A program made the position numbers and the translations under genes. A stretch of DNA of 64,000 nt, from NCBI GenBank assembly GCA_026395815.1, contig JAPLXZ010000012.1, forward strand, positions 487 through 64,486, in the 5' to 3' direction. The stretch comes from Candidatus Pacearchaeota archaeon. GTDB lineage: Archaea; Nanobdellota; Nanobdellia; Pacearchaeales; GW2011-AR1. Shown piece after piece: positions 1 through 64,000 of this stretch. Position 1 is the first letter of the stretch. The number at the start of each line of letters is the position of its first letter. Below the pieces are notes generated by a model. The model was not told the DNA's origin. It made no database searches and saw nothing but the letters and a program-made list of their open reading frames with translations.

Positions 1-1181
1 TGTTTCCAATGAATATTGTTTATAATGGTAATATTACAAAGCAGGATTATTATGGTGTGGATAAAAGATGGTATACAGGCAGTTCATGGAGCAGGCCTAT
101 TTTTGATATGCAAGGACAGTTAATAGGAACCAATAATGTTATAATTTTTATGGATAACTATGGGGCTTCTTATGTTACTTTTGATAATATTGAGTTTACT
201 AACTATTATTGGGATAGCTCAACATGTCCTTGGACTCAAAACACTTTTTTTTGGAATGGTTACGGGAATGTTGGCATTAATGTTTTTAATTGTTATTTTC
301 ATGGTTGGACTCATGCTCCTTCTGCAGGAGATTGTGCTGTTATGATGGGAGGCAATGGCAGGTATCAAAATGTCGCTTATAATCTGATGGATGGAACAGC
401 TTCTGGAGGTAATAGCGGAAATTCAGGAGCTGGTTATAATTACTACAATAATACTGTTCATGATATGGCGAATGGCCCTGTTGGAGGTGCAGTTAGTGTC
501 CATGATAATCTTATTTATAACATAAGAAATTCTTTTGCAGGATCAGCTTATCATACAAACGGAATTGAAGTTTGGCTGCCTCCAGGGGAGACAACTCAAT
601 ATATTTATAATAATGTATTGCATGATTTATCATCAGGCACTTATCCCCTGCCAATTGGTCCGGGATTTGCACAGACAGGAAATGTAACTGCATATATTTT
701 TAATAATGTTATGTGGAATATTGGTTGGGGTATGCCATTTGTCGTTGATTGCTCGTGTGCTGTAGGAATAGTATGTACACCAAATCAAGTTTCCGTATAT
801 ATATGGAGTAATACAGTGAGTACATTGCCTTCAGATAGTTGGACAGCGTGTATTCGTTTGGTTAATAGGGGCAATGGTAATGTGGGGCTTCTTGATCTTA
901 GAGATAATCACTGTATTACAAATAGTGGTAAACTTTACGCGTTTGATACTGGCGTAAACGCGAGTACTCTTATTGATATAACTAATCTCTTAATCCCAAC
1001 TAGTACTGCTACTAATATTGGGTATACTATCTCAAATATGTTTGCTCCTATATCACCAAATTCAATTACTGTAAATGGGGGAACCGATCTCTCTTCAGTT
1101 TTCAATAAAGATAGAAATGGCGTTTCTCGCCCACAAGGTTCTACTTGGGACATCGGAGCTTATGAATACCCATTAGATTAA
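1..1181 (+). CDS. right-handed parallel beta-helix repeat protein, C-terminal part (5' end probably cut by window)
   Basis: The frame is open from the window start, with no stop before the ATG at 9. Recurrent turns YYNNTVHDM, YIYNNVLHDL, YIFNNVMWNI and YIWSNTVST are typical of pectate-lyase-like beta-helices. The C-terminal RPQGSTWDIGAYEY motif is common at the end of such domains. Confidence 0.6.
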   Translation, partial: FPMNIVYNGNITKQDYYGVDKRWYTGSSWSRPIFDMQGQLIGTNNVIIFMDNYGASYVTFDNIEFTNYYWDSSTCPWTQNTFFWNGYGNVGINVFNCYFHGWTHAPSAGDCAVMMGGNGRYQNVAYNLMDGTASGGNSGNSGAGYNYYNNTVHDMANGPVGGAVSVHDNLIYNIRNSFAGSAYHTNGIEVWLPPGETTQYIYNNVLHDLSSGTYPLPIGPGFAQTGNVTAYIFNNVMWNIGWGMPFVVDCSCAVGIVCTPNQVSVYIWSNTVSTLPSDSWTACIRLVNRGNGNVGLLDLRDNHCITNSGKLYAFDTGVNASTLIDITNLLIPTSTATNIGYTISNMFAPISPNSITVNGGTDLSSVFNKDRNGVSRPQGSTWDIGAYEYPLD

Positions 1182-1203
1182 TTAATTTATAAATTATAGA
1201 TGA

Positions 1204-1725
1204 ATGAGAACCTTTATTTCAATAGATATTCCAGAGAAAATTAAAAAAGAAATCATAAAAATACAAAATCAACTTTCGAATTTTAAAGGGAAGCTTATAG
1301 AATTTAAAAATTTACATCTCACATTAAAATTTCTTGGGGAGATAGATGAGAAAAAACTTTCTGAAACAAAAAAAAGATTGAAAAATGTTTCTTCTAACAA
1401 ATTTGAAGCAGAAATAGATTCTATCGGTGTTTTTTCTGAAGATTTTATAAAAATTATCTGGTTGAGAATAAGGAATTGCGATGAACTACAAAAGCAAATT
1501 GATGAAAAACTAAGAGGAATTTTTAAAAAAGAAGACAGATTTATGAGCCATCTGACCATCGCAAGGGTAAAAAATGTCAAAGACAAGAAGAAATTTTTAA
1601 GTGAATTAAACAAGATGAAAATACTTCCTATGAAATTTACAGTAAATGATTTTAATCTCAAAAAATCAACCTTGGCAGAACAAGGGCCTGTTTATGATAT
1701 CATTGAGAATTATAGACTAAATTGA
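1204..1725 (+). CDS. thpR: RNA 2',3'-cyclic phosphodiesterase / 2'-5' RNA ligase (2H phosphoesterase family)
   Basis: It has the two HxTx motifs of the 2H fold (HLTLKFLGE and HLTIARV). The 173-aa size fits LigT/ThpR. Confidence 0.8.
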   Translation: MRTFISIDIPEKIKKEIIKIQNQLSNFKGKLIEFKNLHLTLKFLGEIDEKKLSETKKRLKNVSSNKFEAEIDSIGVFSEDFIKIIWLRIRNCDELQKQIDEKLRGIFKKEDRFMSHLTIARVKNVKDKKKFLSELNKMKILPMKFTVNDFNLKKSTLAEQGPVYDIIENYRLN

Positions 1726-1813
1726 AAATATAAACAAAAAAGACTTTTATGTTTTATATATCTTCTGTGCTGTAACTATCGCTTTGAATTATGATATCTT
1801 TTAAAAAGAATTC

Positions 1814-2107
1814 TTGGATAATAATAATTTAATGGCTAATGATTATAAAGCATTTTTTGAGAGAATTTCTAAAGAATACGGAATGGCCGGGGGATATTCT
1901 AGATTGTGCGACCTTATAGATACAGGAAAACTTAGAGATGGACTCGATGAACAGAGATATGGGGTTGCAAAAAGTGTTATCTATAACTTTTTTAATGAAC
2001 ATAATAGTGCAGCAGCAAAGAGAACTTTTGGAATAACTCCATATGATATAAAAGAATTAACCAAAAAAGCAGAAGAACAGGAAAGAATGCTTAGAACTCT
2101 TCATTAA
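1814..2107 (+). CDS. hypothetical protein
   Basis: 97-aa ORF with a TTG start in the track (an internal ATG gives MANDYKAFF...). No recognisable motif. Its 3' end overlaps the convergent nuclease gene by 17 nt. Confidence 0.35.
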   Translation: MDNNNLMANDYKAFFERISKEYGMAGGYSRLCDLIDTGKLRDGLDEQRYGVAKSVIYNFFNEHNSAAAKRTFGITPYDIKELTKKAEEQERMLRTLH

Positions 2108-2768
2108 TAAGCTTGAAAACTTCTGCCTTTTTTCCGATAATCTTTTTCAATTCTTCAATAGAAGCATTAACTATATTTTTTACTGTCTTGAATTTTTCTA
2201 AAAGTTTTCTTGCTGTTTTTGGTCCTATTCCTGGAAAACTTTCTAAAATAAATTGCAATCTTTCTTTTTTATTCAAACTTTTTTTTGTTACATTCAAGGG
2301 CATCTCCTTTTCCTTTCTTCTTGCTAATACAGAAATGAATTTTGCAGTATCTTGATAATTTTTTGTGAAAATTATTGGAATTTTATGCTTTAGCAATATC
2401 GAAAGCAGAAAGCCACGGATTGAATTTGCATGAACTCTTTCATTATCATCGTTATAAATCTCATGTTCTTCTATTCCTTCTATAATCAACAATTTATTTT
2501 CATATTGTTGCAATTCTTCTAATTGCTTTATTAGCCTGTGATTTATCATAGAAGAAATGAAATCTGAAATAGTCTTTCTTTCTATTGCTACATCTTTTAC
2601 AATATAATCTGCAACTTTCAATTCCCTGAATTCAACGCCGATTCCATATTCAATCAATTCAGATGCAACCAAACAATTTTTTTCTCTATAATCCGCAATT
2701 ATTTTTATTTTTTCAATTATTTTTTTTGTCGGATTTTTCTTAGAAAATATATTAAATATTTGTTTCAT
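2091..2768 (-). CDS. ERCC4/XPF-type structure-specific nuclease with C-terminal (HhH)2
   Basis: ERCC4 signature VADYIV...AIERKTISDF. The C-terminus has tandem helix-hairpin-helix motifs (FPGIGPKTARKLLEKF...NASIEELKKI). Confidence 0.8.
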   Translation of the reverse strand: MKQIFNIFSKKNPTKKIIEKIKIIADYREKNCLVASELIEYGIGVEFRELKVADYIVKDVAIERKTISDFISSMINHRLIKQLEELQQYENKLLIIEGIEEHEIYNDDNERVHANSIRGFLLSILLKHKIPIIFTKNYQDTAKFISVLARRKEKEMPLNVTKKSLNKKERLQFILESFPGIGPKTARKLLEKFKTVKNIVNASIEELKKIIGKKAEVFKLINEEF

Positions 2769-2806
2769 CTTTTTTTAGGATATATCCTTTACTTTCTTAA
2801 ACTTTC

Positions 2807-4108
2807 TTATGAAAGTTCTTTAAGAACTCCTTCTGCTGCTCTTAGACCAGATGCTGCTGCTCCTACAATTCCCCTGCTAAAACCAGAGCCATCTCCTGCA
2901 ACATAAATTCTATTTTCTGCCTTCAAATATTCATTTGTGGATATGTGCAATCCATGAAATTTAATTTCTGGAGCGTGTAATATCGTTGAATCAGAACTCA
3001 ATCCTGGAATTATTTTATCTAATTTTTGAATTCCTTCGATGATATCTGTAAGATAACGAGCAGGCATAGCCAAGGCTAAATCTCCCCAGGTAATATCTTT
3101 TAATGTTGGTTGAAACAGATATTCTTTTTGTTTTGATTCTTTGCTTCTTCTAAATCTTATTAAGTCCCCCCATCTTTGTGCAAGAGTCTTTCCACCACTT
3201 AAATCATGAAAGGTTAAGCTTATATTTTTTGCAAATTGATTGGAATTTGTTAGAGGTTCTGTTAATGGAATTGTAATTAACAATGCAAAATTTGTATTTT
3301 CAGTAGATTTTCCTGATTCTGAATGCCCATTGACTGTTTTGAATCCATAATGAACTTCTTGTCCAACAAAACCATTTGGACATGTGCAGAAAGTTCTTAT
3401 TTTATCCTGATATCTATCTGTTTTTAAATAAAATTTTATATCTCTTGTTATGTTAGTTATCTCTTCAATTATTTCACTTGGAACTTCTATTCTTACTCCT
3501 ATATCTACTGGACGATAAGTATAGCAAATAATATTTTCTTGTAAAAACCTTTCCATCCATCCGGTTTCTCCGCTAACTCTTCCGGGAGCAATAATAAAAA
3601 AATCTGCTTCTGGAGAGAGGTGTTCAATTTCACGATTACAGGAAAAATTAACCCCCCTTTTTATTAAATAATCTTGAAAGTCTTCCACAAAAGGAATTAA
3701 TCTATCTGTTCCAATATGGCTCTGTTTAGGGTAAATAAAATCTATTCCGTATTGCAAAGCCTTTTTTTCAAGTTCTTTTATTTTTTTTTGATTTGAATTT
3801 GTCTTTATAATCTCAAATCTTCCAAATATCTTTTCAACTTCATTAGTTAACCTTTGATTTTCAGAAAGCGATAAAATTTCTCCTAAATTATTTCCTACTC
3901 TCGTATCGAAAATTAATTTCCCATCTGACATTAATCCAGCTCCTCCAACTCCATGAAGAACATCTTTTGATAAAATTCTTTGTTCTATTGTTCCTCCTGA
4001 ATCAACCACTTCTATTTTGATATCGATATGAGAATCGGTTGCTAATTTATATGCTGCAAATAATCCAGCAGGTCCTGCTCCAACAATTACAATTTTTTTT
4101 GAACCCAT
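2807..4108 (-). CDS. FAD-dependent oxidoreductase (uncharacterised NAD(FAD)-utilising dehydrogenase type)
   Basis: N-terminal Rossmann motif KIVIVGAGPAGLFAAYKLA and C-terminal YVAGDGSGFSRGI. I moved the start to MGSKK at 4108, which abuts the purA stop at 4110. Confidence 0.7.
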   Translation of the reverse strand: MGSKKIVIVGAGPAGLFAAYKLATDSHIDIKIEVVDSGGTIEQRILSKDVLHGVGGAGLMSDGKLIFDTRVGNNLGEILSLSENQRLTNEVEKIFGRFEIIKTNSNQKKIKELEKKALQYGIDFIYPKQSHIGTDRLIPFVEDFQDYLIKRGVNFSCNREIEHLSPEADFFIIAPGRVSGETGWMERFLQENIICYTYRPVDIGVRIEVPSEIIEEITNITRDIKFYLKTDRYQDKIRTFCTCPNGFVGQEVHYGFKTVNGHSESGKSTENTNFALLITIPLTEPLTNSNQFAKNISLTFHDLSGGKTLAQRWGDLIRFRRSKESKQKEYLFQPTLKDITWGDLALAMPARYLTDIIEGIQKLDKIIPGLSSDSTILHAPEIKFHGLHISTNEYLKAENRIYVAGDGSGFSRGIVGAAASGLRAAEGVLKELS

Positions 4109-4109
4109 T

Positions 4110-5129
4110 TTAAATATTATAAGCAACAACATCTTTTTCTTCTGAGCCATAAGAAAGCAAATCTATTGTTGGATAAGGATAATTTTTGCATAATTCTTCT
4201 TGAACTATTCTTATAAATCCTCTTTCATCTCCAAATCCTAAACTATTCCAAAAGAAATCAGGAAGGTCCATGTGAGTTATTGCTAATCTTGTTGCTGAAT
4301 TCATTCTTATTACTTCTCTTACATTTTCCCATTCGAATCTGCCAATTCTTCTTAATCTTTTGCTTACTGTTCCTGTTTCTCCTCCATCTTCATGAGCCCA
4401 TTTTAAAATTTTTTCATCAAAAATTTCCTTTTCAAGAGGACCAGGACCAACTCTTGTTGTGTAAGGTTTTAATACAATGTATATATCTCTTACATTCTTA
4501 GGACCTACACCTAATTCACCAAGAAGAGAAGAAGCATTCACAGAACGAGATGTAACATAGGGATATTCGCCATGAATCAAATCCAATTTTGCGCCATGGT
4601 CTCCTTCAAGAAGAATTTTATCTCCTAAATCAAGAGCATCTAGAATTTCATCTTTTGTATCAGTTAAATAATATTTTAATTCAGGAATATCTTCTGCAAA
4701 AAGCAAATTTTTTCTCATTATTTTGTCTCTTCTGCATGGGCCGACTCCTGTTCCTACACTTCCAATATTTCCCATCAAATGAGAATTTTCTCTTTCTTCT
4801 TTAAGATGTTCATCGCTTACTATTGTCGTTTTGTAATCTATTCCTAATCTCCAGAGATCTATTCCTGTTACTCCTATTTCGTATAATAGTTTTTTAACTG
4901 AAATTAATGCACCTCTTCCTATTAGAAGTGTGGTATTTGGATTTACAAAGCCACAAGGAAGCAATGCTAATCCAATTCTTTTTCCGTTATAATAAATGCT
5001 GTGTCCTGCTTGAGGAGCAGAAACTCTTGCACATATAGAATAATTATTATTCATAGAAAGCCATTCTGCAATTTTTCCTTTTCCTTCGTCTCCACCCTGT
5101 CCACCAACAATAACATCTACTGGCATCAA
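4110..5129 (-). CDS. purA: adenylosuccinate synthetase (short archaeal type)
   Basis: N-terminal P-loop VIVGGQGGDEGKGKI. The 339-aa length is typical of archaeal PurA. Confidence 0.85.
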   Translation of the reverse strand: MMPVDVIVGGQGGDEGKGKIAEWLSMNNNYSICARVSAPQAGHSIYYNGKRIGLALLPCGFVNPNTTLLIGRGALISVKKLLYEIGVTGIDLWRLGIDYKTTIVSDEHLKEERENSHLMGNIGSVGTGVGPCRRDKIMRKNLLFAEDIPELKYYLTDTKDEILDALDLGDKILLEGDHGAKLDLIHGEYPYVTSRSVNASSLLGELGVGPKNVRDIYIVLKPYTTRVGPGPLEKEIFDEKILKWAHEDGGETGTVSKRLRRIGRFEWENVREVIRMNSATRLAITHMDLPDFFWNSLGFGDERGFIRIVQEELCKNYPYPTIDLLSYGSEEKDVVAYNI

Positions 5130-5163
5130 TTTTATTCAGAATTATTTTTTATAAAGATTTATG

Positions 5164-6717
5164 TTATAGAGTTTCTTGTTTTTCTGATTTGTATTTTAAA
5201 TTTCCATTGGCCATGTCTTCTTGTATATTTTGTATTGCTGTTTTCATCTTCTTTTCACGAGATTTTGAAACATAAAAGAAGGCTTCATCGCGGGTTCTCT
5301 TTGTTATTAGCATTATCAATTTACCTTTCATCAATCTTGCAGTTCTTCCGGCGCGCTGTATTGCTCGTATTGCAGATGGAACCGGTTCATAAAAAACAAC
5401 GATATTCACTTCTGGGATATCAAGTCCTTCTTCAGCTATACAAGTCGCACATAAAATATCAATTTTTCCATCTGAAAATTCTTCAATTATTTTCTTTTGT
5501 TGTTTTTGATTTAATCCTTCCCCTTCTTTTTTGGCTTGTCCTATAAATATTTTTGATTTTATCCCCCCAATTTCATTTATTCTTTTTGAAAGATTAGATG
5601 CTGTTTCCCTAAATTGAGTAAACACTATCATTTTCATTTTTTCATTTTTTTGCTTTTCATTTATTATGATATCAAGCAATTTTTGCATTTTAGGATGCTC
5701 CCTTTTTTTAGATAAAAGTTCGTTGGACTGCACGAATACAAAATTAAATTCGGGTTTTGAAACTAATTTAACAACCCCCTTACTTTGTTTTTTTGATGCT
5801 TGTTCTAATAAATTTTTAAGATATTTGTTGAATCCTTCAAGAGTTTGAGTTTCAAGAAGTTCAAGCGCATGTTGTATTTTTATTGCCTGTGCACAAGCAC
5901 TTGCTCCTAGCATATAATTGAAATTTTTATAATTCCTAGTTATTGTAACAGATATCTTTTTTTGAAGATTTATCAAATCTGTTTTTGATGCCGGGCCGAA
6001 TAAGACCTTTCTTGTCCTTAGTTCTGTTATATATCCTTCAAACAATTTAAGTAAAACCTGTCTCATCTCTTCAAATTCTGGGGGAAAGTCGAGCATTATT
6101 TTTTCAAATTTCAACTCTTGAAGGTAATTTTTTACATCTTCACTATCTCTCGTCTTTAATTCTACTTCTTCGATTGAAAGATTTTTACAGATTTCTTTTA
6201 TCTTGCTTCTGTCACTCCCTGGAGAAGCTGTCAGACCAATAATTCTTGGATGTTTAGCCTGTTTAATGTATTCGTGCGCGACGTAATTATAATCATAATT
6301 TTTAATACATCTGTGTGCCTCATCTTCTATCAGCAGACAAACATCATTTAGATTGTACAATTTTTTGTTTAAATCATTTGCAACGCATTGAGGAGTTGAA
6401 AAAATAATGTCAGAATTCTGCCAGAGTTTTTTTCTTTCTCCGGAATTTATCTGTCCTGTAAAAATATTCATTTCCCCAAATAATTCTGAAAGATGTTTTT
6501 TAAAATAGTTTAGATGCTGTTCAACAAGAGGTTTTGTTGGGGCAAGAAAAACGACTTTTTCTCCTGGAAATTGTTTCATTCTTTCTATTGAAAGCATTAG
6601 TGCAATGAGAGTTTTTCCTAAGCCAGTAGGAAGCACAACTAGGCAATTTTTCTTTATACATGTTTCAAATATCTTTTGCTGATATTCTCTAGGAATTATT
6701 CCTTCTAAAAATTCCAT
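5164..6717 (-). CDS. Hef/FANCM-like SF2 helicase (helicase half only)
   Basis: SF2 motifs are present: PREYQ, LPTGLGKT (I), EDEAH (II), LTASPG (III) and QRAGRTAR (VI). The polypeptide ends without an ERCC4 domain. Confidence 0.7.
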   Translation of the reverse strand: MEFLEGIIPREYQQKIFETCIKKNCLVVLPTGLGKTLIALMLSIERMKQFPGEKVVFLAPTKPLVEQHLNYFKKHLSELFGEMNIFTGQINSGERKKLWQNSDIIFSTPQCVANDLNKKLYNLNDVCLLIEDEAHRCIKNYDYNYVAHEYIKQAKHPRIIGLTASPGSDRSKIKEICKNLSIEEVELKTRDSEDVKNYLQELKFEKIMLDFPPEFEEMRQVLLKLFEGYITELRTRKVLFGPASKTDLINLQKKISVTITRNYKNFNYMLGASACAQAIKIQHALELLETQTLEGFNKYLKNLLEQASKKQSKGVVKLVSKPEFNFVFVQSNELLSKKREHPKMQKLLDIIINEKQKNEKMKMIVFTQFRETASNLSKRINEIGGIKSKIFIGQAKKEGEGLNQKQQKKIIEEFSDGKIDILCATCIAEEGLDIPEVNIVVFYEPVPSAIRAIQRAGRTARLMKGKLIMLITKRTRDEAFFYVSKSREKKMKTAIQNIQEDMANGNLKYKSEKQETL

Positions 6718-6723
6718 ATATAT

Positions 6724-6933
6724 TTATCTCTTTTTTATAGAATATGCAAATAGAATAGCAGAGCAAATAATTAATAATAAGCCTATTAAAGAAACGACAT
6801 TTATTCCAAATTGTCTGTTTAAAATTAAATTTCCAGTTATGCCTTTGTTGAGAAATAAAAATCCTCCAAGAAGAGAGACTGCAGCAAAAGCGTATGTTAC
6901 TCCTTTCATTTTAAAAAAATTCTTTTCTTCCAT
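6724..6933 (-). CDS. small membrane protein
   Basis: Two hydrophobic helices. The start is taken at the internal MEEKNFF, because the longer ORF overlaps the upstream gene. Confidence 0.4.
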   Translation of the reverse strand: MEEKNFFKMKGVTYAFAAVSLLGGFLFLNKGITGNLILNRQFGINVVSLIGLLLIICSAILFAYSIKKR

Positions 6934-6965
6934 TTGTTTATTATTCCTTTGTATTTTAAATAATT

Positions 6966-7598
6966 TTATATTATAAATATTGCAAATAACATGCCTATCA
7001 AGACAAGAGATGCTAAAAATCCCCACATTGCAAGACTTCCAAAGAAAATTTTATTTCCATCTAAATCTGAAATTGGAAGCATGTTAAAGAAAGCATAATA
7101 GATATTCAATCTTGCAAACATGGGAAAACCAATAAAATAACCGATTATTGCTGAAACCAGATTTATCACAATTCCTGCCATAGCAATTAAACCTAGGTGA
7201 TATTCTGTAATCTCAGAAAAAGTATAAAGCCCATACCTCTTTGCAGCCTTGTAGATTCTTGGCTTGATGTCAAAAACAAGAGAAGCCATCCAAACAAAAT
7301 TCTTGAATGGGAAAAAGATTAATTTTGACAAAACTGGAAAAAACGCTCCTGCAGGAAAAGCCTTTTTGAAATGCTGTCCAAGTTTAAAGCCATATCTTCT
7401 AATCCCCCAAATTTTCATTTCTATTTCTGAATCTAACTGAAAAGCCATAAACTTTTTTGCAGCTACATTCAAGATGACAATAATAGATATCGAAGAAAAT
7501 ACATACAAAAGATTTTTCCAGTCTTCTAAAAGGGCTGATGAAACGCTTATTAAAATTATAATTAATGCAATAACCGCAATTTCTTTTTTGTTTACCAT
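6966..7598 (-). CDS. polytopic membrane protein, site-2-protease (M50)-like but lacking HExxH
   Basis: The C-terminal FNMLPISDLDGNKIF resembles the NxxPxxxLDG motif of M50 proteases. No HExxH is present anywhere (AAKKF sits at the expected place). Confidence 0.4.
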   Translation of the reverse strand: MVNKKEIAVIALIIILISVSSALLEDWKNLLYVFSSISIIVILNVAAKKFMAFQLDSEIEMKIWGIRRYGFKLGQHFKKAFPAGAFFPVLSKLIFFPFKNFVWMASLVFDIKPRIYKAAKRYGLYTFSEITEYHLGLIAMAGIVINLVSAIIGYFIGFPMFARLNIYYAFFNMLPISDLDGNKIFFGSLAMWGFLASLVLIGMLFAIFII

Positions 7599-7713
7599 AT
7601 TGTGTATATGATAAGTTTTTTTATAAAGATTATTATACAGAGATTTGGATATAAGCAGATATGTTTTTTGGATTATGGAAAACTATTTAAACAAGCTAAG
7701 ATAGATTTTATTT

Positions 7714-7992
7714 ATGAGAATAAAAAAGGTTAGCGAGGTTATGGGAACGAAGGTATATACAGATTCTGGAGATTTTTTTGGCGAAGTAGAAGAAGCTAAC
7801 TTATCTGAGAATAAGGTTGATGGCTGGAGGATAAAAGTAGGGGGAAGCGTTATGAACATGATTGGAGGAGCAAAAGGGGTTATAATACCCCATCAATTTG
7901 TTAAAGCAATAGGAGATGTTTTTTTAATAAACAAATCCGCTTTACCAAGTCCAGATTCGGATATTGAAGAGATACCAGAAGACTTAATATAA
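7714..7992 (+). CDS. PRC-barrel domain protein
   Basis: 92 aa. VMGTKVYTDSGDFFGEVEEANL...DGWRI is typical of the small archaeal PRC-barrel pattern. Confidence 0.55.
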   Translation: MRIKKVSEVMGTKVYTDSGDFFGEVEEANLSENKVDGWRIKVGGSVMNMIGGAKGVIIPHQFVKAIGDVFLINKSALPSPDSDIEEIPEDLI

Positions 7993-7993
7993 A

Positions 7994-8497
7994 ATGGCTG
8001 AAGAGACGACATTTTTACAGCATTGGATTTTTACTCAATTTTTATTTCCTTTTTTGTTAATTTTCTTTATAGTTTTTGCAATTCTTGAAAAGACGAAACT
8101 TTTTGGAGATGGCAAGAAACAAATTAATGCACTCACTGCTTTTGTTATTGGTTTGATTTTTGTTGGAGCAGTTTATCCAAAACTTGTAGTAACAAACATG
8201 GTCTTATTTTTAACAATAGCACTTGTAGTAGTTTTTGTTGTTTTGTTAATATGGGGGTTTATTTTTGGAGATATTAAAGAAGGATTCGAATTAGAAAAAT
8301 GGATGAAGTGGATTTTAGGAGGTATCACAGGGATAGCCATTGTTGGTGGAGTTATTTGGGCTACTGGACTTTGGGCAGGAGCAGGTGATTTTCTCAAACA
8401 AGGGTTGACTCAAAATATTATAACAAACGTTGCATTTGTTGTTGTTATTGCAATTGCTTTAGCATTGGTTTTAATCGGCCCTAAAAAATCATCATAA
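7994..8497 (+). CDS. membrane protein (paralog of 8548..9108)
   Basis: 4-5 predicted TM helices. The N-terminus FLFPFLLIFFIVFAILEKTKLF aligns with LLPFLLIFALVFGILMRIKVF of the next gene. Confidence 0.6.
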   Translation: MAEETTFLQHWIFTQFLFPFLLIFFIVFAILEKTKLFGDGKKQINALTAFVIGLIFVGAVYPKLVVTNMVLFLTIALVVVFVVLLIWGFIFGDIKEGFELEKWMKWILGGITGIAIVGGVIWATGLWAGAGDFLKQGLTQNIITNVAFVVVIAIALALVLIGPKKSS

Positions 8498-8547
8498 TTC
8501 AACAAATTTAACGAAACATATTTAAACATTCTTTCATAATTTTCATC

Positions 8548-9108
8548 ATGATAAAAGGGATGATATTATTAGCAAATGGAGCCTTTGGAAGTGGGGCGCT
8601 TGGAGATTTGCTTTCAAAATGGGAACAAGCAGGTTTTTTTACTTATCTTCTTCCATTTTTATTAATTTTTGCTTTAGTTTTTGGAATCTTGATGAGAATC
8701 AAGGTTTTTAAGGATAATAAAGTAGTGAATGGGATTATTGCTTTATCAGTTGCATTAATGTCTTTACAGTTCAGTTTTGTTCCTACTTTTTTTTCACAAA
8801 TCTTTCCTAGGCTTGGTGTTGGTTTAGCAATTATTCTCGGTGTCTTAATTATCACAGGTCTTTTTGCAGACCCAGATAGCCCAGTGATTAATTATGTTCT
8901 TCTTGGAATAGGAGTGATTATTATCGGTTTGATTATAATACAATCTGCAGGTGCTGTTGGATGGTCATCGGGAGAATGGTGGGGCGAAAATTGGGCAATG
9001 GTTGTTGGCGCAATTTTCTTATTTATCTTAGTAGCAGTAGTCATTGGAAGTGCAGGGCCAAAAACAGGGGAACAAACCAGATATCGACCCCCTTATGCAA
9101 GAGATTAA
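8548..9108 (+). CDS. membrane protein (paralog of 7994..8497)
   Basis: Same N-terminal motif and TM layout as the preceding gene. Confidence 0.6.
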   Translation: MIKGMILLANGAFGSGALGDLLSKWEQAGFFTYLLPFLLIFALVFGILMRIKVFKDNKVVNGIIALSVALMSLQFSFVPTFFSQIFPRLGVGLAIILGVLIITGLFADPDSPVINYVLLGIGVIIIGLIIIQSAGAVGWSSGEWWGENWAMVVGAIFLFILVAVVIGSAGPKTGEQTRYRPPYARD

Positions 9109-9114
9109 AAACAA

Positions 9115-9885
9115 TTATTTTTTCTTATAAATTCTTCTTTGAGGTGTTGTATTATCTGAAGAAGTTTCAGATGTAGTTTCATTTAAATTCCTATTTTTTT
9201 CAAATTCCATTATTGGATTAACCATTTTTGAAAAAGAATCTTGCATCATGGACATTTCTTTTTTAATACCCTCTAAATTTTGCCCATATGAACCAACTTT
9301 TTCCAAAATTGCAAATTGCAATTTGTCGATTATTGTTTCTATCCTATTCAATCTTTCTGAGATATTATCCATTTTGGTTTCTAAAAGAGTAGTTATTTCT
9401 GTTGTTAAATCAACTTGTCTCTGGATCTTTTTTATTTTTTCAGTAAAAATTTGGTCAGAGATTTCTATTATCGTATCGGTATCAAACCCCCCATAAGCAG
9501 GATATTCTGAGTAAACATCAGAAGGATAAGCTTCTTGAGGTGCTTGCGAAGGAGAAGCGTATTGTGAAGGAGCGTATTGCTCTTGAGGTTGTGGAACATA
9601 AACTTCTTCTTTAGGAACCTCACTCATTTCACGTGTTTTAGATTTATACGCTGTAGAAATTTGTGAAGTTGGGGCAGCTAAATCTTCTTCTTCCCCTGGC
9701 CTGATAATTGATGGCCGCATTTTTTCCATATCTTCAACATCAGAAACCGCATATTTAATCTGAACCTGTTTTAATGCGTCATTTATTTCTCTAGGTGGAA
9801 CACCCTGTTGATGTAATTCACTAATAATTTCATCATCACGATAGCCCTGGTTCTTCATTTTTGTTACTTGTTCTAATACGCCCAT
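9115..9885 (-). CDS. hypothetical protein: helical N-module, P/Q/Y/S-rich linker, C-terminal coiled coil
   Basis: The composition and heptad-like C-terminus (ISERLNRIETIIDKLQ) are visible in the translation. No family recognised. Confidence 0.5.
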   Translation of the reverse strand: MGVLEQVTKMKNQGYRDDEIISELHQQGVPPREINDALKQVQIKYAVSDVEDMEKMRPSIIRPGEEEDLAAPTSQISTAYKSKTREMSEVPKEEVYVPQPQEQYAPSQYASPSQAPQEAYPSDVYSEYPAYGGFDTDTIIEISDQIFTEKIKKIQRQVDLTTEITTLLETKMDNISERLNRIETIIDKLQFAILEKVGSYGQNLEGIKKEMSMMQDSFSKMVNPIMEFEKNRNLNETTSETSSDNTTPQRRIYKKK

Positions 9886-9899
9886 TTTACTATTAATTT

Positions 9900-10247
9900 T
9901 TAAATCCTTTTTAAACTTTCTAAATCCTTTTTTCTTACAAATTCTAACGGTTGAAACATTTTTGCTTGTTTTGACAAAATTTCTAAATCTTCTTTCTTAG
10001 CAAATTTAGTAAACTCATTAGACGCGCTTTCTAAAAAAGAAGTCAGCCTTTCCACATTTTGTTTTATTGTTTCAATATCTTTTTTTACTTCTAGCATTTT
10101 TTCATTTGTTTTTTCTTTGATGTCTATCAAGTTTTGTCCAATCAAAAGAAGCCTATCTTTCAAAACTCTTTGTTTTTCTTCCAAATCTCTTATTCTTGCG
10201 TTTAAATCCCCAAAAAATTGACTAGCATCATCCACTTCTTCAGCCAT
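9900..10247 (-). CDS. coiled-coil protein
   Basis: 115 aa, heptad-rich (LEEKQRVLKDRLLLIGQNLIDIKEK...). It lies upstream of 9115..9885 on the same strand and is divergent from the ATPase gene. Confidence 0.5.
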   Translation of the reverse strand: MAEEVDDASQFFGDLNARIRDLEEKQRVLKDRLLLIGQNLIDIKEKTNEKMLEVKKDIETIKQNVERLTSFLESASNEFTKFAKKEDLEILSKQAKMFQPLEFVRKKDLESLKRI

Positions 10248-10388
10248 AGAGCATTAATGTTTGTGTGGTTTAAATTTCTTGTGTTTATCGTTATTGAAAT
10301 ACAAAAAATAAAGGGGATTATTGTTCCTTATTCTTTAAAAATTTAATAAGGATAAAATTTTTGGTATACAAAATATTTTAAACTTGAC

Positions 10389-12689
10389 ATGTTTTTTTTA
10401 TTTATGCCAAATCAAGAGGAGGATAGATTATATTCTTATGAAGTTAAGAGAGAAAGCGCAGAGGATGTTCTTTATATAAATTATTTAGGGGCTTCTTATA
10501 TACCCAGTATTGCCGATTCTTCAGAAGTTATGAACAGGGCTGTTGACGCATTAATAGAAAACCCCGGCGCTTCAAGAATTGTTCTTGTTCAACAAAAAAA
10601 TTATAATTATGATTTTCAAGAAACCACCCTTTTATTAGAAATAGCTCAACTTTATGTTTATCTCTTAAAACAAGAAAAAATCCTTTCACAAAAAAAACTT
10701 ATCATAACAAATGAACAAGCTTTTTCTGAAAGATACAATGAACTTTTTTCTTTTTTACTTTTGTTGAAACAAGATCCTATTTATTCATATTTTGAACTAA
10801 AAAAAATATTGATTCAATCAAAAATTCTACTGGAAAGAATGAATATACAAGAAAGAATAGATCAAGAAAATTATGTGCGTCTTTTAGAAAAAATCTTTAA
10901 AATGCTGGAAGAAACAAAAATAATACAGATTGCAATTCCTTATTTTGAAAATTATAATCATGGTGATAGAGAGATATATAACAAAATAATCAAGGCAGAT
11001 GTAATTCCTAACTTTACTTTTACTAGGCTTGTTTCTGACATTCCGGAAGATGCAGAAATAATTGACCAATATGAAGTTGGAGAAGATTATGATATTTCCA
11101 TAGTAACTATTTTGAAAATGAAGAATGAATCAAAATTAATTTATCATCTAAACCCCCCAGAAAATTCTTTAGATGAAGAACACAATATGCTTCTTAATTT
11201 AGCAAGAGGAGTATTAATAGAACATGAACCAAAAGCAGAAGAATTTACAGATGTAGATAGGATAAGGCAGGTATTCTTTAATATCTCCAAAGATTTATTA
11301 CAAGACCTTGCCCAAGCTAAATGGATAAAACTGAATTATTCCAATCTGAATAAACTTGCAACTATTCTCGTAAGACATACAATTGGCTTTGGGCTTGTGG
11401 AAGTTTTGCTTCAAGATAAAAATCTTCAAGATATTTTTTTGAATGCTCCTATTCCAATGACAAATATTTTTGTCAGACATCAAAATTATGATGAATGCTC
11501 TACAAATATTCTTCCGAGTCAATCAGATATTGATTCGTGGGCAGCAAAATTCAGAATGATTTCTGGAAGGCCTTTAGATGAAGCAAATCCCATTTTAGAT
11601 ACCCAACTTGAAGTAGGAAAAATAAGAGCGAGAATTGCAGTAATACAAAGACCATTGTCTCCAGATGGATTGGCTTATGCAATCAGAAGGCATAGAGAGG
11701 AACCATGGACTTTGCCTCTTTTTATAAAAAATAAAATGATTAACCCATTCACTGCAGGATTATTGAGTTTCTTAATTGACGGTTCAAGAACCTTGTTAGT
11801 CGCAGGAACAAGAAGCTCTGGAAAAACTTCTTTACTCGGAAGCCTGATGCTGGAGATAATTCCCAAGTATAGAGTTATTGTAATTGAAGATTCTTTGGAA
11901 TTGCCTGTTGAATCCTTGAGAAAATTAAATTATGATATATTGAGGATGAAAGTGCGTTCTGCTTTATTGAAAACAACAACAGAAGTTTCTGCTGATGACG
12001 GTATAAGAACAAGCCTGAGATTAGGAGACAGTTGTTTAATTATTGGAGAAGTCAGGAGTGTTGAAGCAAAAGCATTATACGAAGCAATGAGAATTGGAGC
12101 CTTAGCAAATGTTGTTGCAGGCACAATTCATGGAGCTTCTCCATACGGTGTTTTTGATAGAGTTGTTAATGATTTAGAAGTTCCTGCTACAAGCTTTAAA
12201 GCAACAGACATAATTGCAGTTTGCAATCCCATAAAATCATCAGATGGTTTGCATTCTTGGAGAAGACTTGTCCAACTTTCAGAAGTAAGAAAACATTGGA
12301 AGGAAGATCCCCTTATTGAAAAGGGGTTTGTAGATTTGCTTAAGTATAATATAGAAAAAGATGAATTGGAGCCAAGTGATGACTTAGTTAACGGAGACAG
12401 TGAAATTATCAAAGATATTGCAGCGAATGTTCGAGGATGGGCTGGAAATTGGGATGCAGTTTATGATAATATTCTTTTAAGGGCAAGAATAAAAAAAGAA
12501 ATCGTAGACGTTGCAAAAAAGACTGGAAACTCAAGGATTTTAGAATCAGAATTTAACACCCTTTCAAATCATTTTTTTCATGAAATTTCTGACAAAGTAA
12601 GAGAAGAGATTGGACTTCCACTTGGAGATGTGGTTTTTCCAAAATGGCAAAAGTGGTTAAATGAACGATTAAAGAAAAGAGTAATCTAA
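10389..12689 (+). CDS. type II/IV secretion family ATPase (FlaI/PilB/GspE-like) with long N-terminal extension
   Basis: Walker A AGTRSSGKTSLLGS, an Asp box/Walker B region VIVIEDSLEL...LIIGEVRSVEA, and His box GTIHGASP. An alternative start MPNQEE lies at 10404. Confidence 0.8.
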   Translation: MFFLFMPNQEEDRLYSYEVKRESAEDVLYINYLGASYIPSIADSSEVMNRAVDALIENPGASRIVLVQQKNYNYDFQETTLLLEIAQLYVYLLKQEKILSQKKLIITNEQAFSERYNELFSFLLLLKQDPIYSYFELKKILIQSKILLERMNIQERIDQENYVRLLEKIFKMLEETKIIQIAIPYFENYNHGDREIYNKIIKADVIPNFTFTRLVSDIPEDAEIIDQYEVGEDYDISIVTILKMKNESKLIYHLNPPENSLDEEHNMLLNLARGVLIEHEPKAEEFTDVDRIRQVFFNISKDLLQDLAQAKWIKLNYSNLNKLATILVRHTIGFGLVEVLLQDKNLQDIFLNAPIPMTNIFVRHQNYDECSTNILPSQSDIDSWAAKFRMISGRPLDEANPILDTQLEVGKIRARIAVIQRPLSPDGLAYAIRRHREEPWTLPLFIKNKMINPFTAGLLSFLIDGSRTLLVAGTRSSGKTSLLGSLMLEIIPKYRVIVIEDSLELPVESLRKLNYDILRMKVRSALLKTTTEVSADDGIRTSLRLGDSCLIIGEVRSVEAKALYEAMRIGALANVVAGTIHGASPYGVFDRVVNDLEVPATSFKATDIIAVCNPIKSSDGLHSWRRLVQLSEVRKHWKEDPLIEKGFVDLLKYNIEKDELEPSDDLVNGDSEIIKDIAANVRGWAGNWDAVYDNILLRARIKKEIVDVAKKTGNSRILESEFNTLSNHFFHEISDKVREEIGLPLGDVVFPKWQKWLNERLKKRVI

Positions 12690-12714
12690 AAATATTTTTT
12701 AATTCTTTTATTGA

Positions 12715-12730
12715 TAACATTTATTAATCC
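12715..12730 (+). promoter_or_regulatory. putative BRE/TATA promoter carrying the shared motif AACATTTATTAAT
   Basis: TAACATTTATTAATCC ends 27 nt upstream of the ATG at 12756. The same 13-mer recurs at 13139 and 16320. Confidence 0.45.
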
Positions 12731-12755
12731 TTTTTGATTAATAAAGAAGATTAAA

Positions 12756-13067
12756 ATGGGTGATTGGATTTCATTAGCTTGGCAAATTGAACTTATTGCT
12801 GCAGGAGTTTTAGTCTATGGACTTATAATTTTCTTAAAGGCACTTATAAAGTTGGATAAAGAATTTAGAATGGCTTTATTATTTATTTTAGGCTCTTTAA
12901 TAATCAATGTCGGATTAGGAATTCTTATAGGAGTTTTCATTTCTATGAAAATTGGTACCGATACTCTTGTTAGCTTTTGGATAATTCAACCGATTGTTGC
13001 ATTATTAGCAGCATTTCTGTTGGTTGTTGGAGCAAGGAAATTTATTTTAGCTCTGCAAAAACAGTAA
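12756..13067 (+). CDS. small polytopic membrane protein
   Basis: 103 aa with 3-4 hydrophobic helices. It sits between the ATPase and platform genes. Confidence 0.55.
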   Translation: MGDWISLAWQIELIAAGVLVYGLIIFLKALIKLDKEFRMALLFILGSLIINVGLGILIGVFISMKIGTDTLVSFWIIQPIVALLAAFLLVVGARKFILALQKQ

Positions 13068-13136
13068 TGATAAAATAAAATAATCATAATGTTTTTATTC
13101 AAAAAATTTGAAAAGTATATTATTTTTTGATTATTC

Positions 13137-13153
13137 TAAACATTTATTAATTG
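13137..13153 (+). promoter_or_regulatory. putative BRE/TATA promoter carrying the shared motif
   Basis: CTAAACATTTATTAATT (17 nt, identical to the site at 16317-16333) lies about 70 nt upstream of the ATG at 13220, which is preceded by AGAGGA. Confidence 0.4.
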
Positions 13154-13219
13154 TATTTTCTTTCTGTAAGAATTAATAACCCTAAAAAAAATGCAGAGTG
13201 TTTTGAATAAAAGAGGAAA

Positions 13220-15385
13220 ATGCCAGAATATAGAAAACCAAATGTAGACGAAATTTTAAAAGAACATAGCGCGAGAATAGAAAATACAATTAAAACTGCA
13301 AATATAGAAGATTTTAATTACAGCCAAGATTACGTGAATTTTAAGGAAGAAATGGCTCCCGAACTTTCAAGATATGAAAGATGGTGCAACAGCCTTGGAA
13401 GTGCAATAAGACTAAATATTTCTCAAAAAGAAGAAGAAAAAATCAGGAAAAATTTGGAAATTGCTCATCTTGATTTAGAACCCTGGCAACCTTTAACATT
13501 AAGTATTATGACTTTTATCATTGTGTTTATAGTAGGGCTTTTGATGTCTGTTTCAATCGCTCTTGTCAAAGGAGGAATTGAAAATTTTCCAATTTTCTTC
13601 TTTCTGTTGATTGTTATATTTGCATTGTTTTTATTTTATTTTGTTAATGGATACTCTGCGAGATTGGCCAATAAATGGCGTTTGAAGGCAAGCTCCCAGA
13701 TGGTTCCTGCTATTTTATACATCGTCATTTACATGAGACATACGCCAAACTTAGAAAAAGCAGTTGCTTTTGCTTCTCAACATTTGCAATACCCTCTTGC
13801 TCTTGATTTTAAAAAAGTTTTTTATAATGTTGAAATAGGAAAATTTTCTACGATAAAAGAAAGTTTGGACAATTATCTAGAAAATTGGAGAGATTATTCT
13901 ACAGAATTTATTGAGGCTTTTCATTTAATTGAAAGCACCTTATTTGAACCAGATGACACAGCAAGAACCTTTACTTTAGAGAAAGCACTGCAAGTTGTTT
14001 TGGATGGAGTCTATGATAAAATGCTTAAATTCACCCATGAAGTGAGAAGCCCTTTAACTAATGTTTATATGTTAGGAGTTGTTTTGCCAACATTGGGCTT
14101 GGCTTTATTGCCTCTTGCTTCTACAATGATTGGTGATATGTTAAAATGGTATCATGTTTTTATTCTTTTCAATTTGATTGTTCCATTCTTTGTTTTCTAT
14201 TTAACAGACCAGATTATGTTCCTGAGGCCAGGAGGTTATGGCGAAACAGAATTATTGGAAAGAAATCCTCTTTATCCTGAATATAAAGACAAGAAGCCAT
14301 ATTTTACTGCATTTTTTATTTGTCTTCCTCTTTTCATAATCGGATTATTGCCATTAATCTTTCAGTATACTGCAATTCCTGAATTTTTAGGCTTGGAAAA
14401 AGATTATAGTTTTTCTCAATTAGGTTTAGGAATTCTCGGAAACGACATGTTTTTTGATTTCAGAGAAGTTGGAGGAAAAACAGTCGGTCCATTTGGAATT
14501 GGTGCATTAATCTTAGGAATATTCTTTTCCTTAGGAATTGCTTTATTCTTTTCAATTGCATTCAAGAAAAAAACAAAAAATTTAATAAAAGAGAGAGAAA
14601 ATACAAAACAGCTTGAGCTTGAGTTTAATAATTCTTTATTTCAATTAGGAAACAGAATCGGAAATGGCACTCCTCCTGAACTTGCTTTTGGGAAAGTTGC
14701 AGAATCTTCTAAAGGTTTGAAAACAGAAGATTTCTTTAGAAGAGTTAATTATAATGTTATGCAGATGGGATTGAGTGTTGAAAGCGCAATATTTGACGAC
14801 AAAAGAGGAGCGTTAGTATACTATCCTTCTGATTTGATTGCAACAAGCATGAGAGTACTTGTTGAATCTTCAAAAAAAGGATTATCAATTGCTGCTTCTA
14901 GTTTAATGAGCATTTCAGAATACGTAAAAAACATTCATAAAATAACCAATAGACTTCGTGATATGCTTGCAGAAATTGTTTCAGATATGAAAAGCAATAT
15001 GACTTTCCTTGCCCCTCTTCTTGCAGGAATTGTTATTGGATTAGCTGCAATGATAACCAGCATTTTAAGCAGATTGAATTTCATACAATTGGGAGAAGTT
15101 GGCTCGATGTTCATTAATATAGACAGTATAATGAATATGTTTAATTTAACTAAGATGATTCCGCCTTATTTATTACAAATAAGCGTTGGTATATATTTAA
15201 TTGAGATTATCTTTATTTTGTCAGATACTCTTGTTACAATTGATTCTGGAGAAGATAAATTAGAGACAACTCATAAAACAGGAATTAATTTAAAAAGAGG
15301 AATTATGCTTTATGTTTTAACTGCAGTAGTATCAATTGTTTCTTTGTTTGTCTTGGTAGCAATTGTTTTAGGAAATTTGATATAG
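13220..15385 (+). CDS. type IV pilus/archaellum-type membrane platform protein (FlaJ/TadC/PilC-like, T2SS-F repeats)
   Basis: Polytopic protein with two cytoplasmic segments resembling T2SS-F domains (QMVPAILYIVIYMRHTPNLEKAVAFA...PLALDFKKVFYNVEIGKFSTIKESL and LFQLGNRIGNGTPPELAFGKVA...FFRRVNYNVMQMGLSVESAI). It is adjacent to the ATPase gene. Confidence 0.7.
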   Translation: MPEYRKPNVDEILKEHSARIENTIKTANIEDFNYSQDYVNFKEEMAPELSRYERWCNSLGSAIRLNISQKEEEKIRKNLEIAHLDLEPWQPLTLSIMTFIIVFIVGLLMSVSIALVKGGIENFPIFFFLLIVIFALFLFYFVNGYSARLANKWRLKASSQMVPAILYIVIYMRHTPNLEKAVAFASQHLQYPLALDFKKVFYNVEIGKFSTIKESLDNYLENWRDYSTEFIEAFHLIESTLFEPDDTARTFTLEKALQVVLDGVYDKMLKFTHEVRSPLTNVYMLGVVLPTLGLALLPLASTMIGDMLKWYHVFILFNLIVPFFVFYLTDQIMFLRPGGYGETELLERNPLYPEYKDKKPYFTAFFICLPLFIIGLLPLIFQYTAIPEFLGLEKDYSFSQLGLGILGNDMFFDFREVGGKTVGPFGIGALILGIFFSLGIALFFSIAFKKKTKNLIKERENTKQLELEFNNSLFQLGNRIGNGTPPELAFGKVAESSKGLKTEDFFRRVNYNVMQMGLSVESAIFDDKRGALVYYPSDLIATSMRVLVESSKKGLSIAASSLMSISEYVKNIHKITNRLRDMLAEIVSDMKSNMTFLAPLLAGIVIGLAAMITSILSRLNFIQLGEVGSMFINIDSIMNMFNLTKMIPPYLLQISVGIYLIEIIFILSDTLVTIDSGEDKLETTHKTGINLKRGIMLYVLTAVVSIVSLFVLVAIVLGNLI

Positions 15386-15393
15386 AATCTTTT

Positions 15394-16179
15394 TTACCAA
15401 CTCTCTCCAGGTATTGTTCCTTTAATCCCTATAGCTTCTAAAAGTGCTTCTTGTTCTGTTGCATCTTCGCTCAATATGACTTCCATATTTGTTCTCTTGG
15501 CATAATTGCGAATTAATTTTCCATAATCCATCTTTTGCTTAGGACTTAGATAATCAGGATCCATTACTTCTTCTATTGAAAGACTAATTAAACATGCTAT
15601 ATTGTCTTTTGTAAAGATTGGGTAGGAAAGATCCTCCCTCTTCATAAAATTCTCTTTGTCTTTTTTAGATTCAAATTCTAAAACATCAAGGCATAATTCT
15701 TTTGCATGCGAATACTCTTCTATTTTGGGCATATAGTATCTAACGAGTCCTATTTTTGAAATCTTGTTTGATTCAAGTTCTTCTCTATCTTTTCCATTTA
15801 AATCTTTTTTACTGGTTACAAGAGGATTTGTAGGAATATTTTTGTTATCATAGCTGTCATAAAGTCTTACAAGTTCTAATTCATTTCCTTGAAAAAAGTA
15901 ATTTTCTAACCCTCTTACCAAACTCTTTTGTATAACCTTTGGTTTGGATGTTGCAGGAAGATTTTCTTTTTCTACGGTTTCTGTAGATTGTGTTGCATCT
16001 CCTGTGGATCTTGAACTGAGACCTCTTGTTAAGTCTAATGCTTCTTGATAGGCATCTAAACTTTTCTCATAGGCATTTAATGCTTTATCATAAGCATCGT
16101 TTCTCTTTCCACAACTTGGAAGCAATAAACTTGCTGCAATTATCGGAATAGCAATCATGCTTCTTAATGTTTTTTTCAT
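15394..16179 (-). CDS. putative lipoprotein
   Basis: Signal peptide with a lipobox-like LLLPSCGK. The mature part is helical and acidic. Confidence 0.5.
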   Translation of the reverse strand: MKKTLRSMIAIPIIAASLLLPSCGKRNDAYDKALNAYEKSLDAYQEALDLTRGLSSRSTGDATQSTETVEKENLPATSKPKVIQKSLVRGLENYFFQGNELELVRLYDSYDNKNIPTNPLVTSKKDLNGKDREELESNKISKIGLVRYYMPKIEEYSHAKELCLDVLEFESKKDKENFMKREDLSYPIFTKDNIACLISLSIEEVMDPDYLSPKQKMDYGKLIRNYAKRTNMEVILSEDATEQEALLEAIGIKGTIPGESW

Positions 16180-16317
16180 AATATTTTAAGGAACCAATTC
16201 CTTATAAATCCTTCTATTTTGTTGTCACTTAATAGTTATATATATTTTAATTAAAAATCATTATTAGCTCTTATTTTATAAGAATACAAAGATAGCACGA
16301 TTTAGAGCTTTTTTAAC

Positions 16318-16334
16318 TAAACATTTATTAATTA
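16318..16334 (+). promoter_or_regulatory. putative BRE/TATA promoter of the pilin-like operon carrying the shared motif
   Basis: TAAACATTTATTAATTA ends about 20 nt upstream of the ATG at 16353, consistent with a leaderless or short-leader transcript. Confidence 0.45.
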
Positions 16335-16352
16335 TTATTTCTTTTTTTATCC

Positions 16353-16499
16353 ATGAAAAAAGGGGTTATTTCGGATTATCTTCCTTGGATATTAATAGCA
16401 ATTTTAGTCTTAGTCATAGTCATGGTCAGCATTTTTTTACTTAAAGATAAAGGAATCTCTTTTATAGACCAGATTAAAAATTTATTCAGGGGAAGATAA
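16353..16499 (+). CDS. mini membrane protein (48 aa), pilin-like N-terminus
   Basis: Not in the ORF track (<60 aa). Hand translation: MKKGVISDYLPWILIAILVLVIVMVSIFLLKDKGISFIDQIKNLFRGR. The stop overlaps the next start (TAATG). Confidence 0.5.
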   Translation: MKKGVISDYLPWILIAILVLVIVMVSIFLLKDKGISFIDQIKNLFRGR

Positions 16500-16669
16500 T
16501 GTCACAGATAACAACTGAACAATTAATAAAAATAATTTTAGGAGTTTTTGTTGTGGCTGCAGTTGGAGTAGGGTTGTATATATTTTTCAAAGATCAGATT
16601 ATTGATTTTTTCAAAAATTTGTCTATTGGAACAAAGGTTCCCGGAATATTTTTTACTCTGTTAAAATAA
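16499..16669 (+). CDS. mini membrane protein (56 aa), paralog of 16353..16499
   Basis: Hand translation: MSQITTEQLIKIILGVFVVAAVGVGLYIFFKDQIIDFFKNLSIGTKVPGIFFTLLK. It shares the TM segment plus the KD..I.F..KNL tail with the previous ORF. Confidence 0.5.
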   Translation: MSQITTEQLIKIILGVFVVAAVGVGLYIFFKDQIIDFFKNLSIGTKVPGIFFTLLK

Positions 16670-16692
16670 AAGTTGAAAATTGAGGAAAGAAG

Positions 16693-17178
16693 TTGAATAA
16701 AAAAGGATTTTTGCTTGGAGAAGAAACATTGAAAATTGTAGTGGCAGTGATATGCATAATCTTTCTGATTTTTCTTCTTGTATCTGTTTATTATGCTGTT
16801 ACAGGCGGACAAAAATCAAAAGAGGCAGCATCAATTTTAAATGGAGCAAATGGGCTTACAAAAGAAATAGAAAGAATAAACCTTGGAGGAACACCTAAAC
16901 CAGATGGTTTTTTTGTTCCAAATCCTGTTAGTTGGTATGTTTTCAGTTTTATTGGAGAAGATAAAAAACCAAATCTTTGCACAGGAAAAGATTGTTTGTG
17001 CATTTGTAAAAACATAATAATAAATATTTTTGATAGACAGATAAAAGACTGTGATGATAAAGGAGCATGTGCTATCGTCCAAAATTTAAAGGGGTTTAAT
17101 AAAATTGGAATAGACAGGAAAGGAATTTGGTTATCAATTGAAAAAATAAACGGAGAGATAGAAATTAAAAAAAAATGA
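16693..17178 (+). CDS. class III signal peptide (type IV pilin-like) protein, Cys-rich
   Basis: TTG start preceded by GAGGAAAG. The N-terminus is MNKKG/FLLGEETLKIVVAVICIIFLIFLLV. It contains 7 Cys, five of them in two clusters (CTGKDCLCIC, CDDKGAC). Confidence 0.6.
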   Translation: MNKKGFLLGEETLKIVVAVICIIFLIFLLVSVYYAVTGGQKSKEAASILNGANGLTKEIERINLGGTPKPDGFFVPNPVSWYVFSFIGEDKKPNLCTGKDCLCICKNIIINIFDRQIKDCDDKGACAIVQNLKGFNKIGIDRKGIWLSIEKINGEIEIKKK

Positions 17179-17276
17179 ATCTTGATGAATTAATAAAATA
17201 TTTAATATGGATTGTTTTTTTTGCAATAGCATTGTTTGGGATATATTTCCTACTTAAAAGAATAGGGATTTTATAA
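17175..17276 (+). CDS. mini membrane protein (33 aa)
   Basis: Not in the track. ATGA start-stop overlap with the preceding gene. Sequence: MNLDELIKYLIWIVFFAIALFGIYFLLKRIGIL. Confidence 0.4.
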   Translation: MNLDELIKYLIWIVFFAIALFGIYFLLKRIGIL

Positions 17277-17288
17277 AAAAGAAATTTT

Positions 17289-18188
17289 ATGAAAATGAAA
17301 AAAGAAAAAAGAGGGGAATTAACAACACAACAAATAGTAATATTGATTATTTTAATAGTAAGTTTTGTAATTATCTTGTTCCTGTTATTCAGATTGAATT
17401 TAGGCAAAACAACACAAGAAGATGTATGCCATAATTCTGTTGTTACTAGAGGAGCAGGAGTTTTGCCAGGAGAATCTATTCCCTTAAATTGCAAGACAGA
17501 ATATATCTGTTTAAGTAAAGACGGAAGTTGCGAAGGAATGACTAGTCCTCAAATAATAAAGGTTAGGACTATAAAGGAGGTTTATTCGGCTTTAGCAGAA
17601 AAAATGGCTGATTGTTGGTGGATGTTTGGAGAAGGTAAATTAAACTATGTTGGAAAAACATTCAATGAACAGTTATATTGTTCTCTTTGTTCTATAGTAT
17701 CTTTTGATAATAGTTTAGATATGTTTGATAATAGAGAGGTAAGTCAAGAAGAATTTTATAATTATCTTGCAGAAACAAAGATGTCTGAAAATGATATTAC
17801 TTATTTAGATTATTTATATGGATTGAAAAATGCACAGGCTATAAAAGAAACTTTAGATTCTGGACAAGCAAATTTTGGAAAAATAAATCTAAACAATCAG
17901 CATTTTATAGTGATGGGAATATTCAGTGATGTAGGAGTTTGGAAATGGGCTGGAATAGCAGCAGGGGCAGGAGCATTAATCGGAGTCGCTTTTGTTACAG
18001 GAGGAGCTTCAATCCCCTTCTCAGTTGCTATTGTTTCAGGGGCAGTTGGAGGAGGTGCCGGAGGATATTTTATAGGAACAGTTGTAAAAGGAGAGTCTGG
18101 GCATGATTACCTTTCCCCAACAATAATAGAAGCTAATTCTGCTGATTATAATAAGCTTAAATGTAAAGAGATTAAAACTTTGGCATAA
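17289..18188 (+). CDS. class III signal peptide (pilin-like) protein with C-terminal Gly-rich hydrophobic region
   Basis: N-terminus MKMKKEKRG/ELTTQQIVILIILIVSFVIILFLLF. The central part is Cys-rich. The C-terminus reads GIAAGAGALIGVAFVTGGASIPFSVAIVSGAVGGGAGGYFIG. Confidence 0.6.
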   Translation: MKMKKEKRGELTTQQIVILIILIVSFVIILFLLFRLNLGKTTQEDVCHNSVVTRGAGVLPGESIPLNCKTEYICLSKDGSCEGMTSPQIIKVRTIKEVYSALAEKMADCWWMFGEGKLNYVGKTFNEQLYCSLCSIVSFDNSLDMFDNREVSQEEFYNYLAETKMSENDITYLDYLYGLKNAQAIKETLDSGQANFGKINLNNQHFIVMGIFSDVGVWKWAGIAAGAGALIGVAFVTGGASIPFSVAIVSGAVGGGAGGYFIGTVVKGESGHDYLSPTIIEANSADYNKLKCKEIKTLA

Positions 18189-18226
18189 GTAGTTAATTTT
18201 ATTAATTCTGTTCTTTTTTTATTGAA

Positions 18227-18637
18227 ATGAATCAAAAAGAAAAGAGGTTGAATAAAAGAGGAATTATATTAATGGAAAATGTTATCTTTATTGTTTTGAA
18301 TATATTATTTATTTCAATTTTAGCCCTGTTTATATATAAACAAGGAAATGGAGCAATTGTCCTTGAACAATCTTATGCAAAAAATATCGCGCTTTTAATT
18401 GATTCTGCAAAACCAGTTAGTGAATTGCGATTGAATATGGAAGATGCAATGGATTTGGCAGAAAAGAACGGAGTTGATAGAGAACAGGTTGTTAAAATTG
18501 AGAACAATATCATTACAGTTAAGCTAAATAAAGACAGCGGATACCAGTATTCTTTTTTTAATGATGTAGATGCTACAGCCTACCCCGATATTTTTCCAAA
18601 TAAAAATTACATAATAAAAATAAATGGCTATAAATAA
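18227..18637 (+). CDS. class III signal peptide (pilin-like) protein
   Basis: N-terminus ...RLNKRG/IILMENVIFIVLNILFISILALFIY. Confidence 0.6.
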   Translation: MNQKEKRLNKRGIILMENVIFIVLNILFISILALFIYKQGNGAIVLEQSYAKNIALLIDSAKPVSELRLNMEDAMDLAEKNGVDREQVVKIENNIITVKLNKDSGYQYSFFNDVDATAYPDIFPNKNYIIKINGYK

Positions 18638-18649
18638 AATCAGGAGGAA

Positions 18650-19174
18650 ATGAAATTGAATAAAGGAGGAGATAAAATGCTTTCTGTTTATTGGTTTGCA
18701 ATCCTTATTATTGCAGCAGGGGCAGTATTCGCGATGGTTTATATTTTCTATAATTCTCCTTATGACATCAGAGAAATTGAAGCCGAACTGCTAATAAATC
18801 AGATTGCAGACTGTGTTTCTTATGCAGGAAGATTTAGGACAGATTTAGTTTATGAAGGAAAATTCAGCGAAGATTTTAAGAACAACATATTAAAAGAATG
18901 TCATTTGAATTTCAAAAGTTCAGAATGGGAAAGTGAACAATATTACGTAGAACTGAATTTTTACAAAGTGGAAGAGTTGAGCAATCCTCCATTTAAAATG
19001 AGCATGGGAAATAGCAACTGGAAGGCATATTGTGCAATACAAGAAGATAAGGAAGAAAAGAAATTAGCAAAATGTGTGGAAAAAAGCTTTTATTCTTTGG
19101 ATTATGCAGACAATCAGTATATAGTTAAAATTCTTGCATCAGTAGGCAAAGGAGAAAAAAATGTCAAGATGTAA
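18650..19174 (+). CDS. pilin-like/N-terminally anchored secreted protein
   Basis: AGGAGG lies upstream. The N-terminus is MKLNKGGDKMLSVYWFAILIIAAGAVFAMVYIF. Several Cys residues. Confidence 0.5.
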   Translation: MKLNKGGDKMLSVYWFAILIIAAGAVFAMVYIFYNSPYDIREIEAELLINQIADCVSYAGRFRTDLVYEGKFSEDFKNNILKECHLNFKSSEWESEQYYVELNFYKVEELSNPPFKMSMGNSNWKAYCAIQEDKEEKKLAKCVEKSFYSLDYADNQYIVKILASVGKGEKNVKM

Positions 19175-19442
19175 AAAAATTTTGCAGAATAAGAGCAAAA
19201 AAGCAGCAGTTGGAGCAACTATGAGCTGGATAATTGCAACTCTTGTAATTATCGGAATCCTGCTTATTTTTATTTATGTTTCAATTCTTCTCTCAAAGAC
19301 AAAAGCAATTAATATTGGAAATTTAAAGACTGATTCCAAGGAATATAACACATTAGAATTAAAGACTTTGTTCGCTCATCAACTTGCTAATAATAAAAAT
19401 AAAGGATTGATTGATGATGCTATAAAAGAGCAGAATAAATGA
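19161..19442 (+). CDS. small N-terminally anchored protein
   Basis: Basic N-terminus followed by WIIATLVIIGILLIFIYVSILL. It overlaps the previous gene by 14 nt. Confidence 0.45.
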   Translation: MSRCKKILQNKSKKAAVGATMSWIIATLVIIGILLIFIYVSILLSKTKAINIGNLKTDSKEYNTLELKTLFAHQLANNKNKGLIDDAIKEQNK

Positions 19443-19446
19443 TAAA

Positions 19447-19737
19447 ATGAAAATAAAAATCAACAAAAAAGGAGATATTCCAATAACAATCTTAGTGATT
19501 GGAATTATACTAATATGTTGTATAGCAATTTTTAGTTTTTCTTATTCTGTAATCAAAATGAGAAATTCTTTTGTTGGGCTTGGAGTAATGAAAGAAATGA
19601 ATTCAAAAATTGAGAAAAATGTCTTTGATGGAATAGAACCAGCAGGAATTTTTTTGGAGAAAAAAATAACAAAAGGAATTTTATGGTGGAGAAGGGAAAT
19701 AACTTTATTTTCAGTAGAATATAAGTTCAGGCCATAA
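19447..19737 (+). CDS. class III signal peptide (pilin-like) protein
   Basis: N-terminus MKIKINKKG/DIPITILVIGIILICCIAIF. Confidence 0.55.
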   Translation: MKIKINKKGDIPITILVIGIILICCIAIFSFSYSVIKMRNSFVGLGVMKEMNSKIEKNVFDGIEPAGIFLEKKITKGILWWRREITLFSVEYKFRP

Positions 19738-19776
19738 ACAACAAGATTTTTAAATTAAATAATCCTATTTTTTGAT

Positions 19777-20148
19777 ATGATGAATAAAAGAGGGCAGGGA
19801 TTAGAGACAGGTACAATTATTTTGATAATCTTAGGAATTCTTGTTTTAGTTGTTTTAATTTTAGGGTTTACGATAGGATGGACTACAATTCTTCCTTGGC
19901 TTTCTCCAAATAATGTTAATACAATAGTAACTCAATGTGAAGCATCATGCTCTACAGGAGACATGTATGGATATTGCGCAATGGAAAGAACATTGAAATC
20001 TCCTGATTTGCCAGGAGGAAAGAAAGAGTTTAAGGCTAATTGTAGTTATTTCTCAGACTCCGCAAATTCAGGTTATGTAAAATATGGCGTGAAAATATGT
20101 CCGAATTTGTGTCCTGCTCCTACTCCTCCTGAAGAACCCATCCCTTAA
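19777..20148 (+). CDS. class III signal peptide (pilin-like) protein with Gln at +1, Cys-rich
   Basis: N-terminus MMNKRG/QGLETGTIILIILGILVLVVLILGF. This resembles the DUF361/EppA-substrate-type pattern. It has 6 Cys. Confidence 0.65.
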   Translation: MMNKRGQGLETGTIILIILGILVLVVLILGFTIGWTTILPWLSPNNVNTIVTQCEASCSTGDMYGYCAMERTLKSPDLPGGKKEFKANCSYFSDSANSGYVKYGVKICPNLCPAPTPPEEPIP

Positions 20149-20323
20149 ATAATTCTTATTTTTATGAAAATGGCATGTGACTATGATTATCCTCAGAGAA
20201 GAAACAAAAGAAAAAATAAGCGAAAAGAAAAAAAGAAACATCCGTATAAAAAAGGCGGAATTCAAAGAACTTCAAAATTTTTAGGAACAAAATAATTTTT
20301 AAATTAACTTTCTATGTATCTTT

Positions 20324-21169
20324 ATGCAAGAGGTAATTTTTTTATGGGCATTGGCTTTAGTGTGGATTGTATTTGCAGTCTTTCAAGATTTGAAAACAAG
20401 GGAAATCGCAAATTGGCTTAATTTCTCTTTGGTGATATTTGCTTTGGCATTCAGATTTTTTTATTCTCTTTTTTACAATGATGGATTTTCTTTTTTTTAT
20501 AATGGCTTAATTGGCTTGGCAGTTTTTTTTATGATAGGAAATCTACTTTACTATGGAAAAATGTTTGCTGGAGGAGACGCTAAATTAATGATAGCTCTTG
20601 GGGCAATATTGCCAGTTTCTTTAGATATTCTTTCCAATCTAAAAAACTTCCTTATTTTCTTTTTAATTTTTCTTCTTGTTGGTTCTTTTTACACTCTTGC
20701 AACGAGTTCATTTTTCTGTCTAAAAAATTTTGATTCTTTTAAAAAAGAATTTTCAAAGAAATTAAAAGAAAAAAAGAGATTGATTTGTGTTGTTATATTT
20801 ATTGGATTAGTCTTAATTTGTTTAGGATTTATTCATTTCCTCTTTCTTTTTTTGGGAATTTCCACTTTTATTATGGTTTATCTGTATTTATATGCAAAAG
20901 CAGTTGATGAAGCGTGTATGATAAAATCAACTAACACAAAAAAATTGACAGAAGGAGATTGGTTGTATAAAGATTTGATTATTGGAACAAAAACGATTAG
21001 GGCAAATTGGGATGGTTTAACTAAACAAAATATAAGAGATATAAAAAAGAAATTTAAAACAGTAAGAGTAAGACAAGGAATTCCTTTCACACCAGTTTTT
21101 TTACTAAGCTTTATTGTTTTTGTTGTTGTTAATATACTCAAAATAGATTTATGGAATTCTTTTTGGTAA
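20324..21169 (+). CDS. A24-family prepilin/preflagellin peptidase (FlaK/PibD/EppA-like)
   Basis: It has the two catalytic Asp motifs in TM context (FQDLKTREIANW and FAGGDAKLM). The protein is polytopic. Confidence 0.8.
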   Translation: MQEVIFLWALALVWIVFAVFQDLKTREIANWLNFSLVIFALAFRFFYSLFYNDGFSFFYNGLIGLAVFFMIGNLLYYGKMFAGGDAKLMIALGAILPVSLDILSNLKNFLIFFLIFLLVGSFYTLATSSFFCLKNFDSFKKEFSKKLKEKKRLICVVIFIGLVLICLGFIHFLFLFLGISTFIMVYLYLYAKAVDEACMIKSTNTKKLTEGDWLYKDLIIGTKTIRANWDGLTKQNIRDIKKKFKTVRVRQGIPFTPVFLLSFIVFVVVNILKIDLWNSFW

Positions 21170-21601
21170 CCATAACTTTTCTTTTATTTGCTGTATCTTA
21201 GGCTTTTTTATTTTTTTTATTGATTTTGTTTCTAATTCTGCTCTTAATCTTTCAAGTTCTTCCATTGTTGTAGGATTTCTTTTTGAATTAATATTCTCAT
21301 CTTGGTATACAGGAATAAGATTTATTACACTATGCCCAAATAAATTAGAATTTGAAATCTGAATATCTTTTGGTTTTAATTTTGTTTTTATCCTTTTAGC
21401 TATTTTTTTTGCGAGAGATAATGATTTTTTTTGAACTTTTTCTGAATGTTCTTTTGAGATTATCAATGCATGCCCGTTAGATATAGGATTTATTTCAAAA
21501 ACAGCAATGGCTTTATCATTTTCATCTATCTTACAAGAGTTTATATTTCCAGAAATAATCGAACAAAATACACATTGATTTTTTGATTCATTATTTATCA
21601 T
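21149..21601 (-). CDS. HIT-family protein with degenerate histidine triad
   Basis: N-terminal CVFCSII...AIAVFEINPISNGHALIISKEH is HIT-like. At the HxHxHxx position the sequence reads GHSVINLIP. Confidence 0.55.
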   Translation of the reverse strand: MINNESKNQCVFCSIISGNINSCKIDENDKAIAVFEINPISNGHALIISKEHSEKVQKKSLSLAKKIAKRIKTKLKPKDIQISNSNLFGHSVINLIPVYQDENINSKRNPTTMEELERLRAELETKSIKKIKKPKIQQIKEKLWLPKRIP

Positions 21602-21748
21602 CTTATTCTTTTCTAAGAAATCTTCAAGTTGTTACTCTATTTTTTCTGCAGGAAATGTTGATTCTATGTGGTTGATTATTTCGCTCTTTAATTGATCTGT
21701 TTCTTCTTCTGATAACATGCAGGAAAAAGATAAGACATATTTTTATAT

Positions 21749-22021
21749 TTAACCAAATGCCCTTCGCATATCAATTACCTGAATTGAGCTGACATCTTCT
21801 ATATTTTTAAGTTCTGTTTCAAGGGTTTCAAGTTCAAGCTCTTCTGGCCAAGCAAAAAAAGCAATTATTGCTTTTAATCCAAAGGCAATTGGTTCTTCTT
21901 CGAATTTGCAATTTTTTCCGCCTTTTTTTTCAACAAGAGATTTCACTATTTCCTTAATATTTTCTAGTTCTGTCTCTGGAGATGTTGGCATTATTCTTAT
22001 TTTAACTGCTGTGATTCCCAT
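21749..22021 (-). CDS. ef1b: translation elongation factor aEF-1 beta
   Basis: 90 aa. MG..AVKIRIMPTSPE...IAFGLKAIIAFFAWPEE matches the archaeal EF-1beta pattern. Confidence 0.75.
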   Translation of the reverse strand: MGITAVKIRIMPTSPETELENIKEIVKSLVEKKGGKNCKFEEEPIAFGLKAIIAFFAWPEELELETLETELKNIEDVSSIQVIDMRRAFG

Positions 22022-22133
22022 ATTTTAATGGGATATAGTTTGTTTATAATGTTTTCTGTCTCAAAAATTCTTGGAAAAAATATAGAAAATTTTTGACAAA
22101 AATACTTAAAAACATAAAAATTCTTTTGGATAA

Positions 22134-23081
22134 ATGCCTATGGAAAATTATGATAGGATTCTTGAAAAAATAGCAAGAATCTCTAAAATTGAAAAAGAGG
22201 AACTTGAAAGAAGAGTCGAGGCAAAAAGGGCGAAGCTTTCTGGGTTGATAAGCAAAGAAGGAGCAGCACAGGTAATTGCCGCAGAACTCGGAATTTCTTT
22301 TGACAACGAAAAATTAAAAATAGAAGAACTATTGCCTGGAATGAGGAAAGTTAATACTGTTGGAAAAATAATCAATGTCTCTCCTATAAGGACATTCAAA
22401 ACAAAAAAAGGCGATGATGGAAAAGTAGTAAATTTATTTATTGCAGATGAAACTTCTAATATAAAAGTTGTTTTATGGGATACAAATCACATAGGACTGA
22501 TTGAAAAAAGCCAAATTATTGAAGGGACAGTTGTTGAAATCTTTAATGCAACTATGAGAGAAAATGAATTGCATTTAGGAAGTTTTTCAGAAATAAAAAT
22601 AACTAATCAAATTTTAGACAGCGTTAAATCAGATAAGAGTTTTGCAGAAAAGAAAATTTCATTCCTTAAGATTTCTGATAACGTAAGAATAAGAGCTTTT
22701 ATTGTCCAATCTTTTGAACCGAGATTTTTTTATGTTTGTCCAAATTGCAAGAAAAAAGCCAATCAAGAAGTAGATGGGCTTTTCAGTTGTTTGGAACATG
22801 GAAAAGTTGCTGCAGAAAAAAGAGCTTTGCTGAATATTATACTTGATGATGGAACAGAAACAATAAGAACAGTTGCTTTTCAGGACAATCTTGCAGACAT
22901 TGGATTGACTAATTTGGAAAATTTAGAAGAACTAATCTCCCAAAGAGAAAAGCTTCTAGGAAAAGAGATGTTGTTTTATGGAACAGTCAGGAATAACAAG
23001 GTTTTCAATACTCCTGAATTTATTGTAGAAAAAGTGGAAGAAATAAATCATGATTTGTTAATTAAAGAATTTGAAATGTAG
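22134..23081 (+). CDS. replication protein A-like ssDNA-binding protein (OB folds plus zinc finger)
   Basis: OB-fold signature NIKVVLWD and a CPNCKKK...C..H zinc motif. The size and layout match archaeal RPA. Confidence 0.65.
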   Translation: MPMENYDRILEKIARISKIEKEELERRVEAKRAKLSGLISKEGAAQVIAAELGISFDNEKLKIEELLPGMRKVNTVGKIINVSPIRTFKTKKGDDGKVVNLFIADETSNIKVVLWDTNHIGLIEKSQIIEGTVVEIFNATMRENELHLGSFSEIKITNQILDSVKSDKSFAEKKISFLKISDNVRIRAFIVQSFEPRFFYVCPNCKKKANQEVDGLFSCLEHGKVAAEKRALLNIILDDGTETIRTVAFQDNLADIGLTNLENLEELISQREKLLGKEMLFYGTVRNNKVFNTPEFIVEKVEEINHDLLIKEFEM

Positions 23082-23157
23082 TTTAATCTATTCTTTAAAT
23101 TCTACAACGATTTTCCTACAAAAATATGTTGGAAGAATTTGAAATGTAATTTATTGC

Positions 23158-23427
23158 TTATTTAGAGTTTTTAGTATCCCTATAATCTAACTTTTCTTTG
23201 AAGAGTATTTTTCTTAATTTTGAGGTTTCAGGATTTTCTTTTTCATTCCAATAAGGTATAACTATCTTCTCTCCTTCAGATCTTCTTATATCTGCTAAAA
23301 CAGTTTCATCGTCTCCTTTTTTGAGTATTAAACCAAGAAAAACAGGGCCTTTTTCAGAATAATAATCTCCATCAATTACATGATATCCTAAAGAGGTCAA
23401 GCTTTTTCTTATTTCTTTAATGTTCAT
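23158..23427 (-). CDS. hypothetical protein
   Basis: 89-aa ORF with no recognisable motif. Confidence 0.4.
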   Translation of the reverse strand: MNIKEIRKSLTSLGYHVIDGDYYSEKGPVFLGLILKKGDDETVLADIRRSEGEKIVIPYWNEKENPETSKLRKILFKEKLDYRDTKNSK

Positions 23428-23516
23428 GTCAATATTAAATTAAACGTTCTTATAAATAACATTATAATCTAAAATATATTATAAAATTTATAAACAAATT
23501 CTCCCTGTAATCTATT

Positions 23517-23972
23517 ATGTTTTTCAAAACTCATCTTGTAATTGCTTTCTTTTTTGTTTTGATTTTCTTTCAGCATATAGAGAATCCAATTATCTTTTTG
23601 CCTGTTGTCTTTTTTGCAACAATCATTCCAGATATAGATAATAGATTTTCAAAAATAGGACATCACAAAATCTTTAGGATTTTCAATTTTTTTATTAGGC
23701 ACAGAGGAGTAATTCATAGCTTTACTTTTCTTGCAATTATCTCTATTTTCATTTTTTTGTTCTTTAAGGAAATTTTAATTCCGTTTACAGCAGCTTATTC
23801 TTTGCATTTAATCTTAGATGGCTTTACTAAAAAGGGCATTAAACCGCTTTATCCATTAAAAAAAGAGATGAAATGGAAAATAAAAACAGGAGGAATTATT
23901 GAAACTGTCCTATTTATTATATTCTTCTTAGTAGATTTGCTATTAATTGCAAAAAAATTCAATGTACTCTAG
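23517..23972 (+). CDS. membrane-bound metal-dependent hydrolase (YdjM/DUF457-like)
   Basis: THLVIAFFF...IIPDIDN...HRGVIHS pattern with 4 TM helices. Confidence 0.55.
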   Translation: MFFKTHLVIAFFFVLIFFQHIENPIIFLPVVFFATIIPDIDNRFSKIGHHKIFRIFNFFIRHRGVIHSFTFLAIISIFIFLFFKEILIPFTAAYSLHLILDGFTKKGIKPLYPLKKEMKWKIKTGGIIETVLFIIFFLVDLLLIAKKFNVL

Positions 23973-24036
23973 AATATATCTGATATATATCTAATAGGCA
24001 AATAATCTTTATAAATCAGGACGAGTTCAGTTTTTT

Positions 24037-25053
24037 ATGGCTGTAAAGAAGACAGAAGATGAAGAAGATGATGAAGATGAAGAAGAAACCAAGCCCCTTC
24101 CTGATGGAAAAGAACCGCAATTGACAGACCTTCCAGGAATAGGACCTGCTGTAGCAGCGAAATTAGAATCTGCTGGAATTTATGATTTAATGTCTCTTGC
24201 TGTAATGGGCCCTACAGAATTAGGAGATATTGCTGGGGTTGGAGCAGCTGTTGCAAGGAAAGCAATTCAAGCAGCAAGAAAGATGCTTGACTTAGGGTTT
24301 ATTGATGGTGTAGAATTTGCTGAAAGAAGAGCGAATATACTTAATATTACTACAGGGAGTAAAAATTTTGATGCACTCTTGGGAGGAAAGGGGGTTCAAA
24401 GCAGAGCTATAACAGAAGCATTTGGAGCTTATGGTAGTGGAAAAACGCAACTTGGATTAACACTTGCAGTTAATGTCCAATTGCCTATTGAGCAAGGGGG
24501 AGCTAATGGAAAAGGTGTTTTTATTGATACAGAAGGAACTTTTAGGCCATCAAGAATAAAACAGATTGCAGAAGGACTAGGAGCAAATCCAGAAAAAGTT
24601 TTGAAAAATATTTTTGTTGCAAGAGCATTTAATTCTGACCATCAGATATTACTCCTTGAAAGAATTTCAGAAATGATAAAAAATGGCGAGCCAATAAAAC
24701 TTTTGATTATTGATTCTTTGACAGCACATTTCAGAGCAGAATTCGCAGGAAGAGGACAGTTAGCGGACAGGCAGCAAAAACTGAATAGGTATATGCATAA
24801 CCTAATGAAATTAGCAGAGCAGCATAATTTAGCTGTTTATGTTACAAATCAGGTAATGGCAAATCCAGCACAAATGTTTGGTGATCCTACTACTGCAATC
24901 GGAGGACATATCGTCGGACATGCATCAACTTACAGAATCTATCTAAGAAGAGGAAAGAAAGATTCTCGTGTTGCAAAATTAATTGACAGTCCTGATTTGC
25001 CTGAAAATGAAACTGTTTTCTTTTTAAGCGACAAAGGAGTTATCGACGAGTAA
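24037..25053 (+). CDS. radA: DNA repair and recombination protein RadA
   Basis: N-terminal HhH motif (LPGIGPAVAAKLESAGI), Walker A GAYGSGKTQ, and Walker B LLIIDSL. An acidic N-terminal tail of about 28 aa precedes these. Confidence 0.9.
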   Translation: MAVKKTEDEEDDEDEEETKPLPDGKEPQLTDLPGIGPAVAAKLESAGIYDLMSLAVMGPTELGDIAGVGAAVARKAIQAARKMLDLGFIDGVEFAERRANILNITTGSKNFDALLGGKGVQSRAITEAFGAYGSGKTQLGLTLAVNVQLPIEQGGANGKGVFIDTEGTFRPSRIKQIAEGLGANPEKVLKNIFVARAFNSDHQILLLERISEMIKNGEPIKLLIIDSLTAHFRAEFAGRGQLADRQQKLNRYMHNLMKLAEQHNLAVYVTNQVMANPAQMFGDPTTAIGGHIVGHASTYRIYLRRGKKDSRVAKLIDSPDLPENETVFFLSDKGVIDE

Positions 25054-25220
25054 CCCATAAATTTTTAATTTATTTATTATTTACCTGTTCTATCATTCCA
25101 AAAATAAAATATTCTAAGAATTCTGAACATTTCCAAAATTTTTTTAATTGTCCTCCAAGAAAAAAGATTTATAAACCCTTTTTTCCTAAATAAACTATCA
25201 AAGTTAGTGTTAAAAAAAAG

Positions 25221-27356
25221 ATGGTTGATAAGAAGAGGTTTGATAGAAGTACAGAAAAATTCTTAAAAGTTATTCCTAAAAATGAAATCTTAATGATTGT
25301 AATTGTATTGGCTCTTGTTGCTATTGTTCTTGCAGCAGCACCATGGGCTGGTAAACCTGTTTTAAACGGTCCGGCTAATGCTAGTTCATGGTCAACATTA
25401 ATAACTCTTAGTTGTAATAGCACAGAGGTTGAATTTCCATTGAATGCAACATGGTATTATAATGCAAGTGGAGGAGAGATTGCCCTTAATGGAACAACAT
25501 ACAGATTGGGAGAAAATAATACTAATCCTGTTTCCTCAGATCCTTTCACCCTTGTTGTAGATGCTTCTTCGTTTCCTGATTCAAATAGTTATAATGTTAC
25601 TTGTGTAGTATGCAATTCTACTTGTAATAGTACAAATGTTCTACGTGGTTGGAGGGCTAACTATTCGTCACAATCTACCATTAATGTTACAATTGATAGT
25701 AAACCTCCAAGGGTTACTGGATTGTCAATCCTGAATCTTACAGATGGAAATTTTGGAAATTACAGTAACAATCTAAGAATAAATGTAAGTGTTAATGATA
25801 GCACTATTAGTGCTCCAGGAATAGTACAGGGTCGAGCTGAGAGGATGAATGTATCATCAGTTTATTTTAACTTTAGTTATATTAGTGGTTTGAATGTTAC
25901 TGGAATGTCAAATCTTCTTGCAACCAGAGAGAAAAGGGGTAATTCGTGGATATTTGCAATTAACCTTAGTGATCCTACTGTATGGAATGCATCAGACGGA
26001 TTTTATTATGTTTATGTAACTACAAACGATACTGTAGCTAGTACTGAAAATCCAACAGGTAATTACAATAGAACCACAAAAATTACAATTCTCGTTGATA
26101 AAAGTACAGCCCCTCGTGTTGTTGATTTCGTAGGGACTATTAATGATTCAGTTAAAACAGGAGTGATTACATTAAATGTAACTGTATGGGGTGGAAATGT
26201 TAGTGATGTATATTTTAATATAACAAATAGAAGTGGTGGCGGTGGCGCAGGTGCACATCCAACTGGCAGACAAGTTAGTTTCAATAGAAGTTCTATTGCC
26301 GGATTGAAAGTAGGAGTAAAAACCAGTAAAGTTAGCAATTATTATAATTATACTTTTAATAGTGCAGGATTCCCTGATGGAAAATATAATATTACAGTAT
26401 TTGCAAACAGGACAAATTATACCCAGTTTGCTGGTGAAGCAGATCCTACTAATTTCAGTGAAAGTGTGTTAAATAATTCAGAACATATACAAATAACAAT
26501 AGATAATACTGCACCTTCAGCAACATATACATGTAGCCCAAGTTCAACTACTTTAGGACAAGTTGTCAAATGTACTTGTGTAGGAAGCGATGGAACTTAT
26601 GGTTCTGGAGTTAAGTCAACAACTACAACTACAGGTACTATAACTGCTACAGCAACAGGAACATTTAGTCCTACTTGCACTGTTACAGATAATGTTGAAC
26701 TTTCAACTACTGCAACTGGCACATACACAATTACTAGTGTGGGAAGTGGAAGTACTGGTGGAGGAGGCGGAGGTTCAGGAACTACAACAAGCAAGGCTAC
26801 AATTACTCCTGAAAACCCTGCAACCATGACTGGATTTGCAGAAGGTACAGGAATAAAGGCAATTGAAATTGCTGTTTTACAAAGCGTGGAAAATGCTGCA
26901 GTAGTAGTAACAAAATATGATACTAAACCAACAGCAGTTCCTGTTGAGAAAACAGGCAAAGTATACAAATATGTGCAAATATCTGCTCCAGATTTAGGAA
27001 CTAAATTAAAGACAGCTACTATAACTTCATTTGTTGAAAAAACTTGGGTAACTCAACAAGGATTGCAGAAGGAAGATGTTGCACTATTCAAATTTGATGA
27101 AGCTACAAACAAATGGTACGAATTGCCTACAACTTATTCAAAAGAAGATACTAATAATTATTATTACACTGCTACAGTTTCAAGCTTCAGTTACTTTGTA
27201 ATTGCAGCTAAGACAGTAGAAGCACCTCCTGTAGAAGAGCCTCCAACAGAAGGAGTAGCAGGTATACCTCTTTGGATTTGGATTGTTGCAGGAATAGTTA
27301 TAGTAGGAGCAATAGTTGTTGGTGGTGGACTTGCTGCTAAGAAGAGAAGAAAGTAA
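25221..27356 (+). CDS. cell-surface glycoprotein candidate (PGF-pre-PGF-like domain, C-terminal TM anchor)
   Basis: It has an N-terminal anchor or signal and dozens of N-x-S/T sequons. Ig-like modules are visible (ITIDNTAPSATYTC). Near the C-terminus it reads KYVQISAPDLG...VALFKFDEATNKWYELPT...YYYTATVSSFSYFVIAA, followed by a TM helix plus KKRRK. Confidence 0.6.
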   Translation: MVDKKRFDRSTEKFLKVIPKNEILMIVIVLALVAIVLAAAPWAGKPVLNGPANASSWSTLITLSCNSTEVEFPLNATWYYNASGGEIALNGTTYRLGENNTNPVSSDPFTLVVDASSFPDSNSYNVTCVVCNSTCNSTNVLRGWRANYSSQSTINVTIDSKPPRVTGLSILNLTDGNFGNYSNNLRINVSVNDSTISAPGIVQGRAERMNVSSVYFNFSYISGLNVTGMSNLLATREKRGNSWIFAINLSDPTVWNASDGFYYVYVTTNDTVASTENPTGNYNRTTKITILVDKSTAPRVVDFVGTINDSVKTGVITLNVTVWGGNVSDVYFNITNRSGGGGAGAHPTGRQVSFNRSSIAGLKVGVKTSKVSNYYNYTFNSAGFPDGKYNITVFANRTNYTQFAGEADPTNFSESVLNNSEHIQITIDNTAPSATYTCSPSSTTLGQVVKCTCVGSDGTYGSGVKSTTTTTGTITATATGTFSPTCTVTDNVELSTTATGTYTITSVGSGSTGGGGGGSGTTTSKATITPENPATMTGFAEGTGIKAIEIAVLQSVENAAVVVTKYDTKPTAVPVEKTGKVYKYVQISAPDLGTKLKTATITSFVEKTWVTQQGLQKEDVALFKFDEATNKWYELPTTYSKEDTNNYYYTATVSSFSYFVIAAKTVEAPPVEEPPTEGVAGIPLWIWIVAGIVIVGAIVVGGGLAAKKRRK

Positions 27357-27391
27357 AAAGATTTTTAATGTTTCTTTTTTTGTAGTTCTTT

Positions 27392-28663
27392 ATGGATAAT
27401 AATATAATTAATTTTGATGATGTTATTTTCGCAGATTTACATATCCATTCTAGATTCTCAAGAGCATGCAGCAGCAATTTAACATTTGAAAATCTTGTGA
27501 AATGGGCTAAGATTAAAGGCCTGAATCTACTTGGAACAGGAGATTTTACTCATCCTATTTGGTTGAATGAAATAAAGGCAAAGCTAATTGAAAAGGATGG
27601 TTTTTATTATTATAATGATTTTCCATTTATAATCTCTGGAGAAATATCCTTGATGTATTCTCAAGAAGGTCCTGTCGGTACAAATTTTACAAGTGAAATT
27701 CGTAGAGGAAGGAGAATACATCTTTTAATGCTCGTTCCTAATATCGAAATTGCAGATAAGATTAATGCTTATTTAGATACCAAGGGGAGAAGAGATTATG
27801 ACGGCAGACCTATATTCAAAATTTCTGGGGAAGAATTTGTTAGAGAGATGATGAAAATCTCAAAAGATATTGAGATTATACCTGCTCATTGCTGGACACC
27901 TTGGTTTGGCATATTTGGAAGTGCTTCTGGTTTTGATAGCTTAAAGGAATGTTTTAAGGAACAAATTGAGAATGTTCATGCAATTGAAACAGGGATGTCC
28001 TCGGACCCTGAAATGAATTGGAGAATAAAAGAATTGGAAAACAAGTCAATTGTAAGTTTTTCAGACGCGCATAGCTTTTGGCCGTTCAGATTAGGAAGAG
28101 AAGCAACCATCTTCAAAAAAACTGATTTTTATAAAGAAATTATTGAACAAATAAGAAACAATACATTTGTAGCGACCATAGAAACAGATCCTGCTTATGG
28201 AAAATATCATTGGGATGGGCATAGAGCCTGCAAATTCTCCTGCGAGCCAAATAAAACTAAGGAATTAAAAGAAATATGCCCTGTATGTAAAAAACAACTG
28301 ACTATTGGAGTAGAGAATAGAATAGAAAGACTTGCTTATTATCCAAAAGGATTTAGAGCAAAAAATGAAAAGCCATTCTATAGATTACTTCCTCTTCAAG
28401 AAGTAATTGCGTTGGCAGTAGGAAGTGGTTTAGAAAGCAAATCTGTTTGGCAAGTCTATAACCTTCTTATTGAAAACTTTGAGAATGAATTTAATATTCT
28501 TCTTAATGTATCAAGAGAAGAATTCTTGAAAAAAAATGTTGATATTAAACTTGCTGATTTAATCATAAAAAACAGGGAAGAAAAAATAAAAATAAAACCG
28601 GGCTATGACGGAGAATATGGAAAGGCAGTAATAGGGATAGGAGAAAGGCAAGCTATCTTATAA
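27392..28663 (+). CDS. endonuclease Q (PHP-domain, zinc-finger)
   Basis: ADLHIHSRFSRA...LGTGDFTHPIW, PAHCWTPW, FSDAHSFWPFRLGRE, CPVCKKQLTIGVENRIERLA and KPGYDGEYGK match my recollection of Pyrococcus EndoQ block by block. Confidence 0.75.
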   Translation: MDNNIINFDDVIFADLHIHSRFSRACSSNLTFENLVKWAKIKGLNLLGTGDFTHPIWLNEIKAKLIEKDGFYYYNDFPFIISGEISLMYSQEGPVGTNFTSEIRRGRRIHLLMLVPNIEIADKINAYLDTKGRRDYDGRPIFKISGEEFVREMMKISKDIEIIPAHCWTPWFGIFGSASGFDSLKECFKEQIENVHAIETGMSSDPEMNWRIKELENKSIVSFSDAHSFWPFRLGREATIFKKTDFYKEIIEQIRNNTFVATIETDPAYGKYHWDGHRACKFSCEPNKTKELKEICPVCKKQLTIGVENRIERLAYYPKGFRAKNEKPFYRLLPLQEVIALAVGSGLESKSVWQVYNLLIENFENEFNILLNVSREEFLKKNVDIKLADLIIKNREEKIKIKPGYDGEYGKAVIGIGERQAIL

Positions 28664-28674
28664 TTTTACTTTAT

Positions 28675-29094
28675 TTACTTTAAATTCATAATGTATTCTT
28701 TTAGATACGGATGAAAAGATGTTGTAAAATAATTTTCCAGTTCTTCTGGGTTGACCCATTTTAATTCTACAATTTCGTCTTTAGGCTTTTCTTTTCCTTC
28801 CACAACTTCGCATAAATAATAAACTAACAAGAAATCTTTCTTTTCTGAAAATATCCTTGTAAAAATATTTCCTAAATTCTCAACCCTAAGTCCTGTTTTC
28901 TCTTTTATTTTTTTCTTTAGAGTTTTTTCCAGCTCTTCTCCAAATTCTGCTTTTCCTCCAGGAAATACCCAGCTTAATTTTGGAACATAAGGATCATTCT
29001 CCCTCTTTCCTATTAATATCTTTCTTGTTTTTGTGTTAAAGATTATTCCAAGAAGAATTACCTGAAAACCTTCTTTAGATATCATTGTTTTCAT
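28675..29094 (-). CDS. NUDIX-fold protein with degenerate Nudix box
   Basis: GKAEFGEELEKTLKKKIKEKTGL fits the GX5EX7..UX..XGU spacing, but the REUXEE core reads KKIKEK. Confidence 0.55.
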   Translation of the reverse strand: MKTMISKEGFQVILLGIIFNTKTRKILIGKRENDPYVPKLSWVFPGGKAEFGEELEKTLKKKIKEKTGLRVENLGNIFTRIFSEKKDFLLVYYLCEVVEGKEKPKDEIVELKWVNPEELENYFTTSFHPYLKEYIMNLK

Positions 29095-29181
29095 ATAATA
29101 TTTTATTCAAATTTGCCTATTTAAGCTTTTCTTTTTGATAGAAAATAAGAAAATATTAAGAAATATTTTTTAACAATCTTG

Positions 29182-29901
29182 CTATTTTTCTTTAACAGAA
29201 AATTCAACTCCTAATTTCTTTGAATCTTTCTCGATGGTGTTTATAACTTCTTTCAATTTTTTGTCAGCTATTTTAATATCTTCTGATTCAATTTCTAAAG
29301 TATATCTTCCTGCTGAAATGTATTTTATGTTTATGCCATTTAAATTTTCTAAAATCTTCTTGATTAATCTTATGCCATCCGATTTTGTTGTTGTTAATCG
29401 AATTTCTTTTTTTATTGTTGATTTTTTCTTTTTTTGAGTATTCAATATTTCTAAAACTTTCTTTGAACTTTCTTTACCAATAAGTTCTTCCAACTTATTT
29501 GGATTTAATTTTGCTTCTTCTAAAACTTGAAATATTCTGCTCTCCTTTGAAATTTTTTTGATTAATTCTTCAGATTTTTCCCCCAAAACACTTTTTAATA
29601 TGCTGATATAACTTTTTTCTTGCTTATCTTGCTCCATTATCTCTTTTTTTTCTTTTTGAGTTACTCTTCTTAATGATAAATCTATGTTTCCTTGTGCAGA
29701 AATTCTTAAAACTTTACATACTATCTTTTTCTTTGGCACGACATAATCCCTGATATTTCTGATTCTTCCAGGAGCAATTTCACTCATAACAATATTTCCT
29801 TCCAGTTCTTTGTTCTCAAAAGGTATTTTTACAGAGACAACAGTTCCAACTATTCTTTCTACTGTACATAAAACTGTATCTCCCACTTCTAATTGTTCCA
29901 T
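29182..29901 (-). CDS. eif2a: translation initiation factor aIF2 alpha
   Basis: N-terminal S1 domain with GRIRNIRDYV...VCKVLRIS..GNIDLSLRRV, characteristic of e/aIF2-alpha. Confidence 0.75.
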   Translation of the reverse strand: MEQLEVGDTVLCTVERIVGTVVSVKIPFENKELEGNIVMSEIAPGRIRNIRDYVVPKKKIVCKVLRISAQGNIDLSLRRVTQKEKKEIMEQDKQEKSYISILKSVLGEKSEELIKKISKESRIFQVLEEAKLNPNKLEELIGKESSKKVLEILNTQKKKKSTIKKEIRLTTTKSDGIRLIKKILENLNGINIKYISAGRYTLEIESEDIKIADKKLKEVINTIEKDSKKLGVEFSVKEK

Positions 29902-29925
29902 ATTTTAAGAAAAAAGCCTTAGGTT

Positions 29926-31275
29926 TTAAATCTTTACTAATTCAATTTCCAAACTTTTTTTTAGCATCTCCAAAAATTCTTTTTCTTTCTCTTGTTTTAC
30001 CATACATCCTGCAGCAAATTCATGCCCGCCGACTTCTCCGCCTATCTTATTTATTATATCGGTTAGGATTTCTCTTATATTTCTGCCACTTCTTCCAACA
30101 CTTCTTACAGAAACTTTTATTTTGTCGTCGTAATAAGCCATTGTTGCAATGATTGTTCCGTTGTCATATATAGAAGAGTTAGATAATATGCTTGCTATTG
30201 TTCCAATAATTGTGTCTTTTATATTATCCTTTGCATTGATTATTACAAAACCATTTCCTTCAATTTTTTCTGTTTCTGAAACAAAATTCAATGCCGAAAT
30301 AATAAACTGTTTGTATTTAGTATGCATAGATTCTGCTCTCCTTTTTGCTTTTGTTATTTCCATACAGAATTGTATAGCTGTTTCACTCTCTCCAAGTTTG
30401 GAACATGCATTAATAATTGCACTTAACTCTCTGGCATCTTCTAATTTATTAAAAAATTTTATCAAAAAAATATCTCCTATTATTTCCCTGTTTTTTACTT
30501 TGGGATTTTTTAAGAGTATCGCAGTTACTAATCTTGACATTTCTTCATCATCCAGCTCGATTAAGCTTTTGTATTTTCCATTATTTATTGGACTTAATCC
30601 GATCTCTCTTAATAATTCCAGAACTCCCTTTGTATTCCCTGTTATTTCTGGAATGTATGGATCAGAACAGAATTCCAATGTTCTGTTGATAGGCCTTGTA
30701 GAAGGGTAAATTAGCAAACCCCGTTTCCTCTTTACTTCCCCATCATTTATAATAACATTATTAAGTTTGTCAATACTTTTTTCCATAGAATCTCCAATCA
30801 TCCCCAAAATTGCAAGTTTTGCCAATTCTTTATTTTCTTGATTTAATTGTTTGCAGAACAGATAAGTCAAACTTGAGCTGCTTATTTCTTCTTTATCATT
30901 AAGTTGTGGATTTAGAATGTTTATTCCTTCTGGAATTGTTTGGAAAACTTCATGATGGTCTATTATAAAAATATTTTCTATTTCCATTGTTGAGAAATGA
31001 TTTAAACTTCCAGATGCTAAATCAAGAAAAAGAATTATCTTATCTCTTGGAAGAGTGTCTATTGTTTCTTTTTCTAACCTCCTGACAATTTTTAAAGAAA
31101 ATTTTTTGTCCATCTTTTTTAAAGTTTGTACCATAATTGTTGCAGAGGTTATACCATCGGTGTCAAAATGACTTATTATTAAAACATCTTTATCTTTAAT
31201 CTTTTCAATAAACTTTTCTGCTATAGATTCAATTTGTGATGTCAGAGAATATTCATTGTTTAATTTTTCATTCAT
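29926..31275 (-). CDS. DHH/DHHA1 phosphoesterase, RecJ/GAN (Cdc45-like) family
   Basis: Motifs HFDTDG, LDLAS, IIDHH and GGEVGGHEFAAG. Confidence 0.7.
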   Translation of the reverse strand: MNEKLNNEYSLTSQIESIAEKFIEKIKDKDVLIISHFDTDGITSATIMVQTLKKMDKKFSLKIVRRLEKETIDTLPRDKIILFLDLASGSLNHFSTMEIENIFIIDHHEVFQTIPEGINILNPQLNDKEEISSSSLTYLFCKQLNQENKELAKLAILGMIGDSMEKSIDKLNNVIINDGEVKRKRGLLIYPSTRPINRTLEFCSDPYIPEITGNTKGVLELLREIGLSPINNGKYKSLIELDDEEMSRLVTAILLKNPKVKNREIIGDIFLIKFFNKLEDARELSAIINACSKLGESETAIQFCMEITKAKRRAESMHTKYKQFIISALNFVSETEKIEGNGFVIINAKDNIKDTIIGTIASILSNSSIYDNGTIIATMAYYDDKIKVSVRSVGRSGRNIREILTDIINKIGGEVGGHEFAAGCMVKQEKEKEFLEMLKKSLEIELVKI

Positions 31276-31312
31276 AATTCCTCTTTTCCGTTTAAAAAAC
31301 AGAGATAATTTG

Positions 31313-31672
31313 TTACTGATTAAGGTATTTCTTTAGTCTTCTTAACTTTGCAGACGTTCTTTCTTTGTCTCTCATAGCCCTTTTGTCTTTCTTATTTGTT
31401 GCATAATGTTTCTTAATTTTTTCAAGTTTTCCTTCAATGTTCTTTACATCTGGATTGATATGTTTGCTTCCAAGTATTTGAGATATTTTTTTCTTGAATT
31501 CTTTTGGATGAATATCCTCTTTCCTTAAGATTTCCCCTATTTTTTCACTTGTAAGCCCTTTTTCAGCTAATTCTAAGACCTTTTTTTCGAATTCTTCCTG
31601 AGAAATCCTTTTTGACTTTTTGGATTCTATATTTTTCTCTTCTGTTTCTTTTGGCATCTTAGTAAACCGCAA
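31313..31672 (-). CDS. rps15: 30S ribosomal protein S15 (uS15/S13e)
   Basis: ISQEEFEKKVLELAEKGLTSEKIGEILR...HP and the C-terminal KDKRAMRDKERTSAKLRRLKKY fit the archaeal S15 pattern. Confidence 0.7.
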   Translation of the reverse strand: MRFTKMPKETEEKNIESKKSKRISQEEFEKKVLELAEKGLTSEKIGEILRKEDIHPKEFKKKISQILGSKHINPDVKNIEGKLEKIKKHYATNKKDKRAMRDKERTSAKLRRLKKYLNQ

Positions 31673-31734
31673 TTTAATTTTTTAAACCTTCCTGTGAGTG
31701 AAAATTATTTAAACAGCCTTTTCTTTTACATTAA

Positions 31735-32526
31735 ATGGGAGAGGTGATAGGCATTTTGAGTTTAAAAGGGGGAGTTGGAAAAACTTCTACTGCTGTTGCT
31801 TTAGGAGCAGCTATCGCGGGTTTTGACAAAAAAGTCTTGTTAATCGACGGAAATCTTTCTGCTCCAAATCTTGGTTTATATTTGAATATATTAGAACCGA
31901 AGGTTACGATTCATGATATTTTAGAAAGAAGAGCAAATACTAAATCTGCAATACAGTCTTTAGATTTTTTTGATGTCATTCCTGCATCCATTTCTGATAG
32001 GAATATAGTAAATCCGTTGAAATTGAGAGATAGGATAAAGTTATTAAAGAAAAAATATGATTTTATTATCCTTGATTCTTCCCCAAGTTTAAATGAAGAG
32101 ACTCTTGCAGTTATGTTAGCATCTGATAAGTTAATTGTTGTCACTACTGCAGATTATCCAACATTAAGAATTACAATGAAAGCAATAAATATGGCTAAGA
32201 GGAGAGGAACTCCAATTGCAGGATTAGTTCTCAATAAGGTTTATAATAAAAAGTTTGAACTTCCTATTTCAGAGATAGAGAGAATATCAGAAGTTCCTGT
32301 AATGGCAGTTATACCTCATGATATTGATGTTTTAAGGGCTCTTGCTGAATTTACTCCTTCGACTAGCTATAAACCTAAGTCAGAAGCAAGCATCGAATAC
32401 AAAAAGCTTGCTGCTTCGCTTATTGGAGAGAAATATCGACCATTTAGGTTCAAATACATCTTTAGATTTAGTCCTAAAAAGCAAGATGTTAATAGGGAAA
32501 TATACTACGAAAGTGTTTTTGGATAA
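31735..32526 (+). CDS. MinD/ParA-family P-loop ATPase
   Basis: Deviant Walker A motif SLKGGVGKTSTAV, and Walker B FIILDSSP. Confidence 0.75.
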   Translation: MGEVIGILSLKGGVGKTSTAVALGAAIAGFDKKVLLIDGNLSAPNLGLYLNILEPKVTIHDILERRANTKSAIQSLDFFDVIPASISDRNIVNPLKLRDRIKLLKKKYDFIILDSSPSLNEETLAVMLASDKLIVVTTADYPTLRITMKAINMAKRRGTPIAGLVLNKVYNKKFELPISEIERISEVPVMAVIPHDIDVLRALAEFTPSTSYKPKSEASIEYKKLAASLIGEKYRPFRFKYIFRFSPKKQDVNREIYYESVFG

Positions 32527-32565
32527 TCTTATAAACAGAATTCAGTTCTAATTTTTAGATTTTAG

Positions 32566-32685
32566 AGCCCCATGGTTCAGTGGTCAAGAATTCAGCCCTT
32601 TGGAGTTAACGAGTGATTCGTTCACTCTCTTATTTCAAAGAAACGAAGAGAGGCTGAGACCCAGGTTCGAATCCTGGTGGGGCTA
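32566..32685 (+). tRNA. tRNA-Gln(UUG) with 47-nt canonical (37/38) intron at 32604..32650
   Basis: Hand fold: acceptor AGCCCCA/TGGGGCT, D stem GTTC/GAAT, anticodon stem CAGCC/GGCTG, loop CTTTGG..A, T arm CCAGG-TTCGAAT-CCTGG. BHB geometry: CTTT pairs with intron GAAG and is flanked by 3-nt bulges. Confidence 0.85.
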
Positions 32686-32688
32686 TTT

Positions 32689-33450
32689 TTAATGTTCTTT
32701 ATATCTTCCTCTCTTTTCAACTGCTTTAAGCCTTTCAAGAACTTTTGCAGAATCCTTGTAAGGTTTATAGCCACTTAAAACTTCTTCGAACAAAACTTCC
32801 CATTGCTTGAAATGGCGTGCTTCTAATGCTTGTTTAAGCAAATGCAAATCCACTGCTTTATCTTCAAATTTTCTGCTTATAAAACCTAAGCCAAAATCAA
32901 TGAAGAAGATTTTAATACGCTCGCTATCGCTCGCTGATTGATGTTGCTCCGAAACTGGCTCTGCCAAGTTTCTTCGCTTATCTTTAGTTAAAATAACATC
33001 CTCCTTGGTATTGTGTTTGTTAACTGTTAAATCATTCATCTGCGAAGCAGAATTAGTTTCTTGGTTTTCTACAAATATCATATTTGATGTTGTTAAATCT
33101 CCATGAATTATATCTTTATCATGAAGTTTTGCTATGTTCTCTCCAATTTTTCTGCAAATTTCTTTTTGTTTTTCTAAAGGGAAAGAGTCTAAATCTTCAG
33201 AAAGTTTTTTTCCTTGAATAAAAGGCATTTTTATTATGTTAAACTCTTTTATTGGAACAGGTTTTGGAACATCTATTATCTGAGATGCTTTTTCAAGAAG
33301 CTTTGTTTCTGATTTTGTTCTTCCCTTTCTAATCTTTTCATCTAATTCTTTAATACGATAAGATTTTTTTATTCTATCTTTAATTATCAAATCTCCTTCT
33401 TGAATAATCTTTGCTTCTGCTCCTTGTTGAAGTATTTTTGTAACAGTCAT
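32689..33450 (-). CDS. bud32: Bud32/PRPK-type atypical kinase (KEOPS subunit) with internal insertion
   Basis: QGAEAKI, IIHGDLTTSNMIF and FFIDFGLG motifs. About 50 extra residues lie between the catalytic loop and the DFG motif. Confidence 0.75.
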   Translation of the reverse strand: MTVTKILQQGAEAKIIQEGDLIIKDRIKKSYRIKELDEKIRKGRTKSETKLLEKASQIIDVPKPVPIKEFNIIKMPFIQGKKLSEDLDSFPLEKQKEICRKIGENIAKLHDKDIIHGDLTTSNMIFVENQETNSASQMNDLTVNKHNTKEDVILTKDKRRNLAEPVSEQHQSASDSERIKIFFIDFGLGFISRKFEDKAVDLHLLKQALEARHFKQWEVLFEEVLSGYKPYKDSAKVLERLKAVEKRGRYKEH

Positions 33451-33675
33451 GTTCTCTTTTGTATTTCATAATATTTATATATTTATTTTTCTTGATTATC
33501 TCATGGGGAAATTGATGGAGAACTTGTCAGCATCATTTATAGCAATAACTCTTCCTTTGTTCACTCTTGAAGTATTTTTAAGTTTTCTCTTTGTAAATTT
33601 TATAAAAAAAATTAGTAATAATCGTGCTCATTTAGAATTGCCTTTTATATGGAATGCTCGGCCTTTTAATGGAGA

Positions 33676-35043
33676 TTAAAGTCTCATTTTTTTGCCAAAC
33701 TTTTTTGCTAATTTCTGAATCTGCTTTTGGCTCAATCCCTGCGATAAATCTGCAGAACTGCTTGACTTTATCATGTCGTTCAGCAATTTGTACTGTTTTA
33801 ATAAAGCCCGAACATCGCTTGTTGGAACTCCTGCACCTTTAGCAATCCTTGACATTCTTGAAGTCTGTTTTTCTAGCAATTCTGGGTTTGTTTTTTCCTC
33901 AAGAGTCATAGATTTGATGATGTGTTCCCATCTTGCTACTTTCGCTTCTTGATTTTCCATAAAATTTTCCGGAATTTTTGTTTTAATTCCAGAAAAGCCA
34001 GGAATCATAGATTTTATCTTGTCAAATCCACCCATTGAACTCATGGATTTAACTTGTTCTATTACATCATCCAATGTTAATCTTCCTTCTTCGATATTTT
34101 TCTGGATCTTATTTTGGCTTTTTTCATCTGTAACTAATTTTATTTTTTCTATCAATGCTTGCAAATCACCCATGCCCAAAAGACGAGAAAGAAAAGACTT
34201 AGGATTGAATTCTTCTATATCGTTTATTTTTTCACCTGTTCCTATAAAATAGATTGGAGCATGTGTTTCTGCACAAGAGGTTAATGCTCCACCTGCCTTG
34301 GCTGTAGAATCCATTCTTGTTATTATTACTCCAGAAATGTTTACAGAATCTTTAAACTGGCTTGCTTGTTGTTTTGCAGCTTGTCCTATATCTGCAGGAA
34401 TTATAAGAATAGATTCTGTTGGTTTTGCTTCTTTGCTTATCTCTTTTATTTCTTTGATTAATTCTACATCTAAGGTATGACGGCCAGCAGTGTCTATAAT
34501 AACCATGTTGTATCCCTTCAATTGTTTTTCATATTTCTTCAGTATTTTAATAGGATTTTTTTCTGAAACATCTATAAAATAGTTAAGTTTATTTTTTTCT
34601 GCAAGCTGCTTCAATTGTTCTTGTGCTGCTGGCCTATGTGTATCTAAACTGATGACTGCAACCTTAAAACCCCTCTTTGAAAAATAATTTCCTAGTTTGG
34701 CTGTAGTAGTTGTCTTGCCACTTCCATAAAGCCCAAGAAGCATAATCACATTCTGTTTTTGATTGGGTTTTAATTCTTTATGTTCCCCTAAAATATTCAA
34801 AAGTTCTTCATGAAGAAGTTTGATGATATGTTCTTTTTTTTCTACTTCTTTCATTCGTTCATCTAATGCAGATTTTTTTATTTTTTCACTTAATTCTTTT
34901 ACAAGATGGACATCTACATCTGCTTCAATTAATGCTCTTTGCAAATCTCGGATAATAGAATCAACTAAATCTTTATCAAGAAATATGGCATTTGCTATCT
35001 TATCTGTTGCTTTTCTTAAAACTTCCCCGAGACGTTCCAACAT
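33676..35043 (-). CDS. srp54: signal recognition particle protein SRP54
   Basis: N, G and M domains are present. GTPase motifs GLYGSGKTTT, DTAGR and TRMD, with a Met-rich C-terminus. Confidence 0.9.
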   Translation of the reverse strand: MLERLGEVLRKATDKIANAIFLDKDLVDSIIRDLQRALIEADVDVHLVKELSEKIKKSALDERMKEVEKKEHIIKLLHEELLNILGEHKELKPNQKQNVIMLLGLYGSGKTTTTAKLGNYFSKRGFKVAVISLDTHRPAAQEQLKQLAEKNKLNYFIDVSEKNPIKILKKYEKQLKGYNMVIIDTAGRHTLDVELIKEIKEISKEAKPTESILIIPADIGQAAKQQASQFKDSVNISGVIITRMDSTAKAGGALTSCAETHAPIYFIGTGEKINDIEEFNPKSFLSRLLGMGDLQALIEKIKLVTDEKSQNKIQKNIEEGRLTLDDVIEQVKSMSSMGGFDKIKSMIPGFSGIKTKIPENFMENQEAKVARWEHIIKSMTLEEKTNPELLEKQTSRMSRIAKGAGVPTSDVRALLKQYKLLNDMIKSSSSADLSQGLSQKQIQKLAKKFGKKMRL

Positions 35044-35092
35044 AAAAGAAAGAGTATTTTAATGGTTATTAAATTTTGGGTTTTAATAATAT

Positions 35093-35830
35093 TTATAATT
35101 TGAGATAGATGTCTTTTATTTGTAAGATTTTATCTATCTTAATTAATCTGCTATATTCGGGAATACCTGCATGTTCTTTTTCAAATTTCCATGTCTCCAG
35201 CGGAATATAAATCATTCCTATCTTTGCATCGATTGCAGGTAAAACATCGCTTTTAATAGAATTTCCAACATGCCAAACATAAGATCTATCTCTATTACCA
35301 ATAAAAGCTTCAAGGATTTCTTTATTTTTGGTTTGAACAATGTGTATCTCATCAAACATCGACTCCAAATTATTTGCTAAAATTTTCATTTGTTGAATTT
35401 CTGCATCTCCTTTTGTAACTAAAATTAGTTCATCTCCTTTCTCTTTTAGATAATAAATTATCTCTTCTGCACCAAGCACTAATCCTTGTTTTTTCCATCT
35501 TTCAAAATCAAATGCTTGTGTTCCTATTTGATATGCTAATTTTTCACCTTCTAGATCATTAATACCTAAAGTTCTACAGATTTCTCGATATGTTTCAGAT
35601 GTTGATGTTGGAAATCTCTCTTTACAAAATCCTTTTCCAGAAGGCATCCAATCTTTAACTTTTTTTGAATCAATTTCTGCTTGAAGATTCATTATTGCAG
35701 GCACATCAGGAGCTCTAAGGCCCACTCTTTCAATCACTAACCTTGCGAAATCTAACAGAGGAAAAGAATAATCATGTATATTCCACATCAGAGTGTCGTC
35801 CAAATCGAATAGAAACCTCTTTTTTGTCAT
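35093..35830 (-). CDS. HAD-superfamily hydrolase
   Basis: Motif I FDLDDTL, and motif III/IV VGNSIKSDV. Confidence 0.65.
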   Translation of the reverse strand: MTKKRFLFDLDDTLMWNIHDYSFPLLDFARLVIERVGLRAPDVPAIMNLQAEIDSKKVKDWMPSGKGFCKERFPTSTSETYREICRTLGINDLEGEKLAYQIGTQAFDFERWKKQGLVLGAEEIIYYLKEKGDELILVTKGDAEIQQMKILANNLESMFDEIHIVQTKNKEILEAFIGNRDRSYVWHVGNSIKSDVLPAIDAKIGMIYIPLETWKFEKEHAGIPEYSRLIKIDKILQIKDIYLKL

Positions 35831-35881
35831 GTATAAGAAATATAATATTTATTTAAAAAAATAATTATACTATAAAATACA

Positions 35882-37045
35882 TTATAATCCTAACCTTTTA
35901 ATAAATTTTTCCTTATCGAAAACTTCTATTTTATCATATGCCTGTCCTACTCCTAAATACAAAATGGGTTTTTTTGTTATATAACCAACACTTAATGCTG
36001 TTCCGCCCTTCTCATCAATATCTGCCTTTGTTAATACTATCCCATCAATTCCAACACTCCAATCAAAACTCTTCACTTGTTCTATTACATCATTTCCTGT
36101 AATGCTTTCTCCAACAAAAATTTTCTTGTCTGGTTTGCAGACTTTTACTATTTTTTCCATTTCCCTAAGAAGATTTTTTGCAGTATGCATTCTTCCCGCA
36201 GTGTCAATCAAAACACAATCGACAAAGTTTTTTTTGGCATATTTTATTGCATCAAAACCAACTGAAGCAGGATCAGAACTGTATTCATGGCTTATCACTT
36301 TAACCCCTATTTTATCTCCATGCTCTTTTAATTGTTCTATTGAAGCAGCTCTGAATGTATCTGCTGCTGCTAAGACACAAGAAACATCTCTACTCTTAAG
36401 ATTCTCTGCTATTTTTGCAATAGTCGTTGTTTTTCCACTTCCATTTATACCGCAAAAAAGTATGACATACGGCTCTTTTGCTTGGTCTTTAGCCTTCTCT
36501 TTAATTTCTTCTGCTAAATCTCCTGGGGCAATTAAGATTTCCCTTATTATCTCTCTGAATGCTTCTTTTATTTCTTCTTCTACTTCTTTTTTCAGAAATT
36601 CTTTTCCAATTATCTTTTCCTTTAATTCTATTATTATCTTCTCTGCAACTTCAAGCGCGACATTATTTTCTAAAAGCAGCATTTCAAGTTCTTCTTTATA
36701 TACATCAAATTCCTTTTCAGAAATCTTTATCTTGGATATTTTGGAGGTTATCTTTTGAAAAAAGGATTTGCTTCCTGGCTTGGATTCTTCTTCAAGTTCC
36801 TCTTTTATTTCTTCTAATTTTTCTAAGTCTGGCTGGTATGTTTTTATTCCAGCGTTAAATTTCATTGGAATTTCTATTTCTTTAACGTCTTCACTAGGGG
36901 GTATAGGAACTTCTATTTCCTTAACTTCTGCTTCTTTTAGTTCTGTTATTTTCTCGGGTTTTTCTTCTTCCTTTTCTGCTTCTTCTACTTTTTTAGCTAT
37001 TTTCTTAGTCCAATTTTCAATCTTTTCTTTTAAAAACTTAAACAT
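35882..37045 (-). CDS. ftsY: SRP receptor FtsY
   Basis: Acidic E/K-rich N-terminus. GTPase motifs GINGSGKTTT, DTAGR and TKAD. Confidence 0.9.
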   Translation of the reverse strand: MFKFLKEKIENWTKKIAKKVEEAEKEEEKPEKITELKEAEVKEIEVPIPPSEDVKEIEIPMKFNAGIKTYQPDLEKLEEIKEELEEESKPGSKSFFQKITSKISKIKISEKEFDVYKEELEMLLLENNVALEVAEKIIIELKEKIIGKEFLKKEVEEEIKEAFREIIREILIAPGDLAEEIKEKAKDQAKEPYVILFCGINGSGKTTTIAKIAENLKSRDVSCVLAAADTFRAASIEQLKEHGDKIGVKVISHEYSSDPASVGFDAIKYAKKNFVDCVLIDTAGRMHTAKNLLREMEKIVKVCKPDKKIFVGESITGNDVIEQVKSFDWSVGIDGIVLTKADIDEKGGTALSVGYITKKPILYLGVGQAYDKIEVFDKEKFIKRLGL

Positions 37046-37125
37046 GCTTCTTTAAATCTTTAGAGATTTATAATGTTTTCCAAGTGAACATAAATTTTTA
37101 TAAAGAATAACTATCTTTTGAATAT

Positions 37126-38364
37126 ATGAAAGGAATATTAATTATTGTGGATGGAATGGGTGATTTGCCATGCAAACAACTTGGAGAGAAAACACCTTTG
37201 GAAGTTGCAAATATGCCGAATCTTGATTTTTTTGCTGCAAGAGGAGAAATGGGATATATGTATCCTGTAAAGCCAGGATTTGTACCGGAATCAGATGAAT
37301 CTGTTGTTTCTATTTTTGGAAATGAATTAATTTCCAGCACAAGAGGGCAGTTAGAAGCAAGAGGCACTGATATAAAATTGACAAGAGGGGATTTGGCATT
37401 CAGAGCGAATTTTGCAACAATCGATTCATTGAAAGGAAATATTCTTGACAGAAGAGCAGGAAGAACTCTTACAACAGCAGAAGCAGAAGTTTTAACCAAG
37501 GCATTGAATGGAATAAAACTGCCCTGCGAATTCATATTCAAACCTACAATCGGGCATAGAGGAACATTAGTTATTAGAGGGGGTTTTTCTGATAATATAT
37601 CTGGAAATGATTCTGTTTATACCCAAGGAAAAAGCCAAGTTTCTGATAAGGTTGGATTTTGTAGGGCGTTAGATGATGAAGACAATTCTCAGTATACTGC
37701 AAATATAATCAATGAATTTTTAGAAAAAACTTATGAAGTTCTTAATAGGCATCCTGTAAATGAAGATAGAAGGAGAAGAGGATTGCCTCCTGCAAATTTC
37801 ATTCTTGTAAGAGGAGCAGGAATTGAGGTTCCAAAATTAAAACTTTACAGAAAGTGGGTTTCTGTTAGTTATATGCCTTTAGAAATAGGATTTTCAAAAG
37901 TTTCTGGCATGAAAATTTTTTCTTTTGATTATCCCAAATTAAAAAAATTAGATGTTTATGCAAATCTTTATGAAGGACTGTCTAAAGCATGCAAACTTGC
38001 CATGTGGGTTTTGAAAAAGAACAAAAAAAGCGCAGATTATGCTTATATTCATCTAAAAGAGACAGACATACCAGGACATGATAATAAGCCTCTTGAAAAA
38101 AGAGCAATGTTAGAATATATTGATAAAACTCTATTTAATTTTTTAAGGAAATTTGCTCCTCCTAATAGGATTAAAGTGGTAATCACAGCAGACCATACAA
38201 CTTCGTGTAAAAGCAAGGCGCATACTGCTGACCCTGTTCCTGTGCTTTTTTATAATAATTCAATTCCAAGAGAAAAGAAGTTTACTGAATCAGAAGCAAG
38301 AAAAGGAAGTCTTGGAAGAATATTGGGAAAAGAGTTATTACAAAAAGTCAGATTTTTGAAGTAA
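37126..38364 (+). CDS. apgM: cofactor-independent phosphoglycerate mutase, archaeal type
   Basis: N-terminal ILIIVDGMGD, internal DRRAGR, and C-terminal TADHTT. 412 aa. Confidence 0.8.
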   Translation: MKGILIIVDGMGDLPCKQLGEKTPLEVANMPNLDFFAARGEMGYMYPVKPGFVPESDESVVSIFGNELISSTRGQLEARGTDIKLTRGDLAFRANFATIDSLKGNILDRRAGRTLTTAEAEVLTKALNGIKLPCEFIFKPTIGHRGTLVIRGGFSDNISGNDSVYTQGKSQVSDKVGFCRALDDEDNSQYTANIINEFLEKTYEVLNRHPVNEDRRRRGLPPANFILVRGAGIEVPKLKLYRKWVSVSYMPLEIGFSKVSGMKIFSFDYPKLKKLDVYANLYEGLSKACKLAMWVLKKNKKSADYAYIHLKETDIPGHDNKPLEKRAMLEYIDKTLFNFLRKFAPPNRIKVVITADHTTSCKSKAHTADPVPVLFYNNSIPREKKFTESEARKGSLGRILGKELLQKVRFLK

Positions 38365-38367
38365 TTT

Positions 38368-38640
38368 TTAATTTGTCAGTTTAATCCTTGCAACTTCTTC
38401 TGGTTCTGGGTCTTCAATTATAAGTCCAAATATAGGGTATTCCCTAATCTCGCAAGGTAATCTCTCTACTCTTACAGATATTTCTTTTGGGATATAAACA
38501 GAAGGAGTTATTTCCTTTAATTTTTCTGCAATTTCCTCAAGACTTCCAAATTTTTTTCCAAAAAAGCATTTTAATCCTCTTTTTGTTGATTCATATGCCC
38601 AATTAAAATATTTTCCCTCTTCTAAAACAAGATTTTTCAT
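38368..38640 (-). CDS. hypothetical protein
   Basis: 90-aa ORF with no recognisable motif. Confidence 0.4.
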   Translation of the reverse strand: MKNLVLEEGKYFNWAYESTKRGLKCFFGKKFGSLEEIAEKLKEITPSVYIPKEISVRVERLPCEIREYPIFGLIIEDPEPEEVARIKLTN

Positions 38641-38735
38641 TTTAATTACTTTGAAAACTAGTATTTAAATATTTATATAATAAAATTTTTGAGACAGATA
38701 TAAGAGATTTTTTTAATTACAACAATTATTAAAAA

Positions 38736-39308
38736 TTGGATTCCATTGATTTTTGTATGATAACCTATAATGATATCTATGAAGTTGCAAGAAAAGAGAG
38801 GTATTCAGACCAGTTGCAACAATTGCCTAAGAATTTCATAGAAGAAGTCTGCAATTATCTCAAGGAAAAAAAGGAGATTGCAGCTAAACAAGACGATGTT
38901 TTTTCTGATGTTATAATAAAGACAAAAAAGCAAGTGGAAAATGCTACTACTCTTTTTAAGGAACTTTTGTTAAGAAGAAAAAAGAAAATTTTGGACTTGG
39001 TTTTGATTGCCACTGAAACTGGAATTTCCAAACAAGATTTTGAAAATATGCAACCTTTTGAAAAAGCCCTTTTTGAAGATTTAATGAAATGCATTGACAT
39101 TTCTGAAAAAAGATTAAGCTGTGTATTAAATGGAAATGAGGAACAAAAGAACGATTTAATTGTCTTTAAAGAAAATGTTGAAGAATTTATTGATTTGAAT
39201 GGAGAGAAAATGGGTCCCTTTGAAAAAGGGCAAATAGCAAATATTCCAAAGGAAATTGCAAAGATTCTTATTGAAGGAAATAAAGCAGAAATGGTTGTGG
39301 ATAATTAA
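38736..39308 (+). CDS. GINS-like (Gins51/Sld5-type) replication protein, tentative
   Basis: The pattern YEVARKERYSDQLQQLPKNFIEEVCNYLKEKK...LLLRRKKKILDLVLIA resembles the archaeal GINS N-terminal domain. The TTG start in the track may really be the ATG at 38758. Confidence 0.4.
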   Translation: MDSIDFCMITYNDIYEVARKERYSDQLQQLPKNFIEEVCNYLKEKKEIAAKQDDVFSDVIIKTKKQVENATTLFKELLLRRKKKILDLVLIATETGISKQDFENMQPFEKALFEDLMKCIDISEKRLSCVLNGNEEQKNDLIVFKENVEEFIDLNGEKMGPFEKGQIANIPKEIAKILIEGNKAEMVVDN

Positions 39309-39319
39309 AAATTATAAAA

Positions 39320-39427
39320 AGCCTGTAGAGAGACTTGCACTCCCGACCCTCTGCTTACAAGGCAGTTGAGCAGATTCTAACATTTTACTGCTATGAATCT
39401 AATGCTCTGCTCCTGAGCTATACAGGC
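39320..39427 (-). tRNA. tRNA-Thr(UGU) with 36-nt non-canonical intron (39366..39401) at the D-arm/anticodon-stem junction
   Basis: Hand fold: acceptor GCCTGTA/TACAGGC, discriminator U, D arm GCTC-AGGAGCA-GAGC. After intron removal the anticodon stem is a perfect TCTGC/GCAGA with loop CTTGTAA. BHB geometry: the 4-bp helix GAGC:GCTC is flanked by 3-nt bulges ATT and AAC, with an inner 6-bp helix AGATTC:GAATCT. The T loop TGCAAGT is atypical (G at position 55). Confidence 0.7.
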
Positions 39428-39446
39428 TTGATTATAAGGATATTTC

Positions 39447-40103
39447 TTAATTTTTAAACTTGTTTGTTTTCCATCTCAATGGAAGTTTATTATCAAACCT
39501 TATATAATAAAAGGGAATATTATTGGTATAGTTTATCTTTGGATTAGAGCAGTTTAAATTCAATCTTTGGCACAATTTACTTACTTCTTTTATTAGATTA
39601 ATCCTTTTCTGCTTAAATTGTATCCTCTTCTTATAGACGCTACCATCAGTGTCAACCAATCCTGCTAAATAAGCTGATGCATAATTTTTGTTAGTCTCAA
39701 CTATTTTTGGCAGATTTCCTACCTTCTTTTTTCCTATTTCGCTCCCCAAATTTGCAAAATAAAAAAAGAATGCGGCATTCTCTATTCTTAGATAATATGA
39801 ATTTTTCTTCCTTTTGTCTCTATTAATCCTTCCATCAATTAGAAAAAGACTACCTAATAATCCCTTAAGGTAATTAATATATTCTTTACTTCCGGAATAT
39901 ATCCTAAAAAGATAATGATAACCCCCTCTTTTTCTTTCAGTTATACTTAACGAACCATCACCATCTATAACCCCCAATAGATAGGCAATATCCTTGTTTA
40001 CTTTAGGAATTTTTATTTTACTCTTTCTTGTTCTAATTGAATCGGATTCTATTTTGTGGTAAATGTTTCTATTGGACAGTTCTTCAGAAATTCTTTTAAT
40101 CAT
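39447..40103 (-). mobile_element. free-standing double-motif LAGLIDADG homing endonuclease gene
   Basis: Two LAGLIDADG motifs (LLGVIDGDGSL and LAGLVDTDGSV) in 218 aa. Its stop is 19 nt upstream of tRNA-Thr on the same strand. Confidence 0.8.
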
Positions 40104-40188
40104 ATTTAGAGCGTCTGAATTGTAATATACAGAATTACATCTTTTTATATTTTTACTTTTTTAAAAGATTTCTTATTGGCTTTTCATC

Positions 40189-40284
40189 TCAAGAACTCTA
40201 ATCTCGCAAAGTGCAAGAGTTCATTTCATTCACTCTTTTACTTTGCTTTAACTTCAAGAACTCTAATCTCGCAAAGTGCAAGAG
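40189..40284. repeat. perfect 31-bp direct repeat (40189..40219 and 40254..40284) duplicating the 3' coding end of rps3Ae
   Basis: TCAAGAACTCTAATCTCGCAAAGTGCAAGAG occurs twice, 65 bp apart. The copy inside the gene encodes ..LALCEIRVLEVKAK*. The intergenic copy would encode ..LALCEIRVLEMKSQ*. Confidence 0.9.
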
Positions 40285-40771
40285 GATAAATCTTTTTTAA
40301 TTTCAAACTCAATGGTCTTTGCACTTGATTTTTTATCACTTCATCGAATAGCTCTTCTGAAGTTTTATCTTTTACATAATTCAATAATTCTTCTCTTGCT
40401 TTATTTCTAAGAGCCTTTCTAATAGCTCTTGATACTTTTCTTCTTGTTATCAAAAATGGCTTTATTCTTATTTGAGCATCTTTGCATGTGGCAGAGAAAG
40501 AATCCTCAACATAATTTGTTCCTTTTCTTATCATTCTTCTCAAGAAATAAGGCATAAGGACAATCTTTCTTGGAACGCCAACAGCTTTTCCATCTTGAAT
40601 GCCGATTTTTAATGTAAGAAGTATACTTTTTCCTTTTAACATCCTCGTTAAATCATATTTGATAAACCTGTTTTCCAATTCTGGAAGTTCATATGCTTGC
40701 AGCTGTGTTTGCTTGCTTATTATAGGCATTTCAACATCAAAAAATCTTTTTTTCTTTTTAGTTTGAGCCAT
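40238..40771 (-). CDS. rps3ae: 30S ribosomal protein S3Ae (eS1)
   Basis: The basic N-terminus KKKKRFFDVEMP, central ...RKGTNYVEDSF...DAQIRIKPF and C-terminal YPL..CEIRVLEV fit the S3Ae pattern. Confidence 0.75.
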   Translation of the reverse strand: MAQTKKKKRFFDVEMPIISKQTQLQAYELPELENRFIKYDLTRMLKGKSILLTLKIGIQDGKAVGVPRKIVLMPYFLRRMIRKGTNYVEDSFSATCKDAQIRIKPFLITRRKVSRAIRKALRNKAREELLNYVKDKTSEELFDEVIKNQVQRPLSLKLKKIYPLALCEIRVLEVKAK

Positions 40772-40772
40772 T

Positions 40773-41084
40773 TTATTCTTGGATTATTTTTCCTGTTCTT
40801 ATACCTTTCTTTTGATATTTAGATTTTCCACAAGCACTACAAGTGTACATGATATTTGTTTTCTTAGTAGTCTTTGTTTTTCTTTTGAATTTTGACATTG
40901 CAGGTTTACTTCCCCATTTTCCTTTATTTCCCATTCCCCTGCCCTTTCCTCTTAATCTTGCTCTGTGTTTTGAACCCCTTGTTAATGTTCCTCTTTGAAA
41001 ACCTGTTCCTACTAACTTTATTTTCTGTTCTGTCTTTTTTTTACAATATGGACAATATCTCTTAGTTGTCTTAGGTACTTTCAT
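40773..41084 (-). CDS. rpl44e: 50S ribosomal protein L44e (eL42)
   Basis: MKVPKTTKRYCPYCKKKTEQK...YTCSACGKS has the four-Cys zinc ribbon. The start is moved to the internal Met at 41084. Confidence 0.75.
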   Translation of the reverse strand: MKVPKTTKRYCPYCKKKTEQKIKLVGTGFQRGTLTRGSKHRARLRGKGRGMGNKGKWGSKPAMSKFKRKTKTTKKTNIMYTCSACGKSKYQKKGIRTGKIIQE

Positions 41085-41168
41085 AATGTCCTCACTTCGT
41101 TCCGGATGAAACTTACCTTTGAATTTGGAATTTTCATAAAGAAGAAACAAGAAAAAGCTTTTTAAATA

Positions 41169-41414
41169 TTACCCTGCCTTTTTGGCAAAGATATTTTTGA
41201 TTGTTTCAATCAATCCTTCAGGAATAATTGGTTGTTTAAGGTAAAGTCTTATTCCTATCCATAAAACCAAAATGACTATCAGAGCAATTATTATTGTCTT
41301 TGAACTAGAGCTCTTTCTTCTTCCTGTAAAACTATGACCGCATTTTATGCAGTATGAATCACCTGAATCTGCAGATTTTCCACATCTTGGACAGAACTTT
41401 TTTTGTTTCGCCAT
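41169..41414 (-). CDS. zinc-ribbon membrane protein
   Basis: CPRCG...CIKCGH zinc ribbon followed by one TM helix. Confidence 0.55.
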   Translation of the reverse strand: MAKQKKFCPRCGKSADSGDSYCIKCGHSFTGRRKSSSSKTIIIALIVILVLWIGIRLYLKQPIIPEGLIETIKNIFAKKAG

Positions 41415-41452
41415 ATTGTTATATGGTTTTCTTATTTATAAAATTAATCAAA

Positions 41453-41596
41453 TGGTCCCACCAAGAATTGAACTTGGGTTTCATCCATCTCGATGTTTAC
41501 ATCACTTCTTTAAAGGAAGTTGATTGTCAGAGTTAAATCTTGAAGATTTTACTCTACAACGTCAAGGATGTGTCTTAGCCACTGGACTATGGGACC
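41453..41596 (-). tRNA. tRNA-Val(GAC) with 72-nt canonical (37/38) intron at 41488..41559
   Basis: Hand fold: acceptor GGTCCCA/TGGGACC, anticodon stem CATCC/GGATG, loop TTGACG..T, T arm CCAAG-TTCAATT-CTTGG. BHB geometry: TTGA pairs with intron TCGA and is flanked by 3-nt bulges. The D stem has one C-A mismatch. Confidence 0.8.
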
Positions 41597-41641
41597 TTAT
41601 TAAATTAAATCGGAAATGTTTAAAAAGTTTGTTTTACAATT

Positions 41642-41836
41642 ATGATTATGAAAAGCGGTTTTAAAACACTCTGGTTTTTATTGCATGCTGTAATTGGATT
41701 ATATCTAATAAATTATCAATTTAAATTTGTAAACCTTGACATCTTTTCTACAATCGACGGATGGATAGTTCTTATCGGCGGCATTTTATTAATAATTGCA
41801 GGTGTAATGTCTCTAAGAAAGTCTGATACTCAATAA
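41642..41836 (+). CDS. small two-TM membrane protein
   Basis: 64 aa with two hydrophobic helices. It lies 41 nt upstream of the next gene on the same strand. Confidence 0.5.
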   Translation: MIMKSGFKTLWFLLHAVIGLYLINYQFKFVNLDIFSTIDGWIVLIGGILLIIAGVMSLRKSDTQ

Positions 41837-41877
41837 GTTTTGATAAGATTTATATACGTAATTCCCATTATTTTTTC

Positions 41878-43710
41878 ATGCACAATAAAAGAGGGCAAGT
41901 TACTATTTTTATAATAGTTGCAATCCTTATTGTAGCAGGAGTCATAGGTTTTTTTATTCTAAGGCAACAGTTATCAGTCCAATTCATCCCTGCAAACTTA
42001 AACCCAGTTTACAAAACTTTTTTATCATGCTTGGAAGATAAAACTCTTGTTGGGATTGATGTTCTTGAAAGCCAAGCAGGATATATAGAACTGCCAGCGT
42101 TTAAACCAGGAAATTCTTACATGCCCTTTTCATCACAACTTAATTTTTTGGGAAATCCAATTCCATACTGGTACTATGTTTCAGAAAATAATCTTCAAAG
42201 AGAGCAGGTGCCTTCAAAAGAGAAAATGGAAGAGCAACTTAAGAAATTTGTTGAGGATAATGCAAAAAAATGTGATTTTGAGAATGATTATGCAAATGGT
42301 TTTGAAATAGTTCAAGGAGAACCAAAAGCAACAGTAACAATTAGGAATAATAACGTGAATGTAAAGCTGAGCATGAATTTTGATATTGCAAAAGGAGAAG
42401 ATAAAGTTTTAGTAAAAAATCATGACGTTTCAGTTCAATCTAAATTAGGGACATTGTATAATTCAGCAAGAAAAGTCTATGATAAAGAGCAAAAAGAATT
42501 ATTCTTAGAAAATTATGGGGTGGATACTTTAAGGCTTTATGCTCCTGTAGATGGAGTTGAAATTTCATGCAGTCCTAAGATATGGAATGCTGATGAAGTA
42601 TTTAATAATCTAAAAGATGCAATTGAAATGAACACTTTTGCATTAACAACTCAAGCTTCATCTAAAGAAAATAAATATTTTGTTGTTGATGTTCCTGTTA
42701 GCGAACAAGTGAGATTTATCAATTCGAGAAATTGGTCAAATAGTTTTGAAGTTTCTCCTTCTGAAGGAAGTATTTTAATATCTAACCCTGTTGGAAATCA
42801 ACCTGGATTAGGCATCTTAGGATTCTGTTATGTTACTTATCATTTTGTTTATAGTGTTAAGTATCCCGTTTTAATTCAGGTTTCTAGTGGAGATGAAACC
42901 TTTCAATTTCCAGTAGCTGTTGTTATTCAAGGAAACAAGCCAAGAGAAGCATTAAATTCAGAAGCAAAGGCAATTGGCGTTGAATTATGCGCATATAAGA
43001 ACACACTTGTTAATGTTAGGACTTATGACACGAGTTTGAATCCAGTCAATTCACACATATCTTATGAGTGTTTCGGGGAGATTTGTGATATTGGGGATGC
43101 TTCTTCAGGACTTTTAAGTGCTGAATTTCCTCAATGCGCAAATGGTTTTGTTGTAGCAACAGCAACTAATTTTGAAGAGACTAAGCAATTATACTCAACA
43201 ACACAATCAGGAGATGTTAATGTGATTATGGATAAACTTTACAATTTAAACGTCAGATTAAAATTAGATGGAAAGGATTATAATGAGAAAGCAATAATAT
43301 CTTTCACTTCTGAAGAAGGAAATTCCAAAGTTGTTTCTTATCCCGAACAAAAGAGCGTTAAATTAACTGAAACTCAATATGAAGTTCAGGCTTATATCTA
43401 TAGAGATTCTTCAATACAATTCCCTGAGACAAGCTATCAGCAATGCATAGATGTTCCAACTTCAGGCATTGGCGGATTGTTTGGAATGAAAGAAAAGAAA
43501 TGTTTTGATATTAAAATACCAAGTCAAACGATTTCGAGCGTGCCTGCTGGTGGAGGAACACAGCAATATTATCCATTAGAATCTGAATTGAAGAATTCAA
43601 ATACAATTGAGATAAATGCAAAAGGGCTGGCAGTTCCAAAATCACTCGAAGAAATTCAAACTGCTTATGCAGCCTTAGAGAGCAATGGTTTGGATATAAA
43701 TTTGAAATGA
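41878..43710 (+). CDS. large (610 aa) protein with class III (pilin-type) signal peptide
   Basis: N-terminus MHNKRG/QVTIFIIVAILIVAGVIGFFIL, with Gln at +1 as in 19777..20148. The remainder is predicted extracellular with several Cys. No family recognised. Confidence 0.6.
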   Translation: MHNKRGQVTIFIIVAILIVAGVIGFFILRQQLSVQFIPANLNPVYKTFLSCLEDKTLVGIDVLESQAGYIELPAFKPGNSYMPFSSQLNFLGNPIPYWYYVSENNLQREQVPSKEKMEEQLKKFVEDNAKKCDFENDYANGFEIVQGEPKATVTIRNNNVNVKLSMNFDIAKGEDKVLVKNHDVSVQSKLGTLYNSARKVYDKEQKELFLENYGVDTLRLYAPVDGVEISCSPKIWNADEVFNNLKDAIEMNTFALTTQASSKENKYFVVDVPVSEQVRFINSRNWSNSFEVSPSEGSILISNPVGNQPGLGILGFCYVTYHFVYSVKYPVLIQVSSGDETFQFPVAVVIQGNKPREALNSEAKAIGVELCAYKNTLVNVRTYDTSLNPVNSHISYECFGEICDIGDASSGLLSAEFPQCANGFVVATATNFEETKQLYSTTQSGDVNVIMDKLYNLNVRLKLDGKDYNEKAIISFTSEEGNSKVVSYPEQKSVKLTETQYEVQAYIYRDSSIQFPETSYQQCIDVPTSGIGGLFGMKEKKCFDIKIPSQTISSVPAGGGTQQYYPLESELKNSNTIEINAKGLAVPKSLEEIQTAYAALESNGLDINLK

Positions 43711-43734
43711 TAATAAAAAAGTAGAAAAATAGTA

Positions 43735-46700
43735 ATGAAAATAAATAAAAAAATTCAACTTGGAGTGCTTTTGCTAATTGTAATTGTACTTAGTTCAATT
43801 TGCATTTCAGCAACATATATGAGTTCAAATCCGCAATATACTCAATATAATGTACAGGGTTCAGGTACTTTTGACAGCTCAATGTGTCAAGCAGGGACTG
43901 ATTTTATAATTCAAATTGCTCATTTTGGATGCACACCTGCAGTTGTAAGAGATGATTTGCTTGAAGAGCAGGATGTTCCTGTTTTTTGTCAAATTGCAGC
44001 AACCCAGATTAATCCATTGATTGATGTTGAAGCAATTGATAGCATTTCTTTTTCAGGACAATATCCTCCAATTGTCAAGGGGATTGGCTTTCATCCTGCA
44101 AGCGCAGCACTTGGAGTTCAAAATGACTTGAACACTCCAATTCTAAGCAATATAGGTTATGTAGTTATTTTATTAAGGAAGCAGACAAACACTTCAGCAA
44201 TTCCTAATTTTGTTATAGGCAATTTAACAGCAAAAATAAAATATGATGTTAAGAATACGCTTGGAGTCGGAAGTGCTTTGTTTTATTTGCCTGAATTTGA
44301 AAATGAAGAAGAATGGATTTCAAAAAAATCACAATATGGATTTTGGAATGGAAAGGGATATTTGAGAGCAGAAGATATAAGCAGCAATGGAGCAACGATT
44401 TCTGTTTACAATGATGCCAGAGAAATTGCAAGCGTGAATTTACAAAAAGGAGAAACTTCTGAAAAAATTGCTATCCCTGGATTTGAATGCACTGCCAGTT
44501 TAAGATTGAAACTTGGAGGATTGGAAAATCCAGATACAAGAGCGCAATTAAGAATTAATGCAGAAGTTATTGAGGTTGGAAAAGGAGAGAAGTTTTTGGA
44601 AAACAAATGCCAAGTAAAAGATTTGAGCAAGAGAGGACTCGTGCAAAGAGTTATTCTTAAATGTCAGGAAGATACAGGAACAAAAACCTTCAGTTTAATA
44701 ATAAGCCCAAGATTAAGCTTTACAATTAACGGAGAGGAGAAAGAAGTCGGTTTAGGAGATTATTTGTATGATAAGGATAGTAGTAAAAAAGTTTTCTTAG
44801 GTTACATAGGAACCAAAGGAAATTCAAACAACCCAGAAGAATTAGGAGTTTATCTTGTTGCACTTCCTAGAACATCTATGGCAGCATTAAGTGAGGCTGA
44901 ACTTTCTTCTATTACTTCTTTAGGAGATTTAATAAATTCTCAAGCAGCATCAAGCGGGATTATTGACATAACTTCTTCAGCAATTAAATCTGTTGCAGGT
45001 TTGGTTAATCAACTTTCTCGATATATAACAAGCGGACAAGAAATTTACAGATTGTATCAGGGAGATGAACAAATTGTTTTTGGCAGGGAAGTTTCTTTTT
45101 CTGGCTTTGCTGATGCACAAGATATAGAACTTGACAGCAGTGTAACGGAATATTATAACAATGCAAAAGAAGATTATGAGACAATCAGAGAAAGTTATTC
45201 TACAGAACCTTACAATGAAAAAGCGAGTTTTGGAGAAGAAGCTTTGTATAATGAGATAGTTCTTGCTTGGGATGCAAGTCAAAAGATAACTGTCTTGGAT
45301 TTATGCGCAGAATTTGAAGATAGCTATCCTAATTCAGAAAAGAAAAAGGAGATAGAAGGATATTGCAAGAATAACTACGGACTTTCAAATCAGGAAAATG
45401 CTGCTAAGCAGGTTACAATCAACGGAGTAAACAAGGAAATTACATTTGATAGAATTTCTGAACCAAATTTGGATGAGTATGGTGTTCATATACAAGTTTC
45501 TAGTTCAAAGGGAAATGATGGCTATGATTTAAAGAAAAATCAAATAATTTATTTAAGCAGTTCTTCAAATGATTTCATCCAACTCATTTCTGCTGATGAT
45601 AATTCTGCTAGTATAAAGGTAAGTGTTGCAACTTCAACTGCTGGCCAAATAATCGAATTAGAAAAAGATGTTATGAAAAAGAGGGGGGATTATTCTCTTA
45701 CTCTTACACAAGTCAACTTAAAGAAACTTGCAAAAGTTTCTGTTATTCCTGGATATGAAAATGCAGGAACAGAAGCTAAGTTTGGATTTAAAATTGGGAT
45801 AGAAAAGAGAAATGTTGTATTAGTTCCAGAAAAGATAAGAGAAAAAATTATTAATATAACTGCACAAATAAACAAATGGCAAAATTATTCGGATTCTATA
45901 GGAAAAGGAGTTGAGGCGCTTAAATCAGCTTGTCTTGTTACAGGTGCAGCATTAGTTGTTAAAAATTTCCTTGCAAATGTTGGAGGAATGGGAATTGCAA
46001 GGCAACAAATTATGAGAGGAGTTGGAGGATGGTTTAAAAAATGTGATGCTTTAGTAGCAAGCGGGAATTACATATCACAAGACGATTGTTTATTGAAAAA
46101 TTCAGACCAAATAGACAAAGATGTAAAAGAATTAAATAATATACTTGGTCAGCAGAATAGTAATATAAAGGAATTGGAAGAAGGAATTACAAAGCAGCAA
46201 TTTTTGACAGAAAGTGTTGTTGATACAAAACAATTCATGAAGAGATACATACTAAGTGTTACAACTTATTTAAACAATAATCTTGAAACAACTATTGTTG
46301 ACCCAAGTGGAAAAGGAGAGCCAATAAACAAAGCAGATATTTTATCAATTCTTTCTTATGCAAATTGGGAAGAAGGAAAATACACTAAGGAGCAATTAAG
46401 AGACATTGAACTTTATGCAAGAATGATGGAAGATGCAAGTGCAAGCCAGGAATTAAGGGATATTGCAAATGCAAGGCTTTATTCTGTTTTATCAGATGTA
46501 ATGGAGAATTCTGCTAATCTTGTTCAGACTACAAACTGGGCAAGTAGTTTAGGTGTTCCACCAAGCAAGACTAATTTCATAGAAGTTGGAGGAAATGTAA
46601 GAAGAGAACCATACCAAGGATTAAAAATCAGTGATATAGGGATGAATATAAATGGTTTTTCTTCAGATACTCCTATTGCTTTAGTTTCTACTTCAGATGG

Positions 46701-49700
46701 AAGAAGATATATAATTGTTTTGGATGACTCTTCTGGACTGCCTCAAATTCCTATAATGAGAACAAGCGATAATAAACTTGCAATTTATGATTCTTTAGGG
46801 GCTTTTGTTGAAAATCCTCCTGTAGAATTAACAAAATTGTATTTTGAAAAGTTTGATTCAACAACTTATCAAAACCAATACAAAAATCCACAGCTTAGAT
46901 ATTATGAAACAGAGCCATATAAAGGATTGCCTGCAATTGTTCCATTTGATTTGAAAAAAGGATGGTATGCTGCTACAAAGCAAACTTTGCCTGTTGGTGG
47001 AAATATACAATCATACGATGCTTCTGGAAGAGTGAGTAGCTTTTATTTGTGTAATGTTGGACCAGATGGATTAGAAGAAAACATCGGTGGAAATGATATT
47101 TGTCAAATGATTAACACAGGAACAGGAATGCCTTACAATGTTTTTCCAGGACTTAGTGAAACAGAAGCAAAGAAGTATGTTGATTGTGGAGTTAGTGCAA
47201 TTGAGCAAGCTTCAAGAGCATATAAATCCGGAATTTCTGGAACCATTAAAATTTCTACTTCTTGTGGAACTGTTAACCCAACAGTTGGCTCGCCTGCAGT
47301 GGATACTCCTCAAATGGAATGCCAAGATTTCATGTCTCCTAAAGAATGTTTGTTGTTATTCAATCTTTGTGACCCTGTAATTTGTCCTTCAAGCAGATGT
47401 GATTTAGGAGGAGCATATCCTGTTAAAGATGTAATTCAATCAGGAATAATTGGAAGTCTTGTCTTATGTTTGCCGAATATTCGAGAAGGAATTGTTATAC
47501 CTGTTTGCCTTACAGGAGTTAAAGCAGGAATAGATGGTTTGTTGTCAGTTATGACTTCTTATAGAGATTGTCTGCAAGAAAGTTTAGACACAGGAAAAAT
47601 GGTTGGAATATGTGATGAAATTTATAGCATATATATGTGTGAATTTTTATGGAAACAAGCATTGCCTATCGCAAATCTTATAATACCAAAAATGATTGAG
47701 ATACTTCTTGGACAGAATGTTAGGGGAGGAGGAGAATATTTAGGAGTAGCAAATGCATGGAGTGCTGCAGAAAAATCAATAAATTATTTTACTCAATATT
47801 ATGGGGCAAATTCAATGAAGGCATTTCAAGCAAGAACAACAGAAGGCTTAGGCACTGAAATTTGCAAAGTATATGTTTCAGGAGTTTATCCAGAAGGAGG
47901 AAATTTACTTGACACTTTAGTGCAGCCAGATTCACCTCCCCAATTCCATGGAAGATTTGATGAGATTCCCTTCACCTCTGCAACTGTTCCCTCAATTTCA
48001 CAATATAAGGTATTCTATCACATTTATGCAGGAAAAGATTCAGGAGTTTATTATAAGGTTTATCTGGCAGGAATTCCGGGCAGTTCATATTACCAAGATA
48101 CATCAGAGACATTGATTGTTGCTTCTGGTTATGTTGCTGTTGGAAGTTATGCTACTGAAACAAAAGATTTTACTGCTCCTTCAGGATATAAGGAGTTGTG
48201 CATAAATGTAAACGGACAAGAAGAATGTGGATTTAAAGAAATTTCAACTTCTTTTGCAGTTAATTACATCGAAGATTTATATTTGCAGGAACAAGCAAAT
48301 CAGACAGACATTCAAACAGAAGCAGAATGCATTTCAGGAACTGCAAGTGCTTATAGTTTGCTAAATCCAAATACAGAAGCAGCAGCAGAAGAACTTATCA
48401 ATCCCGCAATTTACAATGAAGGAATAATCAGAATCTGCGCAACATTAAGTCCTGGAAAAGGAACAGACCCTTATTATGGGACAGAAGATGCAAGATGGAA
48501 GCGAGTTGGTTATTGTGGAGATGAGACTATGAAATGCTGGCTTGACACACAAAGTGTTGAAGATGTAATAATAACAACAACGGTTGAAGGAGAAACCTTA
48601 GAAGATGTTACAGATAGCTATCTAGATATTTTGCAAAATGAAGAGGGATATTTGAGCGAAGAACAATTTGAATCAAATGTTACAAAGATAAAAAAAGAAG
48701 ATGATCCTTCAAAGAGAATAAATCTTATTAATGGGATATTAGAAAAGGTTTTCTTAAATAATGAGAAAGCAGAATTGTTATTGTTAAGAGGAAATGCTTA
48801 TTATGAGATTATGAGAATTGTTTTGAGCAGGGTAATTGTTGAAAAGGAAAAAACCTTGCCAGAAATAATTTCTACAGCCACTCCAACAGAAAATGTCACT
48901 GAATCTTCAATTACAACTCTTCCAGAAATTCCAGAAGAACTCGCTCCAGAGCCAGAATCTGCAATTGGACTTAAAATTTGGCAGACTGCTAAGAATTATG
49001 CTGTTAGCGGATGGGATGAATATAGAGTATTAAGCAGCGGGGCCGAGGAATATACTAATGTTTGCACTAGATTTGTTATTCGTGTAATGATTAAAGCAGG
49101 TGTTACAACTCCTAGAATAGTTGATGTTAGTGTGAAGTCAGGAACTAAAGAACTTAAAGACACTTATACGCCTTTGGAAAATATGGACAGTTTGATTCCA
49201 ATCTTTACAACAAGCAATGATTTTGTGGAAGTGGGTGTAAATAAGTTAGAAAGAGGGGATATAGTTATGTTTGGATTTGGAACCGAAAAAACTCAGCATA
49301 TTATAATCTTTGATAGTTATACATCAGATGGAAAATACATCAATGGTTATGGAGATCCTGGAAAACCACCAATCACTACTGTTTTTGGTGCTAATAATAA
49401 CAAGGTCCAATTAGAAAAATATCCTATTAAATCTTCTAATTCAAACGAATTGTACTTTTATAGAGCATTCAGGTATACAGGAGATTTAAGTGCAGAAGAA
49501 AAAGCAAAGGAAGAAGCAGCAGCAGTAACTCATACAGAAACTCCTGTAGAAGAACCCCCAACAGTAACTGAAACAAGCATGAGTAAGAAAATATTACAGA
49601 CTTCTATAAACCTTCGTGCTCAAGGTTCTACTGGATCTTCTGTTCAATTTGTAAGCAAAGTATTGATTGGAGCAGGAGTGCAAGGAATAACTTCAACTTC

Positions 49701-50253
49701 ATCTGTTAGTTCTCTTGTTTCAATGATTGAGAAAAGCAAAAACTTTTTTAGAATATATCCAGAAAAAAGCAAGGGAGGAGATATACTTATTACTGGAAGC
49801 GTATGTAATATCTTTGATTCTGCTTCAGTGTTAGAATATGTTTCAGATGATTCTAGTGAGATTAATGGGCAAGCTATCCCATTAGTTTCAGAGATAAGCA
49901 ATGGGATTTATGTTTCTAGAGCGTATAGGTATGTTGGAGATTTAAGTGAGACAGAAAAAAACAGGCTTCTTTATGTTACTCAAGAAGTTCCTGGGTTATG
50001 GGATTTAACTAGTGCTATTCAAGAAATCGACAGCGGACCTGGGGGAAGTTATACCGCAAATAAAGTCTTTGTAGACCAACTGATATTTGATGGAATTTTA
50101 ACAAAAGCAGATTGTGAATATATGAGAGGAATAAATACTATCTTTGGAAGTTTAGGCGGTGCACTACTACAGAAAAATATGAATGACCTTAGAAAGCTTT
50201 TGCTTCAGAAATGCTTATATGATGAGGCATGCAAGAAAAATTATTCTTCTTAA
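43735..50253 (+). CDS. giant (2172 aa) secreted Cys-rich protein with C-terminal tandem papain-like (NlpC/P60- or CHAP-like) modules
   Basis: The 6.5-kb ORF is uninterrupted. It has a Sec-type signal (KKIQLGVLLLIVIVLSSICISA) and a Cys-rich hydrophobic core at about 47314-47715. C-terminal module 1 (48967-49490) has Cys1777 (NVCTRFV) and His1855 (TQHIIIF). Module 2 (49579-49945) is homologous but lacks both residues. Confidence 0.7.
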   Translation: MKINKKIQLGVLLLIVIVLSSICISATYMSSNPQYTQYNVQGSGTFDSSMCQAGTDFIIQIAHFGCTPAVVRDDLLEEQDVPVFCQIAATQINPLIDVEAIDSISFSGQYPPIVKGIGFHPASAALGVQNDLNTPILSNIGYVVILLRKQTNTSAIPNFVIGNLTAKIKYDVKNTLGVGSALFYLPEFENEEEWISKKSQYGFWNGKGYLRAEDISSNGATISVYNDAREIASVNLQKGETSEKIAIPGFECTASLRLKLGGLENPDTRAQLRINAEVIEVGKGEKFLENKCQVKDLSKRGLVQRVILKCQEDTGTKTFSLIISPRLSFTINGEEKEVGLGDYLYDKDSSKKVFLGYIGTKGNSNNPEELGVYLVALPRTSMAALSEAELSSITSLGDLINSQAASSGIIDITSSAIKSVAGLVNQLSRYITSGQEIYRLYQGDEQIVFGREVSFSGFADAQDIELDSSVTEYYNNAKEDYETIRESYSTEPYNEKASFGEEALYNEIVLAWDASQKITVLDLCAEFEDSYPNSEKKKEIEGYCKNNYGLSNQENAAKQVTINGVNKEITFDRISEPNLDEYGVHIQVSSSKGNDGYDLKKNQIIYLSSSSNDFIQLISADDNSASIKVSVATSTAGQIIELEKDVMKKRGDYSLTLTQVNLKKLAKVSVIPGYENAGTEAKFGFKIGIEKRNVVLVPEKIREKIINITAQINKWQNYSDSIGKGVEALKSACLVTGAALVVKNFLANVGGMGIARQQIMRGVGGWFKKCDALVASGNYISQDDCLLKNSDQIDKDVKELNNILGQQNSNIKELEEGITKQQFLTESVVDTKQFMKRYILSVTTYLNNNLETTIVDPSGKGEPINKADILSILSYANWEEGKYTKEQLRDIELYARMMEDASASQELRDIANARLYSVLSDVMENSANLVQTTNWASSLGVPPSKTNFIEVGGNVRREPYQGLKISDIGMNINGFSSDTPIALVSTSDGRRYIIVLDDSSGLPQIPIMRTSDNKLAIYDSLGAFVENPPVELTKLYFEKFDSTTYQNQYKNPQLRYYETEPYKGLPAIVPFDLKKGWYAATKQTLPVGGNIQSYDASGRVSSFYLCNVGPDGLEENIGGNDICQMINTGTGMPYNVFPGLSETEAKKYVDCGVSAIEQASRAYKSGISGTIKISTSCGTVNPTVGSPAVDTPQMECQDFMSPKECLLLFNLCDPVICPSSRCDLGGAYPVKDVIQSGIIGSLVLCLPNIREGIVIPVCLTGVKAGIDGLLSVMTSYRDCLQESLDTGKMVGICDEIYSIYMCEFLWKQALPIANLIIPKMIEILLGQNVRGGGEYLGVANAWSAAEKSINYFTQYYGANSMKAFQARTTEGLGTEICKVYVSGVYPEGGNLLDTLVQPDSPPQFHGRFDEIPFTSATVPSISQYKVFYHIYAGKDSGVYYKVYLAGIPGSSYYQDTSETLIVASGYVAVGSYATETKDFTAPSGYKELCINVNGQEECGFKEISTSFAVNYIEDLYLQEQANQTDIQTEAECISGTASAYSLLNPNTEAAAEELINPAIYNEGIIRICATLSPGKGTDPYYGTEDARWKRVGYCGDETMKCWLDTQSVEDVIITTTVEGETLEDVTDSYLDILQNEEGYLSEEQFESNVTKIKKEDDPSKRINLINGILEKVFLNNEKAELLLLRGNAYYEIMRIVLSRVIVEKEKTLPEIISTATPTENVTESSITTLPEIPEELAPEPESAIGLKIWQTAKNYAVSGWDEYRVLSSGAEEYTNVCTRFVIRVMIKAGVTTPRIVDVSVKSGTKELKDTYTPLENMDSLIPIFTTSNDFVEVGVNKLERGDIVMFGFGTEKTQHIIIFDSYTSDGKYINGYGDPGKPPITTVFGANNNKVQLEKYPIKSSNSNELYFYRAFRYTGDLSAEEKAKEEAAAVTHTETPVEEPPTVTETSMSKKILQTSINLRAQGSTGSSVQFVSKVLIGAGVQGITSTSSVSSLVSMIEKSKNFFRIYPEKSKGGDILITGSVCNIFDSASVLEYVSDDSSEINGQAIPLVSEISNGIYVSRAYRYVGDLSETEKNRLLYVTQEVPGLWDLTSAIQEIDSGPGGSYTANKVFVDQLIFDGILTKADCEYMRGINTIFGSLGGALLQKNMNDLRKLLLQKCLYDEACKKNYSS

Positions 50254-50308
50254 TACTTAAAAAATAATCAATTCTAAAACTTTTTATACTAAATGTTTAT
50301 TGTAAAGT

Positions 50309-50437
50309 CATGGCTCGCAGGCCCACTCGCTAATTTGGCGCAAGGCTTGTGAAATGTGGAAATAATGAGCAATGTAGAGAACTTTATCTTATGAAATAAT
50401 GCGGAAGATAAATCTGCGCACGTTTCTTCGAGCCATG
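50309..50437. ncRNA. candidate structured RNA element (relatively GC-rich, closed by a 9-bp helix)
   Basis: CATGGCTCG (50309-50317) pairs with CGAGCCATG (50429-50437). An internal helix CAGGCC/GGCTTG needs a G-U pair only if read on the + strand. The segment is visibly more GC-rich than its flanks. No known family recognised, and the strand is uncertain. Confidence 0.25.
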
Positions 50438-50519
50438 CGGAAGATAGGATTCGAACCTATGCAGGCACTAAGCCAACAGCTCCTAAGGCTGCTCCATTTG
50501 ACCACTCTGGCACTCCCGC
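50436..50519 (-). tRNA. tRNA-Leu(UAG), class II (long variable arm)
   Basis: Hand fold: acceptor GCGGGAG/CTTCCGC, 3-bp D stem CCA/TGG, anticodon stem GCAGC/GCTGT, loop CTTAGGA, variable arm with GGC/GCC, T arm ATAGG-TTCGAAT-CCTAT. Confidence 0.85.
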
Positions 50520-50880
50520 TTAAATAGAGATATATATTTCTCTTTAAAAGATATTCCATAATAATTCTTTTTATACTTTTTGTGAGTCCATTTATCTTTT
50601 GATACAGGTATTCCTACATCATTAAACATTTGGATTAAATCTCTCCATAATCTCTCACTTGCAGTTGAAAGTCCAAAACCCCCTCTTCTTTTTCCTCCTT
50701 CTGTTGCCATTATCCCCTTTAGAAAAGCAATTTTAATATTCTTATTAGCATTATTAATATAAATTGGGGCAGAAATAATATCACTTTTTTTCCCTCTGGG
50801 AATATTAAAATATAATTCTAATATTAAATAAATGTTTCGTTGCCTGTCCTGTTTATTTAACAGAATTTTTTAATTCAGAA

Positions 50881-51801
50881 TCAGTCTTTTTTGCGCGTTT
50901 CTTTTTCTTTGATCTTATCTTCAAGTTTTAATTTTTCTATAAGCTCTTTGTAACGATTTCTTATTGTCACTTCTGTTATTCCTGCAATATCCGCGACTTC
51001 TCTTTGAGTTTTTTTCTCGTCGTTCATTAAAGCAGCTACATATAATGCAGCAGCAGCAATTCCTGCAGGACCTCTTCCCGAAGTTAATTCAACTTTTTCT
51101 GCTTGTCTTAAAACACTTAAAGCATCATTTTGTGTTTTTGGAGAGAGTTTTAATACAGAGGAAAATCTTGAAATATAGTCCTTTGGAGAACTTTGTTTTA
51201 CTTTAATTCCAAGTTTTCTTATTATGAATCTGTATGTTCTTCCTATCTCTTTTCTTTCAACATCTGATGCTGTTGCCATTTCATCCAATGTTCTTGGAAT
51301 ATTATAACTTCTGCAAGCAGCGTATAAACAAGCGGCAATAACAGATTCCATGCTTCTTCCCCTTACAAGCCCTCTTTGTAACACATAATTGTATATCCTT
51401 GAAGCTTCATCCCTTACTACATTAGGCAAGTTTAGATAAGATGCAATAACTCTTAATTCAGCCATTGCAAGCCTCAAATTCCTTTCAATGCTTGTCGAAA
51501 CTCGTTCCTGCCACTTTTTCAATCTCAAAAATTTTCTTGTTTGTCCTGGTTCAAGCTTATAGATATCAGAAATCTCTCCAACATTGGTTGTAAGTCCCTT
51601 GTCAAATTTTTGCATGCTTATAGGAGCTCCACCTCTTCCTTTCTTTTCGTCTTTATCAAATTTGCCTTGTAAATCCATGCCACTATCAGCCATTTTTTCT
51701 TCAATGACTAAACCACAATCATTGCAGATAATCTCTCCAAGATGAGAATCATAGGTTAAATGAACACTTCCACATTCTGGGCATTTTTTTACAAAACTCA
51801 T
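50881..51801 (-). CDS. tfb: transcription initiation factor TFB (TFIIB)
   Basis: N-terminal Zn ribbon CPECGS...CNDCG, two cyclin-fold repeats, and a C-terminal HTH (REVADIAGITEVTIRNRYKEL). Confidence 0.9.
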   Translation of the reverse strand: MSFVKKCPECGSVHLTYDSHLGEIICNDCGLVIEEKMADSGMDLQGKFDKDEKKGRGGAPISMQKFDKGLTTNVGEISDIYKLEPGQTRKFLRLKKWQERVSTSIERNLRLAMAELRVIASYLNLPNVVRDEASRIYNYVLQRGLVRGRSMESVIAACLYAACRSYNIPRTLDEMATASDVERKEIGRTYRFIIRKLGIKVKQSSPKDYISRFSSVLKLSPKTQNDALSVLRQAEKVELTSGRGPAGIAAAALYVAALMNDEKKTQREVADIAGITEVTIRNRYKELIEKLKLEDKIKEKETRKKD

Positions 51802-51907
51802 TTTAACAGGTTTTTATTAGAGATAAAAGTATGTTTTTCGTAAGGTTTATAAACCTTTCCTATATATAAAACTTTTGTTTTTTATCGCTATGGTTTAATA
51901 GTGAAAG

Positions 51908-52282
51908 TTATTGCTTATTTGGCTCTTCAATAAGAATTCCGTTGACAATTCCTTCCTGAGTAGGACGATTTGTTACTCTTACTTTTCCCAAATCTGTTAG
52001 AAGGATTGTTCCTTTTGTTATTATATTTTGTCTTGCTAAGAATCTATTTGAAGGGGTTTCTAAGACATTTTTAATCTCTGCTTTTTTGTTCTTTTCTTTT
52101 CCTTGTATATTCACAAATTTTGCCCCTAACAAATACAATTTTATATTTCCACCTGTTACTTTCTTAATTTTTCTTTTTTCTGTTCCTAATCTGACTATTT
52201 TTCTCTGCCCAGCTAATTCAAAAGCTTTCTTTTTTCTATTTCTAATATATTTTCCACCAGTGACTTTTTTACCTTTATTCAT
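51908..52282 (-). CDS. rps8e: 30S ribosomal protein S8e
   Basis: KKVTGGKYIRNRKKKAFELAG...VTGGNIKLYLL...NIITKGTIL pattern. The start is moved to the internal Met (MNKGKK) at 52282. Confidence 0.75.
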   Translation of the reverse strand: MNKGKKVTGGKYIRNRKKKAFELAGQRKIVRLGTEKRKIKKVTGGNIKLYLLGAKFVNIQGKEKNKKAEIKNVLETPSNRFLARQNIITKGTILLTDLGKVRVTNRPTQEGIVNGILIEEPNKQ

Positions 52283-52384
52283 AATAAGATTGCTGATTTT
52301 TTGTTTAAATATCTTTCCTTCTTCTTCAAACTTCAATTGAATGAGTGGCGAAACTTTTATAAACAAACTCTAATGAATTAAATT

Positions 52385-52636
52385 ATGGTTAACGGTATTG
52401 AGCGACCTTTAGATTTGTTAAATAACTCAAAGGGCAAAGAAGTTTTAGTTTATTTAAAGGGAGACAAGCAATTTGTCGGAACCCTTTTGGCTTTTGATAT
52501 CCACATCAATTTGGTGTTGGATAACATAAAAGAAATGCAAAATGGAGAAGTAAAAAGAAATCTTGGATTAACCTTTTTGCGAGGAGATACAATAATTTGT
52601 ATTTCTCCAGCTTCAACTGCATTGAAAAAAGAGTAA
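52385..52636 (+). CDS. Sm-like archaeal protein (SmAP/LSm)
   Basis: Sm1 (VLVYLKGDKQFVGTLLAFDIHINLVL) and Sm2 (LTFLRGDTII) motifs. Confidence 0.8.
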   Translation: MVNGIERPLDLLNNSKGKEVLVYLKGDKQFVGTLLAFDIHINLVLDNIKEMQNGEVKRNLGLTFLRGDTIICISPASTALKKE

Positions 52637-52687
52637 GACTTCTAACGAATTAATAAGTTATATAAATGTTTTCTTACTGATAAGTAT

Positions 52688-53578
52688 ATGATTAAAATAA
52701 TTTTTTTAGGAACTTCAGATGCAATACCTGACGCAGAAAGAAATACAACTTCAGTTTTGCTTATTTACAAGAATGAAAATATTTTGATAGATTGCGGAGA
52801 AGGAACACAAAGGCAATTCAGAAAATTAAAATTGAATCCGTGCAAAATAACAAGAATTTTGATTACTCATTGGCATGGAGACCATGTTTTGGGCTTGCCA
52901 GGATTATTGCAGACATTAAGTTTTAGCGGGTATAATAAAACTCTTTTGATCTATGGGCCAAAGGGAACAAAAAATTTTATGAATGCTCTTTTGAAAACTT
53001 TTGTTTTTCAAGGAAAATATAACATAAAAATTGAAGAAGTTGATGGCAAATTCTTTGAAAATGATGATTTTTATTTAGAAACAGCAAAAATGAGCCATGG
53101 TATTCCCTGCAATGCTTATAATTTTATAAAAAAAGGGCAATTAAGAATAGACAAAAAGAAACTTGAAAAAGCAAAACTCCAAGGCCCAATTATTAAAAGA
53201 TTAAAAGAAGGAAAGGATGTTATCTACAAAGGAAAGAAGTATCTTGCTAAAACTTTGACATTTAGAGAAGGAGATAAAAAAATTTCTTTTGTTTTTGACA
53301 CTTCTATAAACAACAACATCGTTCCATTTGCAAAAAATTCTGATTTATTGATTTGTGAATCTACTTTTAATTCAGAACTTGAAGAGAGAGCAAAGGAATA
53401 CAAGCATCTAACAACAAGGCAAACAGCAGAAATAGCAAAAAAATCCAAATCAAAGAAGCTTGTTTTAACTCATCTTAGCCAAAGATACACTAAAAATATA
53501 AAAAAGATTTTAGAAGATGTAAGGAAGATTTTCAAAAATTCCTTCATAGTAAAAGACTTTGATGTTATTGAAGTTTAA
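52688..53578 (+). CDS. rnz: ribonuclease Z (tRNA 3' endonuclease, metallo-beta-lactamase fold)
   Basis: ILITHWHGDHVLGLPGLL (HxHxDH) and C-terminal LVLTHLSQRY. 296 aa. Confidence 0.8.
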   Translation: MIKIIFLGTSDAIPDAERNTTSVLLIYKNENILIDCGEGTQRQFRKLKLNPCKITRILITHWHGDHVLGLPGLLQTLSFSGYNKTLLIYGPKGTKNFMNALLKTFVFQGKYNIKIEEVDGKFFENDDFYLETAKMSHGIPCNAYNFIKKGQLRIDKKKLEKAKLQGPIIKRLKEGKDVIYKGKKYLAKTLTFREGDKKISFVFDTSINNNIVPFAKNSDLLICESTFNSELEERAKEYKHLTTRQTAEIAKKSKSKKLVLTHLSQRYTKNIKKILEDVRKIFKNSFIVKDFDVIEV

Positions 53579-53584
53579 TGAAAA

Positions 53585-53659
53585 CGCCCCGGACAGGATT
53601 TGAACCTGCGACCCCTGACTTAGAAGGCCAGTGCTCTATCCAGGCTGAGCTACCGAGGC
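53585..53659 (-). tRNA. tRNA-Arg(UCU)
   Basis: Hand fold: acceptor GCCTCGG/CCGGGGC, D arm GCTC..GAGC, anticodon stem CTGGC/GTCAG, loop CTTCTAA, T arm GCAGG-TTCAAAT-CCTGT. No intron. Confidence 0.85.
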
Positions 53660-53732
53660 ATATATATTAGTCTTATTCAACAAGCTTTAAAAGTTTTGCA
53701 TTCCATTACTTCCATGTAAAAAGAGTTAAAAC

Positions 53733-54800
53733 ATGAAAAAGAGAGTTGAAAAAGTTGCAATAGTTAAATGCAAGAATTATAATGAAATTGAAGTTGAAAA
53801 AGCAATTTCAAAAGCCTTATCTTTAGCAGAAATAGAAATTCCAAAAAGAAAAAAAGTTTTGATAAAACCAAATGTTGTTGGTTTTTTCGATAAAAATCAG
53901 GAAGCAATAACAACTCATCCTTCTATTATTGAAGCAATATGCAAGATTTTAAAGAAAAACAAAAATGAAATCTTTATAGGTGATTCAAGTTTTACTAATC
54001 CTGAAATTGCATTTAAAAAATCAGGAATTGAAGAAGTCGCCAAGAAATATGGAAAGTTGATTATTTTTGAGCAGGATAAAATTATAAAAGTAAAAGATAA
54101 AGACGCTAAAGTTTTGAAGAGATTTCATCTTCCTAAGATAATAAAACAGGCTGATTTAATTATTAATGTCCCGAAGCTTAAAACACATCAGCTTACTAAA
54201 TATACTGGAGCCATAAAAAACCTTTATGGTTGTATTCCTGGAGGGATGAAGCAGAAATTGCATATGGAAGCAGGAAATGCAAAAAAATTTTCTAAATTAT
54301 TAGTTGATATTTATCAGAATATAAGACCTAAAGTTAATATCATGGATGGAGTTGTAGGGATGGAAGGAAAAGGTCCGACTTCTGGAAAACCAAAAAAAGC
54401 AGGTTATATATTAGCGTCGAAAAACACGATAAGTTTAGATGTTGCATGTGTGAAACTTATGGGTTATAAGCCTAAGAAAATCTTGGCTATAAAGGAAGCA
54501 ATAAAAAGGAAACTTGGAAATTTAAAATTTGATTTGAAAGGAATGAAAAAACTTCCAAATTTACATTTTGAAAAACCATTTGTTCAAGAAAAATTATCAA
54601 AAAAGATTTTGAAAATGTTCAAACAAAAACCCATAATTGTTGACAAGAAAAAATGTATCAAATGTGGACTTTGTGCGAAAAAATGTCCTGCTCAGGCAAT
54701 AAGATTAAATCCATATCCTGAAATTGACAAGAAAAAATGTATAAGATGTTTTTGTTGCATGGAAGTTTGCCCACAACATGCCTTGAGTTTAAAGGAATAA
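53733..54800 (+). CDS. DUF362-domain protein with C-terminal 2x[4Fe-4S] ferredoxin motifs
   Basis: INVPKLKTHQLTKYTGAIKNLYGCIPG is DUF362-like. The cluster motifs are CIKCGLCAKKCP and CIRCFCCMEVCP. Confidence 0.7.
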   Translation: MKKRVEKVAIVKCKNYNEIEVEKAISKALSLAEIEIPKRKKVLIKPNVVGFFDKNQEAITTHPSIIEAICKILKKNKNEIFIGDSSFTNPEIAFKKSGIEEVAKKYGKLIIFEQDKIIKVKDKDAKVLKRFHLPKIIKQADLIINVPKLKTHQLTKYTGAIKNLYGCIPGGMKQKLHMEAGNAKKFSKLLVDIYQNIRPKVNIMDGVVGMEGKGPTSGKPKKAGYILASKNTISLDVACVKLMGYKPKKILAIKEAIKRKLGNLKFDLKGMKKLPNLHFEKPFVQEKLSKKILKMFKQKPIIVDKKKCIKCGLCAKKCPAQAIRLNPYPEIDKKKCIRCFCCMEVCPQHALSLKE

Positions 54801-54845
54801 AATGTCTAAAAGACTTTAAATATCATCTTTTTTTAATCTGTCTAT

Positions 54846-54918
54846 GCGGAGGTGGCACAGTGGCTACTGCATTCGCCTGCAGAGCGAATATTCGTGGGTT
54901 CGATTCCCACCCTCCGCT
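54846..54918 (+). tRNA. tRNA-Cys(GCA)
   Basis: Hand fold: acceptor GCGGAGG/CCTCCGC, anticodon stem TTCGC/GCGAA, loop CTGCAGA, T arm GTGGG-TTCGATT-CCCAC. The discriminator is U, as expected for Cys. Confidence 0.85.
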
Positions 54919-55058
54919 TTCAATTTAAATGCTAATTGAGTTTGTTAAACTGAAAACCTCGGCCCTCCGCTTTTACTTTTAAGAATTTTATATCTGTGAG
55001 TAACCATAAAAAGTAAAAGCCTCGGCTCCCCGCTTTGATTTTTTGTTAATTAAGAATT

Positions 55059-55586
55059 CTATTTTCCAAATCCAGAACAATAATCTTTGTAGATTTGTGA
55101 ATATTTCTCTTTAAGATTTCCATACTCTTCTCTTATTCTTTCATTCCCTTTTTTATATTCTTCTTTACTTATGTATCTCTTTTCATATGCTCCTTTTAAA
55201 GAAAAAACTCGTAACTTAAGGTTTTCAACACTACTAACAATCTCTCTTGACTTTGCGTCTAAACTTTTAATCTTGTTTTCTGTCTTTTCTAAATTATTAA
55301 CAAGTCCCTTAAGAGACATCAATCCGAGTAATACAAACATGCTTGTTAGTGTACTGAGTGTTAGGCTTATTAATTTTCCTGCAGAAAACATAGATTCTAT
55401 GTTTATTATTCTTCCAAGAGTATAAAATATTGCTGGAATAGATGAAATTAAAAAGAGTATCAATGCATTTTTTAATTCTCCTGTAGTTTTTTTTATAATC
55501 TCTGTGCATATAAGAATTCCTATGAGTATTATAAATAATCTTATTATTGCTACTGGCAGTTCTAAATAATAAATTGCAAATTCCAT
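55059..55586 (-). CDS. membrane protein with C-terminal coiled coil
   Basis: About four N-terminal TM helices followed by a heptad-rich K/E tail. It is the last gene of the same-strand surface-protein cluster. Confidence 0.5.
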   Translation of the reverse strand: MEFAIYYLELPVAIIRLFIILIGILICTEIIKKTTGELKNALILFLISSIPAIFYTLGRIINIESMFSAGKLISLTLSTLTSMFVLLGLMSLKGLVNNLEKTENKIKSLDAKSREIVSSVENLKLRVFSLKGAYEKRYISKEEYKKGNERIREEYGNLKEKYSQIYKDYCSGFGK

Positions 55587-57304
55587 TATCTACCTCTTCT
55601 TAATAGATTAGCCCTTAAAAGGACATTTTTATCTATCTTATAATCACTTTCTCCCTGTTTTTTAACTTTCCTTTTTCTAATCATAATAATTATTATAAAC
55701 AAAACCATGAAGACAGCTAAAGCTATTGTTGCTATCTCAAGAGGAATTGTCGGAGCTTTTCCTACATTAAACAAGACGCTTGAACTTGCTACTTTTCCAT
55801 TATAAGTTATTGTTATATAAATTACATATCTGCCGAATGCTGCTGTTTCTGGTATTTTAAACTCTTTTACATAACTTAACTTGGTTTGTACTGCAAGGTC
55901 TTCTCTTTCAGTCAATATTTCATTTCCTTTCCAATCCATTATTTTATACTCAGCAAAAACATCAACTTCTTTTTCAATTTCTCCTAAGTTATAGATTTCC
56001 ATTTCTGCAAGTAAGTCTTCACCTGGCATTACATAACTATACTTTTGCGGAATCTTGACTGTAGCATCGAATATCGGTTCTGCAGATTCTACTTCTATTA
56101 TTGTTAGAATTCTTTTCTCCTGTCCACTTGCTGTTACATTTATTTCCCCTATATATAAGTTAGGAATGGTTTCCTTTTGCACCATTATCTCTAAGGGTAT
56201 AACTCTTGATTCTTTTGGAGCTAATTTAAATTTCTTTTCGCTTATAAAAACAAATTGTTCAATTTTTGAGATTCCTATTTCTACATCTAATTCTTTATCT
56301 CCTGTATTAACTATCAATACCTGTTCTCTTGTAGTATGCCCCTGTTGTAATTTTACTTTTATTTCATCTTCACTTAAACTAAAGTCACTTATCTTTGCTT
56401 TTCCTCCTCCACCACCTCCTCCTCCACCGCCACCAGGACCAGTTACTACTGTTACTTCAGTTGTATTTTCTTCTGCAGAATAAGAAACTGAAAACTGAGT
56501 TACATTAAACTTTAAAGTTCCTCCAGAATAATTTTCTTTTGTGCAAATAAAAGAGGGGCAGACTTCTCCATCTATTAGTATTCTTGCGTCTGAAAAAGTC
56601 AAGCCATAAAGCCATAATGTTACCTTTTTGTTAAAGTTAGGCAAGGCTGTTGAATTTAGCGCAATCCTATTTGAAGAAATATTAGCATTTGTATCTAAGT
56701 CGACTTGATTATCATTAAAATTTTCATCAGCAGTCATGTTTATATTTTCATTAAACAGAATCTTTCCAGAATTTGTATTTTCCAGTATGATTCCGCTTAA
56801 GTTTTGCACATCTTCATAAGACAATATTGTGAAATTTGTCGAGTTTCCTTTCTTAGTTCCTTTCCATTCTTCATGGATTATTTGAAATCTGGTTGAATTT
56901 ACAAAAAAACTTACATTTTGTTCTGTTACATCCCCATAAGTATTATTTGCATAAAGATAAAGCATATATCCTCCATCTGTTGCATTGAAATAAAAAGGAG
57001 AAGATAAAGTAATATTCGTTCCTGAATTAAGATTGTACCAAACTGCTTGTTGCCCGCTTGCAGAATAATTTAGAGGAATTGAAAATCCATTAAAATATGT
57101 CTCATTTTGTGGAGAGATTATTGAGAGTATTGCAGTTGTAGTGGGAAGAATGTATATGGACATATCTGTTGTTTGAGCTGATGCTTTGCCAGTGATGTCT
57201 CCTGTTTTTTCAGTTTTCTTTGGCAAGTTTTTTATTATTATAAAACTGATTAGAAATAAAACTATTAATATAAACAGGAACAAAAATACCCAACCTCTTT
57301 TCAT
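55586..57304 (-). CDS. cell-surface protein (N-terminal signal/anchor, sequon-rich, poly-Gly linker, C-terminal TM anchor)
   Basis: It has many N-x-S/T sequons and the run GPGGGGGGGGGGGKAK. A CARDB/NEW3-like segment is present (LIVNTGDKELDVEIG). The C-terminal TM is followed by RKRKVKK. Confidence 0.6.
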   Translation of the reverse strand: MKRGWVFLFLFILIVLFLISFIIIKNLPKKTEKTGDITGKASAQTTDMSIYILPTTTAILSIISPQNETYFNGFSIPLNYSASGQQAVWYNLNSGTNITLSSPFYFNATDGGYMLYLYANNTYGDVTEQNVSFFVNSTRFQIIHEEWKGTKKGNSTNFTILSYEDVQNLSGIILENTNSGKILFNENINMTADENFNDNQVDLDTNANISSNRIALNSTALPNFNKKVTLWLYGLTFSDARILIDGEVCPSFICTKENYSGGTLKFNVTQFSVSYSAEENTTEVTVVTGPGGGGGGGGGGGKAKISDFSLSEDEIKVKLQQGHTTREQVLIVNTGDKELDVEIGISKIEQFVFISEKKFKLAPKESRVIPLEIMVQKETIPNLYIGEINVTASGQEKRILTIIEVESAEPIFDATVKIPQKYSYVMPGEDLLAEMEIYNLGEIEKEVDVFAEYKIMDWKGNEILTEREDLAVQTKLSYVKEFKIPETAAFGRYVIYITITYNGKVASSSVLFNVGKAPTIPLEIATIALAVFMVLFIIIIMIRKRKVKKQGESDYKIDKNVLLRANLLRRGR

Positions 57305-57340
57305 CTATTAAAAAGAAATGCAATATATTTAAAGATTATT

Positions 57341-57886
57341 CTATCTCTTCTTTTTCTTATTAACTTTTCTCTTTTTCATTAAGAAAACAACAGCTCCAAC
57401 AGCAATTAAAAGACCTGCTCCAATTCCAACAATCAAAATTGGATTCAATTGGGTTTTTTCCTCTGTTTTAGCTACAACTAATACTTCAAAATCCTGGTCT
57501 ATTGCTGTTCCAAATGCTATTCCTGTTCCTCCTCCAGAGGTTATTGTCCTTATTGATACCATCACAGGATAAACATTGCCTAATGAAGCATCAGAAGGAA
57601 TTCTTATTCTTATTGGAATTTCTGTATCTTTTGTTCCAAATTTGACTAAATATTTGTTATCTCCAATAATACTTGCTACTTCATTTCCTTTTGTTATATC
57701 TGCCTGAACAGTTATATCTCCTCCTCCAACCATATTCTGCAATCTAAAAGAAGTCATACTTGTTTCTCCAGGCGATATTGTGAAAGGCCCATTAGAACCT
57801 GCGACTCCAAAAGCAAAAACTGCGCTTGCTAAAGATAAAATTAAGAATAGAGAAGTTACAAATAAGGTTATTTTTTTAGTTGTCAT
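57341..57886 (-). CDS. small cell-surface protein with C-terminal TM anchor
   Basis: Signal peptide, a beta-rich body, and a C-terminal LIVGIGAGLLIAVGAVVFLMKKRK. Confidence 0.55.
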   Translation of the reverse strand: MTTKKITLFVTSLFLILSLASAVFAFGVAGSNGPFTISPGETSMTSFRLQNMVGGGDITVQADITKGNEVASIIGDNKYLVKFGTKDTEIPIRIRIPSDASLGNVYPVMVSIRTITSGGGTGIAFGTAIDQDFEVLVVAKTEEKTQLNPILIVGIGAGLLIAVGAVVFLMKKRKVNKKKKR

Positions 57887-57889
57887 TTT

Positions 57890-58849
57890 TTATACTTTTA
57901 TTGTCCATGCTCCTGAATTGTTTGTTGCGTATGTTTGTGAAGTAATCATTGGAACATTGGGTATGCAAAAATACAATGTTTCCTGCCCCAAACTTGTTGC
58001 ATTTGCAGCAGATACATTTCCTCTTGATAAATTTGCTCCTACTATTCCTACATCAGTTGCATTCACTAATAATGTTCCTGTATTAGTGCCTACTGTATTG
58101 TTTGCACACATGCCAACATCACTATTAGCATCCCAACTTGTAGTGAAGTTACTGACATTTAAATATTTTGTAGTAGTAACCATTCCTTGAAGGTCAATTG
58201 CATTTATTTTTATCCAGTTAGGATTTATGAGGACATTTCCTGTATTATTCAATGTAGTGTTTTGTTTTGATGTTTCGTTGGTGTCTCCTGGAGTTAAAGC
58301 AGGCCAAGTTGTCAAATTAGGATTGATAATTATTCCCTTTAAAAATCCATAAACAAATGCTTTTGATGTGTTAGATATAACAGTTCTGTTTCCTAAATCA
58401 CTGGCACTTACATTTATAGTCCAAGTTGAATTGTCATCCCAATACCACATTCTTACAGTGCAAGTATAATTCTTGGAAGTTGCATTTGACTGTCCCATTG
58501 TAGAGCATGCACTTAAATTTGTTCTTTCTACGCCTGTTTGGTTGAAAAGTGCTATAACACTTGAATCATTCAAATCACTAGCCCCATCGATATCAATCAC
58601 AGTTACAATAAAAGGAACATCAGTAGGAAGACCTTCTGTTGGGTCAACAGTTGCTCCGATAAGAGTATTATTCCATATTATAAACTTCACTGGATTAGTT
58701 CCAGTAATTGTTACACTAAAATTTGCTGGACGAGTTGAAGCCCATCCTGTTATTTTGCTCATCCATCCTGTGCTTATTCCAACATAGAGTATTATAACAA
58801 TTACAATTAAAATAGATACAAAATAAATTACAAACCTCTTTTTAACCAT
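57890..58849 (-). CDS. secreted protein, paralog of the membrane-proximal ectodomain of the giant LamG protein
   Basis: Residues about 60-319 align closely with the giant ORF, for example IINPNLTTWP...NTTLNNTGNV...INAIDLQGM...GANLSRGNVSAANATSLGQETLYFCIP...YATNNS.AWTI. It ends ...AWTIKV*. Confidence 0.65.
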   Translation of the reverse strand: MVKKRFVIYFVSILIVIVIILYVGISTGWMSKITGWASTRPANFSVTITGTNPVKFIIWNNTLIGATVDPTEGLPTDVPFIVTVIDIDGASDLNDSSVIALFNQTGVERTNLSACSTMGQSNATSKNYTCTVRMWYWDDNSTWTINVSASDLGNRTVISNTSKAFVYGFLKGIIINPNLTTWPALTPGDTNETSKQNTTLNNTGNVLINPNWIKINAIDLQGMVTTTKYLNVSNFTTSWDANSDVGMCANNTVGTNTGTLLVNATDVGIVGANLSRGNVSAANATSLGQETLYFCIPNVPMITSQTYATNNSGAWTIKV

Positions 58850-58896
58850 CTTTATTCCTTTTAATTAAGTTTTTTTAGTTTTTAAAGATTTCTTCA

Positions 58897-61800
58897 TTAT
58901 TCTCTTTTATTATTATTATTAAATAAATGGTTTTTCTTTATTATCCTTGAATAGGTTGTCCAAATATTCCTTTGGTCTCTGTTAAGCAATCTGGCTATTT
59001 CACTGTATTTCATTCCTCTTTCTTTTAAGTATAAGATTATAGACTCTAAGACTGTAAGATTATTATCCTTGAATATTGAAATAGGCATCAGCATTCCTTT
59101 TTCCTTAATATCAAATGATTCTCCTTTCTTTTCTTTTGCTTTCTTGTAACTCGTCCAGATTGTTCTTTCATTTCTTCCAATCTCTTTTGCAATTTCCCTG
59201 TAATTCATGTTTAGATTTTCTTTCATGTATTTAGCTATAGATTCTAAGCATCCGAGTTTGCTTGAGAAGATGGTTATAGGAATTTTTAATTCTTCTTCAG
59301 ATTTTATCATTTCTAAAATTTCTTTTCTGCTTATCTTGTACCTGCTCTTTAATTTTTCAATTATTATTTCCAGCAATTCTACTTTGTTTAGCGAGTATTC
59401 TTCTTTTAATTCGTCTGTGATTAAATTTAATGCTTCAAGAAGTCTCTCGTTCTTTAGCAATTCTTTATTTTTCTTCCTTCTCTTAGGAATTAATGCAATT
59501 AACAGTATTCTTATTGTCCATGCTTCCGAATTGTTTGTTGCGTATGTCTGAGAATAAATCATTGGAACTTTTGGAATGCAAAAATACAATGTTTCTTGGC
59601 CTAAACTTGTTGCATTTGCAGCAGATACATTTCCTCTTGATAAATTTGCTCCTACTATTCCCACATATGTTGCATTTACAAGCAATGTTCCTGTATTACC
59701 TTGACTGATGTTTGCACACATGCCCGAATCACTATTCGCGTTCCAACTTGCAGTTATATTGCTTACATTGAGGTATTTATTAGTCGTGCTCATTCCTTGA
59801 AGGTCAATTGCATTTATCTGTATGTTTCCAGAATTAATCATTACATTTCCTGTGTTATTCAATGTTGTATTCTGTTTTGATGTTTTGTTGGTGTCTCCCT
59901 GCACTAAAGTAGGCCAGGTAGTTAAATTTGGATTAATGATGATTGCCTTTAAAAAATTATATTCGAATGTAACTGTGTTATTTGTTGTTGAATTCTCTGA
60001 ATTGTCTTTTGCAGAAACTGTTATGTTCCATGTTCCATTTGCATCCCAATACCACATTCTTATTGCACAAGTAAAGTTAGATTCATTTCCTGCACTCTGT
60101 TCACTTATGACTGAACAGCTTGAATTCTCCCTTATTGCTTCTCCTGTTCTTGTGAACGACGCATTTATTCCTGAATTATTTATGTTGCTGTATCCGTTTA
60201 CATCATAAACTGTTGCATTAAAGTTTATATTTACAACGCCTGCTTCTGTTGGGTCTGTTGCAGGAATAACAGAAACAAAAGTTAAATTAGGAGCTTGATT
60301 GGCTGCTGCAGTAATCGTAACAGTTCTCTGTTCTGTCTGGTTTACATTTCCTGCTGCGTCAATTGCATAGGCAGTGAAGTTATATTGTCCAGCACTTAAT
60401 CCTGTAAAGTTGTTGTATAATTTGTAAGTTCCTGCATTGTAGGAAGCATTAATTTCTTCTGGAGATAATGCTCTTGAGAAAATCATTACCTCGTCGATGG
60501 AACCATTGAACTGTTCTCCAGGATACCTGCCTAGAATCAAAGATTCATTAGAAATCGTTGGAGCGTCATTACCAGTTCCAGAAGTCCAAGAACCGCTGAC
60601 ATTAACCCCATCAACATACCATTTAGCAGAAGAACTTGTTCCGAATGTATAAGTAAAAACAGTATGATGCCATGTACTTGAAGTAAATACTGCAGATGAT
60701 GTTTGAAATATTTTCCATCCTCCTCCAGAATTGTAGTAAAATACTAATTCCCGTGCTGCTCCAGCAGTTCCGCTATTAGTTTGAGTGCCATAATTACAAT
60801 TACTACTACTACCTTTTGTAAGACTAGCCTGACCACTTGTCGTGGGATTGTCTGACTTTATCCACATTGAAATAGTAATATTATCTCCTAAGTCAAAATC
60901 TAATGAACTGTTACTTCCCGGGTCTGGAATATTCAAATAATCATTTATTCCGTCAAATTCCAATGCCTTTCCTCTTGGTCCAGAGACTAAATTCCCTGTT
61001 CCTAATCCTCCAGTAAAATTTCCATGATTTCCCCATGTTGAATTATCATAAACTCCTGTTGCATTATAAGAATCCATGCTCCACCATCCTACTAAATTCC
61101 TGTTCCAGTCAATAAATGCAGAATGCTCATTTGCATCACTTGTAGAAACATTGACATAAACAGATGTTGCTGTTTGTGATGAAGCATTATCAGGAGTAGG
61201 GTCTGTAAAGTTTATGTTTGGTTTTATTATGTCAATTCCAAATGTAATTGTTGATTTGTTCTCATTTCCTACAGTATCATTTGCCCAGACAGTCACATTA
61301 TGTTTTCCTTCTGCCCATGTTATGTTCGTTATATTCTCACAAATACCTGCTGTTCCTAATGATAAATTTCTTGCCATAGTGTCATTACTATACCAGCAGC
61401 TTCCTATTGCAACATTATCTGAAACAGTGTAATTTACATCTAACCCTGTATTAGAAGAATATGTATTGTTTGAAGGAGTGACTATTGCGATATTTGGCTT
61501 GATTGTTTCAGCCGTAATCGTCACACCTCTCTGTTCTGTCTGATTCACATTTCCTGCTTGGTCAATTGCATAAGCAGTGAAATTGTAGTTCCCAGTTGGC
61601 AATCCTGTGAAGTTGTTGTAATATTGGTTTGCAGAAGCATTATACAATGCTTTAATTTCTTGGGGAGAAAGGACATGGTTGAAAATCATTACTTCGTCAA
61701 GAGAACCATTGACACCTTCTTCAGCATAATCTGGCTGAGGAGCCCCTATATAAAGGTTAAAATTAGTGAGTGTTCCCGAGCCTCCTCCTGATATGCTGGA

Positions 61801-64000
61801 ATTATATATTCCATTTACATATACATCTGACCAGGAAGAATTGATAATGGCGACAGTTAAAAAAAACCATTGATTAGTTGGCATGATATCAGTACTACAC
61901 TGATCTCCCCCATCATACATACAGACTTGCCCAGATGTTGAGAAAAACAGACAGTAATTGACAACACCATACCCACCTTTACAAATAACAACTGGCGCGG
62001 TAGCATATTCTTTAGAATATACCCAACTAGAAAGAGTAAGTGAACCATTAATGTTAATTGACGGAGAGTTTTCTACTGCAATATAATCATAATAACCATC
62101 GAATTCCAGGGCTTCTCCTCTTTTACCTGTAACTAAATTTCCTGTTCCTAATTCACCGCCACTAAAATTTCCAAAGTTGTTCCATGTAGAATTATCATAA
62201 ATCCCACTTGTATTGTAAGAATCCATGCTCCACCATCCTACTAAGCTCCTATTCCAGTCAATAAAAGCAGAATGCTCATTTGCATCAATTGTTGAAACAT
62301 TCACATAAATAGATGTTGCTGTTTGTGACGAAGCATTATCAGGAGTAGGAATTGTGAAATTAATGTTCGGCTTGATTGTATCAATTGTAAATGTAATTGT
62401 TGATTTATTCTCATTTCCTACTGTATCATTCGCCCATACTGTTACATTATGTCTTCCTTCTGCCCATGTTATGTTTGTTATGTTTACACAGCTTCCTGCT
62501 GTTCCTAATAAGTTGTTGTATAATTTGTAAGTTCCTGCATTGTAGGAAGCATTAATTTCTTCAGGTGTTAATGCTCTATTCCAAATCATTACCTCGTCGA
62601 TGGAACCATTGAAATAACCTTCGCTTGGATTATACCTACCGATTACATTCCACCCTTGTTGGTTTGGTGAACCTGAACCAATTATTTTTTGAATACCATC
62701 CACATATATGGAGGCATTTGTTCCGTTATTAGTAACAACTACATAATGCCAATTTCCATCACTAACGTCAACCCCTGTAGTTACAATATAAATATCAATT
62801 CCGCTATTCGTAAGGAATCTAATATTGCCATCAGATTCTACTCTAAATTGATTATTATCTCCGTCGTGGTGTAATATCTGTTGCTCTGATGCAGATGAAG
62901 TATTTATCCATGCAGAAATTGTTATTGTTGTGGTTGTAATGCTTGATATTGCGATATAATCATTAATTCCATCAAACTGTATCGCTTTACCTCTTTTTCC
63001 AGAAATTGTTGTGTTTGTTGCATGATTGTTAAGCACACCATGTCTTCCATAACTTGAATTATCATATACTGTTCCATTTGTTAAAACAGAATCCATGCTC
63101 CACCATCTTACTAAACTTCTATTCCAATCAATAAATGCAGAATGCTCATTTGCATCACTTGTAGAAACATTGACATAAACAGATGTTGCTGTTTGTGATG
63201 AAGCATTATCAGGAGTTGGAACAGTGAAATTAATATCTGGCTTGATTGTATCAATTGTAAATGTAATTGTTGATTTATTCTCATTTCCTACTGTATCATT
63301 CGCCCATACTGTTACATTATGTCTTCCTTCTGCCCATGTTATGTTTGTTATGTTTACACAGCTTCCTGCTGTTCCTAATTTAAATATCATTAATTCGTCT
63401 ATTGTCATATTCATATTTGGATCACTTCCACTGAAGTAGCAATTTGCTCCAATGCAAAATTGGGTTTGGTATCTCTCTCCCAATCCCTCTGCTGCAACAC
63501 CATAGTATGAACCATTAACATAAAGGTCTGTTTTAGTTGAATTGATGAACATAACAGTAATATAAGCCCATTCATTTTTGGGCGGGGAATAAGCTGGAGT
63601 AAAATAAGCTGCATGCATTGGATAAATCGCGAGTTGGCCGTTACTAGCAACCATAACAGCATAATTAGCTGTGTTTGCACCCGTGCCAGTATTAATAATG
63701 CTTGACACATCAATAGGATAACCATATAACTTAACCCAGAATGAAATAGAAATCGGATATGTCAAATTTAATGAGGGATTATATGGCATATAAATCTGAT
63801 CATTCTTTCCATCAAAACTAAATCCCCCGCCCCGCTTTCCAGAACTATTGTAAACTGCTCCATCTATTTTTCCATGATTATTATAACTCGAATTATCATA
63901 AACATCTGTTGAATTTCTATCATCAAAGTTCATCCATAATACTAAACTTCTATCCCAGTCAATAAATGCAGAATGCTCATTTGCATCATTTGTTGAAACA
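58897..64000 (-). CDS. giant LamG-repeat surface protein (5' end beyond window) with C-terminal tail containing two HTH modules
   Basis: The ORF stays open upstream of the Met at 63933 to the window edge (..VSTNDANEHSAFIDWDRSLVLWM..). It has at least four LamG/ConA-like domains (FDG.ND...DEVMI[WF].RAL[ST]PEEI) alternating with Ig-like modules (ITWAEG.HNVTVWANDTVGNENKSTITF). The tail at 58897-59511 has two LuxR/sigma-r4-like HTH modules. Confidence 0.75.
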   Translation of the reverse strand, partial: VSTNDANEHSAFIDWDRSLVLWMNFDDRNSTDVYDNSSYNNHGKIDGAVYNSSGKRGGGFSFDGKNDQIYMPYNPSLNLTYPISISFWVKLYGYPIDVSSIINTGTGANTANYAVMVASNGQLAIYPMHAAYFTPAYSPPKNEWAYITVMFINSTKTDLYVNGSYYGVAAEGLGERYQTQFCIGANCYFSGSDPNMNMTIDELMIFKLGTAGSCVNITNITWAEGRHNVTVWANDTVGNENKSTITFTIDTIKPDINFTVPTPDNASSQTATSVYVNVSTSDANEHSAFIDWNRSLVRWWSMDSVLTNGTVYDNSSYGRHGVLNNHATNTTISGKRGKAIQFDGINDYIAISSITTTTITISAWINTSSASEQQILHHDGDNNQFRVESDGNIRFLTNSGIDIYIVTTGVDVSDGNWHYVVVTNNGTNASIYVDGIQKIIGSGSPNQQGWNVIGRYNPSEGYFNGSIDEVMIWNRALTPEEINASYNAGTYKLYNNLLGTAGSCVNITNITWAEGRHNVTVWANDTVGNENKSTITFTIDTIKPNINFTIPTPDNASSQTATSIYVNVSTIDANEHSAFIDWNRSLVGWWSMDSYNTSGIYDNSTWNNFGNFSGGELGTGNLVTGKRGEALEFDGYYDYIAVENSPSININGSLTLSSWVYSKEYATAPVVICKGGYGVVNYCLFFSTSGQVCMYDGGDQCSTDIMPTNQWFFLTVAIINSSWSDVYVNGIYNSSISGGGSGTLTNFNLYIGAPQPDYAEEGVNGSLDEVMIFNHVLSPQEIKALYNASANQYYNNFTGLPTGNYNFTAYAIDQAGNVNQTEQRGVTITAETIKPNIAIVTPSNNTYSSNTGLDVNYTVSDNVAIGSCWYSNDTMARNLSLGTAGICENITNITWAEGKHNVTVWANDTVGNENKSTITFGIDIIKPNINFTDPTPDNASSQTATSVYVNVSTSDANEHSAFIDWNRNLVGWWSMDSYNATGVYDNSTWGNHGNFTGGLGTGNLVSGPRGKALEFDGINDYLNIPDPGSNSSLDFDLGDNITISMWIKSDNPTTSGQASLTKGSSSNCNYGTQTNSGTAGAARELVFYYNSGGGWKIFQTSSAVFTSSTWHHTVFTYTFGTSSSAKWYVDGVNVSGSWTSGTGNDAPTISNESLILGRYPGEQFNGSIDEVMIFSRALSPEEINASYNAGTYKLYNNFTGLSAGQYNFTAYAIDAAGNVNQTEQRTVTITAAANQAPNLTFVSVIPATDPTEAGVVNINFNATVYDVNGYSNINNSGINASFTRTGEAIRENSSCSVISEQSAGNESNFTCAIRMWYWDANGTWNITVSAKDNSENSTTNNTVTFEYNFLKAIIINPNLTTWPTLVQGDTNKTSKQNTTLNNTGNVMINSGNIQINAIDLQGMSTTNKYLNVSNITASWNANSDSGMCANISQGNTGTLLVNATYVGIVGANLSRGNVSAANATSLGQETLYFCIPKVPMIYSQTYATNNSEAWTIRILLIALIPKRRKKNKELLKNERLLEALNLITDELKEEYSLNKVELLEIIIEKLKSRYKISRKEILEMIKSEEELKIPITIFSSKLGCLESIAKYMKENLNMNYREIAKEIGRNERTIWTSYKKAKEKKGESFDIKEKGMLMPISIFKDNNLTVLESIILYLKERGMKYSEIARLLNRDQRNIWTTYSRIIKKNHLFNNNNKRE
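62371..62509. repeat. 139-bp perfect intragenic repeat, copy B
   Basis: Identical to 63241..63379 (CTTGATTGTATCAATTGTAAATG...GCTGTTCCTAAT). The flanks are near-identical, and a diverged third copy lies at about 61210-61360. Confidence 0.9.
63241..63379. repeat. 139-bp perfect intragenic repeat, copy A
   Basis: Identical to 62371..62509, 870 bp apart, in the same reading frame of the LamG giant gene. Confidence 0.9.

Follow-up and report, generated by a model that had tools for sequence, protein, structure and literature searches.

Within a 64,000-nucleotide stretch of a Candidatus Pacearchaeota genome (the window), we find a pair of adjacent genes, with a smaller gene attached, that probably encodes a lineage-specific surface complex of Pacearchaeota-type DPANN archaea, in which an anchored stalk and a giant scaffold would bring murein hydrolases to bacterial walls. 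The open reading frames for a small membrane protein (41642..41836; 64 aa, possibly 62 aa with an ATG at 41648), a 610-aa protein (41878..43710), and a 2172-aa secreted protein, here called the giant (43735..50253), lie on the forward strand, as do their domains and the A24 peptidase gene described below. The same-strand trio with gaps of 41 nt (41837-41877) and 24 nt (43711-43734) matches the original prediction exactly.

That prediction also treated the three genes as one module, and comparison of related loci bears this out. The giant gene immediately follows the 610-aa gene in 75 of 75 related loci, and the two genes share a 4-nt stop/start overlap in 45 of 79 (with a gap of at most 30 nt in 62 of 79). 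An HMM built from homologues places the small gene, with its two transmembrane segments, just upstream in 67 of 80 related loci (a same-strand ORF ending less than 400 nt ahead of the 610-aa homologue), and we regard it as a loosely attached member of the module. The gene order S3Ae-L44e-[small]-[610]-[giant]-TFB-S8e is kept across these loci. In the window, the same housekeeping genes (S3Ae, L44e, TFB, and S8e) surround the trio, placing it in the chromosomal core, and the giant gene is followed by tRNA-Leu and TFB on the other strand. The trio does not lie on a mobile element. Homologues carry the names Pacearchaeota, Woesearchaeota, or Nanoarchaeota, and the 610-aa gene is present in 451 GTDB species genomes. 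The two large open reading frames are not chance occurrences, since their homologues number in the hundreds to thousands (more than 2163 for the 610-aa protein, and 1084 cluster representatives at 50% identity for the giant core).

The giant begins with a lysine-rich, hydrophobic, signal-like segment of the Sec type (residues 3-32) and has no other transmembrane segment; its remaining hydrophobic stretches are not transmembrane helices because charged or polar residues break them. The first ~1700 residues had been described as nameless, and indeed they return no match in Pfam, NCBIfam, PHROGs, or PDB sequences. Within this scaffold, a conserved N-terminal region (43882..44934, residues ~50-400) contains six invariant cysteines, with a column conservation of 0.56-0.82 and no family match. 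The most conserved part is a core at 46852..48564 (residues ~1040-1610), which includes a cluster at residues 1196-1302 (nt 47320-47640) holding 10 of the giant's about 28-30 conserved cysteines (60 homologues). An earlier description of the core as Cys-rich and hydrophobic stands in its first part (~28 invariant cysteines among the 60 homologues), whereas the hydrophobicity is only borderline (Kyte-Doolittle maximum 1.61). AF2 yields confident beta domains at residues 1039-1190 and 1403-1505, and the most conserved 200 residues, 1190-1400, are predicted to be helical with a pLDDT below 50. Foldseek found no PDB fold match for the core.

The median identity across loci is 58% for the 610-aa protein and 59% for the giant core, compared with 66-74% for the housekeeping neighbors, 51% for the N-terminal region of the giant, and 40% for the small membrane protein; the giant tail is 32% identical and found in only 12 loci. 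The 610-aa protein, which has ten invariant cysteines, is far more conserved than is usual for adhesins, which does not favor the filament-associated adhesin of the original prediction. In its AF2 model (pLDDT 80.5), an N-terminal helix leads through a low-confidence linker to an alpha/beta domain and then a string of beta sandwiches, and its Foldseek matches are only generic Ig/CnaB-like multi-domain surface proteins (TM ≤0.17), among them SlaB (8qox_B; E=3.8e-4, TM 0.13-0.17, 8% identity). An alternative that we consider unlikely, and to which the SlaB match lends some support, is a structural envelope pair like the two-component S-layer SlaA/SlaB of Sulfolobales, with the giant as canopy or lattice, the 610-aa protein as anchored stalk, and the hydrolase tail as an accessory. 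As in that system, one of two adjacent genes encodes a very large outer protein and the other a smaller one, anchored in the membrane and rich in beta sandwiches. The pair is also single-copy, near-universal within the lineage, and surrounded by housekeeping genes, and the strong purifying selection on it would suit an essential structural part. The SlaB match, however, is as generic as the many Ig-like ones, and SlaB is anchored at its C terminus, opposite to the N-terminal anchor of the 610-aa protein. S-layer proteins also usually diverge fast, unlike the giant core, and N-glycosylation sequons are depleted in the two large proteins (1 observed versus ~6 expected and 8 versus ~18). Swappable, enzymatic murein-hydrolase tails are likewise foreign to S-layers.

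These tails occupy the last ~470 residues of the giant, which are variable among homologues. Module 1 (48940..49539, residues 1736-1935) is a CHAP/NlpC-P60-like papain-fold hydrolase with putative catalytic residues Cys1777 and His1855, both invariant in the alignment of its family. The window sequence by itself matches only CHAP, under the Pfam cut-off (E=0.047-0.088), but its 19 family members fare better, with NLPC_P60 matched by 8 (best 2.4e-3) and CHAP by 5 (best 6e-5), as well as matches to Amidase_6, Amidase_5, and DUF1287. The best hit of a PDB profile search is the NlpC/P60 protein 3npf (E=0.042), and Foldseek against BFVD retrieves CHAP proteins and endolysins of phages (E=7.4e-5 to 1.4e-3, prob 1.0); Foldseek against the PDB gave no papain-like match. 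Module 2 (49645..49962, residues ~1971-2076) is a diverged duplicate of module 1 (blastp E=6e-7) in which the catalytic cysteine is replaced by Ser1969 and the histidine by valine, the His-bearing segment being deleted or substituted (HMM alignment E=4.3e-10), and it is probably a non-catalytic or binding copy. The papain-like modules originally predicted at the C terminus thus hold for module 1, weakly alone and better family-wide, whereas module 2 is a diverged copy that is catalytically dead.

The giant ends in a helical domain (49990..50250, residues ~2086-2172; AF2 pLDDT about 85-95) with the motif NK-x-F-[VI]-D-x-L, which is common to most tails whatever their enzyme and is repeated in homologues P0271 and P0320; upon clustering, 229 of 241 tails fall into one linked component. 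The CHAP-like module occurs in only 67 of 249 tails, and homologues carry SLT, Amidase_3, DUF1615, Trypsin_2, TPM, or LRR domains, of which the TPM, LRR, and trypsin-like tails are not murein hydrolases. The presence of other murein hydrolases at the same position supports the envelope-breaching role first proposed for the complex, with a peptidoglycan-walled partner as the target.

We propose that synthesis of the 610-aa protein yields a precursor with a prepilin-type leader, which an A24 peptidase would cut after [KR]-G, given the motif and the peptidase present in the window. The conserved hydrophobic helix at its N terminus would then retain the protein in the membrane or within a short assembly of pilin type, and its presumably disulfide-bonded alpha/beta and beta-sandwich domains would form a stalk. 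The giant, with its predicted signal, would be exported by Sec, and since it has no other predicted anchor, it is probably held by binding to the stalk protein, an interaction suggested by the adjacency and stop/start overlap of the genes. The disulfide-rich scaffold, which is under constraint on a par with a housekeeping protein, would present an exchangeable C-terminal "warhead," here one active-looking Cys/His peptidoglycan amidase or endopeptidase of the CHAP/NlpC-P60 type plus a dead copy, and in relatives an SLT lytic transglycosylase, Amidase_3, DUF1615, or a trypsin-like protease. Murein synthesis is not expected in these archaea, so the target would most likely be bacterial: the wall of a partner or of prey, or debris. 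Where the cells touch, the complex would locally open the sacculus or grip it. Against this reading, no host is known for Pacearchaeota. The module fits the idea of these archaea attaching to or feeding on bacteria.

The same enzyme repertoire would also serve scavenging or defense, in which the complex obtains amino acids and sugars by digesting free murein fragments and dead bacterial walls, or kills competitors by lysis, without a stable host. The peptidoglycan of dead bacteria has been suggested as an amino-acid source for Pacearchaeota (PMC11537232), and a reduced genome implies a need for external building blocks. A constrained scaffold of 2172 residues with a dedicated anchor would nevertheless be costly for a simple exo-enzyme, and the catalytically dead module suggests binding over turnover. 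We think it improbable that scavenging or defense is the function, and prefer contact with a bacterial wall.

The 610-aa protein starts with a leader, MHNKRG (residues 1-6), and a hydrophobic helix, QVTIFIIVAILIVAGVIGFFIL (residues 7-28), together encoded at 41878..41961. Its N terminus, MHNKRG/QVTIFIIVAILIVAGV, shares the KRG/Q pattern with that of the ORF at 19777, MMNKRG/QGLETGTIILIILGI, so that the Gln+1 class III signal noted earlier is the same in both, and a putative A24 peptidase site follows Gly6. Behind leaders of 5-36 residues, the motif [KR][GAS]/Q-V-T-I-F-I-I-I is near-invariant: among 100 homologues, position -2 is Arg or Lys in 94% and -1 is Gly, Ala, or Ser in 100%, while +1 is Gln in 100%, +3 Thr in 99%, and +5 Phe in 100%. 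The presumed processing enzyme is the polytopic membrane protein encoded at 20324..21169, 20 kb from the trio, whose assignment as an A24 prepilin peptidase is confirmed by a match to Peptidase_A24 above the curated cut-off (PF01478, E=4.8e-11, 43.5 bits versus 26.5).

Class III signal proteins, including pilins, archaellins, and the Sulfolobus bindosome proteins, are processed by A24 peptidases of the PibD/EppA type. The 610-aa protein resembles them in its short basic leader ending in [KR]-[GA], its hydrophobic helix of ~22 residues, and the A24 peptidase in the genome, and it shares Gln +1 with EppA-type pilins. Along the lines of the original prediction, it would be a true type-IV-pilin-like subunit, at the tip of or along a filament, that carries the giant to a target cell. 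The window does encode a full set of pilus machinery at 10389-21169, comprising a T2SSE ATPase, a 721-aa polytopic protein, the A24 peptidase, and five pilin-like ORFs. The first ten residues of the helix are more than 90% conserved, beyond what a plain signal anchor needs, which would fit such a subunit. Against it, the protein is much larger than pilins, its model shows no pilin head, and it has no match to pilin, DUF361/Class_IIIsignal, or archaeal flagellin N-terminal models in Pfam and NCBIfam. Its gene was never within a pilin cluster among the loci examined; it always accompanies the giant gene, flanked by r-protein genes and TFB, and we found no link to the pilus locus 20 kb away. Among archaeal surface proteins, moreover, class III signals are not confined to filament subunits, the sugar-binding proteins of the Sulfolobus bindosome being an example. 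Filament incorporation thus appears doubtful, and a membrane-held stalk remains our preferred role for the 610-aa protein. Least likely of all, and quite improbable, is that the papain-like modules act as proteases or transglutaminase-like enzymes on proteins (the cell's own surface proteins or a host S-layer), as their clan includes both, the window module is below threshold for every murein-hydrolase family, and some homologues have trypsin-like domains, but the families matched by its relatives are all cell-wall amidase types, its best fold matches are phage endolysins, and the alternative SLT and Amidase_3 tails are specific for murein.

A family of extracellular proteins of up to 3000 aa with murein-transglycosylase domains has been reported in Pace- and Woesearchaeota, with attachment to bacterial walls as the proposed role (Castelle et al. 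2021, PMC8204110, which cites Rinke 2013 and Castelle 2015 for earlier mentions), an idea repeated in PMC11537232. The original statement that no characterized system has this composition therefore holds only in part; the 610-aa and small partner genes and the operon seem not yet to be in the literature. The giant most likely belongs to this "large extracellular murein-transglycosylase" family (fam00969, not matched by sequence identifiers): lineage, size class (2000-3000+ aa), extracellular location, and proposed wall role agree, and SLT-bearing homologues (P0086, P0093, P0094, P0096, P0106, P0112, P0118, and P0119) share the ~1700-residue core at 47-49% identity. The giant described here instead lacks SLT and has the CHAP/NlpC-P60-like module pair, and neither the operon nor the conserved scaffold, its swapped tails, or the 610-aa partner with a class III signal appears in PMC8204110.

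Other known systems are more distant. The attachment organelle seen by cryo-ET in Nanobdellota (YN1, Nanobdella), whose proteins are stated to be unknown (PMC11420986), is a large structure embedded in the envelope of DPANN cells for host contact, and our module is a conserved set of large proteins directed to the envelope in a related order. That likeness is purely conceptual, and the hosts there are archaea, in a different order of Nanobdellota. The constant large N terminus and enzymatic C terminus that varies among close relatives recall polymorphic toxins (CdiA, Rhs, and Tae/Tge effectors), but the giant has no Rhs/YD, PT-HINT, or other known trafficking domain and sits in a housekeeping core rather than an island. 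No immunity gene lies downstream of it in the window; none would be needed in an archaeon without murein. Phage tail-associated and tape-measure lysins, and wall hydrolases of conjugation systems that carry two lytic domains (CwlT, PrgK, TcpG), make a local hole in the sacculus at the contact site, and like the giant they are large structural proteins with a CHAP, NlpC/P60, SLT, or amidase end. The giant is a chromosomal core gene product of an archaeon, however, and neither scaffold nor partner has sequence or PHROG similarity to phage proteins.

The small membrane protein belongs to no Pfam or NCBIfam family; its two hydrophobic segments accompany the conserved motifs G-[LI]-Y-F-[IL]-N and G-G-x-L-[LI]-I-x-G. 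TATA-like boxes precede both its gene and the 610-aa gene, which may be separately transcribed. The genome is 31% GC, a composition at which TATA-like boxes arise by chance.

The three genes follow one another closely on the forward strand: a 64-aa membrane protein (41642–41836), a 610-aa putative surface protein with a prepilin-type N terminus (41878–43710), and a 2172-aa secreted giant protein (43735–50253). An ORF check returned the strand, the coordinates, and the spacers of 41 and 24 nt exactly as originally predicted. The window is AT rich (≈31% GC), and the module region shows a strand-consistent skew of the coding type. Its neighbors are archaeal housekeeping genes, with SRP54, FtsY, phosphoglycerate mutase, GINS, S3Ae, and L44e upstream on the opposite strand and TFB and S8e downstream (Pfam). 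No paralogs of any of the three proteins were found within the window.

We surveyed 83 related loci. In every one of the 75 whose flanking DNA extends far enough, a giant homolog lies directly 3′ of the 610-aa homolog and on its strand, bearing out the predicted co-conservation of the two genes; nine loci first flagged as exceptions to this adjacency were overlaps or late-starting alignments. In 45 of 79 loci, a 4-nt overlap joins the 610-aa stop codon to the start codon (ATG) of the giant, and in 62 of 79 the two genes are no more than 30 nt apart, as is typical of co-transcribed, translationally coupled genes. All related loci place the 610-aa gene between the L44e/S3Ae genes, which precede the module, and the giant, and TFB follows the module in 48 of 53. 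We rejected a mobile or viral origin, which is contradicted by this fixed position among ribosomal protein genes and for which tblastn against 50,697 phage records gave no match.

The small gene is less tightly associated with the pair. A homolog-built HMM locates it just upstream on the same strand in 67 of 80 loci and at another site of the locus in four others; a narrower ORF-based screen, bound by start-site and gap limits, recovers it in 32 of 77. It diverges fast (median identity 40%) and lies 32–386 nt from the 610-aa gene. In the window, a TATA-like TTTATATA box, read by eye, lies ≈26 nt before the 610-aa ATG, in a 31% GC background where such strings are common and carry little weight. 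The variable spacing and this box suggest that the small gene is a looser member of the module and may be transcribed separately from the 610-aa gene. The trio originally predicted as one module stands as a strict pair to which the small gene is loosely attached.

Two other features lie in this region. An intron-containing tRNA gene (41453–41596, reverse strand) sits between a zinc-ribbon ORF and the gene for the small membrane protein. Its score against the Rfam tRNA model is 48 bits, ≈75 nt are inserted in the anticodon-loop region, and the anticodon looks by eye like GAC (Val); the tRNA was absent from the ARAGORN output. Its presence marks the forward-strand ORFs at 41347–41536 as spurious. 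A free-standing LAGLIDADG homing-endonuclease ORF (39447–40103, reverse strand; PF14528, E = 2.2e-15) lies between GINS and S3Ae. It is detectable in only five related loci and thus probably inserted recently, as a mobile element, into a gene order that is otherwise fixed.

The 610-aa protein begins with MHNKRG/QVTIFIIVAILIVAGVIGFFIL in the class III signal test, equally given as MHNKRG/QVTIFIIVAILIVAGV, where the slash marks the junction between a short basic leader ending in [KR]-[G/A] and a hydrophobic stretch of ≈20 residues that follows directly. Across 100 homologs, leaders are 5 to 36 residues long; the junction has R/K at −2 in 94%, G/A/S at −1 in 100%, Q at +1 in 100%, T at +3 in 99%, and F at +5 in 100%, and the subsequent residues, I-I-I-A-I, are >90% conserved. 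A helix start fixed behind a free-running leader is the pattern of a prepilin-peptidase substrate and goes beyond the needs of a signal anchor. The genome encodes a candidate processing enzyme, the predicted A24 prepilin peptidase at 20324–21169 (PF01478, E = 4.8e-11, above the Pfam cut-off), and the KRG-type start recurs, also as predicted, in the ORF at 19777, which begins MMNKRG/QGLETG....

The 610-aa protein matched no Pfam family at E ≤ 1, Class_IIIsignal and DUF361 included, and NCBIfam, with its archaeal flagellin N-terminal domain, returned only a chance match to SecE (E = 0.11). All ten of its cysteines are invariant among homologs. The AlphaFold2 model (pLDDT 80.5) runs from an N-terminal helix through a low-confidence linker and an alpha/beta region (residues ≈42–260) into several beta-sandwich domains. 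Foldseek related it only to generic multi-domain (multi-Ig) surface proteins at TM ≤ 0.17, including the B. anthracis TIE protein, Gram-positive pilins and adhesins, Ig-like parts of teneurin, and SlaB. The model looks like a stalk and gives no readable function.

The giant opens with a lysine-rich and hydrophobic segment (residues 3–32) consistent with the predicted Sec-type signal, and no further segment convincingly passes the transmembrane threshold. A Cys-rich hydrophobic core had also been proposed. The richness in cysteine is clear, with ≈28 invariant cysteines in the giant and two nearly so, ten of the invariant ones falling within residues 1196–1302, the most conserved stretch (column conservation 0.80–0.84). 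The hydropathy of this core, however, is only borderline and broken up by charges, and we rejected transmembrane helices within it.

As anticipated, the scaffold, comprising the first ≈1700 residues, contains no domain that can be named. Searches with all three proteins and five sub-segments of the giant against Pfam, NCBIfam, and PHROGs yielded only sub-threshold matches to CHAP and Amidase_6, and PDB sequence and profile searches (single sequences and alignments A1, A2, and A4, with profiles built from 60–100 homologs) gave no credible match for the 610-aa protein or the scaffold. An AF2 model of residues 1030–2172 (pLDDT 68.6) is confident for beta domains at 1039–1190 and 1403–1505 and for the C-terminal modules; Foldseek against the PDB found no fold match for it, only a beta-sandwich at E = 5.6e-3. 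The ultra-conserved residues 1190–1400 are modeled as long helices with pLDDT <50, which would be compatible, speculatively, with a part that needs an oligomer or a partner in order to fold.

The tail of the giant (residues 1701–2172) comprises two homologous modules (blastp of module 1 against module 2, E = 6e-7). Within module 1 (residues 1736–1935), Cys1777, Gly-Asp 1841–1842, and His1855 are invariant in 19 first-copy modules, and the putative catalytic motifs appear in canonical order, Cys1777 in V-C-x-x-F and His1855 in Q-H-x-x-I-F. Because the window sequence falls below the Pfam threshold (CHAP, 13.8–14.6 bits against a cut-off of 26; E = 0.047–0.088), we describe module 1 as CHAP/NlpC-P60-like and not as a member of either family, both of which fall in Pfam clan Peptidase_CA. 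Of the 19 modules, eight match NLPC_P60 (best 2.4e-3) and five match CHAP (best 6e-5), with Amidase_6, DUF1287, and Amidase_5 matched as well; all five families are papain-fold cell-wall amidases. The top PDB match of the module profile is 3npf, an NlpC/P60 dipeptidyl-peptidase VI (E = 0.042), at the G-D...H segment. Among viral structures (Foldseek, BFVD), the tail model finds its best matches in phage CHAP proteins and one endolysin (E = 7.4e-5 to 1.4e-3; prob 1.0; TM(target) 0.42–0.52); a papain-like fold is absent from its top PDB matches. In module 2, Ser replaces the Cys and Val replaces the His, and the His-bearing segment is shortened; this module is probably a noncatalytic copy. The C-terminal papain-like modules of the original prediction are supported in the first copy, by its Cys and His and its relatives' matches, but not by its own sub-threshold scores or by a second copy that lacks the catalytic residues.

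Almost every tail, whichever enzyme it carries, ends in a helical domain of ≈85 residues (residues ≈2086–2172 in the giant, 49990–50250) with the motif W-x(3)-A-x(10)-Y-x(2)-N-K-x-F-[IV]-D-x-L, and in some homologs, such as those designated P0271 and P0320, it is repeated, with three copies in some. A second repeat, F-E-F-x-D-G...Y-Y-K-Y...W-x-W-S, occurs in other homolog tails; neither element has a Pfam family.

We compared 249 giants with a locatable core end. They extend 0 to 1838 residues beyond it, and a CHAP/NlpC-P60-like module is present in only 67. Other tails contain SLT, Amidase_3 (N-acetylmuramoyl-L-alanine amidase), DUF1615 overlapping SLT, Trypsin_2, TPM, or LRR domains. Single-linkage clustering did not separate tail types, since the common terminal domain links them all. 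SLT-type giants share contigs with 610-aa homologs (for example, the homolog pairs P0106/P0223 on a contig of length 51898 and P0086/P0157 on one of 35801). Tail exchange covers three peptidoglycan-hydrolase classes (glycosidase, amidase, and endopeptidase), and a constant scaffold with exchangeable heads over all three murein bond classes points to bacterial peptidoglycan as the probable substrate.

Homologs of the 610-aa protein occupy >2163 database clusters, the best 120 being 58–88% identical over their full length, and those of the giant at least 481 in a candidate-limited search. A search with the giant core (residues 1030–1700) matched 1084 cluster representatives (50% identity), 940 with E ≤ 1e-30; the core always lies at about residues 1050–1750 of homologs 1700–3800 aa long. 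With one genome searched per GTDB species, the 610-aa gene appears in 451 genomes, which carry the names Pacearchaeota, Woesearchaeota, Nanoarchaeota, or "archaeon," except for one contig labeled Bacillota. The latter (locus L042, DATKUW010000047.1, deposited as "Bacillota bacterium") carries a 610-aa homolog at 57% identity and is probably a misbinned Pacearchaeal contig.

Median identities over the same loci, from a single tblastn run, are 93% for TFB, 74% for L44e, 72% for SRP54, 71% for phosphoglycerate mutase and GINS, 68% for S3Ae and FtsY, and 67% for S8e. The corresponding values are 59% for giant residues 1030–1700, 58% for the 610-aa protein, 51% for giant residues 1–400, 37% for residues 401–1029, and 32% for the tail (1701–2172), which is detectable in only 12 loci. 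Because the 610-aa protein and the giant core lie about ten points below cytoplasmic housekeeping proteins, these identities indicate purifying selection unusually strong for exported proteins. Such selection speaks against an adhesin of the fast-evolving kind and favors a precise role in structure or mechanics.

Both large proteins are poor in N-X-S/T sequons: by a rough composition-based expectation, the 610-aa protein should have ≈6 and has one, and the giant should have ≈18 and has eight. This is unusual for archaeal surface proteins. The depletion counts against one rival explanation, an S-layer-like structural pair, which the universality and constraint of the two genes favor. Also against that reading are the enzymatic tails and a 610-aa protein whose anchor is N-terminal, in place of the C-terminal anchor and coiled coil of the small subunit in SlaA/SlaB; the structural resemblance to SlaB is a generic beta-sandwich match (8qox_B, E = 3.8e-4, TM 0.13–0.17).

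A second rival, raised in the original prediction, places the 610-aa protein at a pilus tip. By predicted content, 10389–21169 holds a complete type-IV-pilus-like set, consisting of a T2SSE-type ATPase (10389–12689, Pfam), a 721-aa polytopic membrane protein without a Pfam match (13220–15385), five small ORFs with [KR][GA]-hydrophobic N termini (17289–20148), and the A24 peptidase (20324–21169, PF01478). This set and the class-III-like motif agree with a pilus role, but the 610-aa gene lies 20 kb from the pilin/ATPase/peptidase cluster, is found in no pilus or archaellum cluster in the window or the related loci, is strictly coupled to the giant, and encodes a protein that matched no pilin model. 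The original observation is confirmed as a whole; its interpretation is partly supported, by linkage, motif, and tail content and not by any link of the 610-aa gene to the pilus locus. Two further alternatives would have the system serve scavenging and not contact, or the tails act as proteases and not as murein hydrolases.

In the best-supported reading, the 610-aa protein would be a stalk that is processed like a prepilin and held in the membrane as an anchor. The giant, with no predicted membrane anchor besides its N-terminal signal, would be exported by Sec, produced in fixed proportion with the stalk protein, and would display murein hydrolases, and the resulting complex would act at the cell surface on bacterial walls. 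Of this reading, the analysis observed the gene linkage, the conservation, the N-terminal motif, an encoded peptidase, the domain content, and the catalytic residues; cleavage, physical interaction, surface location, substrate, and biological partner are inferred. A bolder proposal, which we regard as tentative and rather improbable, is that the pair and the small protein form the core of an undescribed Pacearchaeota-type contact organelle for bacterial partners, with a stalk processed like a prepilin, a scaffold of new fold locked by disulfides, and interchangeable heads that cut murein and set the range of partners; the ultra-conserved helical Cys cluster (≈1190–1400) would oligomerize or engage the partner membrane after wall opening. 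Such an organelle would be an archaeon-on-bacterium counterpart of the large attachment organelle, of still unknown protein makeup, that cryo-ET has revealed in Nanobdellota (PMC11420986), a parallel that is conceptual only.

The giant appears to be a variant of a family already in the literature. Castelle et al. 2021 (PMC8204110) described a large extracellular murein-transglycosylase family (fam00969), specific to Woese- and Pacearchaeota, and proposed that its proteins attach to bacterial walls; GH23 transglycosylases are reported in many Pacearchaeota (PMC11537232). The giant almost certainly belongs to fam00969, a match made by description and not by sequence identifiers, which were not found in the PMC8204110 supplements. 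Like that family, whose members reach ≈3000 aa, it is very large (2172 aa) with a signal peptide, and its homologs (1700–3800 aa) all come from Pace-/Woesearchaeota-type MAGs; unlike the published description, it lacks SLT, which occurs in the tails of core-sharing homologs. We found no paper on the 610-aa partner or the small protein, nor any on the operon, the conserved scaffold, or tail exchange, and a 2026 Nanobdellota complete-genome preprint nowhere mentions surface proteins. The original claim that no characterized system has this composition must yield for the giant family and appears to stand for these other elements. Three things appear to be new: a conserved partner in the operon, the degree of constraint, and the swapping of warheads.

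The giant also resembles polymorphic toxins in combining a constant core (59%) with a C-terminal enzymatic tail that varies between close relatives (32%). Unlike those systems, it has no immunity gene 3′ of it, where tRNA-Leu and the opposite-strand TFB lie, and Pfam revealed no trafficking or pre-toxin domains within it.

Pacearchaeota are abundant, uncultured, and minimal in genome. An earlier loose observation of big proteins with a transglycosylase domain now becomes a defined, testable system: a two-gene operon that is nearly universal and keeps a fixed place among housekeeping genes, a partner with a prepilin-type anchor, a scaffold under almost the constraint of a housekeeping protein, and a hydrolase-swapping tail. 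The apparently novel partner, the constraint, and the swapping make it experimentally tractable. The conserved genes supply antigens for locating contact sites by immuno-EM or cryo-ET, and the ≈1700-residue scaffold and the 610-aa protein are good structural targets because they have no detectable relatives of known structure. If tail types track bacterial partners, host prediction and guidance for co-cultivation would become possible.

Other envelope-type ORFs occur in the window. A 572-aa protein (55586–57304, reverse strand) that starts MKRG/WVFLFLF..., with a second hydrophobic segment near its C terminus and a sub-threshold match to PG_0320-like_C, is a candidate for another class-III-signal surface protein outside the pilus cluster. 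A 711-aa ORF (25221–27356, forward strand) with hydrophobic segments at both termini and no Pfam family looks like another unannotated envelope protein and is followed by a 423-aa ORF, likewise without a family. Finally, a 1678-aa ORF (58897–63933, reverse strand), whose start lies near the window end, shows neither an N-terminal signal nor a transmembrane segment in its hydropathy profile; its four Laminin_G_3 domains, Big_13 domains, and C-terminal matches to helix-turn-helix and sigma-70 region 4-like sequences make it an odd mix of lectin-like and DNA-binding-like parts.

What the first reader, a model, noticed from the sequence alone, without database searches (positions are those of the whole stretch)
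58897..59511. Giant extracellular LamG protein continues, without a stop, into a 200-aa tail with two tandem LuxR/sigma-region-4-like HTH modules
After the ectodomain ends (...YATNNSEAWTI), the ORF reads RILLIALIPKRRKKNKE. That is only about 8-12 hydrophobic residues, whereas the C-terminal anchors of neighbouring proteins have about 20. A helical segment follows, and then two repeats:
- IPITIFSSKLGCLESIAKYMKENLNMNYREIAKEIGRNERTIWTSYKKAKEK (about 59134-59283)
- MPISIFKDNNLTVLESIILYLKERGMKYSEIARLLNRDQRNIWTTYSRIIKK (about 58933-59088)

Their pattern (L..LE.i..yL...g.sy.EIA..l.r...TIw..y.r..kK) is that of LuxR/ECF-sigma region-4 DNA-binding HTH modules. A surface adhesin fused to cytoplasmic DNA-binding modules would suggest a contact-sensing, membrane-tethered transcription factor, perhaps released by proteolysis. 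I know of no described archaeal example. An alternative is a recent deletion that fused a truncated anchor to a downstream regulator gene, or an assembly error in this repeat-rich gene.
Basis: partly seen in the sequence, partly recalled or inferred. Interest (0 to 1): 0.65.

Follow-up and report, generated by a model that had tools for sequence, protein, structure and literature searches.

The report
Giant surface protein with DNA-binding tail
A giant cell-surface glycoprotein of a tiny DPANN (Pacearchaeota-type) archaeon really does continue, past an unusually short membrane segment, into two DNA-binding domains, a design shared by many related species that most likely lets the protein control its own gene.

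Summary
ORF 58897-63999(-) runs without a stop from a LamG/Ig ectodomain through ILLIALIP + KRRKKNK into a 190-aa tail: three helices and two sigma-70-region-4-type HTH modules. Pfam scores it 39 bits (cut-off 25.7). AlphaFold gives pLDDT 88.

The fusion is not an assembly error or a recent deletion.
- Contigs from three runs in two studies span the junction.
- All 66 long proteins among the 150 best database hits carry this tail at their extreme C-terminus.
- 32 complete relatives were fetched. Most begin with the same about 90-aa cytoplasmic hairpin and a 20-aa membrane anchor.
- The short hydrophobic segment is a family trait (median 9 residues).

More distant relatives encode the same double HTH as a separate gene directly upstream of a giant gene. 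One of these giants stops exactly at the junction. A tree needs only one fusion event.

In 27 of 32 complete relatives, 17-bp sites (TACATAnATAATAAGTA) flank the TATA box and abut the start codon of the giant gene, and occur almost nowhere else.

The best reading is a membrane-anchored autoregulator, probably a repressor. DNA binding, topology and any proteolytic release are inferred. This gene's own promoter lies beyond the contig end. I found no published description.

The parts
59506..63999 (-). Ectodomain of the giant protein, cut off at the 5' end by the window and contig end. It holds four LamG (Laminin_G_3) units alternating with Big_13 Ig-like units and is rich in N-glycosylation sequons.
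   Evidence: Pfam: Laminin_G_3 at 268 bits with 4 stretches, Big_13 at 77 bits with 5 stretches. The database copy P0104 (1754 aa, contig 64,648 bp) also starts mid-domain.
59506..60255 (-). C-terminal ectodomain module (residues 1249-1498), which ends in the strand ...SEAWTIRI.
   Evidence: It is 66% identical to the whole extracellular part of the downstream 319-aa protein. It is far less conserved between genomes (about 36%) than the tail (about 72%).
59485..59508 (-). Short hydrophobic segment ILLIALIP, the presumed stop-transfer or membrane-crossing segment.
   Evidence: 8 uncharged residues; Kyte-Doolittle 19-residue maximum 0.81. Family median is 9 residues (IQR 8-10), against 20 for the N-terminal anchors of the same proteins. 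AlphaFold models it as coil with pLDDT about 55.
59464..59484 (-). Polybasic cluster KRRKKNK, a positive-inside signal.
   Evidence: Read directly from the sequence. A run of 5-8 K/R residues sits at this position in the homologs.
59284..59463 (-). Helical linker of three helices. Stand-alone homologs have it too.
   Evidence: AlphaFold helices at tail residues 13-38, 43-58 and 62-70. It aligns with the N-terminal part of stand-alone proteins such as P0044.
59128..59283 (-). HTH module 1 (IPITIF...RNERTIWTSYKKAKEK).
   Evidence: Pfam HTH_38 and Sigma70_r4_2 stretches. Modelled as a beta strand plus three helices with pLDDT above 96.
58933..59088 (-). HTH module 2 (MPISIF...RDQRNIWTTYSRIIKK).
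   Evidence: Best Sigma70_r4_2 stretch, tail residues 152-193. Foldseek finds local matches to RcsB, sigma-E region 4 and the archaeal factor 8hnp at rmsd 0.6-2.2 A.
58897..58932 (-). C-terminal 11 residues and the TAA stop codon.
57890..58849 (-). Downstream 319-aa paralog of the giant's C-terminal ectodomain module. It has an N-terminal membrane anchor and stops at ...AWTIKV*, exactly where the giant gene reads on.
   Evidence: An equivalent gene follows the giant gene in 34 of 39 related loci (36 give a hit, but L019 and L024 are artefacts of a misplaced junction). Identity is 41-87%, and in nearly all the gene stops 0-6 residues after the W-x-I-x-I strand.
55059..57886 (-). Rest of the co-directional cluster: an anchored 181-aa protein, a 572-aa protein with N- and C-terminal anchors, and a 175-aa membrane/coiled-coil protein.
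   Evidence: The same gene order and sizes follow the giant gene in L001 (321, 187, 552, 198 aa) and in the unfused locus L071 (313, 196, 508 aa).

Best explanation
This is a member of a large, conserved and unannotated DPANN family.

Architecture in complete members:
- an about 90-aa cytoplasmic helical hairpin at the N-terminus
- a normal 20-residue membrane anchor
- a variable giant glycosylated ectodomain
- a conserved end ...G-[SA]-W-x-I-[KR]
- a very short hydrophobic stretch followed by 5-8 K/R residues
- a cytoplasmic tail of three helices and two (sometimes four) sigma-70-region-4/LuxR-like HTH modules

The tail is the fused form of a regulator that more distant relatives encode as the first gene of the same operon.

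Proposed mechanism (inferred): each double HTH binds a 17-bp site, TACATAnATAATAAGTA. In relatives, strong copies lie at about -68..-52 and -17..-1 of the giant gene's apparently leaderless promoter. They bracket a TATA box that itself sits in a degenerate third copy. Occupying these sites would block TBP/TFB/RNA polymerase, so the finished surface protein would feed back on its own operon. This could happen from the membrane, as with ToxR-type regulators.

Shown: the architecture, its conservation, the HTH fold, and the association of the motif with these promoters.

Inferred: that the tail is what binds the motif, that the effect is repression, and that the short segment crosses the membrane.
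For: ORF and domains.

Junction: confirmed by contigs from three runs in two studies.

Family size and placement:
- 2076 representative proteins match at E<=1e-3 and 1675 at E<=1e-10.
- All 66 proteins of 700 aa or more among the best 150 carry the tail within 25 aa of the C-terminus.
- The N-terminal domain and junction motif are conserved.
- The short segment is a family trait.

Fold: tail model pLDDT 88.3, pTM 0.70. Local matches to DNA-bound sigma-4, RcsB and the archaeal factor 8hnp, and to the tandem-HTH proteins Cbp1 and SETMAR.

Operator-like sites: 59 of 73 PSSM hits in 1.12 Mb lie within -130..0 of complete giant-gene starts, in 27 of 32 loci. The spacing is 51-52 bp in 17 loci, and the proximal site ends at -1 or 0 of the ATG in 23 of 29.

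Split-gene evidence:
- 11 of 14 stand-alone double-HTH genes lie directly upstream of a giant surface-protein gene.
- They are preceded by related, partly palindromic repeats.
- The L071 giant ends ...GSWTIGII* with no tail.
- Fused forms sit on one side of a single tree branch, SH-aLRT 97.

Synteny with the window.

The tail is about 72% identical between genomes whose adjacent ectodomain modules are only about 36% identical.
Against: - No DNA-binding test was possible.
- This gene's own promoter lies beyond the contig end, and the window holds no copy of the motif.
- The hydrophobic segment fails the classical transmembrane criterion: 0.81 here, family median 1.08, and only 11% reach 1.6. 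AlphaFold does not model it as a helix.
- Another factor could bind the motif, or it could be a promoter or leader element in its own right.
- Recognition helices and motif are both nearly invariant, so no covariation could be shown.
- No RNA or protein data exist.
Confidence: 0.6

Rival explanations
1. Signal-dependent release, Notch/SREBP/anti-sigma style. The tail is inactive while tethered. It is cut free within or next to the weak, often proline-containing membrane segment when the ectodomain engages a host or surface, or is pulled. Only then does it reach the promoter. This shares the DNA target with the best explanation but differs in how the signal is passed on.
For: The membrane segment is sub-threshold in length and conserved; 41 of 106 family members have Pro in its last 5 residues. 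Stand-alone soluble homologs show that the domain works untethered. A paralog of the juxtamembrane module evolves in concert with it, which suggests a regulated interaction outside the cell. An M50/S2P-like protease is encoded at 6966-7598(-).
Against: There is no cleavage motif, no protease linked to the cluster, and no protein data. The M50 hit is below Pfam's cut-off (24.6 versus 27.2 bits), lies 52 kb away, and such proteases are housekeeping genes. Membrane-bound regulators are known to act without release (PMC10269533). DPANN cells are tiny, so DNA is never far from the membrane (general knowledge).
Confidence: 0.2
2. The tail is not a sequence-specific regulator. It is a cytoplasmic anchoring or scaffolding module, for example tethering the nucleoid or other proteins to the attachment site, or pairing with the N-terminal hairpin. 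The promoter repeats would then be bound by something else.
For: HTH folds can mediate protein contacts. A conserved cytoplasmic N-terminal hairpin of unknown function exists in the same proteins. No binding data exist.
Against: The motif is almost exclusive to promoters of genes or operons that encode this HTH, whether fused or stand-alone. The recognition helices (R-D/N-x-R-T/N-I-W-T-x-Y) are the most conserved part of the tail. The 17-bp site with two half-sites about 11 bp apart fits a tandem HTH.
Confidence: 0.1
3. The short hydrophobic stretch does not stop translocation, so the tail ends up outside the cell, for example to bind extracellular DNA or to be delivered to a host.
For: The segment fails the classical transmembrane criterion in 89% of family members. 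In unfused relatives the same module is the free extracellular C-terminus.
Against: A run of 5-8 K/R residues directly after the stretch is a strong positive-inside stop-transfer signal (established membrane-protein topology rules). Stand-alone homologs have no signal peptide. Conserved sites on the cell's own promoter point to a cytoplasmic target.
Confidence: 0.05
4. Artefact or recent accident: a mis-assembly across the repeat, or a recent deletion that fused a truncated anchor to a downstream regulator gene.
For: The gene is rich in repeats. A 59-nt exact repeat shared with the paralog lies about 90 nt upstream of the junction.
Against: Contigs from three runs in two studies, plus a related strain, span the junction. 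The same junction motif, short segment and tail occur across the family. The alternative path through the repeat would give a closed loop, not a linear genome (reasoned).
Confidence: 0.02

Closest known systems
Transmembrane transcription regulators (ToxR, CadC, TcpP, TfoS/ChiS), the class surveyed in bacteria and archaea by Demey et al. 2023 (PMC10269533)
   Same: One polypeptide joins an extracytoplasmic domain, a membrane segment and a cytoplasmic DNA-binding domain. Regulation can proceed from the membrane.
   Different: - The DNA-binding domain is C-terminal rather than N-terminal.
- It is a tandem sigma-4-like HTH rather than an OmpR-type winged helix.
- Family ectodomains reach about 5,900 aa and look like adhesins.
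- A second, N-terminal anchor and cytoplasmic hairpin are present.
- The membrane segment next to the DNA-binding domain has only about 9 hydrophobic residues.
- The likely target is the protein's own promoter.
- The survey text mentions neither DPANN nor sigma-type domains.
ECF sigma / anti-sigma operons
   Same: The HTH fold is that of sigma region 4. In the unfused relatives the gene order is regulator first, then a protein with an N-terminal cytoplasmic domain, a membrane anchor and an extracytoplasmic domain, under a promoter carrying the regulator's presumed sites. This is the classical autoregulated sigma/anti-sigma layout.
   Different: Archaea have no sigma factors. Sigma region 2 is absent, and NCBIfam sigma70-ECF scores 24.1 bits against a cut-off of 42.9. 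The N-terminal hairpin gives only generic coiled-coil matches, all at E above 0.5. In the window's type the two partners are fused into one chain.
Notch, SREBP, ATF6 and bacterial RsgI/SEAL-type regulated proteolysis of membrane-tethered factors (PMC10556640)
   Same: A large extracellular receptor or adhesin part is linked to an intracellular transcription-factor part. A juxtamembrane module may sense engagement or force.
   Different: There is no evidence of cleavage here and no homology to these proteins. The juxtamembrane module was not folded or compared with SEA/SEAL domains.
Archaeal sigma-4-like HTH regulators (8hnp/8hno, 'Archaeal transcription regulator') and the tandem-HTH DNA binders Cbp1 (2lvs) and SETMAR (7s03)
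   Same: Local fold identity: 8hnp aligns over 48 columns at rmsd 0.6 A and 40% identity. Like Cbp1 and SETMAR, the tail places several small HTH units in tandem on one chain to read a longer site.
   Different: Those are soluble proteins. Sequence similarity is not significant: the profile search of PDB gives E=0.15 at best.

Membership tests
Sigma-70 region 4 / LuxR-type HTH fold (Pfam PF08281 Sigma70_r4_2) | Profile match above the curated cut-off | tested here: met
   39.0 bits against 25.7, with two stretches. The homologs carry precomputed PF08281 hits.
Sigma-70 region 4 / LuxR-type HTH fold (Pfam PF08281 Sigma70_r4_2) | Three-helix HTH fold that superposes on DNA-bound members | tested here: met
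   Module pLDDT above 96. RcsB 5vxn at rmsd 0.7 A, SigD 3vfz at 0.8 A, sigma-E region 4 with -35 DNA (2h27) at 2.2 A. Whole-tail Foldseek E-values are weak (0.026 or worse) because each unit is small.
Sigma-70 family sigma factor | Region 2 (core binding and -10 recognition) and a family-level profile score | tested here: not met
   No Sigma70_r2 hit. NCBIfam sigma70-ECF scores 24.1 bits against a cut-off of 42.9.
LuxR/GerE family (PF00196) | GerE profile match | tested here: not met
   PF00196 is absent from the hits at E<=1.
Transmembrane transcription regulator (as defined in PMC10269533: a DNA-binding domain plus at least one predicted transmembrane region) | Predicted DNA-binding domain | tested here: met
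Transmembrane transcription regulator (as defined in PMC10269533: a DNA-binding domain plus at least one predicted transmembrane region) | Predicted transmembrane region in the same protein | tested here: inconclusive
   Complete relatives have a clear N-terminal anchor, Kyte-Doolittle median 2.55. The window's copy lacks its N-terminus. The segment next to the tail scores 0.81, below the 1.6 criterion. No dedicated transmembrane predictor was available.
Transmembrane transcription regulator (as defined in PMC10269533: a DNA-binding domain plus at least one predicted transmembrane region) | Binds DNA and regulates transcription while in the membrane | not testable with these tools
   Only indirect support: conserved 17-bp sites on the promoters of family members.
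DPANN giant-protein/double-HTH family (defined here) | Junction ...G-[SA]-W-x-I-[KR], 8-15 hydrophobic residues, a polybasic run, a helical linker and two HTH modules at the extreme C-terminus | tested here: met
DPANN giant-protein/double-HTH family (defined here) | Downstream paralog of the last ectodomain module that stops at the junction, followed by the conserved cluster | tested here: met
DPANN giant-protein/double-HTH family (defined here) | N-terminal cytoplasmic hairpin domain, and TACATAnATAATAAGTA sites on the protein's own promoter | not testable with these tools
   The 5' end and promoter lie beyond the contig end.

The most novel reading that the evidence does not exclude
The giant protein is a contact or force sensor of an episymbiotic archaeon. 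The sub-threshold, often proline-containing membrane segment would be a deliberate weak link. The co-evolving 319-aa copy of the juxtamembrane module, or the N-terminal cytoplasmic hairpin acting like an anti-sigma domain, would hold the system in an off state. Engagement or pulling of the ectodomain would then free or reposition the double-HTH tail and switch the surface-protein operon. That would make it an archaeal, single-chain analogue of Notch or of sigma/anti-sigma signalling.
Probability: 0.15. Interest if true: 0.9.

Novelty: new variant of a known kind. Interest (0 to 1): 0.68.

Why it matters
DPANN archaea are tiny, mostly uncultured symbionts whose giant surface proteins are thought to mediate contact with hosts. 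How they sense or regulate anything is almost unknown.

This family directly links the largest surface protein to a DNA-binding domain and to a precisely placed, conserved promoter element. That makes the hypothesis concrete and testable with a 190-aa protein and a 17-bp DNA site.

The family has more than 1,600 representative clusters at E<=1e-10. It occurs in both split and fused forms, which gives a natural experiment on why a regulator would be welded to the protein it controls.

It would also extend membrane-bound transcription regulators to a new topology: a C-terminal tandem sigma-4-like domain, a loop-shaped giant ectodomain, and a membrane segment far shorter than normal.

Tried and rejected
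I could not look for this gene's 5' end, its promoter, paralogous tails or other copies of the motif in the genome.
- No RNA runs hold the stretch.
- The motif search in the window found nothing.
- The first related-loci run, with the 61-sequence alignment, failed for lack of conserved columns. A 13-sequence alignment worked.
- The profile search of PDB sequences gave only non-significant hits, best E=0.15.
- Whole-tail Foldseek gave no hit at E<=0.001; only local HTH matches were informative.
- The N-terminal hairpin was folded to test an anti-sigma-like idea. It gave only generic coiled-coil matches, so that idea stays speculative.
- Covariation between recognition helices and operator variants was uninformative because both are nearly invariant.
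- A full-length fold to look for contacts between the N-domain and the tail was not run, because the tool reports no inter-domain confidence.
- An internal start codon that would give a separate tail protein was considered. No Met, and no start conserved in the homologs, lies near the junction.
- Five literature searches found no description of this architecture.
Full report
**1. The observation**

On the minus strand an ORF runs from the window's end (63999) to a TAA at 58897-58899, 1700 codons with no stop.

- Pfam finds four LamG units and five Big_13 Ig-like units in the body.
- After ...YATNNSEAWTIRI the frame reads ILLIALIP (59485-59508) and KRRKKNK (59464-59484).
- A 60-aa helical stretch follows, then two repeats at 59128-59283 and 58933-59088.
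- The repeats are 24/53 identical, E=1e-13.
- The 204-aa tail alone scores 39.0 bits on Sigma70_r4_2 (cut-off 25.7), with supporting HTH_23 and HTH_38 hits.
- The hydrophobic stretch is short. Its best 19-residue Kyte-Doolittle mean is 0.81, against 2.7-3.2 for the anchors of neighbouring proteins.

The window's gene is cut at its 5' end. The database copy (P0104, 1754 aa, contig 64,648 bp) also begins mid-domain.

**2. Not an artefact**

- Logan contigs from three sequencing runs in two studies each contain a 1614-nt contig that covers 58700-59632 with 0-1 differences.
- A related strain in another study has a 198-nt contig across 59429-59626.
- A 59-nt exact repeat shared with the downstream paralog (59603-59661) breaks the unitigs. 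The alternative path through it would close a loop rather than give a linear genome.

The design is also widespread.

- An exhaustive search with the tail finds 2076 representative proteins at E<=1e-3 and 1675 at E<=1e-10.
- Among the best 150, 66 are 700 aa or longer (up to 5919 aa). In all 66 the match ends within 25 residues of the C-terminus.
- The junction is conserved...SQ[ST]YS[ST]xxxG[SA]W[TE]I[KR], then 8-15 hydrophobic residues (often ...LIPA), then 5-8 K/R.
- Across 106 long homologs the uncharged run has median 9 (IQR 8-10), and the distance from W to the polybasic run is 13. The N-terminal anchors of the same proteins have median 20.
- Only 11% of junction segments reach the classical 1.6 hydropathy threshold, against 83% of N-terminal anchors.

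The 'truncated anchor' is therefore a family feature, not a deletion in this genome.

**3. The full architecture and locus**

Complete relatives begin with a conserved about 90-aa cytoplasmic domain (MGRTRLAKA..EL.KRI...YL..L...Y..G.ISY..Y.E...KK.DGRT..EWI.YYD.YI..C) that runs into a 20-residue anchor.

- AlphaFold models it as a long helical hairpin (pLDDT 92).
- It gives only generic coiled-coil matches and no Pfam hit.
- Both ends of the protein would therefore be cytoplasmic, and the giant ectodomain would form a loop.
- Ectodomains differ widely between relatives: LamG, parallel beta-helix, Ig-like, FG-GAP, peptidase and MAM domains.

The locus is syntenic.

- In L001 and L002 the giant gene is transcribed divergently from a class-II aminoacyl-tRNA synthetase gene.
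- In L001 it is followed by genes of 321, 187, 552 and 198 aa. The window has 319, 181, 572 and 175 aa.
- L002 continues into the same DUF362/ferredoxin and metallo-beta-lactamase genes as the window.

**4. The downstream paralog**

Gene 57890-58849(-) has an N-terminal anchor followed by a 66%-identical copy of the giant's last 250 ectodomain residues. It stops at AWTIKV*, exactly where the giant gene reads on. DNA similarity, 83-98% over the last 120 nt, ends at that codon.

- The same arrangement holds in 34 of 39 related loci, with 41-87% identity. In nearly all the gene stops 0-6 residues after the W-x-I-x-I strand.
- Within a genome the two copies are 66-74% identical. Orthologous modules from different genomes are only 31-56% identical. 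That is concerted evolution of a fast-evolving module.
- In contrast, the cytoplasmic tail is about 72% identical between the window and L001, whose adjacent modules are 36% identical.

**5. The tail's fold**

With a 61-sequence alignment AlphaFold gives pLDDT 88.3 and pTM 0.70. The model has three linker helices, then two units of a beta strand plus three helices at pLDDT above 96. The first 12 residues (hydrophobic and polybasic) are coil at pLDDT about 55.

Foldseek finds no global match at E<=0.001, but it finds precise local ones:

| Match | Aligned columns | rmsd (A) |
|---|---|---|
| RcsB DNA-binding domain | 42 | 0.7 |
| SigD region 4 | 43 | 0.8 |
| Sigma-E region 4 on -35 DNA | 48 | 2.2 |
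| Archaeal regulator 8hnp (40% identity) | 48 | 0.6 |

Over longer spans it matches the tandem-HTH proteins Cbp1 and SETMAR. The tail is not a sigma factor. Region 2 is absent, and NCBIfam sigma70-ECF is below its cut-off.

**6. Split and fused forms**

Among 80 loci fetched from species genomes (Nanoarchaeota, Pacearchaeota and Woesearchaeota MAGs), 14 encode the double HTH as a stand-alone protein of 150-200 aa.

- In 11 of the 14 this gene lies directly upstream of a large surface-protein gene, often overlapping its start.
- In L071 the downstream giant (1146 aa) has the same N-terminal domain. It ends ...GSWTIGII* with no membrane segment or tail, and is followed by the paralog (313 aa), a 196-aa gene and a 508-aa gene.
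- A tree of the HTH pair puts all 38 fused forms on one side of a branch (SH-aLRT 97; one change needed; none of 500 label shuffles did as well).

The fusion is therefore old, probably arose once, and joins two partners that already worked together.

**7. A conserved DNA element on the giant genes' promoters**

Earlier notes of this scan on other genomes claimed a repeat in these promoters. I tested the claim independently.

- In the 32 complete giant genes, the upstream 220 nt show TACATAnATAATAAGTA by eye in about 28.
- A PSSM built from these sites finds 73 hits of 14 bits or more in 1.12 Mb, both strands. Of these, 59 lie within -130..0 on the coding strand of complete giant-gene starts, in 27 of 32 loci.
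- Most of the remaining hits sit where a giant gene's start was probably mis-called, or upstream of stand-alone HTH genes.
- Strong copies sit at about -68..-52 and -17..-1, with 51-52 bp spacing in 17 loci. The proximal core ends at -1 or 0 of the ATG in 23 of 29 loci.
- Between them lies a weaker copy, TACATAnATTTATAAG, that contains the TATA box about 26-33 nt before the ATG. This implies a leaderless transcript (inference).
- Stand-alone HTH genes are preceded by related repeats, some perfectly palindromic (TACTTAnnnnnTAAGTA).

The two half-sites lie about 11 bp apart, which suits two HTH units on one chain. The window itself has no copy. Its own promoter lies beyond the contig end, so for this gene the element is predicted, not seen.

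**8. Mechanism**

The best-supported reading is that the double HTH, stand-alone or fused, is the autoregulator of the giant-protein operon. Sites over the transcription start, and bracketing the TATA box, are the classical positions of archaeal repressors. I therefore favour negative feedback, exerted from the membrane as with ToxR-type regulators.

What fusion adds is open. Possibilities are:
- strict stoichiometry with finished, inserted protein
- action in cis, while the coupled transcription-translation-insertion complex holds the gene at the membrane
- signal-dependent release

The sub-threshold membrane segment, the co-evolving paralog and the conserved N-terminal hairpin all hint at something more elaborate than a passive tether. 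Nothing here shows cleavage or contact sensing. An M50-like protease at 6966-7598(-) is below Pfam's cut-off and is unlinked.

**9. Comparison and novelty**

By the broad definition of Demey et al. (a DNA-binding domain plus a transmembrane region; PMC10269533) this is a transmembrane transcription regulator. That survey mentions neither DPANN nor sigma-type domains.

It differs from described members in:
- topology
- DNA-binding fold
- ectodomain size
- the very short membrane segment
- the presumed self-target

The operon logic of the unfused form resembles ECF sigma/anti-sigma pairs. The fused form resembles Notch-type receptors in layout only.

Five literature searches found no description of this family. 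Public annotations call these proteins hypothetical, 'sigma24 family' or 'LamG domain-containing'. Other agents of this scan reached similar conclusions on other genomes. Those notes are not independent evidence, but their promoter claim held up when I tested it here.

**10. Limits**

- There are no RNA data.
- The read evidence is from contigs, not raw reads.
- DNA binding, topology and the direction of regulation are all inferred.

Noticed in passing
window 57890-58849 versus 59506-60255: The 319-aa paralog and the giant's last ectodomain module evolve in concert. They are 66-74% identical within a genome but only 31-56% identical between orthologs of different genomes. DNA identity rises to 83-98% in the last 120 nt before the junction, which suggests a gene-conversion tract.
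   Followed up: partly
window 6966-7598 (-): A 210-aa membrane protein with a weak Peptidase_M50 (site-2 protease) match (24.6 bits, cut-off 27.2) and an NxxPxxxxDG-like motif. It is not linked to the cluster.
   Followed up: partly
window 20324-21169 (+): A 281-aa Peptidase_A24 (prepilin/preflagellin peptidase) homolog at 43.5 bits. This fits the pilin-signal surface proteins encoded elsewhere in the window.
   Followed up: no
L024, about 8000-8473 (Woesearchaeota MAG contig CAYHJV010000008.1): The tail of this homolog carries an in-frame stop inside the linker (...LKEKYSLNNK*TTEV...). It could be a sequencing error, a pseudogene, or a secondary split of giant and regulator.
   Followed up: no
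L011, 4354-5897 (also proteins P0268 and P0276): Operator sites lie about 1.5 kb upstream of the first Met of the tail-bearing ORF. The intervening N-terminal sequence looks like a Hint/intein-type domain (...YGVDVENDIVLVRRG...SGNS). The giant gene may carry an intein-like insertion.
   Followed up: no
L074 10630-10671: Two strong operator matches on opposite strands lie immediately downstream of the giant gene's stop. They may belong to the promoter of a second gene of this kind.
   Followed up: no
L034, L049, L041 and proteins P0002, P0003: Some family members carry four HTH modules (two pairs) instead of two. The number of promoter sites does not obviously change with this.
   Followed up: partly
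N-terminal domain of complete relatives (e.g. L021 7022-7351): The conserved cytoplasmic hairpin contains a SHOCT-like motif (G-x-IS-Y-x-x-Y-x-E). In some lineages it is His-rich. Its function is unknown.
   Followed up: partly
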